DNA of 64,000 nt, taken from NCBI GenBank assembly GCA_030748635.1, contig JASMLP010000112.1:1422-65421 (forward strand), in the 5' to 3' direction. This stretch comes from Planctomycetota bacterium. Its GTDB lineage: Bacteria > Planctomycetota > JACQVV01 > JASMLP01. Shown here piece by piece: positions 1-64,000 of this stretch. Position numbers and translations under genes: made by a program. Below the pieces are notes generated by a model. The model saw only the letters and a program-made list of their open reading frames with translations. It ran no database searches and was not told the DNA's origin. How positions within the stretch are numbered: the first letter of the stretch is position 1; the number at the start of each line of letters is the position of its first letter.

Positions 1-489
<489 letters not shown>

Positions 490-495
490 AAATCA

Positions 496-531
496 GGGGT
501 TACAGATCTGATACCCGATCTGTCTGACCCC
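496..531. terminator. Imperfect hairpin between tgt and the convergent micro-ORF
   Basis: GGGGTTACAGATC...GATCTGTCTGACCCC inverted repeat directly after the tgt stop; no clear U-tract. Confidence 0.45.
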
Positions 532-560
532 ATCCGAAGCGCAGAACCGTCTTGAGCAAC

Positions 561-686
561 TCAAGACCACAAGAAGTGGCAGCAGCGAAAAAGCTCGCCT
601 CCCACCAGAAAGGCCAGGGAAAAGAGTATCAATCCGATCAAGATTTCTCCTCGTCCCGCAGGACGAGAGCTCGTTCTCGCTTGCAT
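561..686 (-). CDS. 41-aa single-TM micro-protein (not in ORF track)
   Basis: Hand translation MQARTSSRPAGRGEILIGLILFSLAFLVGGELFRCCHFLWS*; AGGAGG 7 nt upstream of ATG; resembles 895..1050. Confidence 0.7.
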   Translation of the reverse strand: MQARTSSRPAGRGEILIGLILFSLAFLVGGELFRCCHFLWS

Positions 687-795
687 GATAGAACCTCCTA
701 ATTCGCATCCCACCGGCAAGCTGATTCCTGCCGATGCTCCGTGGTCACGTAAAAGGGTCTACCTTCTGTTGTGGGGCCCAAAATGTCAGCAAGCA

Positions 796-837
796 AATAA
801 AATCTCGATCGATGAGGAGTCACCCATCGACCGAGAT
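796..837 (-). terminator. Probable intrinsic terminator downstream of 895..1050
   Basis: ATCTCGATCGATG...CATCGACCGAGAT stem followed on the minus strand by TTTATTT. Confidence 0.5.
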
Positions 838-894
838 CACGACAGAAAGAAATCTTAAAATCGCTCGCCGAATCACAGCAAACGGAGAGCAGAA

Positions 895-1050
895 TCAGAC
901 CGGGATGGACCAGCTACGCAGCAGCATCACGCAAAGCTGATTTCCCAGGACAAAAGCGGTGGCGAACGCCACGGCACCGACAGCCAGAGCCGCACCACGA
1001 TTTGAACGACGTTTCCCCTTGCGATGCTCGATCATTCTTGTGTCAGTCAT
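895..1050 (-). CDS. 51-aa single-TM micro-protein (not in ORF track)
   Basis: Hand translation MTDTRMIEHRKGKRRSNRGAALAVGAVAFATAFVLGNQLCVMLLRSWSIPV*; AAAGGGG SD-like motif upstream; basic N-terminus then hydrophobic helix. Confidence 0.68.
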   Translation of the reverse strand: MTDTRMIEHRKGKRRSNRGAALAVGAVAFATAFVLGNQLCVMLLRSWSIPV

Positions 1051-1516
1051 GATGCCAACCCCTTTCTGACTCTATATTTATGTAATCTTAGGACTCAAAA
1101 GGCTCTCGAATATTTTCTCGAGCGCCCTACATTTCCCCACCTGAATCCGATCGGGAGTGAGAAACACCAAAAAATGGAAATTTTTCCGCCCAAACTCGAA
1201 CTCGTGCCTGAATACGTGTGAATCGAGAACTGATCCGTAGGGTCAAGAAAACCTCTTTCCACACCCTTAGATACGCATTGCAAAGACCATGCTCTCAGAA
1301 AATCTTCAAAAAATTCCTTTTTTCACATATTGCCGACACACTCTCGACATCTCGAACCACCATCGACCTCCAGATGGATTGACGTCCCCCTCAGGAGCGA
1401 AACCGCGACTTCCGCGAAAAGCCGCGCTTGGCTCCAGGAACGGGCCTTCCGGCTTTCCTTATCCCGAGGGACGGGATAAATCATCTCGATCCCGCGCGCC
1501 CTGGAAGCCAAACGAG

Positions 1517-2506
1517 TTAGTCAGAAGATCCGGTCTCTTCTTTCGAATATTTCCAGGCGGCTAGTTTCAAGTGCGCAACCACTGGATAGTGATCGCTCAC
1601 ATGGGCTCGATCTCCCGAAGGGTTCACCACCACCTGACAAATCCCTACCCGAGAGATCCCTCCCCCCAGAATATGATCGATCCGCCCCAGAACCGGCTGG
1701 CCGGTCCAGTCGTGAAAGGTTCCCTGATCCAGCGGATCCGGGCTGAGGTCAAAAGCGTCCTGAATCGGCTCCTTGCAAAGGATCCGATACGCAACACCAT
1801 CCGGCGCAACATTCAGATCCCCAATGGCCAGAACCGGATATCCCTGCCGAAGTCGGTTCAGGAGGGTGCCGCGAACCCGAACGGCGCAACGCCGTCTCGC
1901 CAGGGAGTTCTGGTCAGGCAGATGCAGGTTGTAAACAAAAAATTCGTACGGTTCGCCGGCAAGATCCCGAAGGTGAAGCCAGGTGACAACCCGGGGAAAG
2001 GAGTTTCCCCAGCTAGTCGATCCTCGGCAATCGGGACGTTCCGATAGCCAGTAAGATCCGGAGTCGATCTTTTGGAATCGGCTCCGACGATAAAAGATAG
2101 AGCAAAACTCCCCCATGACTCCGCCGTACGAGCCCTCGCCAACAAAATCGTGAGACGGTAAACCTTTGCGGACATCCTCGAGTTGATGGTAAAGATCTTC
2201 TTGCAGACCCAAGATGTCCGGATCAGCCTTCCGAATCACCTGGAGAGCCCTCGCTCTACGCTGGGACCACTCCGGCCCGGGCACCAGCGGCAAATCGATC
2301 TTGAGATTAAAAGTCATCACCTTCATCTCGGGCCCACCCACCGAGGTGTCCGGCGCGAGCCAACTTTCAACCGATGTGCTTTCTATCGGAGCATCGAAAC
2401 GATTTCCAGGATCCCGAGCGGTCCAGACCAGTTCAGCGAGCGAAAGAACCGCAAAAACCACCACACTCGTGCCAGCCAAAATCCGAGATAACATCGCCAC
2501 TCCCAA
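1517..2506 (-). CDS. Endonuclease/exonuclease/phosphatase (EEP) family protein with N-terminal membrane anchor
   Basis: Motifs VMTFNL, DILGLQE, GDLN, RIDHI, SDHYPV. Confidence 0.92.
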   Translation of the reverse strand: MGVAMLSRILAGTSVVVFAVLSLAELVWTARDPGNRFDAPIESTSVESWLAPDTSVGGPEMKVMTFNLKIDLPLVPGPEWSQRRARALQVIRKADPDILGLQEDLYHQLEDVRKGLPSHDFVGEGSYGGVMGEFCSIFYRRSRFQKIDSGSYWLSERPDCRGSTSWGNSFPRVVTWLHLRDLAGEPYEFFVYNLHLPDQNSLARRRCAVRVRGTLLNRLRQGYPVLAIGDLNVAPDGVAYRILCKEPIQDAFDLSPDPLDQGTFHDWTGQPVLGRIDHILGGGISRVGICQVVVNPSGDRAHVSDHYPVVAHLKLAAWKYSKEETGSSD

Positions 2507-2534
2507 GACAAGGAACGAAAGCCCATAAAAGGAC

Positions 2535-2572
2535 CGAATACTCGCTCTTTCTCGCGAATACTCGTTCTTTCT
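2535..2572. repeat. 18-bp direct repeat, 2 copies, 20-bp period
   Basis: CGAATACTCGCTCTTTCT (2535) and CGAATACTCGTTCTTTCT (2555), 17/18 identical. Confidence 0.8.
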
Positions 2573-2670
2573 TAACGGTTATGTACTCAAAGTATAGGTC
2601 AGAAGGACCCGCCCGGCACGCCGCAGTGCGTCAAATCTCTCCTTGGAACCGTAGGGCTCCAAATCCGCAG

Positions 2671-2699
2671 TTGTTCCTCCTGCCAAGGAACTCTATAAT
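2671..2699 (+). promoter_or_regulatory. Sigma70-type promoter for the aldehyde dehydrogenase
   Basis: TTGTTC-N17-TATAAT, 9 nt before ATG 2709. Confidence 0.65.
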
Positions 2700-2708
2700 T
2701 CGGAACTT

Positions 2709-4208
2709 ATGGATTCGGATCTCAAGGCGCTTCAAGACGTTCGGGACCTTCTCGGTGCTGCCCGAGCTGCACAGAAAGAATACCTGCACTTCAATCAGTC
2801 CCAGGTAGACCGAGTCTGTGAATCGGTGGTCCAGGCGGGCTTAGACCATGCTCGCTACCTGGCCGAACTGGCTGCGGAGGAAACACAGCTAGGAGTCGCC
2901 GAGAGCAAAGTACTCAAAAATGAGTTCTCGGTCCGTGATGCGTGGGAAGATTTCAAGGATCTCAAGACAGTCGGCATTATCAAATCCGAACCGGAAAACG
3001 GATACCATGAGATTGCTGAACCCTTCGGGGTCGTCGCGGCCGTGATTCCCATGACCAATCCGACTTCCACCGCCCTGTTCAAGATTCTGATCTCACTCAA
3101 AACGAGAAACGCGATCGTCGTCAGCCCTCACCCCCGTTCGGTGCGCTGTATCGCTGAAAGCTGTCGCATCGCTCAGGAAGCAGCTGTTCGCGCGGGCGCC
3201 CCACAAGGGCTGATACAGTGGATGACGCAAGTGACTATCGAAGCCACTCAGCACCTCATGGGCCATGAATGGACCGACCTGATCGTCGCCACAGGTGGCG
3301 AAGGACTCGTTCACGCCGCCTACTCTGCGGGTAATCCCGCCTACGGAGTGGGCCCAGGAAATGTGTCGGTCTACATTCACAGATCCGCTGATGTCCCCCA
3401 CGCAGCAGCCGCCATCGTGACCAGCCAGACCTTCGACAACGCAACCATCTGCTGCTCGGAACAATCGCTGGTCTGTGACCAGAGTCGCAGCCAGGAATTC
3501 CTCTCTGAACTCAAACGACACAAGGCGCATGTCACCTCTCCCGAAGAGACCACCATGCTGGAACGAGTCTGCGTCCGAGGACGCATGATGAACCCCGAGA
3601 TCGTCGGTAAGTTCCCCGCCTTTATTGCCCGTAAAGCTGGCTTTTCAATCCCCGAAGACACCACGGTTTTGATCGTCCCCTATCAAGGCGTAGGCCCCAA
3701 ATACCCACTTTCTTGTGAAATCCTCACCCCTCTACTTACTTACTACGAAGCGGATAACGAACAACAAGCCGAGGAGCTTTGCCTCGAAATTCTTCGATTT
3801 GGAGGACTGGGTCACACGTTTGGCATCCACGCCACAGACGAAGAACTCATTCGAAGCTGGGCTTTCAAGATGCCGGTCAATCGCTATCTGGTCAACGCTC
3901 CGACCACCCAGGGGGGCATCGGGTTCTCGGTAAAAATGGAACCGTCGATGACCCTCGGATGCGGATCCTTCGGAAAAAATATTTCCGGGGACAACATCAC
4001 GGCTCGCCACCTGATGTGCATCAAGAAATTCTGTTACATCAAACCGGAATTCGACCAGAAGTACATCCAGCCACGCCTCCAGGGGACCTCAACCTCCCCA
4101 ACTCCCAGTGCTCAGCCAAACCCCGAACTCCATGCAGGCGCGCCCCGCCCCGTCCTCGCCCCCGTTCGGCCCTACCTCATGGACAAACACAACCGGCGCC
4201 GTCTGTAG
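2709..4208 (+). CDS. CoA-acylating aldehyde dehydrogenase (AdhE-N/EutE-like)
   Basis: PMTNPTST, SPHPR, ATGG, GVGPGN, FDNATICCSEQ (catalytic Cys), GHT, LGCGSFG. Confidence 0.92.
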   Translation: MDSDLKALQDVRDLLGAARAAQKEYLHFNQSQVDRVCESVVQAGLDHARYLAELAAEETQLGVAESKVLKNEFSVRDAWEDFKDLKTVGIIKSEPENGYHEIAEPFGVVAAVIPMTNPTSTALFKILISLKTRNAIVVSPHPRSVRCIAESCRIAQEAAVRAGAPQGLIQWMTQVTIEATQHLMGHEWTDLIVATGGEGLVHAAYSAGNPAYGVGPGNVSVYIHRSADVPHAAAAIVTSQTFDNATICCSEQSLVCDQSRSQEFLSELKRHKAHVTSPEETTMLERVCVRGRMMNPEIVGKFPAFIARKAGFSIPEDTTVLIVPYQGVGPKYPLSCEILTPLLTYYEADNEQQAEELCLEILRFGGLGHTFGIHATDEELIRSWAFKMPVNRYLVNAPTTQGGIGFSVKMEPSMTLGCGSFGKNISGDNITARHLMCIKKFCYIKPEFDQKYIQPRLQGTSTSPTPSAQPNPELHAGAPRPVLAPVRPYLMDKHNRRRL

Positions 4209-4234
4209 AACTCCTCCGGGTAGCGTTCAAGAGG

Positions 4235-5920
4235 TCATTTATCGGACCGTAATGACCTGACCGACTTTCCGATATCTTCGAGAGCCTGATCCGTGGGTCG
4301 ACCGGACTCCCATAGTCCGGCAAATCGCATCTCCAGCTCCAGTAAACGCGCCCCTTGCCAGCGGATTACGGCTTCCCCGGATCGGATCGACTCACTATCC
4401 AGCAAGGGGGGAACGACCGGCAAAGACCGGAGAACCCCTCGGCCCTGAGTTCTCAAAACCCGAGCTTCCCAGACTAGAGCCCATGAAGTCCAGTCGGCAG
4501 CCTCAAGACTTCGAGCCTGTTGAACTCGCGTCATCTGAGCTTCCAACTCCGCCAACCGTTGCTTCATCTCCATCCGCCCCACCGCGATCGCATCCTGTCG
4601 TATACCCGAAAAAGCGTGCTTGAGGAAAATTTTGGTGACGAGCTTTCGGAAACGGACCCTGGAGTCTAACTCTGGACTCTCGCTCCGTTCACCCGACTGG
4701 GTTCGCTTTGAATAGGCCTCTTTCCACCAGACGATCCCTTCCATAGCCAGTCCGCAAAGATCCGACATCAAGGGGGATGAGCCGCCGACTTTCTCCTGGA
4801 CAACTTCACGCAAATCGTGAAACCAGTGGGCTGACGCACGTACCCAGGACTTTCGATTCTTCCAGGGGAATCGGTCGAGTTCCGAGATCACAACCAGAAC
4901 ATCCTCGAAGTTCTGATAAGAAAGCAAACGAGCCGACGGTTCCTTGCCAATCAGGGAGCGAGGGGCGATGCGCTGACCTTGCGCTGTCAACCAGACCTGG
5001 AGTGCCGGGATCACCTCCTGAGTCAAAACATCTCCAGCACGATCCGAACTCAAAACCCATTCGAGATTAAGCGTACGAACCCACCCCTTGCGAACCTCTT
5101 TGTAGGATCGCCTCGGAGGAGGACCCCGCCACTCCGGGACCTTCGCGAGAAAATCTCGGGCCTCGTACTCTGCATCTCTCAGGTAGTTCATCAACCGGGA
5201 GAGCAAACGATCGGTTCGATAAAAAGGAGGAAATGTCCATCGAGTAAGTCGCTGCTTCTCTGCCTGAGAAAGTTCTTGGCAACGAGTCACAAAAGACCCA
5301 AGCCATTTTCGAAAAGCCCCCCTTTGCTCGGCAGTTGGACTCTCCAACGCACCCAGCCGATCGTTCCTTTCTCGGGCTTCTCGATAGAGTCCCTCCGTTC
5401 TCTTTTCCAGCTGTATCAGAACCTCTCGATCCCGCCGAAGCGCGTTCACCCTTGACTTGGATGTACCCAGACTCAAGCCGACCCCCATCTCGTATCCGGT
5501 CCTATCTCCATCCAGGAGACCACGAATCTTTCCGGGCTGATTAGCCGGGAAAAAAGAGGCGGACACCCAGTAGTCTCTAGGGAAGAACAGAGCCCGATAC
5601 TCGCCAAATCGAGCCTCGAATCCTTGCCCATCGCAACGCACCGCTCGCCGATCCAAAACTCGCCCCTCATCTCCATCGGCATGGAGTGTCACTTGCAACC
5701 AGACCCCAACCGGTAGTCCATGAGTCTTTCCTTTCAACACCAGCGAGTGACCACTGGGCGCTGAAACGCGTTCAAACCCCGACAAAGTAAAAGGAGGTTC
5801 TGCGACCGACGGCGAGGCGATCAAGCCGCCGGTGAGGAGCCACAAAAAACCGATTACGATCCGCTTGATGTAACAGAATCTCCGACAGTGGAGTTGGAGC
5901 AAGTTATAATGAACGACCAT
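4235..5920 (-). CDS. Hypothetical exported protein
   Basis: 561-aa ORF overlapping the tmk end; signal-peptide-like KRIVIGFLWLLTGGLIASPSVA; start uncertain. Confidence 0.7.
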   Translation of the reverse strand: MVVHYNLLQLHCRRFCYIKRIVIGFLWLLTGGLIASPSVAEPPFTLSGFERVSAPSGHSLVLKGKTHGLPVGVWLQVTLHADGDEGRVLDRRAVRCDGQGFEARFGEYRALFFPRDYWVSASFFPANQPGKIRGLLDGDRTGYEMGVGLSLGTSKSRVNALRRDREVLIQLEKRTEGLYREARERNDRLGALESPTAEQRGAFRKWLGSFVTRCQELSQAEKQRLTRWTFPPFYRTDRLLSRLMNYLRDAEYEARDFLAKVPEWRGPPPRRSYKEVRKGWVRTLNLEWVLSSDRAGDVLTQEVIPALQVWLTAQGQRIAPRSLIGKEPSARLLSYQNFEDVLVVISELDRFPWKNRKSWVRASAHWFHDLREVVQEKVGGSSPLMSDLCGLAMEGIVWWKEAYSKRTQSGERSESPELDSRVRFRKLVTKIFLKHAFSGIRQDAIAVGRMEMKQRLAELEAQMTRVQQARSLEAADWTSWALVWEARVLRTQGRGVLRSLPVVPPLLDSESIRSGEAVIRWQGARLLELEMRFAGLWESGRPTDQALEDIGKSVRSLRSDK

Positions 5921-6575
5921 GTTCCACGAAAAGAGGGGTCAATCGGGTCAGGATTTCGTCAAAAACATCATCCACCGAGCCTGTCCCGTCAATAATTTCC
6001 AGTCGCTCCCCTTCGGATTTCAAAGCTTCCATACAAAACTCATAATGAGAACTGACTCGCTCCAGGATTTCAGGCTCTTCGAAAAGATCCCGATGTCGCC
6101 GGTCCAGATTACGACGCGTTTCACACACCGAGACTGGAACCCGAAGGAAAAGGGTCATATCCGGACGACGAGCTCGCCGATTAACCTCTCGCAACCACTG
6201 AAAATTGGAACGGTCCTTCTCCATCTGGTAGGCCAGACTGGAAAGAACATAGCGATCACTGATAACATCCACTCCATCTTCGAGACGCGGCAGAACCACA
6301 TGTTGCAGGTGATCGATTCGGTCCGCAGCAAAAAGGAGGGCCAACGCAGAAGACTCCATCGATTTCGCCTCCTCACCCCCCGAAGCCGAAACCACTCGCT
6401 TCCCGAGCATCAGGCGGATCAAAGATCCTGTCGGTCCCGGAGAAGGTTCGGCTGTCACCACCGCCTCTCCGCCGAGTCTCCGAAGATGATCACGCAAGCG
6501 ACGAGATTGGGTCGTCGTACCTGAACCATCAAGCCCCTCGAATACGACAAAGAATCCCGTTCCTCTTTTCACCAT
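5904..6575 (-). CDS. tmk: Thymidylate kinase
   Basis: FEGLDGSGTTTQ P-loop (Thr at the usual Lys), EPS, LFAADR, ISDRY..SSLAYQ. Confidence 0.95.
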   Translation of the reverse strand: MVKRGTGFFVVFEGLDGSGTTTQSRRLRDHLRRLGGEAVVTAEPSPGPTGSLIRLMLGKRVVSASGGEEAKSMESSALALLFAADRIDHLQHVVLPRLEDGVDVISDRYVLSSLAYQMEKDRSNFQWLREVNRRARRPDMTLFLRVPVSVCETRRNLDRRHRDLFEEPEILERVSSHYEFCMEALKSEGERLEIIDGTGSVDDVFDEILTRLTPLFVEHGRSL

Positions 6576-6656
6576 GGCCTTACGAATTCCTCATTTCTAC
6601 TTAACTCCGTGAATCAAACACTTTCGATCGACTGACCATCCACGTCAAGAGCCCAC

Positions 6657-8420
6657 GTGTCCAGCACAACACCTCCCCCCCCCACAGAAGACACCGTTAG
6701 CGTAACACGGGACCGCCGGATTCGAACCCGTCTGATCTATATTGCTGGCCTCGCAAGCATAGTGGATCTGATCATTTCAGGTCCATCCACCACAGACACT
6801 TATTTGCTTTGCACCGCCGGTTTCGACCTTGTACTCGGGATCATCTTTGTCGCGCTTCTGATCCACGACCACCGATTGACGACCCAAAGTCTCATTCCAA
6901 CCGTGATCTACCTGGGTCTGATCGGTGTGAGCTCGGCTTCCTGGTATTCCCCGGATATTTCGTTCACCACCACATTCATCTGGCTCCGTATTCTTCGTGG
7001 CTGCTTGATCCTCCATGTGCTGGCCGAGCACATCCAGGATCTCCATCAGTACGATATGTACGAAAATATCACCCACCGATATAGCAAAAGCCCAGCCCTC
7101 GTCTTTCTATTGAGTTTCGCGGTGGTCATTTTCGTTGGGACCATTTTGCTAGCACAGTCCGCTTTCACGACCTCCGGCGACGCGACCCCCATACTGGACG
7201 CATTTTTCACCGCAACCAGTGCGACGTGCGTCACCGGACTGACCACACTGGACACGGGAACTCACTGGAATCTGGGGGGACAAATTGTTGTTCTCGTACT
7301 CATCCAGGTAGGCGCCCTGGGCATCATGAGCCTCGTCTCGGTCTGTTTTCTGCTCCTCAAGGAACGCATGGCTCTCACCGACGAACAGATTGTCGGCCGG
7401 TCACTCAGCGCTTCTTCTCGAACGATGGCTCCCATGAAAGCGACCGTTCGCCGAGTGGTGTTATGGGCGGTCACCTTTGAAGTCCTGGGATTCTGTCTCC
7501 TGGCTCGACTCTGGCCGACAGAATCCGAACCGGCCTATTGGGATGCGCTCTTTCACTCGATCTCGGCGTTTTGCAACGCGGGATTTTCGCTCGAGAGCAG
7601 CAGCCTCATGAACTTTGGGAAGAACCCTCTGATTCTTACTGTGATCATGACACTGATCATCATGGGAGGACTCGGCGTCACCGTCCTGATCAATATGGGC
7701 CAACAGTGCGTGTCTCGATGGAGAGGAAAACGCAAGTATGTCCTCTCGCTCCAAACACGAATTGTTCTCCTCAGCACCCTCAGCCTACTCGTCCTGGGGT
7801 CGTTCAGTTTTGCCATAACCGAGTGGCGAGGGGTTCTACGTGACATGGAGCCGGGCGAAGGGGTCTTCTTTTGCCTCTTTCAAGCCACCACCTCGCGTAC
7901 CGCGGGTTTCAATACGGTCGACATCGACTCTCTCTCCGACGCTTCGCTGGTCACAACCATGGCGTTGATGTTCATCGGAGGCTCCCCGGCATCGACCGCG
8001 GGGGGAATCAAAACCACCACCTTTTTCCTGCTCCTGCTGGCGATCTGGGGAATTCTAAAAAATAGGGAAGAACCGCAGATCTTCGGCCGCACGATCCCAC
8101 GAGCTAACCTGTACCGAGCGACCGCGATTTTCACTCTCGGCCTAGGGATTCTTCTCCTTTTCAGCATCCTGATATTGGCGATAGAACAGAAAAACCCCGC
8201 TTGCTCCTTTCGGTCGATCGTCTTCGAAGTTTTCAGCGCATTCGGAACGGTCGGACTTTCCGCTGGAATCACGGCAAAACTTTCTGGTCTCAGCAAGTTC
8301 CTCGTGTGTATTCTCATGTTTCTCGGCCGAATCGGACCGATCACTCTCGCGGTTGCCCTGACAACCGGAGAAGCGCCTCGTTCACGCACCTTCCCTTACG
8401 AAGGAGTGGGGGTCGGCTGA
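6657..8420 (+). CDS. ktrB: KtrB/TrkH-family K+ transporter subunit with extra N-terminal TM region
   Basis: Pore motifs SATCVTGL, SAFCNAGF, TSRTAGF, SAFGTVGLS; GGSPASTAGGIK; MFLGRIG. Confidence 0.93.
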   Translation: MSSTTPPPPTEDTVSVTRDRRIRTRLIYIAGLASIVDLIISGPSTTDTYLLCTAGFDLVLGIIFVALLIHDHRLTTQSLIPTVIYLGLIGVSSASWYSPDISFTTTFIWLRILRGCLILHVLAEHIQDLHQYDMYENITHRYSKSPALVFLLSFAVVIFVGTILLAQSAFTTSGDATPILDAFFTATSATCVTGLTTLDTGTHWNLGGQIVVLVLIQVGALGIMSLVSVCFLLLKERMALTDEQIVGRSLSASSRTMAPMKATVRRVVLWAVTFEVLGFCLLARLWPTESEPAYWDALFHSISAFCNAGFSLESSSLMNFGKNPLILTVIMTLIIMGGLGVTVLINMGQQCVSRWRGKRKYVLSLQTRIVLLSTLSLLVLGSFSFAITEWRGVLRDMEPGEGVFFCLFQATTSRTAGFNTVDIDSLSDASLVTTMALMFIGGSPASTAGGIKTTTFFLLLLAIWGILKNREEPQIFGRTIPRANLYRATAIFTLGLGILLLFSILILAIEQKNPACSFRSIVFEVFSAFGTVGLSAGITAKLSGLSKFLVCILMFLGRIGPITLAVALTTGEAPRSRTFPYEGVGVG

Positions 8421-8448
8421 CCTTACTTGACAGGAGAAATCAAATATC

Positions 8449-9147
8449 ATGAAACGACGAATCATCGTCATCGGACTGGGAACATTGGGAAAAGAAGTGG
8501 CCTTGTTCCTAGCCAACAACGGAGCCGAAGTCTTGGCGATCGACAAGCAAGAAGAAGAAGTGACACGGATCGCCAAGGAAGTGAGCCAAGTGGCCATCGT
8601 GGACGGAACCGACATGAAAACTCTTCGCTCCCTCAACGCCCAGGAGTACGACGGCGCGGTGGTCGCCATCGGAGATAACATCCAGTCGAGCATCATGACG
8701 ACCCTGGTCCTGAAGGACCATTTACGCATTCCTGAGGTTTTTGCCCGAGCTGTCAACGAAGATCACGGACAGATCCTGGACAAGGTCGGAGCGGACACGG
8801 TTTTCCACGTCGAACGCGAAATGGGCCGTCGGGTCGGTTCAAGTATCCTTCGCCCCCACTTTCGAGACTATTTTGGTGTGTCCGGTGATCTTGCAGTCAT
8901 CGAAATCAACGCGGAAGAATCCATGATCGGCAAAACTATGGCCGAGCTGGACTTCAAGAACCGATACAAAGCGTACTGCCTCGCCCTTCGCCGTGGCCGG
9001 GCCGGAGAAAAAGAGGAACTCGGTGGCCTAAAAACCCAGGAAACCGGTCGCGATCGGGTCGTGAATATGCCCGAAGCGGATACTCGCATCCAAGCGGACG
9101 ATGTCCTGGTTCTGATCGGCATGGATCGCGATCTCCAAAGCCTCTGA
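8449..9147 (+). CDS. ktrA: KtrA/TrkA-family RCK regulatory subunit
   Basis: IIVIGLGTLG Rossmann motif, VVAIGD, C-terminal RCK_C; follows ktrB. Confidence 0.92.
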   Translation: MKRRIIVIGLGTLGKEVALFLANNGAEVLAIDKQEEEVTRIAKEVSQVAIVDGTDMKTLRSLNAQEYDGAVVAIGDNIQSSIMTTLVLKDHLRIPEVFARAVNEDHGQILDKVGADTVFHVEREMGRRVGSSILRPHFRDYFGVSGDLAVIEINAEESMIGKTMAELDFKNRYKAYCLALRRGRAGEKEELGGLKTQETGRDRVVNMPEADTRIQADDVLVLIGMDRDLQSL

Positions 9148-10067
9148 TGTTTCGTTTTCTCTTTCTTGCCCTCTCCGGAAGCCGAATAGGCCGGTTTTTG
9201 GCTGAACGCATGCCCCTCGCAAGTCGGATTCCTCGCCGTTTCGTAGCCAGCACGGAGTTAGAAGAGACCTTAGATCAGGTCGAAAGACTCAATCGACTTG
9301 GCCTGAAAGCCACTCTGGACCCTCTGGGAGAAAATGTCACCAAGCGGCCTATCGCCGAGCAAGCGATAATCTCTTATTCACGGATGCTCGATCGGATTGC
9401 CGCCCGAAATCTCGACTGCAACCTCTCGATCAAGATGACCCAGTGCGGACTGGACATCGACCGCGACCTTTGCATGCAGGGGATTCGTAAGACACTCGAT
9501 TGCGCCCAGCGGCACAACAACTTTGTCCGAATCGATATGGAAGGGTCTCCTTACACTCAGACCACTCTCGATGCGTTCTGGGAATTGCGACAAGAGTACG
9601 ACAACGTGGGGTGTGTCATCCAATCCTATCTCTTCCGTAGCACCGAAGACATTCAAAGGATCTGTGAGTCAGGTGTCGCTGTCCGCCTGTGCAAAGGAGC
9701 CTACCAGGAACCTCCAGAAATCGCCTTTCCGGAAAAAGAGCGGGTCGATGACCACTACAAACAGCTCACCGAACACCTCCTGCGACCTCTATCGCTTCAA
9801 AATGGCACCTACCCCGCGTTCGCGACTCACGATCTCGATATGATCCAGCACGTACGAGATCTCACCCAGGATATAGACCCCAAAACATTCGAATTTCAGA
9901 TGCTCTACGGAATCCGCAGGGCGTTGCAAGTCGAACTGGCCCAGATGGGATTCCAGGTTCGAATCTACGTCCCGTTCGGCCCGGAATGGTACCCGTACTT
10001 CATGCGACGATTGGCCGAACGCCCCGCCAATGCGTGGTTTATCTTCAAAAGCCTATTCACCAAGTAA
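9147..10067 (+). CDS. Monofunctional proline dehydrogenase
   Basis: LDPLGE, SIKMTQ, RIDME, QSYL, RLCKGAY, FATHD, EFQMLYG, YFMRRLAERP. Confidence 0.95.
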   Translation: MFRFLFLALSGSRIGRFLAERMPLASRIPRRFVASTELEETLDQVERLNRLGLKATLDPLGENVTKRPIAEQAIISYSRMLDRIAARNLDCNLSIKMTQCGLDIDRDLCMQGIRKTLDCAQRHNNFVRIDMEGSPYTQTTLDAFWELRQEYDNVGCVIQSYLFRSTEDIQRICESGVAVRLCKGAYQEPPEIAFPEKERVDDHYKQLTEHLLRPLSLQNGTYPAFATHDLDMIQHVRDLTQDIDPKTFEFQMLYGIRRALQVELAQMGFQVRIYVPFGPEWYPYFMRRLAERPANAWFIFKSLFTK

Positions 10068-10114
10068 CCGAATCCCGGCCGCCCCTTAGCACTTCGCTCG
10101 CCCCCCTCGTCGAT

Positions 10115-11176
10115 CTAACGAGGGTAGGGGTCGACTCCCTCCAGCAGCTTCCGTCGCATCGCCTCCAGAAACGCTCGGTGCAACGGATACCGCTGCAGAT
10201 GCGCTCCACACACTGGGCAATGATCCCCCAGCGCCACCTGGTCGTATCCGCAAGCCTTGCAGGTCGGCCCCAACTCTGTTCCGCAGTGCATGCAGAAAAA
10301 ATCTCCCACAGAAATGGCCAGACAACACTCGGGACACACCCCCAAAGGACGTCCCGGAACGGAAGGAACCATCTCTTCCCCGGGCTGCGCGAGTTCACGA
10401 CCCAACTCCTGAATCGATCCGTGTCGAGCATCGACCCGAGGGTCGGTTGCCCTCCGGAGAATTCTCGACAGAGGAGAAGTCAATTCATGGAATCGCTCAC
10501 GGCGTGGTGAAGGTCCCAGCGCCAAGGCGGCCAGGGTCATTCCGACACCAAAAACATCCACTCGCCCATCCAGCACAACCCCGCGTTGCTCCAATTCCGG
10601 AGCGGCATAACCCGGAGTTCCGATAGAAACTCCAGAACGACGGCAGATCCCGGTCACCCCGGCGAGACCCAAGTCGGCGATTTTGACCCGACCCGATTCA
10701 TTCACCAACACATTGGCCGGCTGGATGTCTCGATGCAAAATCCCCTGTTCATGAGCGTGGGCCAGAGCGTGGGTCAATTGAACCCCAATACTCCGAATGG
10801 ACTGGGCTTTTAGAGGGCCCCGGTCCAGATAAACAGAGAGATCCACACCCTCCACCCGCTCCAGCACGAGTACCAACCCGGACCTCTCCAGAAGAACATC
10901 ATAAATACGAATAATCCCCTCATGGTTCAGCTTGGCCGCGAACCGAGCCTCACGCAAAATCCGGGAATCTTGACAGAATTCGGCTCGAATCCTCTTGATG
11001 GCCACTCGTCGGCCCAACCAGCGATCGTATGCCTCACGAACTTCACCGCACCCCCCACGCCCAAGAACAGCCCCCATCCGGAAGCGAGGTTTTTTCTGAT
11101 CCCGAATGGAATGCTCCGATTCACGCTCCCACTCCGCAGCATCCAGATTTCGACTATGAATCAGATCCCGATTCAT
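10115..11176 (-). CDS. Ser/Thr protein kinase with C-terminal double zinc ribbon
   Basis: LGRGGCG, VAIK, HRDIQPAN, DLG, GTPGYAAPE; C-terminal CPEC/CMHCG/CKACG/CPVCG. Confidence 0.9.
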   Translation of the reverse strand: MNRDLIHSRNLDAAEWERESEHSIRDQKKPRFRMGAVLGRGGCGEVREAYDRWLGRRVAIKRIRAEFCQDSRILREARFAAKLNHEGIIRIYDVLLERSGLVLVLERVEGVDLSVYLDRGPLKAQSIRSIGVQLTHALAHAHEQGILHRDIQPANVLVNESGRVKIADLGLAGVTGICRRSGVSIGTPGYAAPELEQRGVVLDGRVDVFGVGMTLAALALGPSPRRERFHELTSPLSRILRRATDPRVDARHGSIQELGRELAQPGEEMVPSVPGRPLGVCPECCLAISVGDFFCMHCGTELGPTCKACGYDQVALGDHCPVCGAHLQRYPLHRAFLEAMRRKLLEGVDPYPR

Positions 11177-12414
11177 CAGCTCAAATCCCGATCGTACCCG
11201 CCCACAGCGCGCAAAACCCGTCCGACCGATTCGTGTGTCGCCAGAACAATGTCTTCAGGTACGTTCTGACCGAATGAGAGATACGAAAGCCCCCCACCAA
11301 AAAGCCGAACACTCTCCACCAACCCCCATCCAGTGACCGACTCGTCGATCTTGGTGATGACCAACTTCCGAGGCCCCAGGGGACGAAATCGTTCGAAGAT
11401 CGGTTCCATGGAAGCCAGGCGTGTCGTCGCAGAAAGCACTAAAAAGGATTCGCTTCCCTCCAATCGCCCGAGAGTACTCGCCGTCCAGTTGGAATCATCG
11501 GCATCCCCCTCCGAAAGCCCGGGCGTATCCACCAGGAGATATTCACGAGAAGAATATTCACGAATCTTCTCCGACAACTCCTCCTCATTCCTCACTGTGG
11601 AGCAAGGAACTCCCAGCATCTCAGCATAGGCGCGAAGCTGTTCCGCGGCCGCCACGCGACGGGTATCGATGGACAGCAGAGCAAGATCCGCTCCATGGCG
11701 CAATCTGAGATGACTTGCAATCTTTGCCACCGTAGTGGTCTTGCCCATTCCGGGAGGACCCAAAAAAACAAATCGGCGCGATCCCCTTACACCCGGCTCG
11801 ACCCCAGGCGCGAACCGAATTCCTCGAACAAGAGTATCGATGAGGGGACCAAGAAGCTCTTCTTTGGACGGATCCCGTCGCCCGCCCCAACCCCGCTGAA
11901 ATTCGGTAATCAACTCCGCGGCCCGATCGGTAGGTATACCCAGTTCGACAATCCGTCGATACCAGTGGTAGAACCCCTCGGGCAGACGTCCCAGATGATG
12001 CTCTTTCCGGTGTCGCATCAAATCGACCGTCAAGCCCTTGAGAGAATCGATCTCTTCTCGGATTCGACGTTTCTCCTTCTGATCCGCAACAGACTCCAAT
12101 GGCCGTGCCGGTTCCGGATCCGGAGGAGAAACGGGGGCGGAGTCGCCGGAAGGTGCCAGCCTGGATGTTCCTGGAGAAGCCAGCAGTTCGACAATTAACG
12201 GCGAGAAGCCGATCCATTGGAGCCAACGAGATCTCCGAATACGACGTGTTCCCAGAATCACAGCGGTGGGTCCCAGATCTTGTTTGAGGGCGGCCAGGGC
12301 TTCCTCCAAACTCGTCCCCCGGTATCTTTTTGAGTATTCAGGATCCTTGCTTGCCATCGTGAGCTCTACGGATGCTTTCTGGCAACGACCCGATCGAGAG
12401 GGCCTCTCATCCAT
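11176..12414 (-). CDS. flhF: FlhF-like SRP-family GTPase
   Basis: N-terminal KRYRGTSLEEALAALKQDLG; GPPGMGKTTT, DTRR, DTPG, TKIDE, GQNVPEDI; start may be the later MASKD. Confidence 0.88.
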   Translation of the reverse strand: MDERPSRSGRCQKASVELTMASKDPEYSKRYRGTSLEEALAALKQDLGPTAVILGTRRIRRSRWLQWIGFSPLIVELLASPGTSRLAPSGDSAPVSPPDPEPARPLESVADQKEKRRIREEIDSLKGLTVDLMRHRKEHHLGRLPEGFYHWYRRIVELGIPTDRAAELITEFQRGWGGRRDPSKEELLGPLIDTLVRGIRFAPGVEPGVRGSRRFVFLGPPGMGKTTTVAKIASHLRLRHGADLALLSIDTRRVAAAEQLRAYAEMLGVPCSTVRNEEELSEKIREYSSREYLLVDTPGLSEGDADDSNWTASTLGRLEGSESFLVLSATTRLASMEPIFERFRPLGPRKLVITKIDESVTGWGLVESVRLFGGGLSYLSFGQNVPEDIVLATHESVGRVLRAVGGYDRDLS

Positions 12415-12421
12415 ACCGACA

Positions 12422-14062
12422 TCATCGCCCTTCCCCCGAATGTCGCTTCATCACCACCTTGCGAACATGTTCAGCCACCGGCCCTTCCGGATCTCTGGAA
12501 AAAATCCCTTGCCAGTGAATTTTCAATTCATCAGGAGATTTTCCTCGAAGCTCCAGATGCAACGCCAATGCGAACTGCAAAAGGGACGGAAGTTCTTGCG
12601 CCCAATTCTCCTGTGAAGCATCGATCTCCCCCAGCGCTTTCAGATGCTCTTGCCATCCCGGTTGATCGAGTGTCGCCAGGCGGCAGGCCTGCTCGATACG
12701 CGCCAGCAAAGACCCCATCCCAGCCCCCGTCCGAACCGCTTGATCCAAAACCGACAAGGAAGTGGCTGATCTTCCACTCCGAGCCAGAGCCCATCCCTGG
12801 AGATAGAGCATCCATGCAAACCCTTTGGGATCTTGCTCGAGTGCCGACCGGCAATGAACGCGAGCCCGAGCCAGGACATCCGAAGCCTCGGCATACCTCC
12901 CCGCAGCGAGTTGATGCTGCACCAATCGCAACCAATCCAGAGGATCCACCGAGTGAGCGACTTTTACCTCCTGAATTCCGATCTTGAGGTCTTCTCCCTC
13001 GATAACAGCAATTCTCGACCTGAGCCAGGATGCGATATCCCGCCGTTCGGGAAATGCTTCGAGAAATTCCCGAGACGCTCGCCTGGCCTCTCCGTAACGC
13101 CTCAGCGCGGCCAAAGTCCTCGCTCGCAACAATGCGGCAGATGATCGAGTGGCTCGACTGTTACGCCCTTCGACCAAACGCGTCAATTCATCTAACGCTT
13201 CCGGATACTGTCCTCGCAAAAAACTTGCGGAAGCGGCTCGCAAAGACTCTGACGGCAAAGCCCCCTCCTCCGACCCTGGCTGTTGAGCATGAGCTGTGGG
13301 CCAGGACCAATCGATTCGGCGAGAAAACTTGGGTACTGACTGAGCACTCTTCTCTCTTCCGGTCAGCTTGAGGAGAAAGGCGACATCCTCTCGGATATTC
13401 GCATAGCGCTCTGGAGAGCAGCGCCCCATCAAGCTCTGCACAAGAGAAAGACTCGCGATAGCCACCACCTGTTGCGGATCGATCGGCACCCCGTCACGAG
13501 GACGTAAGATGCGCAAAATAGCCGCCTCCTCGGAGGACAGAACCAGAAACCTTCCCTCTTCCAAGTAGGCTCCTTCTTCCGGAGCGATGAGTCCGCCCAA
13601 CGCAACCGGCAACTTGGAAAAGTCCGGACTCTTTTCAGTCGCCGTCTGCTCCAGAAACCAGAAGATGAGAATACAGGCGGAAGCCACCACGATCCATCGG
13701 ACCAACCACCCTTTCAGTCGACGCTGACGCATGCGTTCCACATCAGCGGGAACCCCATAAATCTTCTTCAGGCTCTCGGAAGAATCTTCCTCGATCCCCT
13801 CGGTTTCCATCCGAGAGGGAACCACCATCAGATGCCCGGGACGCCTTCCGTCTCGACGCCTTTGAAACCGTTCAAGAAAACCTGATTCCGGCTCGGGGCA
13901 GGGATTCTGATCGAGGATTCTGTCCATTTTGCGTAAGCGATTCGCTTCGTTCCGACAGCGCTGACATTGACCCAGGTGAATGTCGATCAACTGAGCCACC
14001 TCATCCACGACCTCGCCGTGCAGAAAGGCTTCGAGATTGCGCAAAATTTTCAAGCACATCAT
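12422..14062 (-). CDS. Zinc-finger anti-sigma factor with TM helix and TPR-like extracytoplasmic region
   Basis: HLGQCQRC (HxxxCxxC), TM WIVVASACILIFWFL; overlaps the ECF stop. Confidence 0.82.
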   Translation of the reverse strand: MMCLKILRNLEAFLHGEVVDEVAQLIDIHLGQCQRCRNEANRLRKMDRILDQNPCPEPESGFLERFQRRRDGRRPGHLMVVPSRMETEGIEEDSSESLKKIYGVPADVERMRQRRLKGWLVRWIVVASACILIFWFLEQTATEKSPDFSKLPVALGGLIAPEEGAYLEEGRFLVLSSEEAAILRILRPRDGVPIDPQQVVAIASLSLVQSLMGRCSPERYANIREDVAFLLKLTGREKSAQSVPKFSRRIDWSWPTAHAQQPGSEEGALPSESLRAASASFLRGQYPEALDELTRLVEGRNSRATRSSAALLRARTLAALRRYGEARRASREFLEAFPERRDIASWLRSRIAVIEGEDLKIGIQEVKVAHSVDPLDWLRLVQHQLAAGRYAEASDVLARARVHCRSALEQDPKGFAWMLYLQGWALARSGRSATSLSVLDQAVRTGAGMGSLLARIEQACRLATLDQPGWQEHLKALGEIDASQENWAQELPSLLQFALALHLELRGKSPDELKIHWQGIFSRDPEGPVAEHVRKVVMKRHSGEGR

Positions 14063-14655
14063 AATCCGCGACTCTCCATATCTCGCAATCTCTTGATGAG
14101 TTCTCGCTTAGCGCGAAATACCCAGGACTTGATCGTCCCTCTCGGTCTGCGAAGGATCTCGCTGATTTCCTTGTAACTCAACCCCTGATAATGCCCCAGG
14201 ATCAGAGCCATTTTCAAATTGTCTCCAAGTCCTTCCATGGCTTGCCGAACCCGTTTCCCCTCTTCATTCAAACTGGCAATCTCTACGGGTCCGGGCTGGC
14301 TACCCGACTGCCCCGCATCGACAAGTTCTTCCAACTCGCCTCGAAACGACATACGCGATTCTCTCCTTCGACGCTGCATTTCGTTGCGAGCCAGATTCTT
14401 CGCAATCGTATAGAGCCAGGTCGAAAATCGATACCTGGGGTTGTAGCTTCCTGCCGCTCGATAAGCTCGCAAAAACGTCTCCTGAGCCAGATCCTCAGCC
14501 CGCTCGTGAACCACGAGCATTCGATAGAGAAACTGGTATATCGGCCGGTAATACTTGAGAACCAGCTGATCGAAGGCCTCTCGATCACCTGCGAGATGTT
14601 GACGGATCAGCGTCCGGTCCGTTTCCTGCAGCATTGGGACGGCGATTCCGTTCAT
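14059..14655 (-). CDS. ECF sigma-70 factor
   Basis: GDREAFDQLV, AEDLAQETF, FSTWLYTIAKN, GLSYKEISEIL, GTIKSWVFRA. Confidence 0.95.
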   Translation of the reverse strand: MNGIAVPMLQETDRTLIRQHLAGDREAFDQLVLKYYRPIYQFLYRMLVVHERAEDLAQETFLRAYRAAGSYNPRYRFSTWLYTIAKNLARNEMQRRRRESRMSFRGELEELVDAGQSGSQPGPVEIASLNEEGKRVRQAMEGLGDNLKMALILGHYQGLSYKEISEILRRPRGTIKSWVFRAKRELIKRLRDMESRGL

Positions 14656-14730
14656 TTCAAAGGGTTATACAAACAAACCACCCACCAGGTTGCACAAACT
14701 GGTCTCGAGACTCCAAAAAGTCTTTTCAAA

Positions 14731-15298
14731 TCAGCCCGTCGAAACCCGACCGAGAAACTCCCCGCTTTCCGTACTGACCTTGACGCGATCCCCTTCAGAG
14801 ATATGAAAAGGGACCTTGATCTCCAGGCCAGTTTCCACCTTCGCGGGTTTGAAAACATTAGAAACCGTATCTCCTTTGACTCCTGGCTCGGTTTCGGTCA
14901 CCAGCAATTCAACAGCCGAGGGAAGTTCCACTGCGACCGGAGTCTCTCCTGAAAACTTGACTTTGAGATCCTGTTCGGAGGTGAGAAAAGGAACCGTCTC
15001 TCCCAACTCCTCTTCGGTCAACCAAAACTGCTCGTAGTTTTCGTCGGTGAAAACATGCTGCTCCCCTTCAGGCCAACCGTATTTGAGATTTTTGGTTTCC
15101 AGAAAAACGAAATCGATTGCCGCGCTGGAATTGTATCGACTCCCGACCACACGGCCGGTTTTCAGATTTTTCCGTTTGATCTGGAAGTAAGCGGGACCTT
15201 TCCCCGGCTTGACGTGATCCATATCGACCACTAGCCAGAGTTCTCCTTCCTCTCGGAAGACATGTCCCTTTTTCAATTCATTTACTCTCATCGCCATC
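14731..15298 (-). CDS. efp: Translation elongation factor P
   Basis: HVKPGKGPAY, TEPGVKGDT, KPAKVETG, VPFHI; start taken at MAMRVNELKKG after GAGGAG. Confidence 0.95.
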
Positions 15299-15429
15299 GT
15301 CTGACTCTCCTCATCAATTGGGATGGGGGTCATCATAGCAATCCAAAACATGGAAAGTCGACACGACAATCCTCAGTATCCATCTCCGAGTCGACCCGAA
15401 CCCCGAAGAGCACGATGCCATGAAGAACA

Positions 15430-16221
15430 TTAACCAGAAGGAATCTCGAGAGAAGGCTTGGCGTCCCGCCCAAATCGAATCAGTTCCAATCGGACCAGAT
15501 CGGTAATCATCCTGACAATGCCTTCGAATGGGACCTGCGCCGAGATCCAGACCGTTGTCTCTCCAAAATCTCCCTCATAAACCACCCGGGTACATTCCAG
15601 GGAACCCATCGCGGTTTCCAGCTTTTCAGCCCCTCGTTCAACTTCCTCCCGCTCCTCTTCACCGGAAATTTCATGAATCTCGATCGACTTCCCCACCGAG
15701 CCACTCAGTCCCGCGTAAGCCCGCGTAACCCGTCCCGACTGCTCAACGTAAAATCGGGTCACCACATACCGCCCCTCCCCCCAGGGGATACGCCTCTCTA
15801 CCCAACACCCCCCCTCTTCTTTCCCAATCAATGCCCAGTACGCCGTCTCCGTTCGACCACTTCCGGTGTATGTAGTCCTGTATTCAACCCAATCTCCCTC
15901 GGTTCCTTCAGATGGAAACCGAAAGAAACCGTCCATGCTACGTGGCAGAGATGGAGAATCTTTCCTGACCGGTCGGGGAATCGCCTCGGCCCGCAACGGT
16001 CCCATCTGCCCCCGATCTCGAGTTCGGTCAGGTACCGATCGAACTTTCGGTTCAGTCGAATTGGTCGAATTGGTCGAGACATCGCAGCCCCAACTCAAAG
16101 ATATCAAAGAAAACCCTAAAATTACCCGCACAAGAAATCGCAACTTCGAACCTCCACGAGGATGTAAATCATTCAGAGCGTGCAATATTCTCTCCTCCCA
16201 GGACATCCGGCGCAAGAGCAC
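15430..16221 (-). CDS. Hypothetical lipoprotein
   Basis: Hydrophobic stretch ending LSWGC; beta-rich domain with GDWVEY and EKLETAMGSLEC...VWIS..VP pattern. Confidence 0.7.
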   Translation of the reverse strand: MLLRRMSWEERILHALNDLHPRGGSKLRFLVRVILGFSLISLSWGCDVSTNSTNSTEPKVRSVPDRTRDRGQMGPLRAEAIPRPVRKDSPSLPRSMDGFFRFPSEGTEGDWVEYRTTYTGSGRTETAYWALIGKEEGGCWVERRIPWGEGRYVVTRFYVEQSGRVTRAYAGLSGSVGKSIEIHEISGEEEREEVERGAEKLETAMGSLECTRVVYEGDFGETTVWISAQVPFEGIVRMITDLVRLELIRFGRDAKPSLEIPSG

Positions 16222-16396
16222 TTCAAGTGAACGGGTAATTGAAGATTTATGGAGAACGACTAGCGAAGAAGTCGGAGTATAACGAGATTCCTACTTGACT
16301 CCCTTGAGCGCAATGCCCAGTATGTGTTCTCTTAATAATGACCGTCAGGTCGATATCCTGAATAACCGCTACCTATTGAAGGGAGGTGATTTCAAC

Positions 16397-16972
16397 ATGC
16401 GGAACAGGAAAGGTTTTACTCTGATCGAACTATTGGTCGTCATCGCAATTATTGGCATTCTTGCCGCCATGCTTCTCCCGGCCTTGACAGCCGTCAAGGA
16501 AAAGGCACAACGTGCCAAATGCAAATCCAACCTCAAACAGCTCGGTATCGGCATCGCCAACTATGCCGACTCCTGGGGGGACAAGTACCCGGATGGACAA
16601 GGTGTAGGTTTCCTGGCCAAGCTCTATTCCACGAGCGCAGTCAGCGACAACGGTGTGTTCCTCTGCCCCAGCACGAACCACACCGATGAAACCGGTTCCA
16701 AGCTCTTCGCAAACGCAGCTTCCGGTGCTGCCGGATCCGTCGGGGATGCCGACGGATGCAGCTATGCTGGCCGCACCAACCAAAGCGGAAGTGCCTACGA
16801 ACTGACCGGCGCGCGCGCCATCAAGAATGCGTCCAAAACCACCGTCGCCGGTGATGAGGACGATGCAAACCACGATGACGCCCGGGTGTTCCTTTTCCTC
16901 GACGGACACTGTGAGGAAAAGAATACATCCATCGGGAATTTCTCTACCTTCACGGCTCCACTTACGCCGTAA
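16397..16972 (+). CDS. Prepilin-type N-terminal cleavage/methylation protein with H-X9-DG motif
   Basis: [28 protein letters not shown]; CKSNLKQ; FLCPS; [12 protein letters not shown]; SD GGAGGTG. Confidence 0.92.
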
Positions 16973-17002
16973 GTTAGTTTATTCCTAATTCAGTTAGATA
17001 TC

Positions 17003-17027
17003 GGGCGGTCTTCGGACCGCCCTTTTT
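17003..17027 (+). terminator. Rho-independent terminator
   Basis: GGGCGGTC-TTCG-GACCGCCC-TTTTT. Confidence 0.9.
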
Positions 17028-17114
17028 CATGCAACGAATTAATTTTCAGGCGCTTGTTGAACCTCATCCGTTAGCCTGGAACAATGATAGCCCATTAGAC
17101 CGTTTGGCCCCGTA

Positions 17115-17684
17115 ATGGACCCTGAAACCATGCTACCGAGAAAAAACGCCTTCACCCTCATTGAGCTTCTGATCGTGATTGCGATCATATCGATTCTGGT
17201 TTCGATGAGCGCACCGGCCCTGATTGCTGCCCGCGGTCGCGCCTATTCAGCCAAATGCAAGAACAACCTCAAAAACATCAACCTCTGGATCCACCTCTAC
17301 TCGGATAACTGGTCCCATCGATTCCCGGAAGAGGACGGGGGCCGATTCCTCCGCACTCTGTACTTCGCCAGCAACACAGCCGACTCCCAGAGCTTCCTCT
17401 GCCCAGGAACTCTCGACGACAACCGAAACGGAGAGCTACTAATCGAAGAGCCGGATGGTCGCGGAACCAGCTATGGAGCCCGATACAACGACCCGCTAAG
17501 CAGTTGGTATCTCAGTGGACGCCAGCAGCGCGAATCTTCAAAAACGACCATCGTTTCGGACCGCATGCTGAACAATCACAACGATTCAATGAACTTCCTG
17601 TTTCTCGATGGCCATGTCGATCAGATTAATGCTCACGACATGAAACTCGACTGGTATCTGGCTCCCCTTTCTAGCACGCGGTAG
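17115..17684 (+). CDS. Second prepilin-type H-X9-DG protein (paralogue of 16397)
   Basis: RKNA/FTLIELLIVIAII; CKNNLK; FLCPG; H-NDSMNFLFL-DG; start may be 17130. Confidence 0.9.
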   Translation: MDPETMLPRKNAFTLIELLIVIAIISILVSMSAPALIAARGRAYSAKCKNNLKNINLWIHLYSDNWSHRFPEEDGGRFLRTLYFASNTADSQSFLCPGTLDDNRNGELLIEEPDGRGTSYGARYNDPLSSWYLSGRQQRESSKTTIVSDRMLNNHNDSMNFLFLDGHVDQINAHDMKLDWYLAPLSSTR

Positions 17685-17704
17685 AGGAATCCGGCCGAGC
17701 CCGT

Positions 17705-17732
17705 TTGACACCTCCTGCTCGGCTCTTATAAT
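17705..17732 (+). promoter_or_regulatory. Consensus sigma70 promoter, probably leaderless transcript
   Basis: TTGACA-N16-TATAAT-N6-ATG. Confidence 0.8.
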
Positions 17733-17738
17733 GCCACC

Positions 17739-18155
17739 ATGTTTCCTTCGCCCTCGGAAAAAGAAAAGCCCGTCTACGACATCCTCATCTGCGATGATGA
17801 AGACGCGGTACGAGGCCTGGTTGAAGAGATTGTTCGGACAGAGGGGTTTTCTTTTTTGAGCGCCCGCTCAGGAAAAGAGGCCTTTGGTAAAGCGATGGAA
17901 AACGAGTTCCGCCTGATCTTGATGGACATGAAAATGCCTGATGATTGGGACGGACTCACGGCCATACGTTCCATGGAATTTTGTAACGAAAATCGGCGAG
18001 TTATCGTGGTGAGCGCCTGGCTCGATGACAAGATGAAGCAAGATCTCTCGGAAGAACGCAATGTCATCGGTTGGATCGAAAAACCGTTTGACCCGGCCAA
18101 ACTCGTATCGATGATCCGCCTGGGACTCGGCCAACCTCTTCCTGGAACCGACTGA
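17739..18155 (+). CDS. Single-domain response regulator (CheY-like)
   Basis: ILICDDE, LILMDMKMP, VVSA, IEKPF. Confidence 0.93.
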   Translation: MFPSPSEKEKPVYDILICDDEDAVRGLVEEIVRTEGFSFLSARSGKEAFGKAMENEFRLILMDMKMPDDWDGLTAIRSMEFCNENRRVIVVSAWLDDKMKQDLSEERNVIGWIEKPFDPAKLVSMIRLGLGQPLPGTD

Positions 18156-18184
18156 TTTGGGAATCCCCTTGAGTTCCCTGGATC

Positions 18185-19132
18185 ATGGATCCGTTTCCCC
18201 AGGGAGATAACCCCCTTCGAATCGTGCCAACCGGTTCACGCCAACTGGATCGCGCGCTGGGTACAGGTGGTTTCCCGATCGGTCATACGGTAGAGATTTT
18301 CGGAGAGCCGGCCTCCGGTAAAACGACACTCGCTCTCCACACCATTGCCCAGATCCAGTCCCGTGGCGGTTCTGCCGCCTTCCTCGACACAGAGCATTCA
18401 CTCGACACCCCGTTCGCTTCGCGTATCGGCGTTAACCTTGACGAACTACTCTTCTCCCAGCCTGACCACGGTGAGCAGGCGATTGAAATCGCTGAACACC
18501 TCATTCGAACAGGCGCCGTGGATGTACTCGTCATCGATTCCGTCGCATCCCTGATTTCCAGGGAAGAACTCGCGGCTTCCATGGGATCCCCTGTATCAAG
18601 TTCCCAGTCGCGCCTGATGTCGAACGCTCTCGCTCGACTCTCCGGCTTTCTTTACCGCACTCAGACTCTCCTCCTATTCTGCAATCAAATTCGAACCCGA
18701 CTGGATTCGGTTCATCCTGGCGCGGTGGCCACCCCCGGAGGACGCGCCCTGACCATGCACGCCACCATACGCGTTGAAATCCAACGTCTTGGCCGTATCG
18801 AACACGAAGGTCAAGTGAAAGGACAAAGGGTCCGTGCCCGCACCGTAAAGAATCGTCTTGCGCCCCCCTTCGAAACCGTGGAATTCGACATCTATTTCGA
18901 TCGAGGGATCTGCCCCATCAGCGACCTGATCGATGCCGCCATCCACCAGGGATTCTTACAGCAGAAAAGAGGAAGTTGGTTTCTGGAAGATCATCCGCTG
19001 GGGGTCAGTCGGCAGGAGTTGATTCAGAGCCTCCAGGATCAGCCCGCAATCCGTGAATCAATGGAACACAAAGTCATCCATCTCCATCCTTCCCAACCTC
19101 AGAGATCGGATCCCCCCCCCCATCGTCCATAG
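18185..19132 (+). CDS. RecA-family protein, divergent and lacking the N-terminal segment
   Basis: TGS..LD.ALG.GG.P.G..VEIFGEPASGKTT, FLDTEH, VIDSVA, NQIR, TPGG, VKNR.APPF. Confidence 0.88.
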   Translation: MDPFPQGDNPLRIVPTGSRQLDRALGTGGFPIGHTVEIFGEPASGKTTLALHTIAQIQSRGGSAAFLDTEHSLDTPFASRIGVNLDELLFSQPDHGEQAIEIAEHLIRTGAVDVLVIDSVASLISREELAASMGSPVSSSQSRLMSNALARLSGFLYRTQTLLLFCNQIRTRLDSVHPGAVATPGGRALTMHATIRVEIQRLGRIEHEGQVKGQRVRARTVKNRLAPPFETVEFDIYFDRGICPISDLIDAAIHQGFLQQKRGSWFLEDHPLGVSRQELIQSLQDQPAIRESMEHKVIHLHPSQPQRSDPPPHRP

Positions 19133-20279
19133 CCTCCACCTCAGCAGCGGGAGATGCCTTCTCGCCGACGAGAAGATAGATCCCGCCGATCAGACTCCAG
19201 GCGATGGTAATCATCCTCACGATGATCGACAACGCCACCGCGCGTGTCCCCATTGCGCCGGCCCCTCCGACAGCTCCTCCGATACGCTCAAAGGAACTGG
19301 CGTAAAGAGCTTCACTCAGGCCCCACCCCCCAACAGAGATCGGAATGGCAGAGATCATCCAGATTGTTGGGAGCATCACCAGCAATGTTCCAAAAGTCAC
19401 CCCTTCGATCCCCAAGGAACGACAGCAAATGGCATTCACGGATACGGCTGTGACATGATTGATGATGGATAAACCCCAGGCCAAGGCGATCGCTTTTTTC
19501 TGGTCACGGAACCGCATCATCACCTCGTCCGCTGTGCGTATAAGGCCCTCGAAAGGCAGGCGAGCGATCAAGGCTCCCAATTTCAACCGACGCCGGATTC
19601 GCCGACTAAACAGTGTTCCAGCGCCAACAGCAAAAGCCAACAAAAGCCCGTAGACGAGGTAAAAAGCCCGTCGATAATCCGGGTTATCCAGATGAAATGG
19701 AAGAGTCGCCGCGGCCAGAGTTGCCAGAGCAAACAACCCGATCACTCGATCCAGGAATACGGTCACCACCGCTCCTGTACGCCGCTCCGTAGCGCGCGCG
19801 ACATAAACCGCCTTGATCACATCTCCCCCGGTCATACCGGGCAAAACGTTATTGTAAAACAGAGCAATGAAGTTCCATCGAAACGCTTTCATATGAGGAA
19901 TCACGATCCCCACGCTTCGATTCAAGGTCTGCCAGCGAATCACGGCAACCAGCGGACACAAAGCCCACAGAAACAATGCGGCAACCAGATATTTGACCTG
20001 ACACCGCCGCACGATGGTCACGAATCCGGGATGTACGTCTAACCCGAGACCCGAGGATCCGGGCGCGACGTCTTTTCGAGAGATCTCGCGGACTTCAGAA
20101 GTCCCCGCCAAGCGGAACTCGAAGCCCTCGGAAGTCTCATTCAAGAACCGCCCTCTCAGGGTCGTGCCATCCCGCAAAACAACACGATCCTGCGTTTCGA
20201 TCAACACCCCAAACACATAGGAGAAAAGCCCGACCGTGACCAGGACACGCAAAAGCGTCCACATATGCTTACGAGTCAC
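19074..20279 (-). CDS. Lysylphosphatidylglycerol synthase TM-region / flippase-like (UPF0104) membrane protein
   Basis: RW..L, YNNVLPGMTGGDVIK, DRVIGL, IPISVGGWGLSE; multiple TM helices. Confidence 0.85.
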   Translation of the reverse strand: MTRKHMWTLLRVLVTVGLFSYVFGVLIETQDRVVLRDGTTLRGRFLNETSEGFEFRLAGTSEVREISRKDVAPGSSGLGLDVHPGFVTIVRRCQVKYLVAALFLWALCPLVAVIRWQTLNRSVGIVIPHMKAFRWNFIALFYNNVLPGMTGGDVIKAVYVARATERRTGAVVTVFLDRVIGLFALATLAAATLPFHLDNPDYRRAFYLVYGLLLAFAVGAGTLFSRRIRRRLKLGALIARLPFEGLIRTADEVMMRFRDQKKAIALAWGLSIINHVTAVSVNAICCRSLGIEGVTFGTLLVMLPTIWMISAIPISVGGWGLSEALYASSFERIGGAVGGAGAMGTRAVALSIIVRMITIAWSLIGGIYLLVGEKASPAAEVEAMDDGGGDPISEVGKDGDG

Positions 20280-20329
20280 CGGATCAATCCCCCCGGCAGA
20301 TCTTGTCGCGAAAAATATCTACCGGATAA

Positions 20330-20962
20330 TCAATCAGTGAGAGCACGCCACCCATCCGCATCTCGACCGTGATCTTCTCCAGTCAAACTTTTGAGTGCGA
20401 GAAACGCATTGACTCGAACAGTCTCGTCTGCGTCGTCCAACGCAAGAACCAACCCCGAAAGAGCCCGACGATCGCCGAGTCTTGCGAGAGAGCGAGCCGC
20501 CTTGAAGCGAACCCACGCATGTTCATCCTTGTTCAAACGGAGAATCAGAGGCTCGACAGCCTCGGGACGACCGGCCTTCCCCAAGGCATGAGCCGCCTCA
20601 AATCGGACCACAAAGCTCGGATCTTCGAGTGCGTACAAAAAAACCGGAAAGTAGGCTTCCTGCCGAGACTCTCGCCCCATGAGGCGCACGGCGGATGAAC
20701 GAACCAGAGGAGACAACGCTCCTTGGGCCGCAGCAATCAATAACTGACGTGTTTCGTCATCTTTTGTCCCGGTTTCGCTCAACTCGACCAGAGCTTCCAT
20801 CTGCTCGACCTGAGTTCCATTCTTGAGAGTTTGAGCAAAATCGCTCGTGGTGCGACAAGAAACCGATGCTACGAGGAGAACGATACAGAAACTCCACCTC
20901 GCGAAGAAGTTCCCATTTCGAATTGAATTCCGAAGTCCGTTCAAAACCCCAACCTCCCCCAT
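20330..20962 (-). CDS. HEAT-repeat lipoprotein
   Basis: Lipobox-like VASVSC; repeats LEDPSFVVRFEAAHALG, WVRFKAARSLA, TVRVNAFLAL. Confidence 0.8.
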   Translation of the reverse strand: MGEVGVLNGLRNSIRNGNFFARWSFCIVLLVASVSCRTTSDFAQTLKNGTQVEQMEALVELSETGTKDDETRQLLIAAAQGALSPLVRSSAVRLMGRESRQEAYFPVFLYALEDPSFVVRFEAAHALGKAGRPEAVEPLILRLNKDEHAWVRFKAARSLARLGDRRALSGLVLALDDADETVRVNAFLALKSLTGEDHGRDADGWRALTD

Positions 20963-21097
20963 TTGCGGGTTCCAAGATCCCTAAAAATTTCCTATATACC
21001 ACCCCAATACGGCCCCGATCCCTACGAAATATGGAGCTCAACGTAATGATTATAGGAGCCCCAAAAGGGGTTGCAAGAACTCAAGCAAGCTGCTGGC

Positions 21098-24000
21098 TCA
21101 TTCCTTGCAATAACGCTTCAGAATGGACTGATAACGATCGTCGGAACGAATGAATTCGAGATCAGCGGTTCGTTGAACAAGGATGCACCCATCATATCCC
21201 AGCCGAAAGAGATGCTCGAGATGCTGGATAGACTGTTCAGCGTCTTCAAGTAATGCGAAATAACACGCCATATGGAAATGAATCAACGGGAACTCAGGGT
21301 CGATACCCAGGCACTTCTGAAAGTCCTCCCCCGCTTCATTCATGTCACCCCGATGCAGACGAACCCGACCTCGTATCATATAGGCTACTTGATGTTTCTT
21401 ATTGAGTCGTATCGCCTGATCAAGCGACTTGAGGGCCCGATCAAGATAGTCTTTTTTTCGGCGACCTAGTTCATAGAGATTGCAATACACAAACCCTTTG
21501 ACAAACCAGGCCGCCGAATCGTTGGGACGATGTCGGATTTGATCATCGAGCGCACCAATAATTCGTTCCGGATGAGCATACAGAGCCAAGAAACGAGCCG
21601 CAGTAATCATCCGCTCACTAAAATCCGAATTGAATTCGAGAGCTCGAGCCGAATCCAGAAGGGCGAATGGAACCAGCTCGATATTCTTGTTCTTCATGAA
21701 CAAATCAAGTCGGCACCGAGCCCTCAAGTAGTAAGCGTCCGCATGACTTGGATCCAGTTCAATCACACGAGTCAGTGAAGTCAATGCGGCTTCATAGCGA
21801 TTGGCCCCCAGAGCACTCCGCCCCTGCTCATAGAGTTCCTCCGCCTGCTGTCGATGAAGCGCTCGAAACGACTGAACTTTTTCGTCATCTTTACGAGCCA
21901 ATTCCTCTTTCCCAAGAGACCGAAGGATTTCAGCTCGTAGCTGGAAATAAGGGGGATGGTCCGGTCGCATCCCAATAAGCCGCTCGGCATCGGCAAGGGC
22001 CTCCTCATTTTTCTCCATTCGCTGGTACACCCGAGCACGTTTTTCGATGGGAACCGCTGATTCCGGATCATACTGAGCGGATTGACTCAGAACATGAACC
22101 GCTTCAGGAAGTCGATCCTGCTCGACATACAAAGCTCCTAACGCCATATAGGTATTGGAGTCAAAAGGATGGATCTGGACCGCCTTTCGATAGACCTGCT
22201 CCGCCTCCTCATCACGTACTGCTCGGACCAAAACACCTCCGAGAGAACGATACACCCGGTAATCAAAAGGTTTTTCGATCATCAGGAAATGTAAAATTTG
22301 AATAGATCGATCTCGTTCGGGTCCCTGACTCAACATCCAGGCATATTCACCCAGGTCTTGAAAACGTCGCTCATCCCGCTTCAAAGATCGTTCCAGCTCG
22401 ACCAACCAGTGTCGTCCCCTTTCCAGATCTTTTCCCCTGGAATCCGCCCGGGCCATCAACGCGTAGACAGCGGGGTGATCGGGGTCGATCTTCTTGGCAA
22501 AACGAAGCAATTCGTTCGCTTTATTCTTCCTCTCGGCGAGCAGATTCACTTGGGCCAAACCGATCAACCCTTCCACGGACCGGGGGGCTTGGGACAGATG
22601 GCCTTCGAAGACCTGCCGAGCCTCCTCCTCCCGACCGAGTTTGATCAACAATCCCCCCAGCAAGCGAGCGCTACGGGGAGACTTCGGCACCAATGCATAT
22701 GCTTGCCGAAAAGCTTTTTCCGCCTTTATCAACTGCCCATCGATCTGATACGCCACTCCAAGGTCGGTCCACGCAACTCCCTTCGAACCAGGGACCTCGA
22801 CTGCCGCCTCTAGATGTCGCCGCGCAACCCCTCCACGCCCAAGCCAAAGTTCTGCGCGCCCCAGATGCCCAACCGCACGATGTACCTCAGCATCTGGAAG
22901 GACTCCGACTGCCTGGGCCAGGTCGTCTCTTCCTTTCTCATAAAGATGGAGATGATCGAGTCGAACAATTCCACGTCGAAGGTAACTAGGTGCAAAATCA
23001 TTATTGCACGCGATTGAAGCGTCATAACAGAGTTGAGCTCGCACCCAATCCTCACGCGCTTCTTCCAGACGCCCCATTTCGTAATCAGGACGCGGGTCTG
23101 CGGGAAGGGCTTCCTTGGCTCGAACCAGGTCCAATTGAGTGCGTTTACCGATTTCGGCATCTTTATCGCGCCGGAACATCTCGAGTCCAGCCCTCCCCCT
23201 TTCCAACCAGATCTCACCGGAATCCCCCCCTTTCCCTTCCAGCGTTCGGTCAAAACTTTCGAAAGCTTTATCGTACTGCCCGATCTGCATGAGGATCTGC
23301 CCTCGAAGCCGGTGGGTTTCGATCAGGTCCGGACTGTATTCAATCGCTAAGTCCAGATCGGAAAGAGCCTCCGAATGGTCTTTCATCTCCATCCGTATAC
23401 GTGCTCGAAGCAAATACCCCTCAACGAGTTCTGGCGTCAGACCCAGAGCCGAATTTAGCTCCTGGAGCGCCTGAGACCATTGGGCTTGGTCTACCCAAAC
23501 CCGAGCTAGCTCCATGTGAATCGAACCTCGATACCTCCGATCCGCTGGATGCAACGGAAGGCGAACGCCGCGCAGCAACTCCTCGACCGCTTTCTCATAA
23601 TCCTGGAGCATGCGAAGTTCATGTCCCTGTCGCTTGCTCTCCTCTACCGCACGTCGTTGCTGGAGCCGGGTCTCTCGAACCCGATCTATCAATTCACGTT
23701 GTCGTTTTTCTCGCAGTTGCCGATTCTTCTGATAGACCGGAACAGAAGCCCCTACCAATGCAACGATCATCACAAAAAACACGGAGTGACGATGTTTTCG
23801 AAAGCTTCTCCAGGTTTTCCCCAAAAAACCCAGCGGCTTCGCCAGAATAGGATCACCTCGTTGAAATCGCTGCAGATCCTCGGCCATCTCCCCCGCAGAT
23901 CGATAGCGACGCTTGGGATCTTTTTCGATCGCTTTCAGGATAATGGTCTCGACATCCTCGGGCACACGAGAGTTGCACTGCCGCGGAGACATCGGATCGT

Positions 24001-25378
24001 CATAAACGAGCTTATTGAATATCTGAACCGAATTGTCTCCCTGAAAAGGCAAAAGGCCTGTTACCAGGCGGTACAGAATAATCCCCATCGAGTAGACATC
24101 AGTTCTACGATCTACCTTGCTCGTGTAGCCTCGAGCCTGTTCCGGACTCATGAAGCAAGGGGTTCCCAAAGCCTGCTCACTTCGGGTCAGAACGCTCTGC
24201 TCTTGATCCACCCATTTGGCGAGACCGAAATCTGCCACCATCGGCTTCTCTTGACGGTCGATGATGATATTGCCGGGCTTCATGTCCCGGTGAATCACCC
24301 CCTGCAGATGAGCGTAATGTAAAGCCTCACATACCTTCTGAACAATGCGAAGGCTAAAATCCAACTCCGGCAACCCGACTCGCAACAGACGTGCATCCAA
24401 ATCTTCGCCTTCGATGAAGTCCATCGTGAAGTAATGATGTTCACCGTACTGTCCCGCTTCGTGAACTGAAATGATGTTGGAATGATTGAGTCGTCCCGCA
24501 GTCGCCACCTCACGCTGAAACCGACGAATCTGCTCAGGGGTGGCTTCGTGCCCATACCGAAGCACCTTCAATGCGACAATGCGATTTGGACGCTGCTGAC
24601 GGGCTCGATAAACAATCCCCATCCCCCCACTACCAATTTCTTCTTCCAGCTCGAATTCGCCAAATCGAGCTCCCTCTACGGGACCGTCTTCTCCAGGACT
24701 CCATCCGGACGACTCCTCCGACAAGAGGTCATCGACCGAGATCTCATGCATCCCCTTCAAACTCACTCCGCAGGCGGGACAAGCCAAAAGCGACTCCCCA
24801 CCCGAACCGGAAGTTTCAGCTCCACATTCAACACAACGGCGAGTCCCCTCCCGCTCTTCCCCTAGGAGTTCCAGAAACTCTTGAATCGACAGGTAGCGCT
24901 CTTTGACCAAAACCTGAGTCAAAGTCATTCGATTCCCCCTCCTGGCCAAACGTTCCTGTAAGGATTGCGCACGCCCAAGATCGGCTTCCCCCAGAAAACC
25001 ACGACTCAACGCTCGTCGAATTAGAGACATGTCGAGTTCTTCGGAAAGATTATGAGGAAGAAAACTCGAGGACTCCTTTTTCCGTGAAGATGGTAGCCTC
25101 TCTTCCAACGTTTTTTCCGCGGCCCCCGCATCCGACGGGGGACCAACCTTGGACTCCGACCGTTTTTCCCGCATCCCCTCTAGTCGCTTGGTCAGCAGAG
25201 CCAAAACCTCATCCGCCTGTCCTTTGGAAAGAAATCCCTGCTCGACCAGAATCCCACCCAGCTTGCGATCCGGAGACTGAGTTCTCTGAATCAATCGGGC
25301 AATGCGAGCATTCTCTTCACTCAGAAACCCTTTCTCGAAAGAGATCTTCGCAAAAAGTTCATCCACCTTCCTCGACAT
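21098..25378 (-). CDS. Receptor-type Ser/Thr kinase: MshEN-like repeats, Zn ribbon, kinase, TM, long TPR array
   Basis: GSGGMG, VALK, HRDMKPGN, DFG, GTPCFMSPE; CVEC/CPAC; TM after kinase; many TPRs. Confidence 0.93.
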   Translation of the reverse strand: MSRKVDELFAKISFEKGFLSEENARIARLIQRTQSPDRKLGGILVEQGFLSKGQADEVLALLTKRLEGMREKRSESKVGPPSDAGAAEKTLEERLPSSRKKESSSFLPHNLSEELDMSLIRRALSRGFLGEADLGRAQSLQERLARRGNRMTLTQVLVKERYLSIQEFLELLGEEREGTRRCVECGAETSGSGGESLLACPACGVSLKGMHEISVDDLLSEESSGWSPGEDGPVEGARFGEFELEEEIGSGGMGIVYRARQQRPNRIVALKVLRYGHEATPEQIRRFQREVATAGRLNHSNIISVHEAGQYGEHHYFTMDFIEGEDLDARLLRVGLPELDFSLRIVQKVCEALHYAHLQGVIHRDMKPGNIIIDRQEKPMVADFGLAKWVDQEQSVLTRSEQALGTPCFMSPEQARGYTSKVDRRTDVYSMGIILYRLVTGLLPFQGDNSVQIFNKLVYDDPMSPRQCNSRVPEDVETIILKAIEKDPKRRYRSAGEMAEDLQRFQRGDPILAKPLGFLGKTWRSFRKHRHSVFFVMIVALVGASVPVYQKNRQLREKRQRELIDRVRETRLQQRRAVEESKRQGHELRMLQDYEKAVEELLRGVRLPLHPADRRYRGSIHMELARVWVDQAQWSQALQELNSALGLTPELVEGYLLRARIRMEMKDHSEALSDLDLAIEYSPDLIETHRLRGQILMQIGQYDKAFESFDRTLEGKGGDSGEIWLERGRAGLEMFRRDKDAEIGKRTQLDLVRAKEALPADPRPDYEMGRLEEAREDWVRAQLCYDASIACNNDFAPSYLRRGIVRLDHLHLYEKGRDDLAQAVGVLPDAEVHRAVGHLGRAELWLGRGGVARRHLEAAVEVPGSKGVAWTDLGVAYQIDGQLIKAEKAFRQAYALVPKSPRSARLLGGLLIKLGREEEARQVFEGHLSQAPRSVEGLIGLAQVNLLAERKNKANELLRFAKKIDPDHPAVYALMARADSRGKDLERGRHWLVELERSLKRDERRFQDLGEYAWMLSQGPERDRSIQILHFLMIEKPFDYRVYRSLGGVLVRAVRDEEAEQVYRKAVQIHPFDSNTYMALGALYVEQDRLPEAVHVLSQSAQYDPESAVPIEKRARVYQRMEKNEEALADAERLIGMRPDHPPYFQLRAEILRSLGKEELARKDDEKVQSFRALHRQQAEELYEQGRSALGANRYEAALTSLTRVIELDPSHADAYYLRARCRLDLFMKNKNIELVPFALLDSARALEFNSDFSERMITAARFLALYAHPERIIGALDDQIRHRPNDSAAWFVKGFVYCNLYELGRRKKDYLDRALKSLDQAIRLNKKHQVAYMIRGRVRLHRGDMNEAGEDFQKCLGIDPEFPLIHFHMACYFALLEDAEQSIQHLEHLFRLGYDGCILVQRTADLEFIRSDDRYQSILKRYCKE

Positions 25379-25383
25379 ACTCT

Positions 25384-28300
25384 CTATCCACCCGTTTTTG
25401 GACGAACTCCACTTGGCTTCTGAAAGGGTTCCAGAAACCGATGAAAAGAATCGGAATTACGAATCGGCTCAAAATCGGCCATATGATCGATCCGACCCAG
25501 TACCCCTTTGTATCCCTCCTTGTCGAAGTCAGGCATGGTCCGGCGGATCTCAAACACTCGCTCCAGGTGACGTATTGCCAGTTCTGTTTCGCCCCGCTTG
25601 CCGTAGTAGCTGGCAATATAAAAGTGAGTAACCAGCAGATCCGGGAATTTCCTCAAAACCACATTGTAATCCTGTATCGCCCGATCCATATCACCAAGGA
25701 TCTGATGTAGATAACCACGTAGGACCATGGCCACTGCGTGTTCCGGATTGAGTTCGAGCGTCCGATTCATCGATTCCAGAGCATATCGTCGATAAGGAGA
25801 CGGATCGGGCAGATCGGTTTTCCCTTCACGTCCCAAAGCCTCTACAACCTGAGCATATCCTAGAGCCAAAATACCCTGGAGAAATTGGGCTGCGGATTCT
25901 TCGGGAAATTGTTGCACAACCTCCTCGACCGTCTTGACGATCTGGTTGTGGTTCATCGCATCGCCCCGATGCAGAAACTGTAGGTAGTCGAGATTTCGAA
26001 AAAACTTTTCTGAAAGATGAAAATTGTTTTCCAAGGCCCGGGAAAAATCGAGAAGCCCAAAGCCGATATGCTCGAAATCCATCTCAATCAGGTGCTTCAT
26101 CCCCAAACGCAAGTGGGTTTGCGCTCTCTGATAGTAGACCTTGCTGATATCCACATAGTGTGGGTGGTTCTGAACGACACTGTCCAGGATCTGCAAAGAC
26201 CGAAAATAATCGCGTTTTCCAAAAAGTGCCCGAGCCTGTCGACAGCGGTCCTGGATGCTCTTCTCCAGACTTTTCTTGGTATTCAATTCCTGTAAATTCT
26301 TCTCGATTTCGCGCTGAAGGACCTCTTCCAGATCCCCCCCCTCTCCGCGGGAAAGACCCGAAAGAATCGCGCGCGCTCGTTCTTCAAACGACGAAACACG
26401 GCCCTTCTTGGCTCGTACATACTCGAGTGCGTTCTCCAGCGAATCGAAACACCGATTCGGAGCGTTCAATTCCAGCAAAATTTCGGCCTGAACTATCCAG
26501 CCCTCAGGATCCTCGGGGCGTTTCCGAAGATAGATTTCAAGATCTTCGATTGCCTGCTCGGGCTCCTGGAACGAGCGAAGATAGATATCTCTACCACGCA
26601 CCAGATGCAGTTCGACATGAAAGGGATTTTCTTTCAGAACCTGCTCCAAGTCGGCGAGTCCCTTCTCGACATCGGGAATCTCCATTTGAAGCAATCCTCT
26701 CTGGAGATAGAGAAGAGAAAAGTCGGGGAAATAGGCGATCAGAAGCCCATAAAGGTTACAGGCTCGCTGCAGGTCACCTTCCTGACGGTAACGAGATGCC
26801 AGGCGCAAAAGATTCCTGACCATCGGTAATTGCGAACGTATTTCCGCGGATTCCTCGAAAGCTTTTCGAGACCCATTGTCATCTCCATCGATCCCCAACA
26901 ACCGCCCCAGAACACAAAGTGTCCGAGCTCGAATCACCCCCTTCTGACTCGTTAACACACCCTGGACGAACTCGATATCATCCCGAATCTTCGCGCCAGC
27001 AACACGATGGGCCGCCCGAATTTCTCCATCGATTTCGGTCACTCGACACTGCAACTTTTCAACTCGGGTCATCGATTCCCGGGGAGCCAACACACGCCGG
27101 GCTTTCGCGAACAGATCGAGTCGCTGGTATCCGTCCGCAAGAAACGATCGGACCTCCCAGAGCGATTCGTCTGAAAGAAGTGACTGCTGCCAGTGAGCAT
27201 TCGCCACTTCATCTTTCCCCTGGACCTTCGAGATCAACCCAAGTAGTTGCTCCGAACCAGCCCGATAGATCGAATCACCTCCCAAATCCTTCAGAAGGTC
27301 CTGGGCTCGGACCAAATCGCCGACATAAAGGGCAGTCGCACCGGCCAGAAAACGAATCTTCTGAATCCTCACCCCATCCACCTTCAGTCTTGCTGAAAGA
27401 TCCCAAGCTTTGCGTAGGTCCTTATCAGCTTCGAGATAGTGATGTTCACTCAATCGAAAAACCCCACGAGCCACCAGAGCATCCAGTCCTTCCGGCGCCC
27501 CCTGAACCGCTTGATCCAGCAGATCGTATGGCCGCACTCGATCTCCCGAGAAGAGGGCCAATTGAGACCGGGCCACACAAAGGAGAGGATCTGGGTTCAG
27601 CGGATCCAGAAGCGAATCGAGATCCTCCAAAGCCCGCGACAATCGGGCCTCCATGGAGCGATCCAAGACTGCGCGATCGGAATGATCGTTCACGACGAGA
27701 GGAATCGATATCTTGCCCGGGCCATACGCCCTTTCCAGGAGCACCTCCACGGAAAGCAGACCCCGTTTATGTATCATCTTACGATCATCGGGACGCGCTT
27801 TCAGGTACAAATCCATGGATTGCAACGCATCCTCGAATCGCTCCTGTTCCGTGAAAAGATAGGAATATTCGGCTGCCGCCGCGGGAAGATCCTGGTTCAA
27901 CGCCTCGATTTTCTGCAGATAAACGCTCGCCTGATCCAAGCGCCCTGTCCGGCGCATGAGTCGAGCCATTTCCATCCATACCGGCACAGGTCCCTCGATC
28001 GATTTCAGAGCTTGCTGAAAATCTTCTTCCGCCCGCCGAAACCGCCCGAAGGCCATATAGCTTCGCCCTCGGGCCAACAAGATCGAAGCCTTTTCGTTGG
28101 GCGCATAAACTCTTCGGGTTTCCTTTTCATCCGAAACCTGAACTGGCACCTTCAAGGCCGAACTGAATACGTTTACAGACTCTTCATACTGACCCGAACG
28201 GGCCAAATCGGCTCCCCTCTCGAGGTATCGATCAAAATGTGACCGTTGCTGACGCACACTGAATTTCAGTCGATCTTTGCGCCTCAAGTCCTCTTGGTGC

Positions 28301-29583
28301 CGGAAATAGAGCGAAACGGAAAGGATTCCGGCTACCAGAACGACCCCACATACGATGACAGCGATCCGACGGTGTTTCCGAAGCTTCTGCCTTGCCCGAC
28401 TCCATAACGAAGTCCGGTTGGCAAGAATCGACTCCCCTTCCTGGAACCGCTCCAGATCCTCCACGATATCACCCGCGCTCCTGTACCTGGATTCGATTGA
28501 CTTCTCCAGGCACTTCAGACAAATGGTTTCCACATCTCGGGGGATCGACCGAACCCATTTCCTGGGGGCGATCGGTTCTTCGTTGCAAATCTTATGGAAA
28601 AGTTGAATCGCGGTGGGCGCTTCGAAGGGGAGATGCCCCGTCAGCAATCCGTAAAAGATGACTCCGAGACTAAACACATCTGAACGCCCATCCAGATACT
28701 TGGAATCACCCCGAGCCTGCTCCGGACTCATATAGTTGGGAGTACCGATCGCTTGATCGCTCCGGGTCAGATTCATCTCTCCATGCAGCACTTTTGCCAA
28801 CCCGAAATCCGTAATCTTGGGTGTACCGGAAAGATCGACCAGGATGTTTTTCGGCTTCAAATCCCGATGAACGATCCCCGACGCGTGCGCATAATCGAGT
28901 GCCTGAGCGATTTCCCGAATCAAATAGATCGCATATTCCAGAGAGGGGACCCCTTCATCCACGACCTGCTGTAAATCCCTCCCCTCCACGTATTCCATCG
29001 TGAAGTAATGCTGTCCATCGATCTCACCCGATTCGTGAATGGAGACGATCCCCGGATGCTGGAGGGAACCCGCTGATTCCACCTCGGCGAGAAAACGGCC
29101 GACCTTTTGATCGTCCGCCCCTTTGCCCATTCTCAAAATTTTCAGAGCGACAATCCGATCGGGAACTTTCTGTCGGGCTCGATAGACGATTCCCATTCCC
29201 CCGCGATCGATTTCACCGAGAATTTGATAATCACCAAAAGTGCGTGAACCCGTCCCTTCACCCTCTTCCTTCAGAACCGACCCACAGCGATTACAAATAT
29301 ATTCCTGTCCAACCACGAAGCCTTTCAGATGAAACGGGGACTCACAATCAGGGCAAACCAACAAGGTTTTTTCTTCTCCGGACCCCGACTTCCGTAAATC
29401 ACGGACGACCTCCTGAGCTTGGTCCCGGGAAATCCAGCCCTGTCGAAGCAATACGGTCGCCAGACGGAGTTCCACCCCAGTCGCCTGGATACGACGCGCT
29501 TCCGAAACCTGGCCAGAAGTAACAAAACCTTTCTTCTGGGCCAGGCGCGCAAAATGATCATCGATTCGAGATCCCATGGTCAC
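25384..29583 (-). CDS. Receptor-type Ser/Thr kinase with TPR array (tandem paralogue)
   Basis: RGGMG, VALK, HRDLKPKN, DFG, GTPNYMSPE; CPDC/CNRC; TM IAVIVCGVVLVAGILSVSLYF; TPRs. Confidence 0.93.
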   Translation of the reverse strand: MTMGSRIDDHFARLAQKKGFVTSGQVSEARRIQATGVELRLATVLLRQGWISRDQAQEVVRDLRKSGSGEEKTLLVCPDCESPFHLKGFVVGQEYICNRCGSVLKEEGEGTGSRTFGDYQILGEIDRGGMGIVYRARQKVPDRIVALKILRMGKGADDQKVGRFLAEVESAGSLQHPGIVSIHESGEIDGQHYFTMEYVEGRDLQQVVDEGVPSLEYAIYLIREIAQALDYAHASGIVHRDLKPKNILVDLSGTPKITDFGLAKVLHGEMNLTRSDQAIGTPNYMSPEQARGDSKYLDGRSDVFSLGVIFYGLLTGHLPFEAPTAIQLFHKICNEEPIAPRKWVRSIPRDVETICLKCLEKSIESRYRSAGDIVEDLERFQEGESILANRTSLWSRARQKLRKHRRIAVIVCGVVLVAGILSVSLYFRHQEDLRRKDRLKFSVRQQRSHFDRYLERGADLARSGQYEESVNVFSSALKVPVQVSDEKETRRVYAPNEKASILLARGRSYMAFGRFRRAEEDFQQALKSIEGPVPVWMEMARLMRRTGRLDQASVYLQKIEALNQDLPAAAAEYSYLFTEQERFEDALQSMDLYLKARPDDRKMIHKRGLLSVEVLLERAYGPGKISIPLVVNDHSDRAVLDRSMEARLSRALEDLDSLLDPLNPDPLLCVARSQLALFSGDRVRPYDLLDQAVQGAPEGLDALVARGVFRLSEHHYLEADKDLRKAWDLSARLKVDGVRIQKIRFLAGATALYVGDLVRAQDLLKDLGGDSIYRAGSEQLLGLISKVQGKDEVANAHWQQSLLSDESLWEVRSFLADGYQRLDLFAKARRVLAPRESMTRVEKLQCRVTEIDGEIRAAHRVAGAKIRDDIEFVQGVLTSQKGVIRARTLCVLGRLLGIDGDDNGSRKAFEESAEIRSQLPMVRNLLRLASRYRQEGDLQRACNLYGLLIAYFPDFSLLYLQRGLLQMEIPDVEKGLADLEQVLKENPFHVELHLVRGRDIYLRSFQEPEQAIEDLEIYLRKRPEDPEGWIVQAEILLELNAPNRCFDSLENALEYVRAKKGRVSSFEERARAILSGLSRGEGGDLEEVLQREIEKNLQELNTKKSLEKSIQDRCRQARALFGKRDYFRSLQILDSVVQNHPHYVDISKVYYQRAQTHLRLGMKHLIEMDFEHIGFGLLDFSRALENNFHLSEKFFRNLDYLQFLHRGDAMNHNQIVKTVEEVVQQFPEESAAQFLQGILALGYAQVVEALGREGKTDLPDPSPYRRYALESMNRTLELNPEHAVAMVLRGYLHQILGDMDRAIQDYNVVLRKFPDLLVTHFYIASYYGKRGETELAIRHLERVFEIRRTMPDFDKEGYKGVLGRIDHMADFEPIRNSDSFHRFLEPFQKPSGVRPKTGG

Positions 29584-29783
29584 TGCTCGCTGCAGTGTAG
29601 CTTCACAAACACAGAAATGTCAACCGGAAGGATGCCTATCTCCTTTATTCACAAAGGTTTCCAGAAGAGCTTGCGGCGCCCCCAGCAGAAAAGGTCATGA
29701 AGGGAAATCATACACTCCGGACCCAGACCGAGGGGGTTTTGAAAAGAAGTTGCAGGGCAAATCGATCCGCCCCTAGAATCCTC

Positions 29784-29811
29784 TTGACAACCCATCCGGG
29801 ACGATGATCAT
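29784..29811 (+). promoter_or_regulatory. Candidate tRNA promoter
   Basis: TTGACA-N16-GATCAT, 15 nt before the tRNA. Confidence 0.45.
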
Positions 29812-29826
29812 GTCCACATTCTGTCC

Positions 29827-29903
29827 GGGCGATTAGCTCAGCTGGCTAGAGCGCCACGTTGACATCGTGGAGGTCACTGGTTCAAGTCCAGTATCGCCCA
29901 CCA
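29827..29903 (+). tRNA. tRNA-Val(GAC)
   Basis: GGGCGAT/ATCGCCC acceptor stem, D arm TAGCTCAG, anticodon arm CCACG-TTGACAT-CGTGG, GGTTCAAGTCC, encoded CCA. Confidence 0.98.
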
Positions 29904-29904
29904 C

Positions 29905-29929
29905 CAAGCCGCTGTGCTACAGCGGCTTG
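29905..29929. terminator. Hairpin between tRNA and convergent gene
   Basis: CAAGCCGCTGT-GCT-ACAGCGGCTTG perfect 11-bp stem. Confidence 0.7.
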
Positions 29930-29999
29930 TACTATTTCGGGACTTCGGTGCCACTCTTTCCCCGACTGAAGGTCCGGGCGAAAGGTCGAAGCCTTCTCC

Positions 30000-31163
30000 T
30001 CAGCGCTTCGATTGGCGGGCACACAGTCCGCAAATCCCTAATTCCCGGGCACAGAAAAGACAAAGAATCCTTTGCTTCGATCGACTTTTCTTTTCGCAAC
30101 GCCGACAAGTTCCCGGAATCAATTCTTCTAGATGCCCACCCGAACAAACTCCCGATCGAACAAACCGGACCCTATCCGGAGACGCATCCACGGACCGACC
30201 GGAACGAATCGTCAGGTAAATCGTTTCGGAAACGATCACTCCAGCAGTTGTGCCCGAATGGCTGGAGCCTTCGGAGTTTTCGAGAAATGTCGCTACCGGT
30301 ATACGCGCACTCACACGATACCGTCCCGGCAGGAGTGGAGGATACAAACGCCTCAGGTCGAAAGCCCTGTCCAGCGCCTGACCCCCCTTCAACCGAATCA
30401 CCGGGGGTTCGGTTGGAAAACGCGCCTCGTCGGGAGTCGAATGGGGTTCGATCAACTTCCACACCCCTGGAGATTTCTCCAGAGAGACCTCGACTCGAAG
30501 ATCTTCGATCCAGGATCCGGCGGAAAGTCGAATAGCCTCCTGACCAATCGGAATCAGGCGAACCCAGATCAGAGCCGGTTCGTTGACAGCATCGATCTCC
30601 TTCCAGGAAGAGAGAATTCTCAAACAAACCGAATCACTCCGCGTCGAAGCTCTGGGAACAGTCCTCTCCCGAGCCCCTTCAGACCCCGAATCCGAATTTT
30701 CTATTCTCGACCCCCTCTGCGTCTCTGCCACGCGGAGCAAGCGCTTGACCTCGGCCACGGTCCCCTCGAAAACACGTTCCGCCCCCTTATCCGGATTCAC
30801 CAACCGATAGCCCCCAATATGCTCGGAGTCCCAGCACAAATAAAATAGATACTGGCGGCCGGCAAGCCAGGCGACCCGCTTCCTCTGATCCGCAGAACCG
30901 ACTCTTCGTTGCGCATGAACCACAAATGTCGTCGGAGGCGCTGGCCCGGCAAGAACCTCCTGAAGCTGACAGCGGATGCGATAGGCCTTCAGAATCCCTT
31001 CAGAACCGACCTCGAGCTCTTGCGAATCGACTTTGAGGATCTCGGCCGAGACGATCAGATCCGAGTATCGAATCCGATCTGACGGGTCCTCATCCTGTGC
31101 AAAAAGAACGATCGGAAGAAAAAGAGAAAAGCCGATAAAAACCGAATTGTTCAGCCTTGCCAC
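30000..31163 (-). CDS. Exported hypothetical protein with C-terminal Cys-rich (CRIPT-like) domain
   Basis: Start moved to GTG 31163 (signal-like VFIGFSLFLPIVLFA) because the ORF-track extension overlaps two other genes; C-terminal CRRC..CLFC..GICGLC. Confidence 0.72.
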   Translation of the reverse strand: MARLNNSVFIGFSLFLPIVLFAQDEDPSDRIRYSDLIVSAEILKVDSQELEVGSEGILKAYRIRCQLQEVLAGPAPPTTFVVHAQRRVGSADQRKRVAWLAGRQYLFYLCWDSEHIGGYRLVNPDKGAERVFEGTVAEVKRLLRVAETQRGSRIENSDSGSEGARERTVPRASTRSDSVCLRILSSWKEIDAVNEPALIWVRLIPIGQEAIRLSAGSWIEDLRVEVSLEKSPGVWKLIEPHSTPDEARFPTEPPVIRLKGGQALDRAFDLRRLYPPLLPGRYRVSARIPVATFLENSEGSSHSGTTAGVIVSETIYLTIRSGRSVDASPDRVRFVRSGVCSGGHLEELIPGTCRRCEKKSRSKQRILCLFCARELGICGLCARQSKR

Positions 31164-31195
31164 CCAAGCGACGATTCCCCGACTCGCCCCCACCG

Positions 31196-31375
31196 TCAAC
31201 GAATCCACTGACACAGGAGATACAAGGCCGCTCCGAAGGAGACAATTCCAAAATAGAGTTGCAGAAAGAACTTCACTCCCTCTCCGACGAAACTCGAGAC
31301 CTTTTCTTCTTTGATCGCGACACAAACCACCGAGATCACATAACAGATCGGGAGGAGTTCCAACAAAGGATTCAT
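31196..31375 (-). CDS. 59-aa two-TM membrane protein
   Basis: MNPLLELLPICYVISVVCVAIKEE...LYFGIVSFGAALYLL; ATGA overlap with the upstream stop. Confidence 0.75.
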   Translation of the reverse strand: MNPLLELLPICYVISVVCVAIKEEKVSSFVGEGVKFFLQLYFGIVSFGAALYLLCQWIR

Positions 31376-31785
31376 GCCAGCCCCTGCTCGGAAGCTTCCG
31401 ACCCCGAACGACATCCCAAATCGTGGGCATCCATGATCACGAGAGCGTTGAGGAGGCCCGCGCACGTGGTGTAAAGAAAACCCATATCAAGTCCTGGGAT
31501 TTCCGCCCCAAACGGTTCCATACCCGAGGTGACCCAAGAAGCGACGAGAGTCGGCAATCCCAAGAATATCTGTCCCAAAAAATAGTACGGATGATCCCGA
31601 CTTGTCACGATCCGCATCTCTCCCATAGAAAAACCGGCGCTGAAAGCGCACAGCAAAACAGAAAAGAAAAGAACCGCCTGAAAACGGCGCCCCAAATACC
31701 AATGGCCCGCGCCGGGAATCAACCAGGCGAGAAAGACCGCAAGGATAGGATTTTTCTTCACTGCACCCTCATCAGCATGATTCAT
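31372..31785 (-). CDS. DUF6677-like membrane protein
   Basis: NPILAVFLAWLIPGAGHWYLGR...GFLYTTCAGLLNALVIMDA. Confidence 0.8.
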   Translation of the reverse strand: MNHADEGAVKKNPILAVFLAWLIPGAGHWYLGRRFQAVLFFSVLLCAFSAGFSMGEMRIVTSRDHPYYFLGQIFLGLPTLVASWVTSGMEPFGAEIPGLDMGFLYTTCAGLLNALVIMDAHDLGCRSGSEASEQGLA

Positions 31786-31830
31786 GAAAAATGCAAGACT
31801 CCGAGAGTTTAGGACGCTCACTTCGCCGAA

Positions 31831-32334
31831 TCAAGCCGGGGAATCATCCTTCGGATTCGCAAGCACCTGTTTGCGCCGAACAGCCTCGGCCACCACCCGA
31901 GGGACATATTTCTCGATCGCCCCACCGTGCCAGGCGACCTCTCGAACCAGAGAACTGGCGACAAAAAGATTCTCCGGCGAAGCGAGCAAAAATACCGTTT
32001 CTAGACCCCCACCAAGATCCCGGTTGGTGAAAGCCATGGGAAATTCTTGGCCCAGGTCTCCAGCCCCTCTCAACCCTCGGACCAGAACATCACACTCTTG
32101 CTCTTGGGCGAAATCGACCACAAGTCCTTGAAAGGGAAGAACCTCGACACCGTCGATCTCCGCGGTACTCTGCCTCACCAAGTCCAGCCGTTCTTCCAGC
32201 GAAAACCAACTCTTTTTACGCGCATTTTCCCCGACACCGATGAGAACTCCCCCGAACAGACCGCAAGCCCGACGAATAATGTCGAGATGCCCTCGAGTGA
32301 TCGGATCGAAGCTTCCAGCATAAACCGCGCGCAT
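31831..32334 (-). CDS. coaD: Phosphopantetheine adenylyltransferase
   Basis: AVYAGSFDPITRGHLDII, LVRGLR, ETVFL, SSLVRE. Confidence 0.97.
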   Translation of the reverse strand: MRAVYAGSFDPITRGHLDIIRRACGLFGGVLIGVGENARKKSWFSLEERLDLVRQSTAEIDGVEVLPFQGLVVDFAQEQECDVLVRGLRGAGDLGQEFPMAFTNRDLGGGLETVFLLASPENLFVASSLVREVAWHGGAIEKYVPRVVAEAVRRKQVLANPKDDSPA

Positions 32335-32461
32335 GATGCGTTTTATAGTACCCGAAACCTCCCTAATCTATCCATGCGGAGCCGACGATACCGTAGAGTC
32401 GAACCAAACATCTAGGCTCCTCCGATCGGTCCAGCCCTTTCGTAGGAACCATTTATTCGAG

Positions 32462-32489
32462 TTGACACCTCCATCTGGCCGGATATAGT
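32462..32489 (+). promoter_or_regulatory. Sigma70-type promoter
   Basis: TTGACA-N16-TATAGT upstream of 32541. Confidence 0.65.
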
Positions 32490-32540
32490 TGGCAACCTGC
32501 TTCGATCTCCATCTTCACAGGCTTAAAGGGAGTCCACGTC

Positions 32541-33416
32541 GTGTTGACGAGACATCTAACAATCCTCGCTCTGGTCCTCGTTTTCCTGTCTTCCAGTCTT
32601 GTAAGTGCCCAAAGTTGTCAATGGGACCCAGACAAGAAAGCGACTCACGTCAAATGCTACAAATTCAAAAAAAGCCAGACGGGCAACATCCTAGGCATCG
32701 AAGAGATTGTCTACAAACCATGGGCAACCAAGTACTTCGACTATCGGCGCTCCAAAGGCCGTGACGTAGAAGAACTGGAACAGACTTACGACGCATTCTA
32801 TTTCCTCTCCGACAACCTCTGCGACCTGGATATCGTTCTGGAACTGGCAGATGCCAGAGGGCGAGGAAATAACGCCTTGCTGGAGAGCCTGGAAGAGGCG
32901 TCCCAAGAGATCAAACTCAAACTGCTTCGCGAAGAATTCGAGAAAACTCTCGATCAAGACGCCATCCGCACAGCGATTCTCGAACGACTCGAAGCCCATG
33001 TCGCGGTGAAGGAAAAAGCCTATTCCCGCGCCCAAGCCGCGATCAAAAAGGCGGATCCATCCAAAGTAGACGCGACCGATGCCGAGGCCTGGAAAGCCGC
33101 CAACGCCACCTGGGACAATGCGCACAAAAAGCTCCAGAAAGCCTCAACGGAACTCCGGAATGCTCGCCAGTACATCCACGATCTTGACAAGATCAAGATC
33201 TCACATACTGCCGACTGCATTCGTCCCGCTCACGACACCTACGTACGTAGGTTGGGCGCAGAAGATCATCTCACACTGCAATACGATCCAGAAAATTACT
33301 CCAAGGTCGAAGAGGAGGACAATCAAAAGGGAATGCTCTTTTTCGGCATTCTGGCCGGAATCGTTGTTCTCGGCTCTCTCCTTTGCGGAGTGATCATGAA
33401 GATTATCGGTGACTGA
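32541..33416 (+). CDS. Hypothetical exported coiled-coil protein with C-terminal TM anchor
   Basis: Signal peptide ending LVSA; helical body; C-terminal hydrophobic helix; own promoter and terminator. Confidence 0.82.
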   Translation: MLTRHLTILALVLVFLSSSLVSAQSCQWDPDKKATHVKCYKFKKSQTGNILGIEEIVYKPWATKYFDYRRSKGRDVEELEQTYDAFYFLSDNLCDLDIVLELADARGRGNNALLESLEEASQEIKLKLLREEFEKTLDQDAIRTAILERLEAHVAVKEKAYSRAQAAIKKADPSKVDATDAEAWKAANATWDNAHKKLQKASTELRNARQYIHDLDKIKISHTADCIRPAHDTYVRRLGAEDHLTLQYDPENYSKVEEEDNQKGMLFFGILAGIVVLGSLLCGVIMKIIGD

Positions 33417-33450
33417 TCTCCTCACACCGTACCTCTGCAAAATGTATCAG

Positions 33451-33478
33451 GGCCCTGTTCGCAACAGGGCCTTTTTTT
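33451..33478 (+). terminator. Rho-independent terminator
   Basis: GGCCCTGTT-CGC-AACAGGGCC-TTTTTTT. Confidence 0.9.
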
Positions 33479-33509
33479 GTCTTCGAAGTCGTCCTGACGG
33501 AAATTTCTG

Positions 33510-35141
33510 GTGACCTTTACCCATCCCAATTTTCTTTGGTTACTTGGCCTGATCCCGGTTTTGTTTCTTTTGAGTCGTTATCGATCGTCTCAAAAAACAA
33601 CCCGAGTGGCGTCATTGATTATTTGGGGTCGAGTACGTGATCAACTGACGGAACAACACGCCTTTCAGCGTCACCGCTCCGATCCATGGAAGTGGATTCA
33701 GTTCGCTCTTTTGGCCTCCCTGTGCCTGGCTTCCGCCGGCCCCATCATCCCTGGTCTCAACTCCCGGGCCGAACACTCTTTGCAGGTATTGATCGAAGAT
33801 ACACCGCGCCTACAGGCTCATCTCGACAACGGGAAACAGGTTCTGGAGCAGATCCAAGACATTTTGAACTCCTCGGAATGGAAATCTCGCATCGATGCCG
33901 ACCGCGCCCCGTCCCGAGTCCGCCTGGAAGATCTCTGGAACCTTCCAGCCACATCTAAATCCCAGGTCTTTTTCTCGGACCGTCCCCCCGCGGAGCCCAA
34001 AGATTTCCCTTCGCAGATACATTGGACTCAGGTAGCCCAAGAACCCAACCACAATGTCGGACTGATCGCTTTTGATCTCACTCGAGAAGAATCTCCCCCC
34101 CACACCCACCGGGCGATGATTGTCATCCGGAACTATTCCGACCGACCTCACCCGAATGCTCGACTTGAAATTACCGACACCGAGAGCAATCGGAAGCTCC
34201 ATCAGTTTCCCATCCCTCTCGAACCGAACAGGACAGTCGAACGGACCTTTCGGCTCAATCTCACCGACCAAGACCAGGTCTGCCTTCAGGTCGAAGGAAT
34301 CGAGAACGATCCTTTTTCACTCGACGATCAGATCTGGATTGGGCGACACCCTACCCTACGAGTTCACATTCCTCCCGATCTGTTTCCAGGCGTCGAAGAC
34401 GCACTGGAGGCGAACGGCGGTGTCACGCTTTCTCCTCCCCATTCATGTGACCTCATCATCGCCCGAGATACCCTGCCCCCAAACACAGCACTTCTTCAGA
34501 TTCTTTTCCTGACCCCCCCCGATCCCCCCTCCGCATCCGGGTCATTGGAAGGTTCTGAAAACGATCGCTGGCTCAGGAACAGTTCGCTTGTCGGACGTCA
34601 CCTACGTTCCTTTAGGCCCCCTCCTCCCCGAGGGAATATTCTCCTTTCTCTCAACGGCACTCCTGTTGCCAGGCACTTCCAAAATGCGGAAGGTAATCAC
34701 CGACTCACATTCGGATTTCTTCCCGCCGATGTTTCCGATTGGACGCAACAACCCGGATTCGGGATATTTTGGCACCACATAATCCAGTTTCTTCTCCCCT
34801 CCCCAGGGCGTCTTTCCACCTTTCGATTCGGACAACCGGTCCCCATAGCGCTCAGACGTCTTGTCCCCAAATTGACTGGTATCGATCATTTCAGACAGAT
34901 CGGCCCCATGCATTCCTCGAACTTCCACCTCGGAGTGAGCCTACTCGACTCAAATCAAAGTCGAGTCGCGGGTCGGGCCGTAGACTTTCCCGACCCGCCC
35001 GATCCGTCCCCCACCCGAGAAGGTTCTCAATCTTTTGATCTTTCCCACCTTCTGTTCTTCCTGGTTATCTTATTGACCCTGGGATACGCTTCGCGGGACA
35101 GGTTTTCTCCCCCCCCCTCCTCGGGCAGGATTCAACCGTAA
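33510..35141 (+). CDS. BatA N-terminal double-TM domain protein with Ig-like segment
   Basis: MTFTHPNFLWLLGLIP...ASLIIW...LASAGP; NVGLI...VIRNYS...FSLDDQ; C-terminal TM. Confidence 0.78.
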   Translation: MTFTHPNFLWLLGLIPVLFLLSRYRSSQKTTRVASLIIWGRVRDQLTEQHAFQRHRSDPWKWIQFALLASLCLASAGPIIPGLNSRAEHSLQVLIEDTPRLQAHLDNGKQVLEQIQDILNSSEWKSRIDADRAPSRVRLEDLWNLPATSKSQVFFSDRPPAEPKDFPSQIHWTQVAQEPNHNVGLIAFDLTREESPPHTHRAMIVIRNYSDRPHPNARLEITDTESNRKLHQFPIPLEPNRTVERTFRLNLTDQDQVCLQVEGIENDPFSLDDQIWIGRHPTLRVHIPPDLFPGVEDALEANGGVTLSPPHSCDLIIARDTLPPNTALLQILFLTPPDPPSASGSLEGSENDRWLRNSSLVGRHLRSFRPPPPRGNILLSLNGTPVARHFQNAEGNHRLTFGFLPADVSDWTQQPGFGIFWHHIIQFLLPSPGRLSTFRFGQPVPIALRRLVPKLTGIDHFRQIGPMHSSNFHLGVSLLDSNQSRVAGRAVDFPDPPDPSPTREGSQSFDLSHLLFFLVILLTLGYASRDRFSPPPSSGRIQP

Positions 35142-36043
35142 TGCGAATCTGGCAACGCTTCCTTTTCATCCAAATCGTACTGGCGACCATCTTGGTCACC
35201 TTCCTGATTCTTCGAAGCAATCCCTCTTCCGAAGAGATCCTGAAAGATCGCGTAACTCTTTTCCTCAAAACCCTCCGTGAAGATCAAGCCTCGACGCTCA
35301 CCGAAACAGATGGAAAAAAACGAGGGATCGGCCCCTACCCAACTCTTCTCGATTTCATTGCCAAAAAAGATTTCGAGACCATTTCAGCCAGCCTGGTCCC
35401 GATGCTTGAACACCTGGACAAACAACATCAAACAGGGAAAAACCTCGTCGACAAGCTTCATTTTCATGCCTGGTTGCGGGGACTCCAGAGGTTGAGCCCC
35501 CCTCATCACGCCCTCTTCAAAATGCTTATCGAGTTGGCTCAAGAGGAACCAGGATTCCGAATTGGTGATTCCGTTTTGGTTACAATCGACAGGAAACAAT
35601 ATCCCGCGATTTTGACGAAAATCGGGTCCGAACCCGCCCCGGGACTCGTTCACATCAAACTTCCCAATCGCAAGGAGATGATCGTCCGCGAGAACAGTCT
35701 CTCCGAGTCTTCCACCCAACGAAGAATTCGACTAGCCAGAGAATTCATTCTTCGCCACGTACACATTCAGTTCGAAACAATCAATCTGCATCAAATCCGA
35801 ATCCAGAAAATCACCTCGATCTCCCCCCCTGAATCCACCGACTCACCATCCTATCCGGCACAAACAACCGACAAAAAATCAGATATCTACCTTGTCCAGG
35901 TAACCGATGGCGTCAAGTCGATCTCCTTTCGATGGCACAAGAAACGTCTTCATTACCGGGATCCTGGCGCCTGGTATCTGGATCTCGTTCAATGGTGGAC
36001 TCCACTACCGGTCACCCCCTTTATCAAACCCAGCCCATCATGA
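35141..36043 (+). CDS. Hypothetical membrane-anchored protein
   Basis: 300-aa ORF translationally coupled on both sides; N-terminal TM. Confidence 0.7.
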   Translation: MRIWQRFLFIQIVLATILVTFLILRSNPSSEEILKDRVTLFLKTLREDQASTLTETDGKKRGIGPYPTLLDFIAKKDFETISASLVPMLEHLDKQHQTGKNLVDKLHFHAWLRGLQRLSPPHHALFKMLIELAQEEPGFRIGDSVLVTIDRKQYPAILTKIGSEPAPGLVHIKLPNRKEMIVRENSLSESSTQRRIRLAREFILRHVHIQFETINLHQIRIQKITSISPPESTDSPSYPAQTTDKKSDIYLVQVTDGVKSISFRWHKKRLHYRDPGAWYLDLVQWWTPLPVTPFIKPSPS

Positions 36044-37002
36044 AACGCCTCCACATCACTTCATTTCTTCTGCTCGCTCTTCTGGGAACCGGAAGTTGCT
36101 CACGGGATAAGCCCCCCAGGTCGCCCAAACCTCCTGCCCCGTCCCCACCACTGCCCAAGCAATCCCACCGATTTCCCACTCCGGAACTCCCTCCAGAAAC
36201 CCGCAAGACCGCTCTCGATCTACTGGAAAAATATGGAAATCCCAACCTAGACGACGCGCGCGCGGTAGAAATCCGAAAACGCCTCGTCCAAATGGGACAC
36301 CCGATCAGCTCCTGGCTTCTTTCTCGAATGCTCTCAAGTGACCGCACCCAACACCCCTTTCGGGATGAAGATATCGTTGAAATCCTGCAAGCGATGGAGG
36401 CCAAACATCTCGTCCCCACATGCCTGGACCTGCTCAGTCGAGTGGACGCCTCTCGTCGCCGACTCCTGGCCGATCTCCTGCTGAAAATTGGCACGTCGAA
36501 ACTCTCGGGCCCGCTGACCGATATTATCCTTCGCCCGAATACGGACCGTTCACTCCGTATGACTTGCGCTGGGCTACTCATCCGATTCCGAAACCCCGAA
36601 ACCGTTCAACGGCTCCTCAAGGTAGCCAGCACCCCCGAACACCCAGCGGCTCCAATTTCCACCTACATCCTGGGACGACTTCAAGCCCCTGAAGCGCTAC
36701 CAGTCCTTCTCAACATCCTCACACTGGGTCATAACCCCCGATTCCCCCCCGACGCCTTGACCGATAACTGTCGAGCCGAAGCTGCCCAATCCATCAGCCT
36801 TATCGGTATTTCCAACCGGTCGATTCTCGACGCCCTCGAATCTTCGGTGCGATCCGACCCCTCAATTTCTGTTCGAGTACGCGCACTAGAAGCCCTCGAA
36901 ACACTGGATATCGAGTTCGCCCGCAAACGCTTAGAGGATCTACGCGAAGTTCCACAACCCGCTATTCGCGAAGTGCTCGAACGAATATTTGCCGGTTCCT
37001 GA
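36040..37002 (+). CDS. HEAT-repeat lipoprotein
   Basis: MKRLHITSFLLLALLGTGSC lipobox, Pro-rich linker, HEAT repeats (DPSISVRVRALEAL). Confidence 0.8.
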   Translation: MKRLHITSFLLLALLGTGSCSRDKPPRSPKPPAPSPPLPKQSHRFPTPELPPETRKTALDLLEKYGNPNLDDARAVEIRKRLVQMGHPISSWLLSRMLSSDRTQHPFRDEDIVEILQAMEAKHLVPTCLDLLSRVDASRRRLLADLLLKIGTSKLSGPLTDIILRPNTDRSLRMTCAGLLIRFRNPETVQRLLKVASTPEHPAAPISTYILGRLQAPEALPVLLNILTLGHNPRFPPDALTDNCRAEAAQSISLIGISNRSILDALESSVRSDPSISVRVRALEALETLDIEFARKRLEDLREVPQPAIREVLERIFAGS

Positions 37003-37027
37003 ATCTCCGGTCAAGCCTCTCTATCAC

Positions 37028-38554
37028 CTACCCCGATTTTTCAGGAGAGGACCGATGGGCTCGCCAGAGCAAACCCAGAACCACGAATCCACACAGAAAA
37101 ACGAACGCATCTCCTAACCGGGTGTACAGCGATCTCCTGGGGTCCAGTCGAATCGATCGAACCAGTACCCCCTCGACATCGACTGATTGACCGTCTACTT
37201 CGAGACGATTTTCGATTCGGATTCTCCCAGTCGACTCGATGATTTCCGTAATTCCACTATTTCCTGACCGAACAACCGGTACACGGTTCTCAACCGCCCG
37301 AAAGACTGCCACCTGTTCCAGTTGTTCATATTCCGTTGAACCCCGAAACCACCCCTCGTTAGTCAAATTAATGAGGAAGTCGGCTCCTCGCCCCACAAAA
37401 GATCGGGAGATCCATGGGTGAACGACCTCGAAACAGATGGGCACACCGAATCGGATCCCCTTCAATTCGAAAAGAACCTGCTCTTTCCCCGAAGATATCT
37501 CCGGAACGAAATGGGCTGTCTCCAACACGATCTCTTCCAATCGAGGAAAAACGCTCTTTCCTGGAACATATTCCCCGAATGGGACCAGATGGATCTTGTC
37601 GCATCGCCCAAGAACCTCTCCTTCAGCATCAAGGAAAAATGCGCTGTTGGCGACCTGATAGGTTGCGTCCGTTTCTCGCAATGAAGCCGCGTTGGAACCG
37701 ATCAAAAAAGGGATTCCGGCCGAACGAACCATCTCTTGAGTTTGAACCGTTTCCACACAACTGTACCCATAAAACCCGGGAAACATGGTTTCCGGCCAAA
37801 CGACCAGATCGGGGTTTTCTCTCAACGCTTGGCGAGTCCAGTAGATGTGACGGGCCAGAATCTCCTCGGGTTGCGTTCCCGCCACTTTCAATTCCTGCGC
37901 GATGTTGGCCTGTACCAAGGCAATTCGAGGTCCCTCTATTGGTGCGGTCGATTTCAATTGAACCACACCATAAGCCAGAACGAACAGCGCCACACACCCG
38001 GTTACCAGGCAAACGCGTAAACGACGATTCTTCAAGACCAGGTCCACGCCAGTGGCCCCGAATAGAACCACTACAAACGTAACTCCGTAAGCTCCGAACA
38101 GGTCGGCTATCTGAATCCACGCCAATCGCCCGGAAAGAGCGTGTCCCAGATACAGCCAGGCAAACCCGGTCAGCACGAATGAGCGAAATCCGTCCAGAAC
38201 CACCCAGACGAAGGGGGCCACCCAAGCTACCGGCCACTTCGTACGACGCGCGATCCACCCGATGATGGAAAAGAGGAGACCGCCATAAAACGACAGGATC
38301 ACTGAAGAGACGATCAACCCCGGCCAACTCACCACCGACATCCATCGCAAACCGATCAGGTAAACGGCCAAACTCCCCAGATAACCGTACACGAAACCGA
38401 TTCGTGGTCCCGCACGCAGAGCGACCAGAAGCCAAGGAACAGGGGCCAAGAAGATAAGAACATCCAGTCCAAAGGGGGGAAAGGCCAGAATCGTCAGAAG
38501 GGCTCCCAGAGCCACTCCCAAGGTGAGCAAAATCGACTCACGCATCCAGCCCAC
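37028..38554 (-). CDS. lnt: Apolipoprotein N-acyltransferase
   Basis: LAFPP, GFAW, VQANI, VVWPET, KIHLVPFGEY, ICFE, TNEGWF, RAVENR, NSGIT. Confidence 0.96.
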   Translation of the reverse strand: MGWMRESILLTLGVALGALLTILAFPPFGLDVLIFLAPVPWLLVALRAGPRIGFVYGYLGSLAVYLIGLRWMSVVSWPGLIVSSVILSFYGGLLFSIIGWIARRTKWPVAWVAPFVWVVLDGFRSFVLTGFAWLYLGHALSGRLAWIQIADLFGAYGVTFVVVLFGATGVDLVLKNRRLRVCLVTGCVALFVLAYGVVQLKSTAPIEGPRIALVQANIAQELKVAGTQPEEILARHIYWTRQALRENPDLVVWPETMFPGFYGYSCVETVQTQEMVRSAGIPFLIGSNAASLRETDATYQVANSAFFLDAEGEVLGRCDKIHLVPFGEYVPGKSVFPRLEEIVLETAHFVPEISSGKEQVLFELKGIRFGVPICFEVVHPWISRSFVGRGADFLINLTNEGWFRGSTEYEQLEQVAVFRAVENRVPVVRSGNSGITEIIESTGRIRIENRLEVDGQSVDVEGVLVRSIRLDPRRSLYTRLGDAFVFLCGFVVLGLLWRAHRSSPEKSG

Positions 38555-39779
38555 CTCCTATCAGATGTTTTGAGACAATCACTCGAACGGAACATCCTGA
38601 TTCGATCGACTCTTCTTGAATAGGAACCTCGAGAAACCCATCGACATCCACGAGACGACAAAGATCAGCCGAACCGGCCCAGGGCAGAGGGTGAACCACC
38701 CACCCCTCCTCCCCGGTGGATTCCAAACGGGCAGGTAGGTACTGAACCCGATTCGAGCCCCTTAAAGGCTTCTCGGATTCCAGTCGCGCACGAACGGTTA
38801 CCAGTGGAATATCTTTGCGTCCGGACATTTTCCTCAACGTAGGACCGACGAACAACAGAAAGGTAATGAAACTGGAGACCGGATTTCCCGGAAGCCCAAA
38901 AACCATCGTCGTTCCCGCACGCCCGAAACTGAGAGGCTTTCCTGGCTTAACCGCAACTTTCTCGAACTGCATCTCGACATTTTCCGCATGCATAGCGCGA
39001 TGAACAAAATCGTACTCTCCCATGGAAACACCACCCGAGAAGAGGAGTACATCGATGTGACCTATCGCTTCACGCAGTGTGGCTCGCGTCACTTCCAGAT
39101 CGTCAGGAAGAAGCCGGGACCAGACAACTTCTGCTCCCGCGCACCGAGCCATACTTTCAATTGTATATCGATTTGAATTCCGTATCTGGCCCGGTTCGGG
39201 CACACGATCGATTTCAACCAATTCGTCACCGGTTGACACGAAAGCGACTCGGGGTCGGGCAAAGACCCGCACCTGGCTTCTGCCCACCATGGCCGCGACC
39301 CCAACCGCGGCGGGGACCATACAGGTTCCCGCTGGCAAAACGACATGTCCCACTTTCGTAATCCGCCCTTGAGGTTCGATGTTCATTCCCTCCGGTACCG
39401 ACACTTCAAACCGAACCGTTTTCCCGCCATTTTCTCGGGAAGTATCTTCAACACGAACCACAGAGTCTGCCCCCGCGGGGACCGGAGCACCCGTCATGAT
39501 CGAAACGACCTGCCCGGGCTTCAGTTCGATAGGCGAAATCGAACCGGCAGGAACTTCCCCTACACATTCCAATTTCACCGGCACCTGACGAACATCTTTC
39601 GAGCGAACAGCGAATCCATCCATAGCACTTCGATGAAACGGCGGAATATCTAAGTCGCTGACCACATCCTCCGCGAGTACACGCCCTTCAGAAAATTGAA
39701 GTTCGACCACTTCAGTCCTGGAATCCGGCACCTGCAGGAGAACACGCCTGAGAGCCTCATCGATGGATATCATTCGCAA
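38538..39779 (-). CDS. moeA: Molybdopterin molybdenumtransferase
   Basis: GRVLAED, PPFHRSAMDGFA, IMTGAPVP, STGDEL, SGGVSMGEYD, KPGKP, GLPGNP. Confidence 0.96.
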   Translation of the reverse strand: MRMISIDEALRRVLLQVPDSRTEVVELQFSEGRVLAEDVVSDLDIPPFHRSAMDGFAVRSKDVRQVPVKLECVGEVPAGSISPIELKPGQVVSIMTGAPVPAGADSVVRVEDTSRENGGKTVRFEVSVPEGMNIEPQGRITKVGHVVLPAGTCMVPAAVGVAAMVGRSQVRVFARPRVAFVSTGDELVEIDRVPEPGQIRNSNRYTIESMARCAGAEVVWSRLLPDDLEVTRATLREAIGHIDVLLFSGGVSMGEYDFVHRAMHAENVEMQFEKVAVKPGKPLSFGRAGTTMVFGLPGNPVSSFITFLLFVGPTLRKMSGRKDIPLVTVRARLESEKPLRGSNRVQYLPARLESTGEEGWVVHPLPWAGSADLCRLVDVDGFLEVPIQEESIESGCSVRVIVSKHLIGGGLDA

Positions 39780-39922
39780 GTCTCCATAAACAACAAATTA
39801 CCTCACAAGAACCGGCCAAGAAGTGGCATTATACGATTGCGAGCAAAAGTATCCTCTTTGTGTGAATCGTAGCCTCCTCGAATCACCCGCCGATCGATAC
39901 AATATTTCCATCATTACATCAC

Positions 39923-41935
39923 ATGCCGAAAGCTTTATTCCACCCGGCAGACTCGGAGATTGCGTTGCCTCAATTTGTCGTCATCGAAGGCCCACAAGTG
40001 GGTCGAACCTACGAAGTTTCAGATGGAGACAAAATCGGCACCCACTCGGAGAGTATCATCCTTCTTCCTGAACGAAGATCCCAGGAGCTTCAAGCCCAAA
40101 TCGCCCAGATTCACGGACTTTTTCATATCCGGAATCTGAGTTCAACCATCCCTTTACTCGTCAACGGAGAGATCCTCGAGGAAAGTCCTCTTCATCACGG
40201 CGACATGGTGGTGATGGGAGATCTCATGCTCCTTTTCAACGAGGACCATGATCCCTCTCGAAACCAGCTACAAGATTTCATCTCTAGCGTGGAGTTAGAA
40301 GAAAACTCGATCTCGAGCCGAAGAAAATCTTTCGAAAATTCGAATAGCCTTCTCAACACATTTGTTGGACTGGATCGAGAAGCAGATCGCCTGAAAACAC
40401 TGACCCGAATCAGTCACGTAATCAATTCCATCGTAAAACTGGACGACCTTCTCGAACAGATCCTGAATGTTCTTTTCGAATTACTCCCAGCTGATCGAGG
40501 CTACATCTACCTTCGCGAAGAGGAATCCAGACGACTTCGCCCCATGGCCACCCGATCGAGAGACGGGCTTTCCTCCCGCTCTACAGGACAGATCTCCCGC
40601 ACTTTGATACGCGAAGTGCAACGAACCCGAGAAAGTGTCCTTACCGAAGACGCGATGGATGATGAAAGATTCCTTTCCGGCGAGAGCATCGTTGATCAGC
40701 AAATCCGATCCGCGCTTTGCGTGCCTCTTCTTCACGACCAGGAATTTGTCGGAGTGATCTGCCTGGATACAGCCTACGCATCCCAAGCTTTTTCCGAAGC
40801 GGATCACAAACTTCTGAACATGGTCGCCTATCAAGCCGCTGGCGCGATCCTCAATGTTCAACTGTATGAGCACCGCCGACAGCATGTTCAGAATATCCAC
40901 AAGGTTGCCACAGCCATCACCCGAATTGCTCGTCACCTGAGCACTCGCAATATCCTTCAAGAAGCCGTTCAGCAGCTGCATATTGTATTCGGCGTGGATC
41001 GTTGCTCGATCATGACGTCATCGGATCACAGCGGAGAGACCACACTGCGAATCGAACACGCGATGGGCCTTGACCGCAAGCTCATACGTCGCCAGCAAAC
41101 TCCCTCCGATGAGGGATTGGCCGGTTGGGTTTTCCAGAACAACCGCCCTCTACGCCTTTCGGGACAGACGGCCCCCTCGGACTCGGAGTCTCCTGAGTTC
41201 TCGCCCCCTCCCCCACTGTCTCAACGTCCTCAATACAAAACCGACAGTTGCCTCCTCGTTCCCATCTGCATCCAGGGGGAGAAACCTCATGGAGTTGTAA
41301 ATCTGACCGACAAAAGAGATGGGCGAACCTTTACCGCTAACGACCAGGAAGTTCTCATGATTCTCGCGAATCAGGTCGGCATTGCCCTCCACAACGCCGA
41401 ACTTTACGAACGCGCCACGGTTGACAGCCTCACCCAAGTCTATCTCCGGCGACATTTTTTCCAGCGACTTCAGGAGCTCATCCGAAAAGGACCGCAGTCC
41501 AAGGATCCCTTGATACTGATCATGCTAGATATCGATCACTTCAAGCAGATCAACGATACCTACGGCCACCCAGCCGGAGACCAGGTCCTCAGAGAACTGG
41601 GGCAACTTTTGCGTCAAAATCTCCGCGATGAAGACATTCCGGCGCGTTATGGCGGTGAAGAGTTTGCCATTCTCCTTCGAGGAACGACCTACACGGTTGG
41701 GCAGCAAGTCGCAGAACGGATACGTAGTTCAGCCGAACGATTTAGTTTCAACGCCAAACAGACCCCGATCCAACTCACCGTGAGTATCGGCATCGGGCAG
41801 CGAAATCCGGATGAAAACGCAGAAGCGCTCCTCTCCAAAGTCGACCAGGCTCTTTATCGGGCCAAACGAGGAGGTCGTAACCGAATAGAACAGGCGATTT
41901 CCTCTCCACCGATCCCCGACGCTCCTGAGGCCTGA
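39923..41935 (+). CDS. Diguanylate cyclase: degenerate FHA, GAF, GAF, GGDEF
   Basis: C-terminal DSLTQ, DIDHFKQINDTYGHPAGD, RDED I-site, RYGGEEF, DQALYRAK..GRN; two GAFs (SALCVPL, SCLLVPI); N-terminal FHA-like beta sandwich. Confidence 0.92.
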   Translation: MPKALFHPADSEIALPQFVVIEGPQVGRTYEVSDGDKIGTHSESIILLPERRSQELQAQIAQIHGLFHIRNLSSTIPLLVNGEILEESPLHHGDMVVMGDLMLLFNEDHDPSRNQLQDFISSVELEENSISSRRKSFENSNSLLNTFVGLDREADRLKTLTRISHVINSIVKLDDLLEQILNVLFELLPADRGYIYLREEESRRLRPMATRSRDGLSSRSTGQISRTLIREVQRTRESVLTEDAMDDERFLSGESIVDQQIRSALCVPLLHDQEFVGVICLDTAYASQAFSEADHKLLNMVAYQAAGAILNVQLYEHRRQHVQNIHKVATAITRIARHLSTRNILQEAVQQLHIVFGVDRCSIMTSSDHSGETTLRIEHAMGLDRKLIRRQQTPSDEGLAGWVFQNNRPLRLSGQTAPSDSESPEFSPPPPLSQRPQYKTDSCLLVPICIQGEKPHGVVNLTDKRDGRTFTANDQEVLMILANQVGIALHNAELYERATVDSLTQVYLRRHFFQRLQELIRKGPQSKDPLILIMLDIDHFKQINDTYGHPAGDQVLRELGQLLRQNLRDEDIPARYGGEEFAILLRGTTYTVGQQVAERIRSSAERFSFNAKQTPIQLTVSIGIGQRNPDENAEALLSKVDQALYRAKRGGRNRIEQAISSPPIPDAPEA

Positions 41936-42009
41936 GCCTACCTCGAGGTATTTGAGGCGACGTCACATCCGGTTGTCGAAGAGAAAAGGGTCGACGCGCA
42001 ACCAGTTCA

Positions 42010-45000
42010 TCATCCCCCACCCTGGAAACGGACAATTTCCTCTTCGAACCAGGTCCGATCGAAGTACCAATGGACCGGCCCGAGATCCCTCCCTCTTTCA
42101 GCCCACTCCACTGCACGAGCCTTCTGGCCGAGAACAAAATAAGCTCGAGCTCCCACTCCCCACGCCAACGAAACCGTTTTGTCATACCGCAACGCCTGAG
42201 AGACCAGGTCGAGCGCACTCTCCGGATTCAGGTGCGGGTTTTCCTCGTCGGTCGCGAGCACCAGCGCTTGAAGACAAAGCCCTCGTTTGTCCTGTGGACT
42301 ATGACGATGTCCCTCCCGAAACGCTTTCAAAGCGAGCCCCCATCGCTTCTGAAGAAATCGGACCATTCCCACCCCATAAAATGCGAACGAAACATTTTGC
42401 CCGCCGATCCAAATCGCCTTCTCGAACGCACCGACCGCCTTCTCGAATTGCTTCGATTTCATCCAGGTCTTTCCCAGATGCAACCAGGCAAAAAAGTCCT
42501 CTCGATCCGTCTCCAAAACACGTTTGAAGTCCCTCTCTGCATCCTCGAAACGCCCCATCATTTCAAAGGTCAATCCCCTGAAGTAATAGGACTTACGTTC
42601 ATAGGGCTTACGTACGATTTCCTTCTCGAAATGGAGCAGAGCCCGTTCATAGTTTTTCTGATAGAGATGGTACAGACCCAACACAACCTGCAAACGAGGA
42701 ATTGAACCGCCTCCCGCGGACTCGATCAGTCCCAAGAAGCCGCGTAAGCGGGAGAGAAAAACCTCCAATTCTTCCCGAGTGATTCCAAACCGTTGCGCGT
42801 CGACTCGTTGCTGAATACCAAACTCGAGGAAACTGCCCACAATATCTGGATCGATTTCATAGGCTTCATTCAGATCGCTAAACGCTTCTTCAAACCCTTT
42901 TTGCCTCCCTTCGGCCAGGGCGAGAAGCATGCGGGCCAACCCACGATTAATCCAGCTGTAAACATGATTGGGGTCGGCTTCAATCGATCTCGAATAATCA
43001 GAAATGGCAGTCCGCAGATTCTGATCCGCCGAACTCACATGATGTTTGTGATAGAAAAGAAAAAGATTTCCCCGAACGAAATAGGCCCGGGACCGCTTTG
43101 CATCCAAAGCCAGGGCATCGTTAAGATGCAACCGTATCTGCTCCAACACCTTCATCTGAGGAGAAGAAAGTGTTGTCTCACTAAGATGCTTCCAGTACAG
43201 GGATTGCGCGCATAGGAAGTGAGATCTCGAGTCTTCAGACTGGAATCGCGTCGCGACTCGAAGATGGTCTGAATACGCCTTTGCGTATTTTTTCATGTCC
43301 ATATATATCCTTCCACGAATCCTGTACGCCTCCCAGTAAAATCCATCCAATTCAATCGACTTGGCCAACCAGCCTAGCGCCTCTTCTCTCTGTCCAGTCG
43401 AAGCCAGAGCTCGAGCCATTCCGCAATAGCCTTTCGGGTCTTCTGGTTTCAATTCGATCGCCTTGGCAAACTCCTTTCTTGCCGATTCGAATTCAAACCT
43501 TTCTAGGCTTGTTTCTCCGAGCGCGAGATGAGTCTGAAAGCGAGTATCCTCCAGACCTTCTTCAGAAGAAGTGGAAGAGGATTCTGTACCGCCAGACTCC
43601 GAAGAGCCTGGAGATGTATCCAAATCCATTTCACGGTCGAACCCAAAAAAGTAATAGGACACCCCAAAGAGGGCCATCAACAAGAAGACAGCCAGACCAG
43701 GAATCAACCCGGGAGCGGACCGAACAATACGCCTCCTCCATCCAGGAAGACGTGCCTCTGGGTCCTTGCCACGCGTCACACTGGACAGATCCTCCGCCAA
43801 CGCCCTGGCGCTGCGGTATCGATTCCGTGGGGCTTTTTCAATCGCCTTGAGAACAATCGCCGAAAGCGACTTGGTCACATCTGGATTCTTGCGATGGGGT
43901 GGACGAGGATCCACATGAAGAATCTGGTGATACACCTCGATGGGATTCTCTCCGGGAAATGGATAGTCCCCGGTAAGTCCTTGATAAAGAATCACCCCCA
44001 AGCTCCAAACATCACTGCGACGATCAATGGCCGCCACCCGCCCCAGGACCTGCTCCGGCGGCATATAGTAGGGAGTTCCTATATCCACTCCAGACTGGGA
44101 AAGATCTTGCCCCTCCAGATTTTTCGCCAGACCGAAATCCGTAATTCTTGGCGTACCGGTTCCATCCAAGATCACATTTGAAGGGGTCAGATCTCGATGA
44201 ATGATTCCTCTGCGATGCGCATGATCGATAGCTCTTGCAACTTCCTCGATACGCGCCACCAGTTGACTCACATCCAAAGAGTGATCCTCAAAATGTTCGC
44301 CTAAAGATCGTCCCTCGACATAATCCATCACAATATAGTTTTGCCCTGCATGCACGCCCACATCATGAATCTTCACGATATGTGGATGCGACAACCGCGC
44401 CGTGGCTCTCGCCTCTCGACGAAAACGCTCCACGGATTCGCTAGAAAGGCTACGATCCGAGTGAAGAATCTTGATCGCCACAGTTCGATCCAACGCGCTG
44501 TGTTGCGCACGAAACACCGTCCCGGAACTTCCCGAGGCGATCTCTTCAATCAGTTCGTAATCACCAACAAACCCTGAATTCTTGAACGAGTTGACCCCCT
44601 GCCGATCCTCACTCCAGTCACTGACCACACTCTCAGCCGACCGAGAGATCTTTCCGGTCTCTTCGACCACGAGATCCTCACCACACCGTCGGCACTCGTA
44701 AACCCGATCTGCCCGATATCTACGCGAATTAAATCTTTTGCCACAAGCCGAACAGACCAGCACCACCCCTTGCCCAACCTGCAAAACTTTCAACAGATCC
44801 GGAACACGAAGGACCCCTTCTCGTATCAGAACCTGAGCCAACCGGACCGTTTGCCCCTTTGGACTCCTTTCCTTTTGGACCCTCAATGCGTGAGCTAGGT
44901 TATCCGCCGAAAGGACCCCCATCCGAACCGCTCGCCGCCCAATCTCGAGATCTTCCGCGCGCTCCGCTTCTTTTTCGCCCTTTCGGAGTAAATTCTTTTT

Positions 45001-45186
45001 GCGTAATTTCTGAAGCCGAGCCAACTGCTCTGGAGTAATCAATCCCCGCTTGAGGAAAAGATCCCCCAGAGGAGTTTGTTCGCCATCTTCCTGGAATTTG
45101 CGACATTCAGTCACATCCTCCTTGGTAACGTAACCCAGGCGAACCGCCAGGCGTCCGATCAAAATCTCTCCGGCAGATTCGGTCAT
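42010..45186 (-). CDS. Receptor-type Ser/Thr kinase: MshEN-like repeats, Zn ribbon, kinase, TM, TPRs
   Basis: VAIK, HRDLTPSN, DFG, GTPYYMPPE; CSAC/CRRC; TM LAVFLLMALFGVSYYFF; TPRs. Confidence 0.92.
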   Translation of the reverse strand: MTESAGEILIGRLAVRLGYVTKEDVTECRKFQEDGEQTPLGDLFLKRGLITPEQLARLQKLRKKNLLRKGEKEAERAEDLEIGRRAVRMGVLSADNLAHALRVQKERSPKGQTVRLAQVLIREGVLRVPDLLKVLQVGQGVVLVCSACGKRFNSRRYRADRVYECRRCGEDLVVEETGKISRSAESVVSDWSEDRQGVNSFKNSGFVGDYELIEEIASGSSGTVFRAQHSALDRTVAIKILHSDRSLSSESVERFRREARATARLSHPHIVKIHDVGVHAGQNYIVMDYVEGRSLGEHFEDHSLDVSQLVARIEEVARAIDHAHRRGIIHRDLTPSNVILDGTGTPRITDFGLAKNLEGQDLSQSGVDIGTPYYMPPEQVLGRVAAIDRRSDVWSLGVILYQGLTGDYPFPGENPIEVYHQILHVDPRPPHRKNPDVTKSLSAIVLKAIEKAPRNRYRSARALAEDLSSVTRGKDPEARLPGWRRRIVRSAPGLIPGLAVFLLMALFGVSYYFFGFDREMDLDTSPGSSESGGTESSSTSSEEGLEDTRFQTHLALGETSLERFEFESARKEFAKAIELKPEDPKGYCGMARALASTGQREEALGWLAKSIELDGFYWEAYRIRGRIYMDMKKYAKAYSDHLRVATRFQSEDSRSHFLCAQSLYWKHLSETTLSSPQMKVLEQIRLHLNDALALDAKRSRAYFVRGNLFLFYHKHHVSSADQNLRTAISDYSRSIEADPNHVYSWINRGLARMLLALAEGRQKGFEEAFSDLNEAYEIDPDIVGSFLEFGIQQRVDAQRFGITREELEVFLSRLRGFLGLIESAGGGSIPRLQVVLGLYHLYQKNYERALLHFEKEIVRKPYERKSYYFRGLTFEMMGRFEDAERDFKRVLETDREDFFAWLHLGKTWMKSKQFEKAVGAFEKAIWIGGQNVSFAFYGVGMVRFLQKRWGLALKAFREGHRHSPQDKRGLCLQALVLATDEENPHLNPESALDLVSQALRYDKTVSLAWGVGARAYFVLGQKARAVEWAERGRDLGPVHWYFDRTWFEEEIVRFQGGG

Positions 45187-45192
45187 ATGGAT

Positions 45193-46467
45193 CTACCGAA
45201 AGAAGAGAAGGCGGAGAAGAAGTAAAACCAAGATGGCCAGAAGGGGGAAGAGAACCCAGCGAAAAAGTGGCCAGCCGAGTAACACATAAAATTCGTTTTT
45301 AAGTGTTACCAGAACCCGATCCCCTTCGCTCTGAAGCTCCAGAATTTCGTAGTGATTACGAGCTTTTGTCAGATCTCTCACCAACGCCTGGGCAGTGGGA
45401 TAGCGACTGTCGGGATCCTTCTCCAGACAACGAGCGACTAATAAACCGATTTGGGGTGGCAAGTCAGGACGCATCGCCGACAACGGTTTAGGCGGTACAT
45501 TGAGTGCCAACTCGATCGTCTCATAGGGTGTCTCCCCACGAAAAGGAGGGATCCCCGCCAGCATTTCATACAACAAAACACCGAGGCTGTAGAGATCCGA
45601 TCGCGCTTCAGCCTCTCCCCCCCCTAACTGCTCCGGTGACATGTACTCGACCGTCCCGGTCATAGCTTCCGCCCCGGTTTCCTCCACCGTTTCACCCAAC
45701 ATCCGAGCCAAACCGAAATGAGCCAGCATCACCCGCCAGGGGGTCACTTGAACGTTTTCAGGTTTGACATCTTGATGCAACACTCCACGTTCATGTGCGT
45801 AGTGAAGAGCCCTGGCACAGGAAAGAGCGATCCCAAGGGCATTTCGAACTTCCAGCGGCTCCCCGGGCTCCTGATATTCAGAGAGGGTCATCGCCTCTTC
45901 GATCCATTCCATCGTGAAGTAGAGCAAAGACTCATCCGAGCCGAAATCGAGAATTGTGGGAATACTGGCATGATTGAGAGTGGCCAAAGTTTTCAGGGAG
46001 GAGAGGAAGCGCTCCCGGACCTCAGGGTGGCCTCGAACAAGACTGGGAGGGAGAAGCTTCAATGCCACCGAACGACGAAGCGGAATCTGCTGTACCTGAT
46101 AGAACTCCCCCACACTTCCATGCTCGATCGAAGACTCGATGCGGTAGTCAGCCAGGATCCCATCCAGTCGCTTCCGAAGAAGATCGGCCCCAAAGGAGAA
46201 CCATGTCAGACCGATTCGGAAGTGATCCCCCGGCTCGACCGCGACTTTTCCGGCAATCTTGGATCCATTGAGACTGGTTCCATTTTTGGAGTCCAGATCT
46301 TCGAGCACATACCCGCCATCACCGCAAAGGATTCGACAGTGACGACGACTCGCTTTTTCATCCGCAATCGGCACCTCGACCTGGGGGTCACGACCGATCG
46401 TTCCACTTTCCTCGATAACAAAGGTGGAGCCTTTACCCTCACCCCGTTCGATCCGGAGCAGCGGCAT
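45193..46467 (-). CDS. FHA-domain kinase-like protein (probable pseudokinase) with C-terminal TM
   Basis: FHA IGRD..ASRRH..SKNGT; kinase VALK, HQDVKPEN, HFG in place of DFG, GTVEYMSPE. Confidence 0.88.
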   Translation of the reverse strand: MPLLRIERGEGKGSTFVIEESGTIGRDPQVEVPIADEKASRRHCRILCGDGGYVLEDLDSKNGTSLNGSKIAGKVAVEPGDHFRIGLTWFSFGADLLRKRLDGILADYRIESSIEHGSVGEFYQVQQIPLRRSVALKLLPPSLVRGHPEVRERFLSSLKTLATLNHASIPTILDFGSDESLLYFTMEWIEEAMTLSEYQEPGEPLEVRNALGIALSCARALHYAHERGVLHQDVKPENVQVTPWRVMLAHFGLARMLGETVEETGAEAMTGTVEYMSPEQLGGGEAEARSDLYSLGVLLYEMLAGIPPFRGETPYETIELALNVPPKPLSAMRPDLPPQIGLLVARCLEKDPDSRYPTAQALVRDLTKARNHYEILELQSEGDRVLVTLKNEFYVLLGWPLFRWVLFPLLAILVLLLLRLLFFR

Positions 46468-46472
46468 ACAAC

Positions 46473-47573
46473 TTAGCCCTCGCTCAAAATCGAAGCCGAC
46501 TTAACCCGAACGAGAAAGCCTCGTAAATCGTCGTAAGCCTCGCCGCTACGCTCGAACTCCTCGAACGGCAAGACCTCGGGAGCCCCCGAGTCCATGGACG
46601 AAAAAAGCACGAGAATTCCCGCGAGCAGGATCAACGCGGCCAAAACCAACGGCCCTGCCAGTTCCCTGATGTTCAGTTGCTCGCGAACCATAAATTCAAA
46701 TCGGGAAAGACTTTGGTCTTCTAATCGACTCGAGAGGAAAACACGACACCGATCCAGATCATCCATCAACTCTTCATCATTCTGATAGCGATTCACCCGA
46801 TCGGGACGCATACACTTATCGATAATCTTTACGATTGGAGACGGAACATCGGGGGCCAGTTCCAGAATCGCCCGAGGCTGCTCTTCGCGAGGCAGTTTTT
46901 TCAGATTCATTCGCTGCAGAATCATCTCCTTTTTCGAAGAAGCCCGGAACGGCTTGACTCCCGCGAACAAATTGTACATGACAGCCCCAAGACTGAAGAT
47001 GTCACTTCGCAGGTCCACCTTTTCTCCCCGCGCCTGCTCTGGACTCATGAAAGGGGCGCTTCCGACGATAACTCCAACCCGAGTAATGTCACGCCCCTCA
47101 TCCATTTTGGCTATCCCAAAATCGAGCATGTGCGCATCCCCTTCAGGATCGATCATGATGTTCGAGGGCTTGATATCACGGTGAACAATTCCATGCCGAT
47201 GGGCCAAGGCCATGGCACTCGCCAGTTGAGTAAAAATCCGCAACTTCCCCTCGAGAGTCGACGCCCCCCCCTCGATCACCTCATCCAGAGGAGCCCCCTC
47301 CACATACTGCATGACGAAGTAGATCAGCGCGTCTTGAGAATCGATATCGTAAATCGTCGCGATATGAGGGTGAAACAACTTGGCCGCCGACCTCGCCTCG
47401 GTCTTGAAGCGCTTCACCTTCGCATCATCCTCCTGAGCTTTTTCTGGAGGCAAAACTTTCAAGGCAACCGTTCGCCCCAGAACATCTTGCTTCGCCCGGA
47501 ATACCGCTCCCATCGAACCGTGCCCAATGAGTTCTTCGATTTCATACTTTCCCAGGCGCCGAGGGATTTGCAT
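46473..47573 (-). CDS. Membrane-anchored Ser/Thr kinase
   Basis: GHGSMG, VALK, HRDIKPSN, DFG, GSAPFMSPE; one TM. Confidence 0.93.
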   Translation of the reverse strand: MQIPRRLGKYEIEELIGHGSMGAVFRAKQDVLGRTVALKVLPPEKAQEDDAKVKRFKTEARSAAKLFHPHIATIYDIDSQDALIYFVMQYVEGAPLDEVIEGGASTLEGKLRIFTQLASAMALAHRHGIVHRDIKPSNIMIDPEGDAHMLDFGIAKMDEGRDITRVGVIVGSAPFMSPEQARGEKVDLRSDIFSLGAVMYNLFAGVKPFRASSKKEMILQRMNLKKLPREEQPRAILELAPDVPSPIVKIIDKCMRPDRVNRYQNDEELMDDLDRCRVFLSSRLEDQSLSRFEFMVREQLNIRELAGPLVLAALILLAGILVLFSSMDSGAPEVLPFEEFERSGEAYDDLRGFLVRVKSASILSEG

Positions 47574-47596
47574 CAGATGGTGGCTCCAGCCTTCAT

Positions 47597-49480
47597 TTAC
47601 TTCCCCTCCAGCAATTTAACCGCCTTCTTCCAACTATCATTGCGTCGGGAAAGGTAGGTTTTGATCAAACTACACCCGACCCGGTCATTCTCGTCGAATC
47701 GACCTCCGTACTTGTGATTTTGGGCCGTCGTCACGATTTCAGAGGCCACCTTCTCCAATTCGGTAGCGAACATGCGCTTCACTGATCCACGAGACATCTC
47801 ATACTCAACCGTCTTTTCGTAACTGCGAAGGGCCTTCTCGTAGCTTTGCTTACGTAGGTGATCCACGGTTTCCTGGAAAAATTTCTGGCGCAAATCCTCG
47901 ATCGAACGCTCCACCTCCCGACGGATTTCTCGCGCCTTGGTCACATAGGTACTTGATGAGGATTTGTCGTGTTTGAGGATCGTATCGCATTCCATCAGAA
48001 TCCTCTTGTACCGAAGCCCCTCGACAGGAGTTGTTGATCGGCGATAAGCGTCCATATCCCCAGAAGCTCTGGAATAGGCCTCTCTGACAACCTCATACTT
48101 TTTCAGCAAACCTTTAAGCCTCGACACCGCTTCCGGGTGATCCCGAGAATCTTCCATCAATCGTTCCATATCTCGAATCGCTTTATCCACTCGTCCCCGC
48201 AAGTAGACCTCCTCGATCCTCTCTACCTTTTCCTGGATCTGAATACGAACCAGAAGTCGGTTAGCTTCCGCATAGTAGAGACTTTCACTATCGATCAATC
48301 GAAAAGACGTTGTCGCCTTGGGATATTCTCCCCGCCCGTACGCCTGCTCTCCCTCCTGAAACTTCTGAAAGTCATCCAGATGGCGAACATACTTGCGCAA
48401 CAAACGTTCTAGGTCTCGATTCTCTCGGGTAAGCGAATACGCCTGAGCGCGCTTGATATTCTCGACTGAAACCACCCAGAATGCCCCGCTCTCCTTGAAG
48501 TCTCCGGACTGAATGGCATCGACAGCTAAACTTTCGCTCGTCTTCGCGTCTTCCTTGGCATTTCGAATCAATTTCTCGGAAAGATCAATGAACTGCCGAC
48601 GTACCAGGCGAAAGATCTCGGTATCTCCATATCGCCTTTCAGCCCGCTTCAGATCGGCATACTTCTGTTCGTCGTCAGCCTTTTCGAGAAAGAAACTGGA
48701 GATCAATTCACAGCACTCTCCATTTTCACGTGTCTTCTTGACGATATCGGACAAAAAGGTCTTGTACAGCTTGCTCTTGGGAGCGACCGGGATCAATTTC
48801 CCATAAGCTTCAACCAACTGTTCCCACGGGAAATTGGTTGGATCACTATTTTCCAATCGCAAATTGCAGATCTGGAGAAAGAGGTTAGGAGCCGGGTATT
48901 TATTCCCGTAAAGCTTCTTGGCTTTACGAAACGTTGTAAAAGAGGTTTCCAGGTCCTGATCTAGATACTGTTGAAGCCCCTTCTCCATCAAAACTTCGTA
49001 GCGAACCACCCGACCGGGAGCTTCCGGGCCACTTTCGGCACCTCCCGCGGCAAAAAGCAAAATAGTCAGAACAACCGCTAGACCGCCGCCTACGCTTCCG
49101 ATCAGGGTCCAGTTCACGGACCGCGGCACATCGAAATCGAAACGGAGGTGAATCTTCCCCAGGAGAATCCGGTCCTTTTCCTGAAGGCGCTTTTTGACCA
49201 CTCTCTCCCCGTTCACGAAGGTCCCGTTGGTACTGCCAAGATCCTTGAGATACCAACCATCTTCCTGCCGAATAAATTCGCAATGAAAGCTAGAAATACC
49301 GTCTGTTTCGAAAACGAAGTGATTGGCATCGTTGTTTCCAGCGGTATAGCGTTCACCTGTCATACGATGAACCGTCCGTGAAGCCCCACCAAGAACGGTG
49401 AGAACGCCACCGGGAATAGCCGATGTCGGTTCTTCCGGGCCGATTCCTACCCCTGGCACCGGTCTCCCTGAAATCGCCAT
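47597..49480 (-). CDS. FHA-TM protein with TPR-like extracytoplasmic region
   Basis: FHA ISSFH...DLGSTNGTFVNG; TM; helical repeats. Confidence 0.85.
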   Translation of the reverse strand: MAISGRPVPGVGIGPEEPTSAIPGGVLTVLGGASRTVHRMTGERYTAGNNDANHFVFETDGISSFHCEFIRQEDGWYLKDLGSTNGTFVNGERVVKKRLQEKDRILLGKIHLRFDFDVPRSVNWTLIGSVGGGLAVVLTILLFAAGGAESGPEAPGRVVRYEVLMEKGLQQYLDQDLETSFTTFRKAKKLYGNKYPAPNLFLQICNLRLENSDPTNFPWEQLVEAYGKLIPVAPKSKLYKTFLSDIVKKTRENGECCELISSFFLEKADDEQKYADLKRAERRYGDTEIFRLVRRQFIDLSEKLIRNAKEDAKTSESLAVDAIQSGDFKESGAFWVVSVENIKRAQAYSLTRENRDLERLLRKYVRHLDDFQKFQEGEQAYGRGEYPKATTSFRLIDSESLYYAEANRLLVRIQIQEKVERIEEVYLRGRVDKAIRDMERLMEDSRDHPEAVSRLKGLLKKYEVVREAYSRASGDMDAYRRSTTPVEGLRYKRILMECDTILKHDKSSSSTYVTKAREIRREVERSIEDLRQKFFQETVDHLRKQSYEKALRSYEKTVEYEMSRGSVKRMFATELEKVASEIVTTAQNHKYGGRFDENDRVGCSLIKTYLSRRNDSWKKAVKLLEGK

Positions 49481-51084
49481 CAGTCCATATCCTCCCCACC
49501 CAGCGAATCTCGCTGAACGGGCTGTTTGTACATCTTGTACTTTGTGGACTTACGACGCAAATCGTACTCCGTTTTCTTGATCAGATACCGCTTCTCGTAG
49601 TCGCTCCGACGTAATCGACACATCTCCTCGAGAAGACGAAGAGCCTCGGTAGGATTCTTCTCCTCTCCAGCAAATAGTTTATGACGTTTTTCGAATTGAC
49701 GGTCGAGATCGTCCCCGACTTTTTCCAGAAAAGGCTTGGCCTTCCGATACTCCTCAAGAAATTGACCAAATGGAATGGTTCGCAAGAGGTCGATGGCTTG
49801 TCGGCAATTCTGGTAAGACTCCCGATAATTATCCAGATTACTCCGACGATCCTCATATTTCCTGGTGGCATCCGCAAAAAGACGTCGAACTTCTTTCAAG
49901 GTCTCTTCCTTGCTGGTCTTTTCAGCCCGGACGCGAGGCTTCGGCGCAATCTTACAAAGGATATACCACCGATTCTCATTCTTATAATCGATGGTAATGA
50001 TCGTATTTTCTCGAATCCGAGGTTCGAGCAAAATATGAAATACGTAACGATTCCGGCGCTTGTCGAGAGACTTGGCTATCCATGTGGCCCCAAGCGCGTC
50101 CTTGTCCAGAACATTCAACAAACGGCTTTCGGAAACCATTAAATCCGCACCTTGATCGACAGCCACCACCAGGACCTTGTTTCTGCCAACCACCAGTTTT
50201 TCTTCTGTACGAAAACTTTTCTTGGAAAAGAATGTCTCCTTGATATTCCAAACGAAAAATATCGCAAAGAGGAGCAGCCCTCCCCCCATCGCATAGTGAA
50301 TGGGTCGCAGCTGGCTCAGTCCTGCTCCCCCGGCAACAAGAACATCATCCATGTTCAACAAATCGGTCCCGCCAAGATCCGACGCATCTCGGCGAACACG
50401 CATTTCTCCATCAAGATCCGCCCCCCCACTATCGGATCCGAGGTTCTGCTGTTCGAGTTGATTCAGATCTATCTGTTCGGGCTGCAGGAAGCTCCCCATA
50501 TCGAGTAGTTCGGTTCCCGGTTCAGCGTCTCCCGAAGAAACGGGAGCTACATTTTTTCTCCTGGACTTCTTTTTCGACTTCGAACGCTGCCGACCCCAAT
50601 CTGGGGGCGGTTCAGGAGCGTCGAGCAGCTGCTCGATCGGAACCACTTCGGTACCTCCATCCCCGGTGTCGATCAAAGCCATATCCGGCCCCGCTCCCTG
50701 CAGAAGACCTTCCATATCGACCAACTGAGTACCATCATCCACATCCTCGGGATCGCCGCTGGAATCGACGCCCTCGATCTCCAGAACTTCGAAACGCATA
50801 CGGAACCCACCGATTTTGATTTCATCATCTGTTTCGAGATGTTTTTCGGTCACGGGTTCACCGTTGACTCGAGGGCGATTTTTTGCCCCCAAGTCGGTGA
50901 GCACATAACCTCCGGCACGGTAAGAAATTTTCGCATGTTTTCGAGAGACCTTGGATCCCTCCAGGACGATATCGTTCGTATAAACACGCCCCAGAGAAAA
51001 TGTCATGTCCGACAATTCGTAGGAGGTCCCTTTCTCCTCGCCAGTGAGCATCGTAATCCTAGCGCGAGGCATCTGAGACCTCAC
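49480..51084 (-). CDS. FHA-TM protein with acidic Thr-repeat linker
   Basis: FHA LGR...VSRKH; four GTx[LV][LV] repeats; TM GGGLLLFAIFFVW; start may be 51072. Confidence 0.85.
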   Translation of the reverse strand: MRSQMPRARITMLTGEEKGTSYELSDMTFSLGRVYTNDIVLEGSKVSRKHAKISYRAGGYVLTDLGAKNRPRVNGEPVTEKHLETDDEIKIGGFRMRFEVLEIEGVDSSGDPEDVDDGTQLVDMEGLLQGAGPDMALIDTGDGGTEVVPIEQLLDAPEPPPDWGRQRSKSKKKSRRKNVAPVSSGDAEPGTELLDMGSFLQPEQIDLNQLEQQNLGSDSGGADLDGEMRVRRDASDLGGTDLLNMDDVLVAGGAGLSQLRPIHYAMGGGLLLFAIFFVWNIKETFFSKKSFRTEEKLVVGRNKVLVVAVDQGADLMVSESRLLNVLDKDALGATWIAKSLDKRRNRYVFHILLEPRIRENTIITIDYKNENRWYILCKIAPKPRVRAEKTSKEETLKEVRRLFADATRKYEDRRSNLDNYRESYQNCRQAIDLLRTIPFGQFLEEYRKAKPFLEKVGDDLDRQFEKRHKLFAGEEKNPTEALRLLEEMCRLRRSDYEKRYLIKKTEYDLRRKSTKYKMYKQPVQRDSLGGEDMD

Positions 51085-51442
51085 ATGCTAAAGGATCTTC
51101 TATCACCAGCCGATCTCCTCTTTGAACAGACACACGTGAAAGGCACCCCTCCGGTAATTCGATAGTTCCATAGGCCCCCACACATCCGGCAAATCGCCAC
51201 GGTCGCAATCGGTGGACCACTCGGCAAACACGTAAATCTCGAGCGACGAACAGAACATCGATCGCAAAACGCATGAAGAACATATGGATACTACTGCATG
51301 GACGGAGATACAAGCCCCCACCTTCTTCAATCGAGTTCCGCCCTAACAAACCTCGAGTACGTTCCAGAAACGTTTCCGCGATCTCCAGAGATTCTGCCAG
51401 GACAACGCCCTCGATCGTCCGCAATCGCACAAGACGCCCCAC
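51059..51442 (-). CDS. DUF192-family protein
   Basis: AETFLERTRGLLGR, CSSIHMFFMRFAIDVLF, TIELPEG. Confidence 0.9.
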   Translation of the reverse strand: MGRLVRLRTIEGVVLAESLEIAETFLERTRGLLGRNSIEEGGGLYLRPCSSIHMFFMRFAIDVLFVARDLRVCRVVHRLRPWRFAGCVGAYGTIELPEGCLSRVSVQRGDRLVIEDPLACEVSDASR

Positions 51443-51446
51443 AACC

Positions 51447-52406
51447 TCAACCCCACCCCATATGTTCGATCAGCATCGGGGAAAACAAGACGATAAAAAC
51501 CGTGGGCATGATAAAGCAAGTCAACGGTAACAGCATTTTGACCGGCGCTTCCCCCGCTAACTTTTCCGCTCTCTGAAAACGTTTGACTCGCATAACCTCT
51601 GACTGTACCCGAAGAATCGGACCGATCGGACTCCCCAGATCATCCGCCTGGATCAGATTATTGCTGAAACTGATCACATCCTCCACCAGGGTGCGATCGG
51701 CCAGTTCCTGGAGCGCTTTTTTACGACTCATACCGTACCGAATTTGCCGGAGCATTTCCCCAAACTCTTCCGCAATAGGGGTTCCTCGCTGGCGCTCGAC
51801 AATGCGAGTTAGACCCGAAGTAAAATCCAGTCCGGCATCCAGAGCTAATGCCAGCAAATCGATAGAAAAGGGCAATTGGCGTACAATCTTTCGCTGCCGC
51901 CGGCGCACCGTGTCCCGCAGACTCAAAACCGGGAAATAATAGCCAAACGTAACGAAAATCAGAGTACACAAGGTCGCTGGAATGATTTGCCAGAAGGCAA
52001 CGCTCAATGCGCCCAAAATCACGCTGCTGAGAAACATGGTAGCTAGCATCTCATCTGGAGTGAACACATCCGATTTGCCCGCGGCTGTCAATTGCCGGCC
52101 TAGGTAAGTTCGAGTCCGCCCCAAAGCGAGCCGAAATCGACCCAAAATACCAGCTTGCTGCAACCGTGAATCTCCGTAGATCCCCAGTCCCTCATCTAAA
52201 GCGATATCCGGCACCTTGGCGATATAGTGAGCAACCACCTGGATGAACGGTAGTAGCATCCGGAAGAAAGGGCTGGTCGTGACCGTTTCCACATCCTTTT
52301 CGATATTCACTTCCGCGACGGTCTGCCGTGCCCAGACATTCGCCGCGAAGAAGAAAAGTCCCGCGCTGAGTCCCAGCAAAAGACAATAGAACAAAACTTC
52401 ACCCAT
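51447..52406 (-). CDS. tadC: Tad pilus platform protein TadC (T2SS F family)
   Basis: LPFSIDLLALALDAGLDF, G.SRKKAL, QADDLGSPIG..LR, RAEKLAGEAPVKMLLPL. Confidence 0.9.
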   Translation of the reverse strand: MGEVLFYCLLLGLSAGLFFFAANVWARQTVAEVNIEKDVETVTTSPFFRMLLPFIQVVAHYIAKVPDIALDEGLGIYGDSRLQQAGILGRFRLALGRTRTYLGRQLTAAGKSDVFTPDEMLATMFLSSVILGALSVAFWQIIPATLCTLIFVTFGYYFPVLSLRDTVRRRQRKIVRQLPFSIDLLALALDAGLDFTSGLTRIVERQRGTPIAEEFGEMLRQIRYGMSRKKALQELADRTLVEDVISFSNNLIQADDLGSPIGPILRVQSEVMRVKRFQRAEKLAGEAPVKMLLPLTCFIMPTVFIVLFSPMLIEHMGWG

Positions 52407-52440
52407 ATCGGTTCTCCGTGACTCCCTTCACACAACCATC

Positions 52441-53433
52441 TCAGATATCGATTCCAACAATTTTCTGTATCATCCAGTAACCGATAAAATCGAGCAAAAA
52501 CACGATCGTGATGATGACCCAACCGGCGGTAGTATGAAACAAAGGATCCATGAATTCAGGGTTGATGTACGACAACGCCACGACCAACAACGCGGGGAGA
52601 AGAGCGACCACGATGGCTTGAAACCGCCCCTGCCCCGTCATGGAACCGATCTTACCTTCGATCCGATTTCGCTCCCTGATGATATTTTCCAGATTGGAGA
52701 ATATTGCGGGCAAGTTCCCTCCCACCTTCCCGGCGATATGGACAGCGGTCGCCACGAGAGCAAGATCTTCAGAAGGAAGACGTTCGTACAAGCTATCGAC
52801 CGCTTCTTCCATGCTCGACCCCAACCGTATTTCTTGCAAAAGGATTCTCACCTCTTGCTTCATCGGATTGATCGACTCATTTGCGATTTGCTCCCAACTC
52901 TTGGGTAAGGAAAATCCCGCTTTGAGATTATTCGATAGCCCCTGCAGTGCGGGCAAAAGTTGTTGCCTGAATTTCGTCTCCCGATTCTTTTTCAAACGCT
53001 TGAGCATGGCACGAGGCGCTCCCGCGGCACAAAGCCCAAACACCCCCGGAAGGAGCAAGGCCCCCCCCATCGCCATCGACAGTCCTACCGTTACCAAAAA
53101 GAAGAGTAGCGAGGAGAGATAGATCAGAACCTGCGGAGGAATGGTCAAAAACATCGCCTCCATCGACCGCCCCGCATCTTCGAGGTATCTCTCCTCATAA
53201 GAGTCCCACCCGCGGGAGAATAGCACGACCCCAAGAGACGTAAAGACCACCACCGAGAGGAACACAATCGCCAGGACCATTCCCTCGAAAGCGTCAAAAC
53301 CGGAAGCGGGATCCACCCCGGAATTCATGGACGTCATCTGGGCCAAAACCCAAACAGGACAACTCGTCGGGAGGTTCAAAAGGACCTCCCGAAGAATAAC
53401 CGTGAAGAATTTCGGCAAAATGTCATGTGCCAA
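52441..53433 (-). CDS. tadB: Tad pilus platform protein TadB
   Basis: KFRQQL..AL, LKAGFSL, VGGNL, IRER, MTGQGR; start uncertain. Confidence 0.9.
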   Translation of the reverse strand: MAHDILPKFFTVILREVLLNLPTSCPVWVLAQMTSMNSGVDPASGFDAFEGMVLAIVFLSVVVFTSLGVVLFSRGWDSYEERYLEDAGRSMEAMFLTIPPQVLIYLSSLLFFLVTVGLSMAMGGALLLPGVFGLCAAGAPRAMLKRLKKNRETKFRQQLLPALQGLSNNLKAGFSLPKSWEQIANESINPMKQEVRILLQEIRLGSSMEEAVDSLYERLPSEDLALVATAVHIAGKVGGNLPAIFSNLENIIRERNRIEGKIGSMTGQGRFQAIVVALLPALLVVALSYINPEFMDPLFHTTAGWVIITIVFLLDFIGYWMIQKIVGIDI

Positions 53434-55102
53434 AAATCCCCATATCGACCCCCACTCCTCTTTGGTTCATCTCATGAACAAAGTCGGGAATATGTCCTGT
53501 GGGCAAGTATTCTCCCAAAATTTTCCCATCCTCATCCATTCCGGTTTCCTGAAACCGGAAGATATCCTGTAGAAGAAACTCTCCATCATCCAGAGGCGCG
53601 ATCTCGGTAATATAAGTCACTTTCCGGGCGCCATCTTTGAGGCGAGTCTGCTGAACGACCAGATCAACCGCGCTGGATATTTGGGTTCGAATTGCCTGTG
53701 ATGGCAAATCCATTCCGGACATCAGGACCAGAGTTTCCAGTCGTCCCATGGCATCGACGGGAGTGTTGGCATGAAGAGTCGTCATGCTTCCATCATGACC
53801 GGTATTCATCGCCTGCAACATATCCAAAGCTTCGCCCCCACGACATTCGCCGACCATGATCCGATCCGGTCGCATCCGCAAAGAATTTCTCACCAGGTCA
53901 CGAATTTCGACAGCCCCTTCTCCCTCGAGGTTGGGCGGCTTGGTCTCGAGATTCACGACATGATCCTGGGGTAACTGCAACTCCGCCACATCCTCGACAG
54001 TAACGATCCGATCTCCTTCCGGAATATAGGATCCCAGCACATTGAGTAGCGTGGTCTTCCCCGAACCGGTACCACCGGAAATAATAATGTTCTTGTGCTC
54101 ACGAACGATCAGTTCGAGAAAGCTAGCCATAGCTGGACTGAGAGATCCGAAGCTGATCAGGCCTTCCATCGAAAGTCGATTTTCAGGAAACTTCCGGATG
54201 GTCAAACTCGGCCCACTGACCGCAAGCGGTGAAATCACCGCATTCACTCGTGAGCCATCCTTCAAACGGGCATCCACCATCGGACTGGATTCATTGATAA
54301 GTCTCCCGATAGGAGCAATGATTCGCTGGATCGCCTGAACGACTTGCTGATCTTCGATGAACCTCTTCTCGGACAGTTGTAATCTTCCGTCACGCTCGAT
54401 GTAGATTCGATCGTAACGATTGACCATGATCTCGGTCACCGAAGAGTCACTCAAAAGATCTTCCAGCGGACCCAACCCCAGAGCTTCATCCAGGATTTCT
54501 CGAATGAGCCGCCTGCGAGAAATATTTTTCGGAATTTTTTTCCGAATCCCCTTGATGATCTCTTCGACCACCTCCCGGGTTTTTTCTCGAGCCTCTTCTT
54601 CACTGACCTGCGTAAAATCCATATGTCGCAATCGCCGATCGCCCAGCAATTGCTCATGAATTTCCTTTTTGATCTCGACCGGGATCGCCCCTCCCTCTTC
54701 CGATACACTTCGCTCGGGCGCAGTCTGCTCCACCGCCACGCCTTCATCCGCGAGCGCTCGCTTCAGGTCTTCCTGGTGATCCAGATCACTTTCAGTCTGT
54801 TTCCGGTCGGCCTTGTACTGGATCTCGAATTCACCGATCTGAATTCGGGTTCCGTGATCGAGCACCGTATCGGACTCGATACGCGCACCATCCACATAGG
54901 TACCGTTGGAACTCCCCATGTCCCGAATCCGAAACTTCTTATCCGGCGGATAGAAATAGAGGGTGCAATGAGAACTACTAATTCCCGGACGGGCCAATAC
55001 GAGATCGTTTTCGGGACTCTTCCCGATCGTGAACTTATTGACAGTCAGATCGATTTTTCGAATCCGACCATCAACCTTGTTTCGAATCAGAAGCCGGGGC
55101 AT
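53423..55102 (-). CDS. tadA: TadA/CpaF pilus ATPase with N-terminal FHA domain
   Basis: GLGPLEDLL, EIMVN, DARLKDGSRVN, SGGTGSGKTT, EDVAEL, LRMRPDRIMVGECRG, MNTGHDG; FHA in the first ~100 aa. Confidence 0.95.
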   Translation of the reverse strand: MPRLLIRNKVDGRIRKIDLTVNKFTIGKSPENDLVLARPGISSSHCTLYFYPPDKKFRIRDMGSSNGTYVDGARIESDTVLDHGTRIQIGEFEIQYKADRKQTESDLDHQEDLKRALADEGVAVEQTAPERSVSEEGGAIPVEIKKEIHEQLLGDRRLRHMDFTQVSEEEAREKTREVVEEIIKGIRKKIPKNISRRRLIREILDEALGLGPLEDLLSDSSVTEIMVNRYDRIYIERDGRLQLSEKRFIEDQQVVQAIQRIIAPIGRLINESSPMVDARLKDGSRVNAVISPLAVSGPSLTIRKFPENRLSMEGLISFGSLSPAMASFLELIVREHKNIIISGGTGSGKTTLLNVLGSYIPEGDRIVTVEDVAELQLPQDHVVNLETKPPNLEGEGAVEIRDLVRNSLRMRPDRIMVGECRGGEALDMLQAMNTGHDGSMTTLHANTPVDAMGRLETLVLMSGMDLPSQAIRTQISSAVDLVVQQTRLKDGARKVTYITEIAPLDDGEFLLQDIFRFQETGMDEDGKILGEYLPTGHIPDFVHEMNQRGVGVDMGIFGT

Positions 55103-55160
55103 GATTGCCTTCAGAATCTGGACTTATCGGGGAACAACCACAGGGAACACAAGAATTGTA

Positions 55161-55190
55161 ATTATAGATCCAGACACGACTTGCTGACAA
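55161..55190 (-). promoter_or_regulatory. Candidate sigma70 promoter of the tad-FHA-kinase operon
   Basis: Minus strand TTGTCA-N18-TATAAT, about 60 nt upstream of the tadA ATG. Confidence 0.6.
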
Positions 55191-55233
55191 GTTGCGAACG
55201 GATTTCCGATGCTTCCCCCCACCGTTTCAAAAT

Positions 55234-56520
55234 CTACTTATCGGCCATGTTATAGGTGTACTTATTGCCCTCGATATCCCGAACAATCGCTTTGTAACTG
55301 TTGGTCATTTTGGGCTTACCTTCCGAATCCATGGCCGGAACCGGAACGCGACGCTTAACCATCTTGCCCTGATCATCGATAGCCATCTCCGCATCGGGAT
55401 GCTTTTCCTTGAACTTAACCAGTCCTTCTGCAGCCCATGCCTGCTTTTTCCCACCATCATAGGAGTATTTCGTCTCCGTAACCTCAGCCATAACCGGAAC
55501 CGGAAAACTCTCGACCTCTATCAAGGTGTACTTGGTGGTCATGTCCCAGTTGCGTTTTTCACTCCCATCCACTTTCTGGCGAACGTTCTTCTTGCCGATC
55601 CGACTATTTTTGCGCAAAAAGAAGCGCTTAGACACTTTGATGTCTCCCTTGAAACGCTTGGTCACCATGATGGTTGCCATGCCGCTGGTATAGCTCAAGA
55701 ACTCCAGCTCGACATTATCGGGCACCTTTTTGGAGACGCTCTCAGTGGACTCACTTCGACGCAACGACGTCGTCTGACGAGCCTCTTCCAGCTTTTCTTC
55801 ATCCCAATCGGAAGGAACCCGGGCCTTTTCCTTTTCGATCAAGGCCCCAAGAGCACACTTCCAGATACTTCCCCCCTGCGCCTCGCGGGCTTGGGTCAAT
55901 ACCGAAACGGTATAGTGATAAACCTCATTGGCACGTACATCTTCGTCTCGATACTGCGTTTCTTCACCTAGCAAAACGCGAAACAGATTGGACTCCTGAG
56001 CGCCACCTTTTCCAGCCCCCTCCTGTTTTCCCGTCCAGCGGTAAATAACGAAACCGTAGGTATCTGAAACTTTTTTGACCTTCCCATCAATCTCCGTTTC
56101 GCTCGATGGAGCGGTCCAGGAGACATCCAGGAACTTGCCTTTTTCATCGGGGGTGACTGTGAGTTCGGAAGGAGCGATCACCACCTGCTTTTCTGGTGGC
56201 ACTTCGATTTCGAAAACCTTGTCAGGATCGAAAGGTTTGACGGTAAAAAATGCCCAGGAAGCGTTCAGATCTGCGCCCCGCACTTTTTCCCAGCGTTTCG
56301 AAACCTCGGATGAAATTTTCCCAACGGCACCGATGTCTGGAGCCTTCTTCTGACGAGCCGAATCGATCCCTTTTTTCATCGATTCAATCTCATTCAAGGT
56401 TTTCCCGACCCCAGCGTCCCCACCACCAAAGAAGAAAACGTAGATAAACGTTAACACCGAAGCTCCCAGAAGAAGCTTTTCTCCATGTTCCTTCAACAGG
56501 TCCTTGGGATCCATGGCCAT
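55234..56520 (-). CDS. Membrane-anchored Lys-rich protein with fibronectin-III-like segment
   Basis: N-terminal TM; APSELTV...VSWTAP...GFVIYR...YRDEDV...YHYTVS pattern. Confidence 0.75.
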   Translation of the reverse strand: MAMDPKDLLKEHGEKLLLGASVLTFIYVFFFGGGDAGVGKTLNEIESMKKGIDSARQKKAPDIGAVGKISSEVSKRWEKVRGADLNASWAFFTVKPFDPDKVFEIEVPPEKQVVIAPSELTVTPDEKGKFLDVSWTAPSSETEIDGKVKKVSDTYGFVIYRWTGKQEGAGKGGAQESNLFRVLLGEETQYRDEDVRANEVYHYTVSVLTQAREAQGGSIWKCALGALIEKEKARVPSDWDEEKLEEARQTTSLRRSESTESVSKKVPDNVELEFLSYTSGMATIMVTKRFKGDIKVSKRFFLRKNSRIGKKNVRQKVDGSEKRNWDMTTKYTLIEVESFPVPVMAEVTETKYSYDGGKKQAWAAEGLVKFKEKHPDAEMAIDDQGKMVKRRVPVPAMDSEGKPKMTNSYKAIVRDIEGNKYTYNMADK

Positions 56521-56785
56521 GACAAATATCTCCGAGAAATCTCGTTTTCAGACGACTGTCAGATTCTTGATTACAAATGCGAACAGGAAGCCGATTATTG
56601 TACCGATTCATAACGTCAAGTCGACCTAGAGGATATAGTTTCATCCTCCAGGAACCCGAAATCGGCGTGGACTGGACGTAGGCATTTCATGCCGGAATCG
56701 CCTAGACTCCATGATCATGACTCCCGAAAACACCTTCTGGAGCTGTTTCCCACTCGCCAAGAGAAAGATACCGCCACCGACTCGA

Positions 56786-57259
56786 TCAGGAGTTGACGGT
56801 AAAAAGGTCCTCTTCTCTCCGCTGAATAAGAGAGCAAACCTCTTCCACAGATACAGCTTCCATCAATCCCTCCAGGAAGGAGGGTTCTGAAAAAAGCAGC
56901 GAGATCCGGGAGAGCAGATCCAGATAACGCCCGTGATTCTCCGGGTGATGGGAAATACAGAAGAACACATGCGTCTTGCTCCCGTCGGGGGCTCCAAAAT
57001 CGACTCCGTCCCGAGAGATTCCCAGCGAAACGACAAAACCGGGAGAGGCTGAGGTCCGAGCATGCGGGAGTGCGAACCGAGGCAGTATCGCAGTGGAACC
57101 CTTGTCCTCCCGATGAATCATGGCTTTCATGATTTCCCCAGCATCCGCCTCTTCACTCCCCTGCAACAGGGTCTGAACAAGTTCTGCGACGACACCGTCA
57201 CGATCTGCAGCCTGAAGATCGACCTGAATCCGATCCGCCGACAAGAGATCCTGAATCAT
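56786..57259 (-). CDS. PTS EIIA domain protein (fructose/nitrogen-regulatory type)
   Basis: REDKGSTA...ALPHAR (phospho-His), GVDFGAPDG; start at MIQDLL after GGAGG. Confidence 0.9.
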   Translation of the reverse strand: MIQDLLSADRIQVDLQAADRDGVVAELVQTLLQGSEEADAGEIMKAMIHREDKGSTAILPRFALPHARTSASPGFVVSLGISRDGVDFGAPDGSKTHVFFCISHHPENHGRYLDLLSRISLLFSEPSFLEGLMEAVSVEEVCSLIQRREEDLFTVNS

Positions 57260-57381
57260 TCCCTTCCTCCACCGTAGATTTCTACATGAATGGGTTCTCG
57301 TCCTAGCACAGGCCCGATCTCTCCGGCCCATTTCAACAGCTTCATTTTGCTCATCCCGCTTCCAAAAGCCAGAGGGTTCAT

Positions 57382-57408
57382 GTCAGGTATCGATAATATT
57401 TACCTGAC
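57382..57408. promoter_or_regulatory. Inverted repeat, candidate operator
   Basis: GTCAGGTA-N11-TACCTGAC in a divergent intergenic region. Confidence 0.5.
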
Positions 57409-57463
57409 TATCAGACGAAAGACTTTCACTCTACGGCGATCAGAAGGCATACAATAGAGTCCC

Positions 57464-59347
57464 GTGGAATCGATTCACCCCTCTTCACTCCGGTCCCGAA
57501 CCAGGTTTCTATCCGCCCCCCTACTCCTTCTGGCTTGCCTTGTGGCCCCAGGATGTGACGACCCTCCCCCCACCGACCCCGTCCCGCCCCAAACCCCACC
57601 CCCCCAGCCTTTACTCTCTCGTTCATCGAATCCTGACCCCCACCCCACCGCCTCCTCCTCGGAGGTGGATGACCCCACCTCTCCCGATCCCGAGCGGGGG
57701 GCCCATCTTTTCGCCCACTACTGCGCGATCTGCCACGGTCCAACCGGTCGTGGCGACGGCATGAATGCGCATTACCTGGAAAACATCCAGCTTCCCGACC
57801 TCTCCGCCCCCCAATACGTGGAAGAGCGAGGAATCCAGACCATCATGGAGATCATCCGTGACGGGGGAGCCGGCACCTCCACTCAACGGTCTGCCATGCC
57901 CGCCTACAAACACACCTTCAGCAAAAGTGACTTTCAGGACATCATCGCCCATATTCAACGACTCCCCAACTGCACAGCCGCCCGAGCGTCCAATCTCTCT
58001 ACGAGTTCCGATCCTGCCTGCGGCACCTGTCACAACATGGGGGGAACAGAACTCCTGGCCGCCGCGAACTGCGCTGCCTGCCACCTGATCCCCGGCCTGA
58101 AACGACGGGCAAAACGTGCCCCTTCCCTGACCGGGGTGGGCGGTCGACTGAAAAGACCCTGGCTCTACGACTTTCTCCAGATGCCCTATAACCGCCGCGC
58201 AGGAGGTTATATCCCCTCGGAAACGGTCCGCATGCCAGATTTCGATCTCAACGATTCAGAGCGCCTTGTCCTGACCGAGTTCCTGGCCTCGCGCTCTATC
58301 CAAGAAATCGAATGGAAACACCAATTCATTCCCGGTCCACCTCGGACACCGGAAGTCATCAGGCGGGCCGCCCAACCCATTCTCGAATCCAAACGTTGCC
58401 TGGCCTGTCACAAGATCGGATCGGAAGGGGGTAAAGTCGGGCCCGATCTTACGGAGGCGGGTACGCGCCTTCATCCCCAGTGGATCTACAACTGGATTCT
58501 TTCCCCACAAAGCCATGTCTCAGAATCCCCCATGCCCAACCCGGGCCTTTCGGCCGAGGAAGCCCACACCTTGACAGAATATCTCCTCACTCTCCGTGAG
58601 CCACAGACCGAACAGGCCATGTCGAAATCTCACCACCCTCTTCCTCCGCCATCCAAGGGAACGGCACTCCCCCAAACCCGTTCGTCAGAGAATATCGAAA
58701 AGGGGAAAAACCTGTACATGCAGCTGGGATGCTGGGGGTGTCACGATCTGAAAGGTTTCGATTACAAACAGCTTCAAAAAGATCTCGGTCCGATCGGGCC
58801 GGACCTTACGCTTGCAGGAATACGCCTATCTCGTGACTGGGTCTATGAATTTCTCTGGAAGCCCCATCCGATACGACCTGAACTCGGTTCTCGGATGCCA
58901 AGAATGCGTTTTACCCGAGACGAGATCGCCTCGATCGTCAACACCCTGGAGGATATCGCCGACGAGAACACCCCCAGATCCCGCCAGATTTTGCGCCAGG
59001 CACTTCGGAAACACACCACGGGATCCCACACTCCTTCCACCGAATCGGGGAGCGAACTCTTTGTACGCTTCGACTGCCATAGCTGCCACCAACTCGGAAG
59101 TACCACATTTCCACCGGTAAAAACCCCCTACTTTCCCCCCGAGGAAAATCGACGGCGCCGCCGATGGGCTCCCGATCTGTCCCACGCCGCCGACCGACTC
59201 CAGCGAGACTTCACCTTTTCCTGGCTACTCGATCCAGTCACAATAAAGGGAAACCGTGAATCCCTCATGCCCAAGGTGGGGCTCTCGGAGTCGCAAGCGT
59301 TTCAGATTCTAGAATATATAGTCCCTAAAAAGGAGTCGAGCCGATGA
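57464..59347 (+). CDS. Six-heme c-type cytochrome, probable lipoprotein
   Basis: CAICH, CGTCH, CAACH, CLACH, CWGCH, CHSCH; repeated GPDL..G.RL...W...MP modules; LVAPGC lipobox-like. Confidence 0.9.
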   Translation: MESIHPSSLRSRTRFLSAPLLLLACLVAPGCDDPPPTDPVPPQTPPPQPLLSRSSNPDPHPTASSSEVDDPTSPDPERGAHLFAHYCAICHGPTGRGDGMNAHYLENIQLPDLSAPQYVEERGIQTIMEIIRDGGAGTSTQRSAMPAYKHTFSKSDFQDIIAHIQRLPNCTAARASNLSTSSDPACGTCHNMGGTELLAAANCAACHLIPGLKRRAKRAPSLTGVGGRLKRPWLYDFLQMPYNRRAGGYIPSETVRMPDFDLNDSERLVLTEFLASRSIQEIEWKHQFIPGPPRTPEVIRRAAQPILESKRCLACHKIGSEGGKVGPDLTEAGTRLHPQWIYNWILSPQSHVSESPMPNPGLSAEEAHTLTEYLLTLREPQTEQAMSKSHHPLPPPSKGTALPQTRSSENIEKGKNLYMQLGCWGCHDLKGFDYKQLQKDLGPIGPDLTLAGIRLSRDWVYEFLWKPHPIRPELGSRMPRMRFTRDEIASIVNTLEDIADENTPRSRQILRQALRKHTTGSHTPSTESGSELFVRFDCHSCHQLGSTTFPPVKTPYFPPEENRRRRRWAPDLSHAADRLQRDFTFSWLLDPVTIKGNRESLMPKVGLSESQAFQILEYIVPKKESSR

Positions 59348-59850
59348 TTCAGGTCGGCATTCTTAGCGATACCCACGGAGAACTCGTCCCCTATCTTTTT
59401 GAATATCTGCAGGGTGTGGATCACATCATTCACGCTGGAGATATCGGCAGTGAATCTCTCATCACCGAACTGGAGGCCATCGCTCCAGTCACCGCGGTAC
59501 GAGGTAACACCGATCACAATCTTCCAGACCGATTCCCCCTCTTCGCAGAGGTATCGATAGGAGAGGTGCTCTTCTGTATTACCCATATTGTGGATAGCCC
59601 AGAGCAAGCCCACCCCTCCATTCAAAGCCGATTGAATACCGAGAAGTCAAACGTCGTGGTCTTTGGTCATACCCATATTCCTTACATGGCCAAGCACGAA
59701 TCGGTCCTCTATCTCAACCCGGGAGCCGCCGGTCCACGTCGATATCGATTCCCCAGAACAGCCTGCAAAATGCTCCTCACTGAAAAAGGACCTCCAGAAA
59801 CGATCTATCAGGATCTCGACTCCCACACCCCCTACCCCTTTCCTTCCTGA
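59344..59850 (+). CDS. Metallophosphoesterase (YfcE/MJ0936 family)
   Basis: LSDTHG, HAGD, VRGNTD, FGHTH, LNPG. Confidence 0.93.
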   Translation: MIQVGILSDTHGELVPYLFEYLQGVDHIIHAGDIGSESLITELEAIAPVTAVRGNTDHNLPDRFPLFAEVSIGEVLFCITHIVDSPEQAHPSIQSRLNTEKSNVVVFGHTHIPYMAKHESVLYLNPGAAGPRRYRFPRTACKMLLTEKGPPETIYQDLDSHTPYPFPS

Positions 59851-60635
59851 TGGAGCGTGTTTCGTCGCTACAGCCAGCCCTACTGGTTGTCATTCTGGTG
59901 TCTATCATCATGAATGTTTGGCTCGTATATGAGATCCGAACTCGACACCACCAGTCCCTCTCCACGACCCAAAAGCTGCGAAAACGAATTTCCGACCTGG
60001 AGGCGGGCGCCCGATCCATCGCCATGAAAAACAGCATGGACTCTCTGAACCAGATACTGCGTGAGGAAGCAGAAGAAACACTCGATCAACTTCCCCGCCT
60101 ACTCGCGATCCTCGGTCCAAGCTGGACCTTGAACCACCTCCTCGATCTGAGCCAGAAATTTCCCACCTCCAGCAAGATCCATCTGGAAGCCGGAGCCTTG
60201 GCGTACCGGATCGGGGATCAGAAAAAGTCGCAACACTTCCTGACCCAGGCGGTCTTAAGCGACCCTTCAGCATCAGCAGGTCTAATGCTTTTGTCCTTTA
60301 GTTATGATCTCGATGGCGACTCGGACCGCGCACGATTCTTTGCTGAACAAACGGTAGAATCAAACCCGGACGGCGCTTACGGGTTCCTGGCTCGGGCCTA
60401 CCTGGCTTCTGCCCAAGAAGAATCTCCTCGATCGATCCGATCTCTACTCGATCACGCCATTTCCCTCCGCCCCAAACTTCCTTTCGGCTATATCCTCCGG
60501 GCCCGAACATGGATTCAGGATCAGCAACCAGACCGAGCTCGCTCCGACCTACACCGTGCTCGAAAAATCGACCCAAGACTACAACGTATCGATCAAGTCG
60601 AGTCACTCCTTTCCCCGAGTTCAACCCCACGATAG
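59850..60635 (+). CDS. Membrane-anchored TPR protein
   Basis: N-terminal TM, coiled coil, TPR-like repeats. Confidence 0.75.
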   Translation: MERVSSLQPALLVVILVSIIMNVWLVYEIRTRHHQSLSTTQKLRKRISDLEAGARSIAMKNSMDSLNQILREEAEETLDQLPRLLAILGPSWTLNHLLDLSQKFPTSSKIHLEAGALAYRIGDQKKSQHFLTQAVLSDPSASAGLMLLSFSYDLDGDSDRARFFAEQTVESNPDGAYGFLARAYLASAQEESPRSIRSLLDHAISLRPKLPFGYILRARTWIQDQQPDRARSDLHRARKIDPRLQRIDQVESLLSPSSTPR

Positions 60636-60653
60636 CCCAAGCCCCCTCACCTC

Positions 60654-61631
60654 ATGGCCAAGAAAAAAATTCAGAAACCTTCTCCATCCTCCAGCCATCG
60701 CCCGGAGACTTCGGAAAAAAGCTCTCGAAGTCGCAACGAGAGGTTACACCCCGACGAACAACTTGCCAGTTCGGTCATTGACGCGGCCTTTCGGGTCGCA
60801 GGAGAAAGTGATTCCGAAACGGTACTCATCCATCTCCGAACGGTTCCCGAGTCGATTCGAGCCCACACGCTAACCGACCGAAAAAGCCTTCTTCTCATCG
60901 CCCGCTCCAACGAAGAAGCCCAAATCGCGCGTACTTTTACCTCGCGAGTCGTCCAGATACCGCCGATCACCTTATCTCGCATGGGGCAGATGAAGGTCGC
61001 TGTATTGATCGCCATGACCAAGGGATTTATTCATCCGCATGAAACCGTCGTCGCCCTGGCTGGCCCGGGTGGACGCGATTCGATCGACTCCCTGATCGTG
61101 ATGGATATTTCCAGGGAACTCGAACTCTTCAGTCTGGCCCATGAAAAAGGGACTTTACCCGCGGGGGTCCAACCGGAAGTATTCGAACGTATTCTTTTTC
61201 TGGCCAGCAGACTGGCCATCGAAGGCCGTGAAGGAAAATCGATCGGGACCATCTTCGTGATTGGAGATGTCAAGCGTGTCAACGAATACACGACTCAACT
61301 CATCATCAATCCATTTCAGGGACACCCGGCAAAAGACTGCAATATTCTCGACTCTCGACTGACAGAAACCGTCAAGGGCTTCGCCGCCATTGACGGAGCC
61401 TTTATCATCAACGGCAAAGGAGTCATCCAGTCCGCCGGCACTCTCCTCCCCACTTCTCTTGCCCAAGAGGGCAAAGGGAACAGTGGCCTGGGGTCTCGCC
61501 ACGCTGCCGCCCGATGTATCAGCGCGACCACCGACTGTCTCGCCATTGCGATCAGCCAATCCACCGGTACGATCCGAATCTATCGGGGAGGACAGGAGGT
61601 CATGGCCATTCAAGGCGCGGACACGAACTGA
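60654..61631 (+). CDS. Diadenylate cyclase (DisA_N domain), DacZ/CdaZ-like
   Basis: EGREGKSIGTIFVIGD, NPFQG, AIDGAFII, GLGSRHAAA, ISQSTG; soluble N-terminal domain. Confidence 0.88.
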   Translation: MAKKKIQKPSPSSSHRPETSEKSSRSRNERLHPDEQLASSVIDAAFRVAGESDSETVLIHLRTVPESIRAHTLTDRKSLLLIARSNEEAQIARTFTSRVVQIPPITLSRMGQMKVAVLIAMTKGFIHPHETVVALAGPGGRDSIDSLIVMDISRELELFSLAHEKGTLPAGVQPEVFERILFLASRLAIEGREGKSIGTIFVIGDVKRVNEYTTQLIINPFQGHPAKDCNILDSRLTETVKGFAAIDGAFIINGKGVIQSAGTLLPTSLAQEGKGNSGLGSRHAAARCISATTDCLAIAISQSTGTIRIYRGGQEVMAIQGADTN

Positions 61632-61637
61632 TCCCGT

Positions 61638-62378
61638 TTATTCCCCAAAAAGACAGGTGACTTCAGATTCATAGTCCTCACGACTGGACACCTGGGACTC
61701 CATCTCCTCTCGCAACAATTCCATGAACTGCTTACGGACCCAGTGTAATCCGTTGCGTACCTGGTGAGTTGTCAGCGAGAACTCCTCGGCCAACTCGTCA
61801 TAAGTGGCTCGCCCCTCCTCTTCACGACTCAAATCGTATCGAACGAGACAATCGACCAGGACTTCTCGACCCTTCTTCCTGGCGACCTCACGAAGGCGAA
61901 CGATAGCCGCGTCGACAACCGCTTCCCTCCAGTCCTCATCGAACTGAATCATCGGATCTGAATGGGTTGGTGCTGGCACATCGAAACGAGCATCCTCCTG
62001 CCTCAGGCCATCCAGAGAAAAAACCCCTCCTTCTGGATTTCGCTTGAGCGCCAAAGCCGCTCGCTTCTGATTGAGCAAAAAATTTCGTAACGAAGCGCAA
62101 ACAAAGCTCCGGAATTTTCCTCGCTCTCCTTTCACATCGTCCAGATAGCTTTTCTCCAGAAAAGTAGCGAAAAAATCCTGCGTAAGATCTTTTGCCTGCT
62201 CGACATCTCGAGTCCAGTTTCGGTGTACATAGAAATAGACCGGTCGCCAGTAGCGACGGCACAGATCCTCCAGTGCGGCACTATTCACCTCTTCCTGGCA
62301 TCGCACGATCTGACTCCAAGACGTTTCCGGAAATGGACCCGGCCCCCCCATCATGCTCGTTTGCCAGTTCTCTGCCAT
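61638..62378 (-). CDS. ECF sigma factor of the FPxTxWS / YWRPVY type
   Basis: FPETSWSQI, ALEDLCRRYWRPVYFY, AKDLTQDFF, GKFRSF, TYDELAEEF; start set at MAENW to avoid overlap with the upstream gene. Confidence 0.85.
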   Translation of the reverse strand: MAENWQTSMMGGPGPFPETSWSQIVRCQEEVNSAALEDLCRRYWRPVYFYVHRNWTRDVEQAKDLTQDFFATFLEKSYLDDVKGERGKFRSFVCASLRNFLLNQKRAALALKRNPEGGVFSLDGLRQEDARFDVPAPTHSDPMIQFDEDWREAVVDAAIVRLREVARKKGREVLVDCLVRYDLSREEEGRATYDELAEEFSLTTHQVRNGLHWVRKQFMELLREEMESQVSSREDYESEVTCLFGE

Positions 62379-62490
62379 ACTCACCATGCTAGGCTGCGAG
62401 CATCTTCCTGGCAAGAGGAGAGCTAGAGGGTCTTTACTCTTCGAATGAGCGATGCCGCCAATCCAGAGTCTACTCCGCCGAAAATCGAGT

Positions 62491-63660
62491 TCAGCGTGTT
62501 CGGCTGATGTAAAAAATCTTCCAGATCCCCGACTCCCGAACCAAGCGATAGTGCAAAGTTTCCGCTCCTTCCCGGCGAATTTCCACCAGAGCTTGATCCT
62601 CATCTACCCGAACCCGAATTCTATCGTGCGATAACTTTTCCGGAGCGGGATGTTCCTGGGAAGCCGTCTTGCGTGTCAGAGAGTCCAGAATCTGCTTCCG
62701 GTACTCCTTACCCAAAAGGGACCAAAGCACCTCAAACTCCTGCGAACTCATCTCACGATGCAAGATGTTACGAGCCAAACTTTCCCGAAAGCCTTCTCGA
62801 AAGGCGATGCGTCTCTCCAATCGCCGTCGATTTCCTTCGGCGATACCAACCAGAAAATCGAACACCGCATCGTGAGTCGCCGGATCCTGCCCTTTTTCTG
62901 CTCGCTCCAACCAATCCGATTCGATGGGAACGAACAGGACAGAATCCACTCCCGCCTCTCCCGACCCGAACCCTAATACACGACCCGTTTCATCCAACCA
63001 GTAAGTAAACAGTCGTTGGCGAGTCCCATCCGGCCCCAAAGAGGATTCTTCAACCCGAAGCCCCTGAATGGGACGATTTCCGAGAAGACAGGTTTCGAAC
63101 TGGCCCACAACCATCTCGACTCGCTCAATTTTGCCTGAATCTTGGAGCATGAGGAAAGCCGTTCGTGAACCGGGAACCGGATCCAGATACCGCACAAGGA
63201 CCATCGACAGATCGAATCCGACCACTTCGCCCCGGTAGGGAGTCCATTGCTCCTTCACCGAGGTAGTCCTCAACCGCCACCGGTCTCCTTCTAAACGCAA
63301 CAACAGAACATTTCGGATTTCCTCTTCTCCCAGAATAGCTTCCCGCCGGTACAGAGTCGGACGCAAACGATGATCCAGACTGTAATCGAAAGCCATTTCC
63401 ACCGTATGGAATCGCGAACGAGCCCGAAGCCGCCACTCTTTTCGACGAGCCGCATCCTCTCGGGCCATCGAAAAGCGGAAAAAACCCAAATACTGTCCAT
63501 TCCGGTAGGTCGCGTAGACCCCATCTAATACGGTACCCGACGCTAAACGGGAGAAACGATCGAGAACCGATTGTCCCTTCCGAAGAGCCTCATCCGAAGC
63601 GCCAGCCCCGCTCAGCACCACCAGTAGCGCCGTGAACCAAAATTTAGTGTATGACATCAT
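62491..63660 (-). CDS. Hypothetical exported protein
   Basis: Signal peptide [16 protein letters not shown]; C-terminal [12 protein letters not shown] suggests an NTF2-like end. Confidence 0.72.
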
Positions 63661-63776
63661 GCGGACAGAGATTGTACGAAAAACTCTCCAGTAGAGAGTA
63701 TCGAATCGATCGTTATCCTAACGTAGCATGGTATCGAGGCCTTCATCTTCAACCCTTTCTCTACAAACCAAACGAC

Positions 63777-64000
63777 ATGAGCATTCATATCAACCGAGTC
63801 TACACCCGTGGCGGAGACAAAGGACGCACCTCCCTAGTTGGGGGCCAAAGAGTCGACAAACACGATCTCCGGATCGAAGCCTATGGGACCATCGATGAAC
63901 TCAACAGTTGCGTCGGGTTGGCCCGATCCGCAAACCGCTCCACCCCCTTCAACGGTTCGGACGAGCTGGATTCGGAATTCACATGGTTACAAAATCGGAT
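63777..64000 (+). CDS. pduO: PduO-type cob(I)alamin adenosyltransferase, 3' truncated by window edge
   Basis: Hand translation [47 protein letters not shown]. Confidence 0.93.

What the first reader, a model, noticed from the sequence alone, without database searches (positions are those of the whole stretch)
42010..55102. Tad pilus motor embedded in an FHA/Ser-Thr kinase operon: candidate phospho-controlled contact apparatus
Seen: nine co-oriented genes with overlaps or gaps under 35 nt: FHA-TadA, tadB, tadC, DUF192, FHA-TM (Thr repeats), FHA-TM-TPR, kinase, FHA-pseudokinase and an MshEN-like/Zn/kinase/TM/TPR receptor. No Flp pilin, prepilin peptidase, CpaB or secretin is in the window. Known: FHA domains bind phospho-Thr; the Myxococcus Kil system is a split-locus Tad-like machine with FHA proteins used for contact-dependent prey killing (recalled, verify details). 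Inference: a Kil-like or new Tad variant in a probable planctomycete, with its own kinases switching assembly after periplasmic TPR sensing.
Basis: partly seen in the sequence, partly recalled or inferred. Interest (0 to 1): 0.85.

Follow-up and report, generated by a model that had tools for sequence, protein, structure and literature searches.

The report
Kinase-wired FHA-type Tad pilus motor
A marine planctomycete encodes the motor half of a Tad pilus machine in one operon with phospho-threonine reader (FHA) proteins, protein kinases and a probable repeated kinase-target motif, so the unknown signalling chain of this class of pilus machines could be tested here.

Summary
The nine-gene minus-strand operon is real: FHA-TadA/CpaF, TadB, TadC, DUF192, two FHA-TM proteins (g5, g6), an active Hanks kinase (g7), an FHA-pseudokinase (g8) and a kinase-TM-TPR receptor (g9). 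The missing parts lie on contig C163: TadV, Flp, TadE, TadG, TadE, an unknown and CpaB. In the nearest relative, G001, both halves form one collinear locus, so this is one Tad system split in two.

The core CpaB/FHA-TadA/TadB/TadC/(DUF192)/FHA/FHA recurs across Planctomycetota; 41 of 251 sampled genomes have the ATPase. Kinases inside the operon are rare. They were seen only in G000, G001 and G033; G013 has two kinases beside its locus, not examined further.

Only in those three genomes does g5 carry 3-4 copies of the motif G-T-[QED]-x-[VL]-[DN]-M.

The ATPase falls in a Planctomycetota-only FHA clade, not the Kil clade. One clade of all FHA-TadAs is not rejected. g6 resembles the protein in the KilD position.

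Best reading: a phospho-threonine-gated Tad pilus motor, Kil-like in build, not a Kil orthologue. Its function is unknown. It is a new variant of a known kind.

The parts
55161..55190 (-). Sigma-70-like promoter match (TTGTCA-18-TATAAT, 11 of 12) in the 131-nt gap upstream of tadA
   Evidence: It is the best match in the scanned region, but the scan as a whole found no more sites than shuffles give (10 found, 9.7 expected). Weak evidence.
53423..55102 (-). g1: FHA-TadA/CpaF, the secretion ATPase with an N-terminal FHA domain (559 aa)
   Evidence: Pfam FHA 1.3e-18 and T2SSE 5.6e-64. Best solved relative is Caulobacter CpaF, E 2e-119. Walker A, Walker B and His-box residues are invariant in alignment A1. 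FHA residues read GK / SSSH / NGT.
52441..53433 (-). g2: TadB-type platform protein with a single T2SSF domain (330 aa)
   Evidence: Pfam T2SSF 2.4e-14. With g3 it is the only single-domain T2SSF pair found in the assembly.
51447..52406 (-). g3: TadC-type platform protein with a single T2SSF domain (319 aa)
   Evidence: Pfam T2SSF 2.5e-15. Collinear with relatives.
51059..51442 (-). g4: DUF192 protein (127 aa), a frequent Tad-locus accessory
   Evidence: Pfam DUF192 3.3e-18. My DUF192 profile hit 18 of 34 FHA-TadA loci and 16 of 59 plain TadA loci.
49480..51084 (-). g5: FHA, disordered linker, TM, periplasmic beta region plus helical bundle (534 aa)
   Evidence: Pfam FHA. G32, R33, S47, H50 and N69 are invariant or nearly so in 12 orthologues. 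AF2 model: FHA confident, residues 106-256 disordered, helix 261-285, helical bundle 392-519. Foldseek top hits are GarA/OdhI FHA domains.
50350..50733 (-). g5 linker with four copies of the Thr motif (GTQLVDM, GTEVVPI, GTELLDM, GTDLLNM at residues 118, 144, 190, 239); proposed kinase target and FHA docking sites
   Evidence: The motif recurs 3 times each in the g5 of G001 and G033, the other two genomes with operon kinases. It was found in no other of 74 non-TadA FHA ORFs.
47597..49480 (-). g6: FHA, TM, periplasmic helical domain (627 aa); probable homologue of the protein in the KilD position
   Evidence: Pfam FHA 2.5e-18. TM at about residues 122-140. hhalign of the post-TM profile against the KilD-position proteins: 91% probability, E 9e-7, 295 columns. 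FHA residues read GN / SSFH / NGT.
46473..47573 (-). g7: C-terminally membrane-anchored Hanks Ser/Thr kinase with canonical catalytic motifs (366 aa)
   Evidence: Pkinase 3.8e-48. GxGxxG, VALK, HRDIKPSN and DFG present. Orthologues sit at the same position in G001 (54% identity) and G033 (48.5%). Each has g7 as its best own-genome match among about 140 kinase-domain matches.
45193..46467 (-). g8: FHA plus degenerate kinase plus C-terminal TM (424 aa); pseudokinase scaffold with a canonical FHA
   Evidence: Pfam FHA and Pkinase. HQD with HFG here, HGS with NFA in the G001 orthologue. FHA residues read GR / SRRH / NGT. G001 orthologue is 50% identical over residues 1-423.
42010..45186 (-). g9: N-terminal helical repeats and weak Zn ribbon, Hanks kinase (HRDLTPSN, DFG), TM, about 500 aa of C-terminal TPR (1058 aa)
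   Evidence: Not conserved at this position in G001. Two more kinase-TPR genes lie at 21098-29583.
55234..56520 (-). g0: 428-aa protein of unknown family with an N-terminal TM; membership in the system doubtful
   Evidence: No Pfam family. The Atlas finds only planctomycete hypotheticals and an fn3-like fold. It sits where relatives have CpaB. It had no tblastn match in 13 related loci.
39923..41935 (+). Convergent neighbour: degenerate FHA, GAF, GAF, GGDEF diguanylate cyclase; link to the operon not shown
   Evidence: FHA pThr-binding residues are not conserved. GGDEF genes were found in only 2 other loci, L038 and L056.

Best explanation
This is the cytoplasmic and inner-membrane half of the organism's only Tad (type IVc, Flp) pilus machine. 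It belongs to a distinct FHA type: the TadA/CpaF ATPase carries an N-terminal FHA domain, and two FHA-TM-periplasmic proteins (g5, g6) always accompany it.

The other half lies on contig C163: TadV, Flp, TadE, TadG, TadE, an unknown protein and CpaB. It was separated by a recent rearrangement.

In this lineage a Ser/Thr phosphorylation module is built into the same operon. I propose this chain:
1. The active membrane-anchored kinase g7, and perhaps the receptor kinase g9 after sensing through its periplasmic TPR domain, phosphorylates the threonines of the four G-T-x-x-[VL] motifs in the disordered cytoplasmic linker of g5.
2. The resulting pThr-x-x-(V/L) sites are read by FHA domains: the canonical ones of g8 and g5 itself, and possibly those of TadA and g6.
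3. This recruits or releases the TadA hexamer at the TadB/TadC platform and so gates pilus assembly.
4. A PP2C phosphatase encoded elsewhere would reset the switch.

Shown here: gene content, synteny, the split, the state of the catalytic and pThr-binding residues, and the co-occurrence of motif and kinase.

Inferred: who phosphorylates whom, which FHA binds, the direction of the effect, and the signal.

What the pilus is used for (adhesion, surface sensing, cell contact) is not addressed by any result.
For: Tad identity:
- Pfam domains.
- CpaF is the best solved relative, E 2e-119.
- C163 encodes Peptidase_A24, Flp-like, TadE, Tad/TadG-like, TadE and RcpC/CpaB.
- CpaB passes NCBIfam TIGR03177.
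- The Flp-like ORF has a G/MTEY site followed by a hydrophobic helix.

One system:
- The only single-domain T2SSF pair found is in the window.
- The only CpaB found is on C163.
- In G001 all C163 genes lie collinear directly upstream of FHA-TadA (34-55% identity).
- Its second contig, which overlaps the first, carries g6, g7 and g8.

Conserved FHA core:
- 13 related loci and 20 more show CpaB, FHA-TadA, TadB, TadC, (DUF192) and one or two FHA-TM proteins wherever enough sequence is present.

Kinase link:
- Junctions of 5-23 nt join g6 through g9.
- g7 orthologues sit at the same place in G001 and G033, and g8 in G001. Each has g7 or g8 as its best own-genome hit among about 140 kinase matches.
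- Kinases occur in 7 of 34 FHA-TadA loci and 2 of 59 plain TadA loci. Related genomes are not independent, so this overstates.

Substrate-like motif:
- 4, 3 and 3 copies in the g5 of G000, G001 and G033. None in the other 71 non-TadA FHA ORFs, including all 20 kinase-less new loci.
- 0 of 20000 shuffles reach the observed count. g5 is unique in the genome.
- The residue at +3 after Thr is V, L or I in all 10 copies. This fits the hydrophobic +3 preference of many FHA domains (recalled knowledge, not tested here).

Readers:
- g8 and g5 keep GR, SRxH and N.
- The g5 FHA is closest in fold to GarA/OdhI, which are known kinase-substrate FHA switches.

Assembly:
- One 24.9-kb contig assembled from each of two runs spans 40000-57332. 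Both runs may be the source sample.
Against: - In-operon kinases are absent from most planctomycete FHA-Tad loci: 0 of 20 new loci and most of the first 13. The conserved FHA core therefore works without a kinase encoded beside it. The FHA domains could be structural, as in T3SS YscD-type proteins; all of them also match the Pfam family Yop-YscD_cpl.
- The TadA FHA has Lys where the phosphate-binding Arg is expected, and g6 has Asn.
- The genome has about 139 kinase-domain matches and six kinase genes in this window alone. Chance adjacency is therefore not rare.
- g9 is not conserved at this position.
- No PP2C lies in the window. Three are found elsewhere.
- The motif pattern was written from the window's own sequence. 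Only G033 is an independent lineage, so the co-occurrence rests on about two lineages.
- There is no expression or phosphorylation data.
- The secretin partner is not identified.
Confidence: 0.55

Rival explanations
1. It is an FHA-type Tad pilus motor, but the kinases are merely neighbours. The FHA domains act as phospho-independent structural modules, forming an inner-membrane ring or adaptor around TadBC as in T3SS YscD/PrgH-type proteins. g7-g9 serve other targets.
For: - 0 of 20 newly fetched planctomycete loci have an in-operon kinase, yet they keep the whole FHA core.
- The TadA FHA has GK and g6 has GN in place of GR.
- All the FHA domains also hit Pfam Yop-YscD_cpl.
- The genome holds about 139 kinase-domain matches.
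- g9 is not conserved at this position.
Against: - g7 orthologues sit at the same operon position in three genomes and g8 in two.
- The rare Thr motif in g5 occurs only in those three genomes.
- g5 and g8 keep every pThr-binding residue; these are invariant or nearly so in 12 g5 orthologues.
- Junctions of 1-23 nt join g5 through g9.
Confidence: 0.25
2. It is a Kil-type apparatus: a Tad-like machine assembled on contact with another cell and used for contact-dependent killing, here in a planctomycete.
For: - FHA-fused ATPase, several FHA proteins and a split locus, as described for Kil (eLife passages).
- g6 is a probable homologue of the FHA-FHA-TM protein encoded after the ATPase in Citreicoccus, the KilD position.
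- One clade of all 40 FHA-TadAs is not rejected (p-AU 0.759).
- A short 330-aa secretin exists in the genome.
Against: - The ATPase lies in a Planctomycetota-only clade (17 rows, SH-aLRT 97). The Citreicoccus ATPase lies in another clade with Proteobacteria (13 rows, SH-aLRT 95).
- That second clade includes Acidithiobacillus, Thauera and other genera. I know of no report of predation for them (recalled), so FHA-TadA alone does not mark predation.
- A TadG-like pseudopilin is present, and the eLife paper says Kil lacks TadG.
- The locus is contiguous in G001, so the split is not an inherited Kil feature.
- No result here addresses killing.
Confidence: 0.1
3. The motor drives something other than a Flp pilus, for example a secretion or DNA-uptake pseudopilus, or it is a decaying remnant after the split.
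For: - No secretin could be assigned to it.
- Planctomycete FHA-Tad loci encode no secretin, whereas those of other phyla have CpaB-secretin directly upstream of the ATPase.
Against: - All nine ORFs are intact with conserved catalytic residues.
- A complete set of Flp, TadV, TadE and TadG-like pilin genes is intact on C163.
- The core is conserved across many genera.
Confidence: 0.05

Closest known systems
Myxococcus xanthus Kil system, a Tad-like contact-dependent killing apparatus (Seef et al., eLife 2021, PMC8460266; passages and section 11 read)
   Same: - ATPase with an N-terminal FHA domain.
- Several FHA proteins in the locus.
- Genes in two clusters.
- A protein with FHA, TM and a periplasmic helical domain follows the motor genes; g6 matches the KilD-position proteins at 91% hhalign probability.
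- The signalling kinase is still unknown for Kil, according to the passages I read of the 2021 paper and the 2025 review.
   Different: - The ATPase is in a separate, Planctomycetota-only clade.
- A TadG-like pseudopilin is present.
- The split falls between cpaB and tadA and is recent, because G001 is contiguous.
- No secretin or peptidase lies beside the ATPase.
- Hanks kinases and a repeated Thr motif are encoded in the operon.
- Function is unknown.
Canonical Tad/Cpa pilus of Caulobacter and Aggregatibacter (type IVc)
   Same: - CpaF/TadA ATPase (E 2e-119 to Caulobacter CpaF).
- TadB/TadC pair, Flp-like pilin, short TadV-type peptidase, TadE and TadG-like pseudopilins, and CpaB.
   Different: - FHA domain on the ATPase.
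- Two FHA-TM partners.
- No TadZ/CpaE seen in either cluster.
- No secretin in the locus.
- Kinases in the operon.
Threonine phosphorylation pathway of the Pseudomonas aeruginosa H1-T6SS (PpkA kinase, Fha1, PppA phosphatase). Recalled knowledge; the eLife discussion also cites it
   Same: The logic is the same: a membrane Hanks kinase with an extracytoplasmic domain, an FHA scaffold, and a hexameric ATPase-driven envelope machine whose assembly is gated after translation.
   Different: - A different machine (Tad, not T6SS).
- No PP2C in the locus.
- The FHA domain is fused to the ATPase itself.
- A pseudokinase-FHA fusion is present.
- This is an analogy of mechanism, not membership.
GarA/OdhI FHA switches of Actinobacteria, and FHA-GGDEF DgcB of Bdellovibrio (known here only from the titles of PDB entries)
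   Same: The g5 FHA is closest in fold to GarA/OdhI (33-36% identity, rmsd about 1 A). Like them, it combines an FHA domain with Thr motifs in a disordered segment of the same chain.
   Different: - g5 is a membrane protein of a pilus locus.
- Its motifs lie C-terminal to the FHA and are repeated four times.
- No metabolic target is implied.

Membership tests
Tad/Flp (type IVc) pilus system | CpaF/TadA-type secretion ATPase | tested here: met
   Pfam T2SSE 5.6e-64. Caulobacter CpaF is the best solved relative, E 2e-119. The best NCBIfam hit, TIGR03819, scores 326.6 bits, below its 373-bit cut-off.
Tad/Flp (type IVc) pilus system | Two single-domain T2SSF platform proteins (TadB, TadC) | tested here: met
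   The other T2SSF matches in the genome are two-domain PilC/GspF types.
Tad/Flp (type IVc) pilus system | Flp pilin and a short TadV-type prepilin peptidase | tested here: met
   On C163, not in the window. Peptidase_A24 of 206 aa, 3.9e-18. Flp_Fap scores 21.8 bits, below its 32.2-bit cut-off, but the ORF has a G/MTEY site and a hydrophobic helix, and the G001 ORF is 52% identical.
Tad/Flp (type IVc) pilus system | CpaB/RcpC and TadE/TadG pseudopilins | tested here: met
   RcpC 1.1e-13, TIGR03177 passed, TadE twice, and the Tad (TadE/G-like) domain.
Tad/Flp (type IVc) pilus system | Dedicated secretin (RcpA/CpaC) | tested here: inconclusive
   There are five secretins in the genome. C186 is PilQ-type with PilM next to it, and C81 has the same TPR-STN-secretin build. 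C181 lies in a T2SS/T4P cluster. C143 (330 aa, at a contig end) and C150 (625 aa, 5'-open) match Tad-locus secretins about equally, at 101 and 87 bits. No linkage to the system was found.
Tad/Flp (type IVc) pilus system | TadZ/CpaE ParA-like localisation ATPase | not tested
   None was seen among the ORFs scanned in the window or on C163. No genome-wide search was made.
Kil system (Myxococcus) | ATPase with N-terminal FHA, and FHA proteins enriched in the clusters | tested here: met
   The feature list is taken from eLife passages.
Kil system (Myxococcus) | ATPase groups with KilF and its delta-proteobacterial relatives | tested here: not met
   The window ATPase is in a Planctomycetota-only clade (SH-aLRT 97). 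The Citreicoccus Kil-type ATPase is in another clade (SH-aLRT 95). A single clade of all FHA-TadAs is not rejected. M. xanthus KilF itself was not available to me.
Kil system (Myxococcus) | Lacks TadG, RcpB and TadD (as the eLife discussion states) | tested here: not met
   A 590-aa protein with the Tad (TadE/G-like) domain is on C163, 44% identical to its G001 counterpart.
Kil system (Myxococcus) | Short secretin without an N0 domain | tested here: inconclusive
   The C143 secretin is 330 aa with only a partial N domain. It sits at a contig end and is not linked to the system.
Kil system (Myxococcus) | Assembles at prey contact and is required for killing | not testable with these tools
   Uncultured organism; no functional data.
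Hanks-type Ser/Thr kinases (active) | Gly-rich loop, VAxK lysine, HRD catalytic Asp and DFG Asp | tested here: met
   g7 has all of them. g9 has all except Lys-to-Thr in HRDLKPxN. g8 does not meet the test (HFG in place of DFG; its orthologue has HGS and NFA), so it is a pseudokinase.
pThr-binding FHA domains | Conserved Gly-Arg, Ser-x-x-His and Asn (Asn-Gly) in the binding loops. This residue list is recalled knowledge. | tested here: met
   g8: GR/SRRH/NG. g5: GR/SRKH/N. TadA (GK/SSSH/NG) and g6 (GN/SSFH/NG) lack the Arg. The FHA of the GGDEF neighbour is degenerate.
MshEN-type c-di-GMP-binding domain (N-terminus of g9) | Match to the MshEN/T2SSE_N family | tested here: inconclusive
   No Pfam match at E<=1. 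Residues 81-141 align with residues 25-82 of PilB at E 0.018.

The most novel reading that the evidence does not exclude
FHA-Tad machines are one old, cross-phylum class of signal-gated Tad nanomachines, and Kil is just one branch. The class has an FHA-fused TadA plus FHA-TM-periplasmic partners, g6 being the KilD-like one. It was seen here in Planctomycetota, Lentisphaerota, Sumerlaeota, Myxococcota and Proteobacteria.

This planctomycete lineage happens to encode the whole signalling chain in cis: a receptor kinase, a membrane kinase, a pseudokinase-FHA adaptor, a multi-pThr scaffold and the FHA-ATPase. It thereby reveals the kinase-substrate logic that is still missing for Kil. The machine may serve contact-triggered interactions with other cells or particles in seawater.
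Probability: 0.3. Interest if true: 0.8.

Novelty: new variant of a known kind. Interest (0 to 1): 0.62.

Why it matters
FHA proteins are a hallmark of the Kil-type Tad machine. The passages I read of the 2021 eLife paper and a 2025 review still treat their role as a hypothesis and name no kinase.

This operon puts candidate kinases, a pseudokinase-FHA adaptor, a scaffold with four near-identical Thr motifs and the FHA-ATPase side by side. The motif co-varies with the presence of kinases in relatives. That yields a short list of concrete biochemical tests: kinase on linker, and FHA on phosphopeptide. These can be run with recombinant proteins even though the organism is uncultured.

It also shows that the FHA-fused TadA type is not confined to predatory delta-proteobacteria. 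It was found in 41 of 251 sampled Planctomycetota genomes and in several other phyla. This bears on reading FHA-Tad loci as markers of predation.

My searches found no paper on such systems in Planctomycetes. One search gave 0 papers. One search gave 8 papers (7 listed); none of the listed titles or abstract openings concerns this, and I did not read those papers.

Tried and rejected
- Pfam failed because I gave an out-of-frame reference on L004. One search failed on an out-of-frame sub-range. I corrected the coordinates and resent both. The Flp-like hit on C1 (L004) was never examined.
- The search for homologous proteins with g5 returned only g5 itself and the partial G001 protein. The candidate pool was flooded by FHA words, so this says little about how far the family reaches.
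- The metagenome scan with g8 returned 80 loci. All were generic kinases of at most 38% identity, except one 1.5-kb fragment 96% identical over 46 residues. No further copies of the kinase-bearing operon were found there.
- Atlas searches for g0 and the C163 unknown gave only unnamed hypothetical clusters.
- The whole-chain Foldseek search of the g5 model was dominated by the FHA domain. The periplasmic part was not searched alone and remains unclassified.
- Complex prediction on the membrane and periplasmic parts of g5 and g6 gave no verdict (scores 0.12 and 0.29, mark 0.32). It counts neither for nor against binding.
- The look-up of sequencing runs listed no RNA holder, so there is no expression evidence. 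The two full DNA holders are seawater metagenomes that may be the source sample.
- The first AU-test script returned no answer. I repeated it on a 78-row subset: all FHA rows, plus 37 name prefixes of non-FHA rows that I chose by hand.
- Other secretins (C81, C186, C181) and the T2SSF gene broken across C181/C187 were checked and set aside as T4aP/T2SS-type.
- I considered the PP2C 3 kb from the C81 secretin as a reset phosphatase, but nothing links it to this system.
- Supplementary files of the eLife paper (the Kil gene tables) are closed. They may list domain content that would refine the Kil comparison.
- M. xanthus KilF itself could not be fetched. Citreicoccus inhibens (Myxococcaceae) stands in for it.
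- Rows dropped before the tree: T2SSE matches shorter than 250 residues, and identical duplicate sequences. The window's own ATPase therefore appears in the tree under its duplicate locus name, L005.
- My locus annotations come from jackhmmer profiles seeded with this genome's own proteins. They are applied to all six-frame ORFs, not to Pfam-scanned gene calls. Some listed ORFs in high-GC loci are over-extended or spurious.

Full report
**Observation**

The window is nearly the whole of contig C112 of a 4.25-Mb, 217-contig, 93.7%-complete assembly. Nine minus-strand ORFs fill 42010-55102, with junctions from a 26-nt overlap to a 34-nt gap. Pfam gives:
- g1: FHA+T2SSE, 559 aa.
- g2 and g3: T2SSF, 330 and 319 aa.
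- g4: DUF192, 127 aa.
- g5 and g6: FHA, 534 and 627 aa.
- g7: Pkinase, 366 aa.
- g8: FHA+Pkinase, 424 aa.
- g9: Pkinase+TPR, 1058 aa.

The best homologues of g1 are about 120 FHA+T2SSE proteins at 48-61% identity. Every record among them that names an organism names Planctomycetes or Planctomycetota. The best solved relative is Caulobacter CpaF, E 2e-119.

A 24.9-kb contig assembled independently from each of two seawater runs spans 40000-57332. The operon and its upstream boundary are therefore not a stitching artefact, although those runs may be the source sample.

**The missing Tad parts and the split**

Genome-wide family searches place no secretin, prepilin peptidase, Flp or CpaB on C112. 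Contig C163 carries, in one direction:
- a 206-aa Peptidase_A24;
- a 59-aa Flp-like ORF with G/MTEY and a hydrophobic helix;
- TadE;
- a 590-aa TadG-like protein;
- TadE;
- an unknown 362-aa protein;
- CpaB, which passes TIGR03177.

A convergent oxidoreductase gene follows. C163 has no ATPase and no platform genes.

The window holds the only single-domain T2SSF pair found, and C163 holds the only CpaB found.

In G001, one of three same-order genomes, every C163 gene lies collinear and directly upstream of FHA-TadA, TadB, TadC, DUF192 and g5 (34-60% identity). A second contig that overlaps the first continues with g6, g7 and g8.

The two clusters of this genome are therefore the halves of one ancestral locus, broken between cpaB and tadA. 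The gene now upstream of tadA is g0 (428 aa, no family). It stands where relatives have CpaB and has no match in their loci. A good sigma-70-like site lies between g0 and tadA (weak evidence). I do not count g0 as part of the system.

**Conservation**

- With E<=1e-140, 41 of 251 sampled Planctomycetota genomes (36 of 198 genera) have the FHA-TadA type.
- In 13 loci fetched first and 20 fetched later, the order CpaB, FHA-TadA, TadB, TadC, (DUF192), FHA-TM of about 400 aa, FHA(-FHA)-TM of about 640-830 aa holds wherever the contig is long enough.
- No secretin is encoded in these planctomycete loci. FHA-Tad loci of other phyla have CpaB-secretin directly upstream of the ATPase.
- A scan of GTDB species genomes returned 80 loci from many phyla. 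My profiles find an FHA-fused TadA in 21 of them. These include a Planctomycetia MAG, Lentisphaerota, Sumerlaeota, Myxococcota (among them Citreicoccus inhibens, a Myxococcaceae member) and several Proteobacteria.
- The Citreicoccus locus reads FHA protein, peptidase, secretin, FHA-ATPase, FHA-FHA-TM protein. This matches the description of Kil cluster 1 in the eLife paper.

**Phylogeny**

- I built a tree of 115 ATPase domains with the FHA domain excluded (LG+G4, quick search).
- The window protein falls in a 17-row Planctomycetota-only clade (SH-aLRT 97), sister to G001.
- The Citreicoccus protein falls in a 13-row clade (SH-aLRT 95) with Proteobacteria. The backbone between these clades is unresolved.
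- On a 78-row subset, holding all 40 FHA-TadAs together gave a higher likelihood than the free quick search, with p-AU 0.759. One origin of the fusion is therefore not rejected. I named this group after I had seen the first tree.
- Planctomycetota also have ordinary CpaF without FHA, in other clades.
- This genome has a second, orphan FHA-ATPase on C160. It belongs to a separate clade (SH-aLRT 99) with the second ATPases encoded in three FHA-Tad loci of other phyla.

**The FHA partners**

g5:
- Its architecture is FHA, linker, TM, then a periplasmic beta region and helical bundle. The AF2 model has pLDDT above 85 for the FHA and for residues 390-520, with residues 106-256 disordered.
- The canonical binding residues G32, R33, S47, H50 and N69 are invariant or nearly so in 12 orthologues.
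- The FHA is closest in fold to GarA/OdhI.

g6:
- Its architecture is FHA, TM, then a helical periplasmic domain.
- A profile of 19 planctomycete post-TM domains matches a profile of five proteins from the KilD position at 91% probability, E 9e-7, over 295 columns. The five are from Citreicoccus, a Myxococcota MAG, Lentisphaeraceae, Sumerlaeota and one unnamed bacterium.
- Plain BLASTP sees only the FHA parts.
- These are helical, possibly repeat-like domains, so I treat the homology as probable, not certain.

**The kinases**

- g7 has all catalytic motifs and a C-terminal anchor.
- g8 keeps HQD but has HFG in place of DFG. Its G001 orthologue has HGS and NFA, so the g8 family is a pseudokinase. 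Its FHA is fully canonical.
- g9 has HRDLTPSN and DFG, a single TM, and about 500 aa of C-terminal TPR, which should face the periplasm.
- G001 has g7 (54% identity) and g8 (50%) in the same order. G033, from another family of the phylum, has a g7 orthologue (48.5%) followed by two further kinase domains that are not orthologous to g8 or g9.
- In reverse searches each of these picks g7 or g8 as its best match, by wide margins, among about 134-140 kinase-domain matches in this genome.
- g9 is not conserved in G001, where the next genes encode a cyclophilin-TPR protein and others. Two more kinase-TPR genes lie in the window.
- Across all fetched loci, kinases occur in 7 of 34 FHA-TadA loci and 2 of 59 plain TadA loci.
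- In the 20 later planctomycete loci there is no in-operon kinase. One locus has a divergent kinase upstream.
- G013 has two kinases flanking its locus. Its g5 and tadC were not found there, and I did not examine it further.

**The motif**

- The g5 linker holds GTQLVDM, GTEVVPI, GTELLDM and GTDLLNM.
- G001 g5 has three such motifs and G033 g5 has three. No other of 74 non-TadA FHA ORFs has any.
- No shuffle out of 20000 reaches the observed counts. Among 16545 open frames of at least 100 aa in this genome, 15 have one match and only g5 has more than one.
- In kinase-less loci the g5 linkers are mostly short (30-90 aa) or, in one family, long but without the motif.
- The +3 position after Thr is V, L or I in all ten copies.
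- The pattern was derived from the window. G000 and G001 are close kin, so independent support comes mainly from G033.

**Mechanism**

The most economical reading is a phospho-threonine switch on a Tad motor:
1. Kinase g7, perhaps driven by receptor kinase g9, phosphorylates the g5 motifs.
2. FHA domains read them. g8 and g5 are the most likely readers. TadA (with Lys for Arg) and g6 (with Asn) are less certain.
3. ATPase engagement with TadBC changes as a result.
4. The reset phosphatase would be one of three PP2C genes elsewhere in the genome.

Because the FHA core is conserved without adjacent kinases in most relatives, two options remain. Kinases may act in trans there, or the FHA domains may be largely structural. 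The second option is the main rival explanation.

**Comparison and novelty**

The system works like a Tad pilus with a T6SS-style threonine phosphorylation input, and it is built like Kil. It fails two Kil membership tests: its ATPase lies in a different clade, and it has TadG.

The eLife paper states that Kil-like systems appear restricted to predatory delta-proteobacteria (section 11). The FHA-TadA type itself is clearly wider than that.

My literature searches found nothing on FHA-Tad systems in Planctomycetes or on kinases controlling Kil:
- 0 papers.
- 3 papers; judged from titles and abstract openings only, none is on this topic.
- 4 papers (3 listed); I read passages of one of the listed ones, which does not link kinases to Kil; I had read passages of another earlier, which shows FHA-domain and histidine-kinase genes near the Bdellovibrio tad genes but reports no test of them.
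- 8 papers (7 listed); seen as listing only.

Verdict: a real, well-defined locus. It is a new variant of a known kind and of moderate to high interest, mainly because it offers a testable chain from kinase to substrate to FHA.

Noticed in passing
G000 contig C160:3963-5750 (L002, minus strand): A second, orphan FHA-fused TadA-like ATPase (595 aa) sits next to a DnaJ-domain gene. In the tree it groups (SH-aLRT 99) with the second ATPases encoded inside FHA-Tad loci of a Myxococcota MAG, a Deltaproteobacteria MAG and an unnamed bacterium. It may be a second motor of the same class of machine.
   Followed up: partly
window 21098-25378 and 25384-29583 (minus strand): Two adjacent giant Ser/Thr kinase plus TPR proteins (1426 and 1399 aa) have the same overall architecture as g9. 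A further kinase lies at 10115-11176. That makes six kinase genes in 64 kb.
   Followed up: partly
window 39923-41935 (plus strand): An FHA(degenerate)-GAF-GAF-GGDEF diguanylate cyclase is convergent with the operon. An FHA-GGDEF enzyme of Bdellovibrio (DgcB) appears among the structural matches of the g5 FHA domain. GGDEF genes were found in only two other fetched loci, L038 and L056, so the neighbourhood is not conserved.
   Followed up: partly
window 60654-61631 (plus strand): A DacZ_P sensor plus DAC domain protein, probably a c-di-AMP cyclase, lies downstream of a small TPR protein and a metallophosphoesterase.
   Followed up: no
G000 contig C187:805-4596 (L051, minus strand): A 1263-aa protein has four tandem FHA domains. 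It is convergent with a two-domain T2SSF gene that is broken across the C181/C187 contig ends.
   Followed up: no
G000 contig C163:15587-16675 (L001, plus strand): An unknown 362-aa protein lies between TadE and CpaB. It is conserved at that position in G001 (41% identity), G013 and G012. It has no Pfam family. It is a candidate extra component of planctomycete Tad systems, which encode no secretin in the locus.
   Followed up: partly
G000 contig C81:2983-3843 and 6805-9618 (L143): A PP2C phosphatase lies 3 kb from a 937-aa TPR-STN-secretin (PilQ-like), with TPR proteins around it.
   Followed up: no
L142 (G001 contig C319) 1-2700, minus strand: Two further T2SSE-type ATPase ORFs (363 and 533 aa) lie about 10 kb downstream of the g6-g7-g8 genes in the nearest relative.
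   Followed up: no
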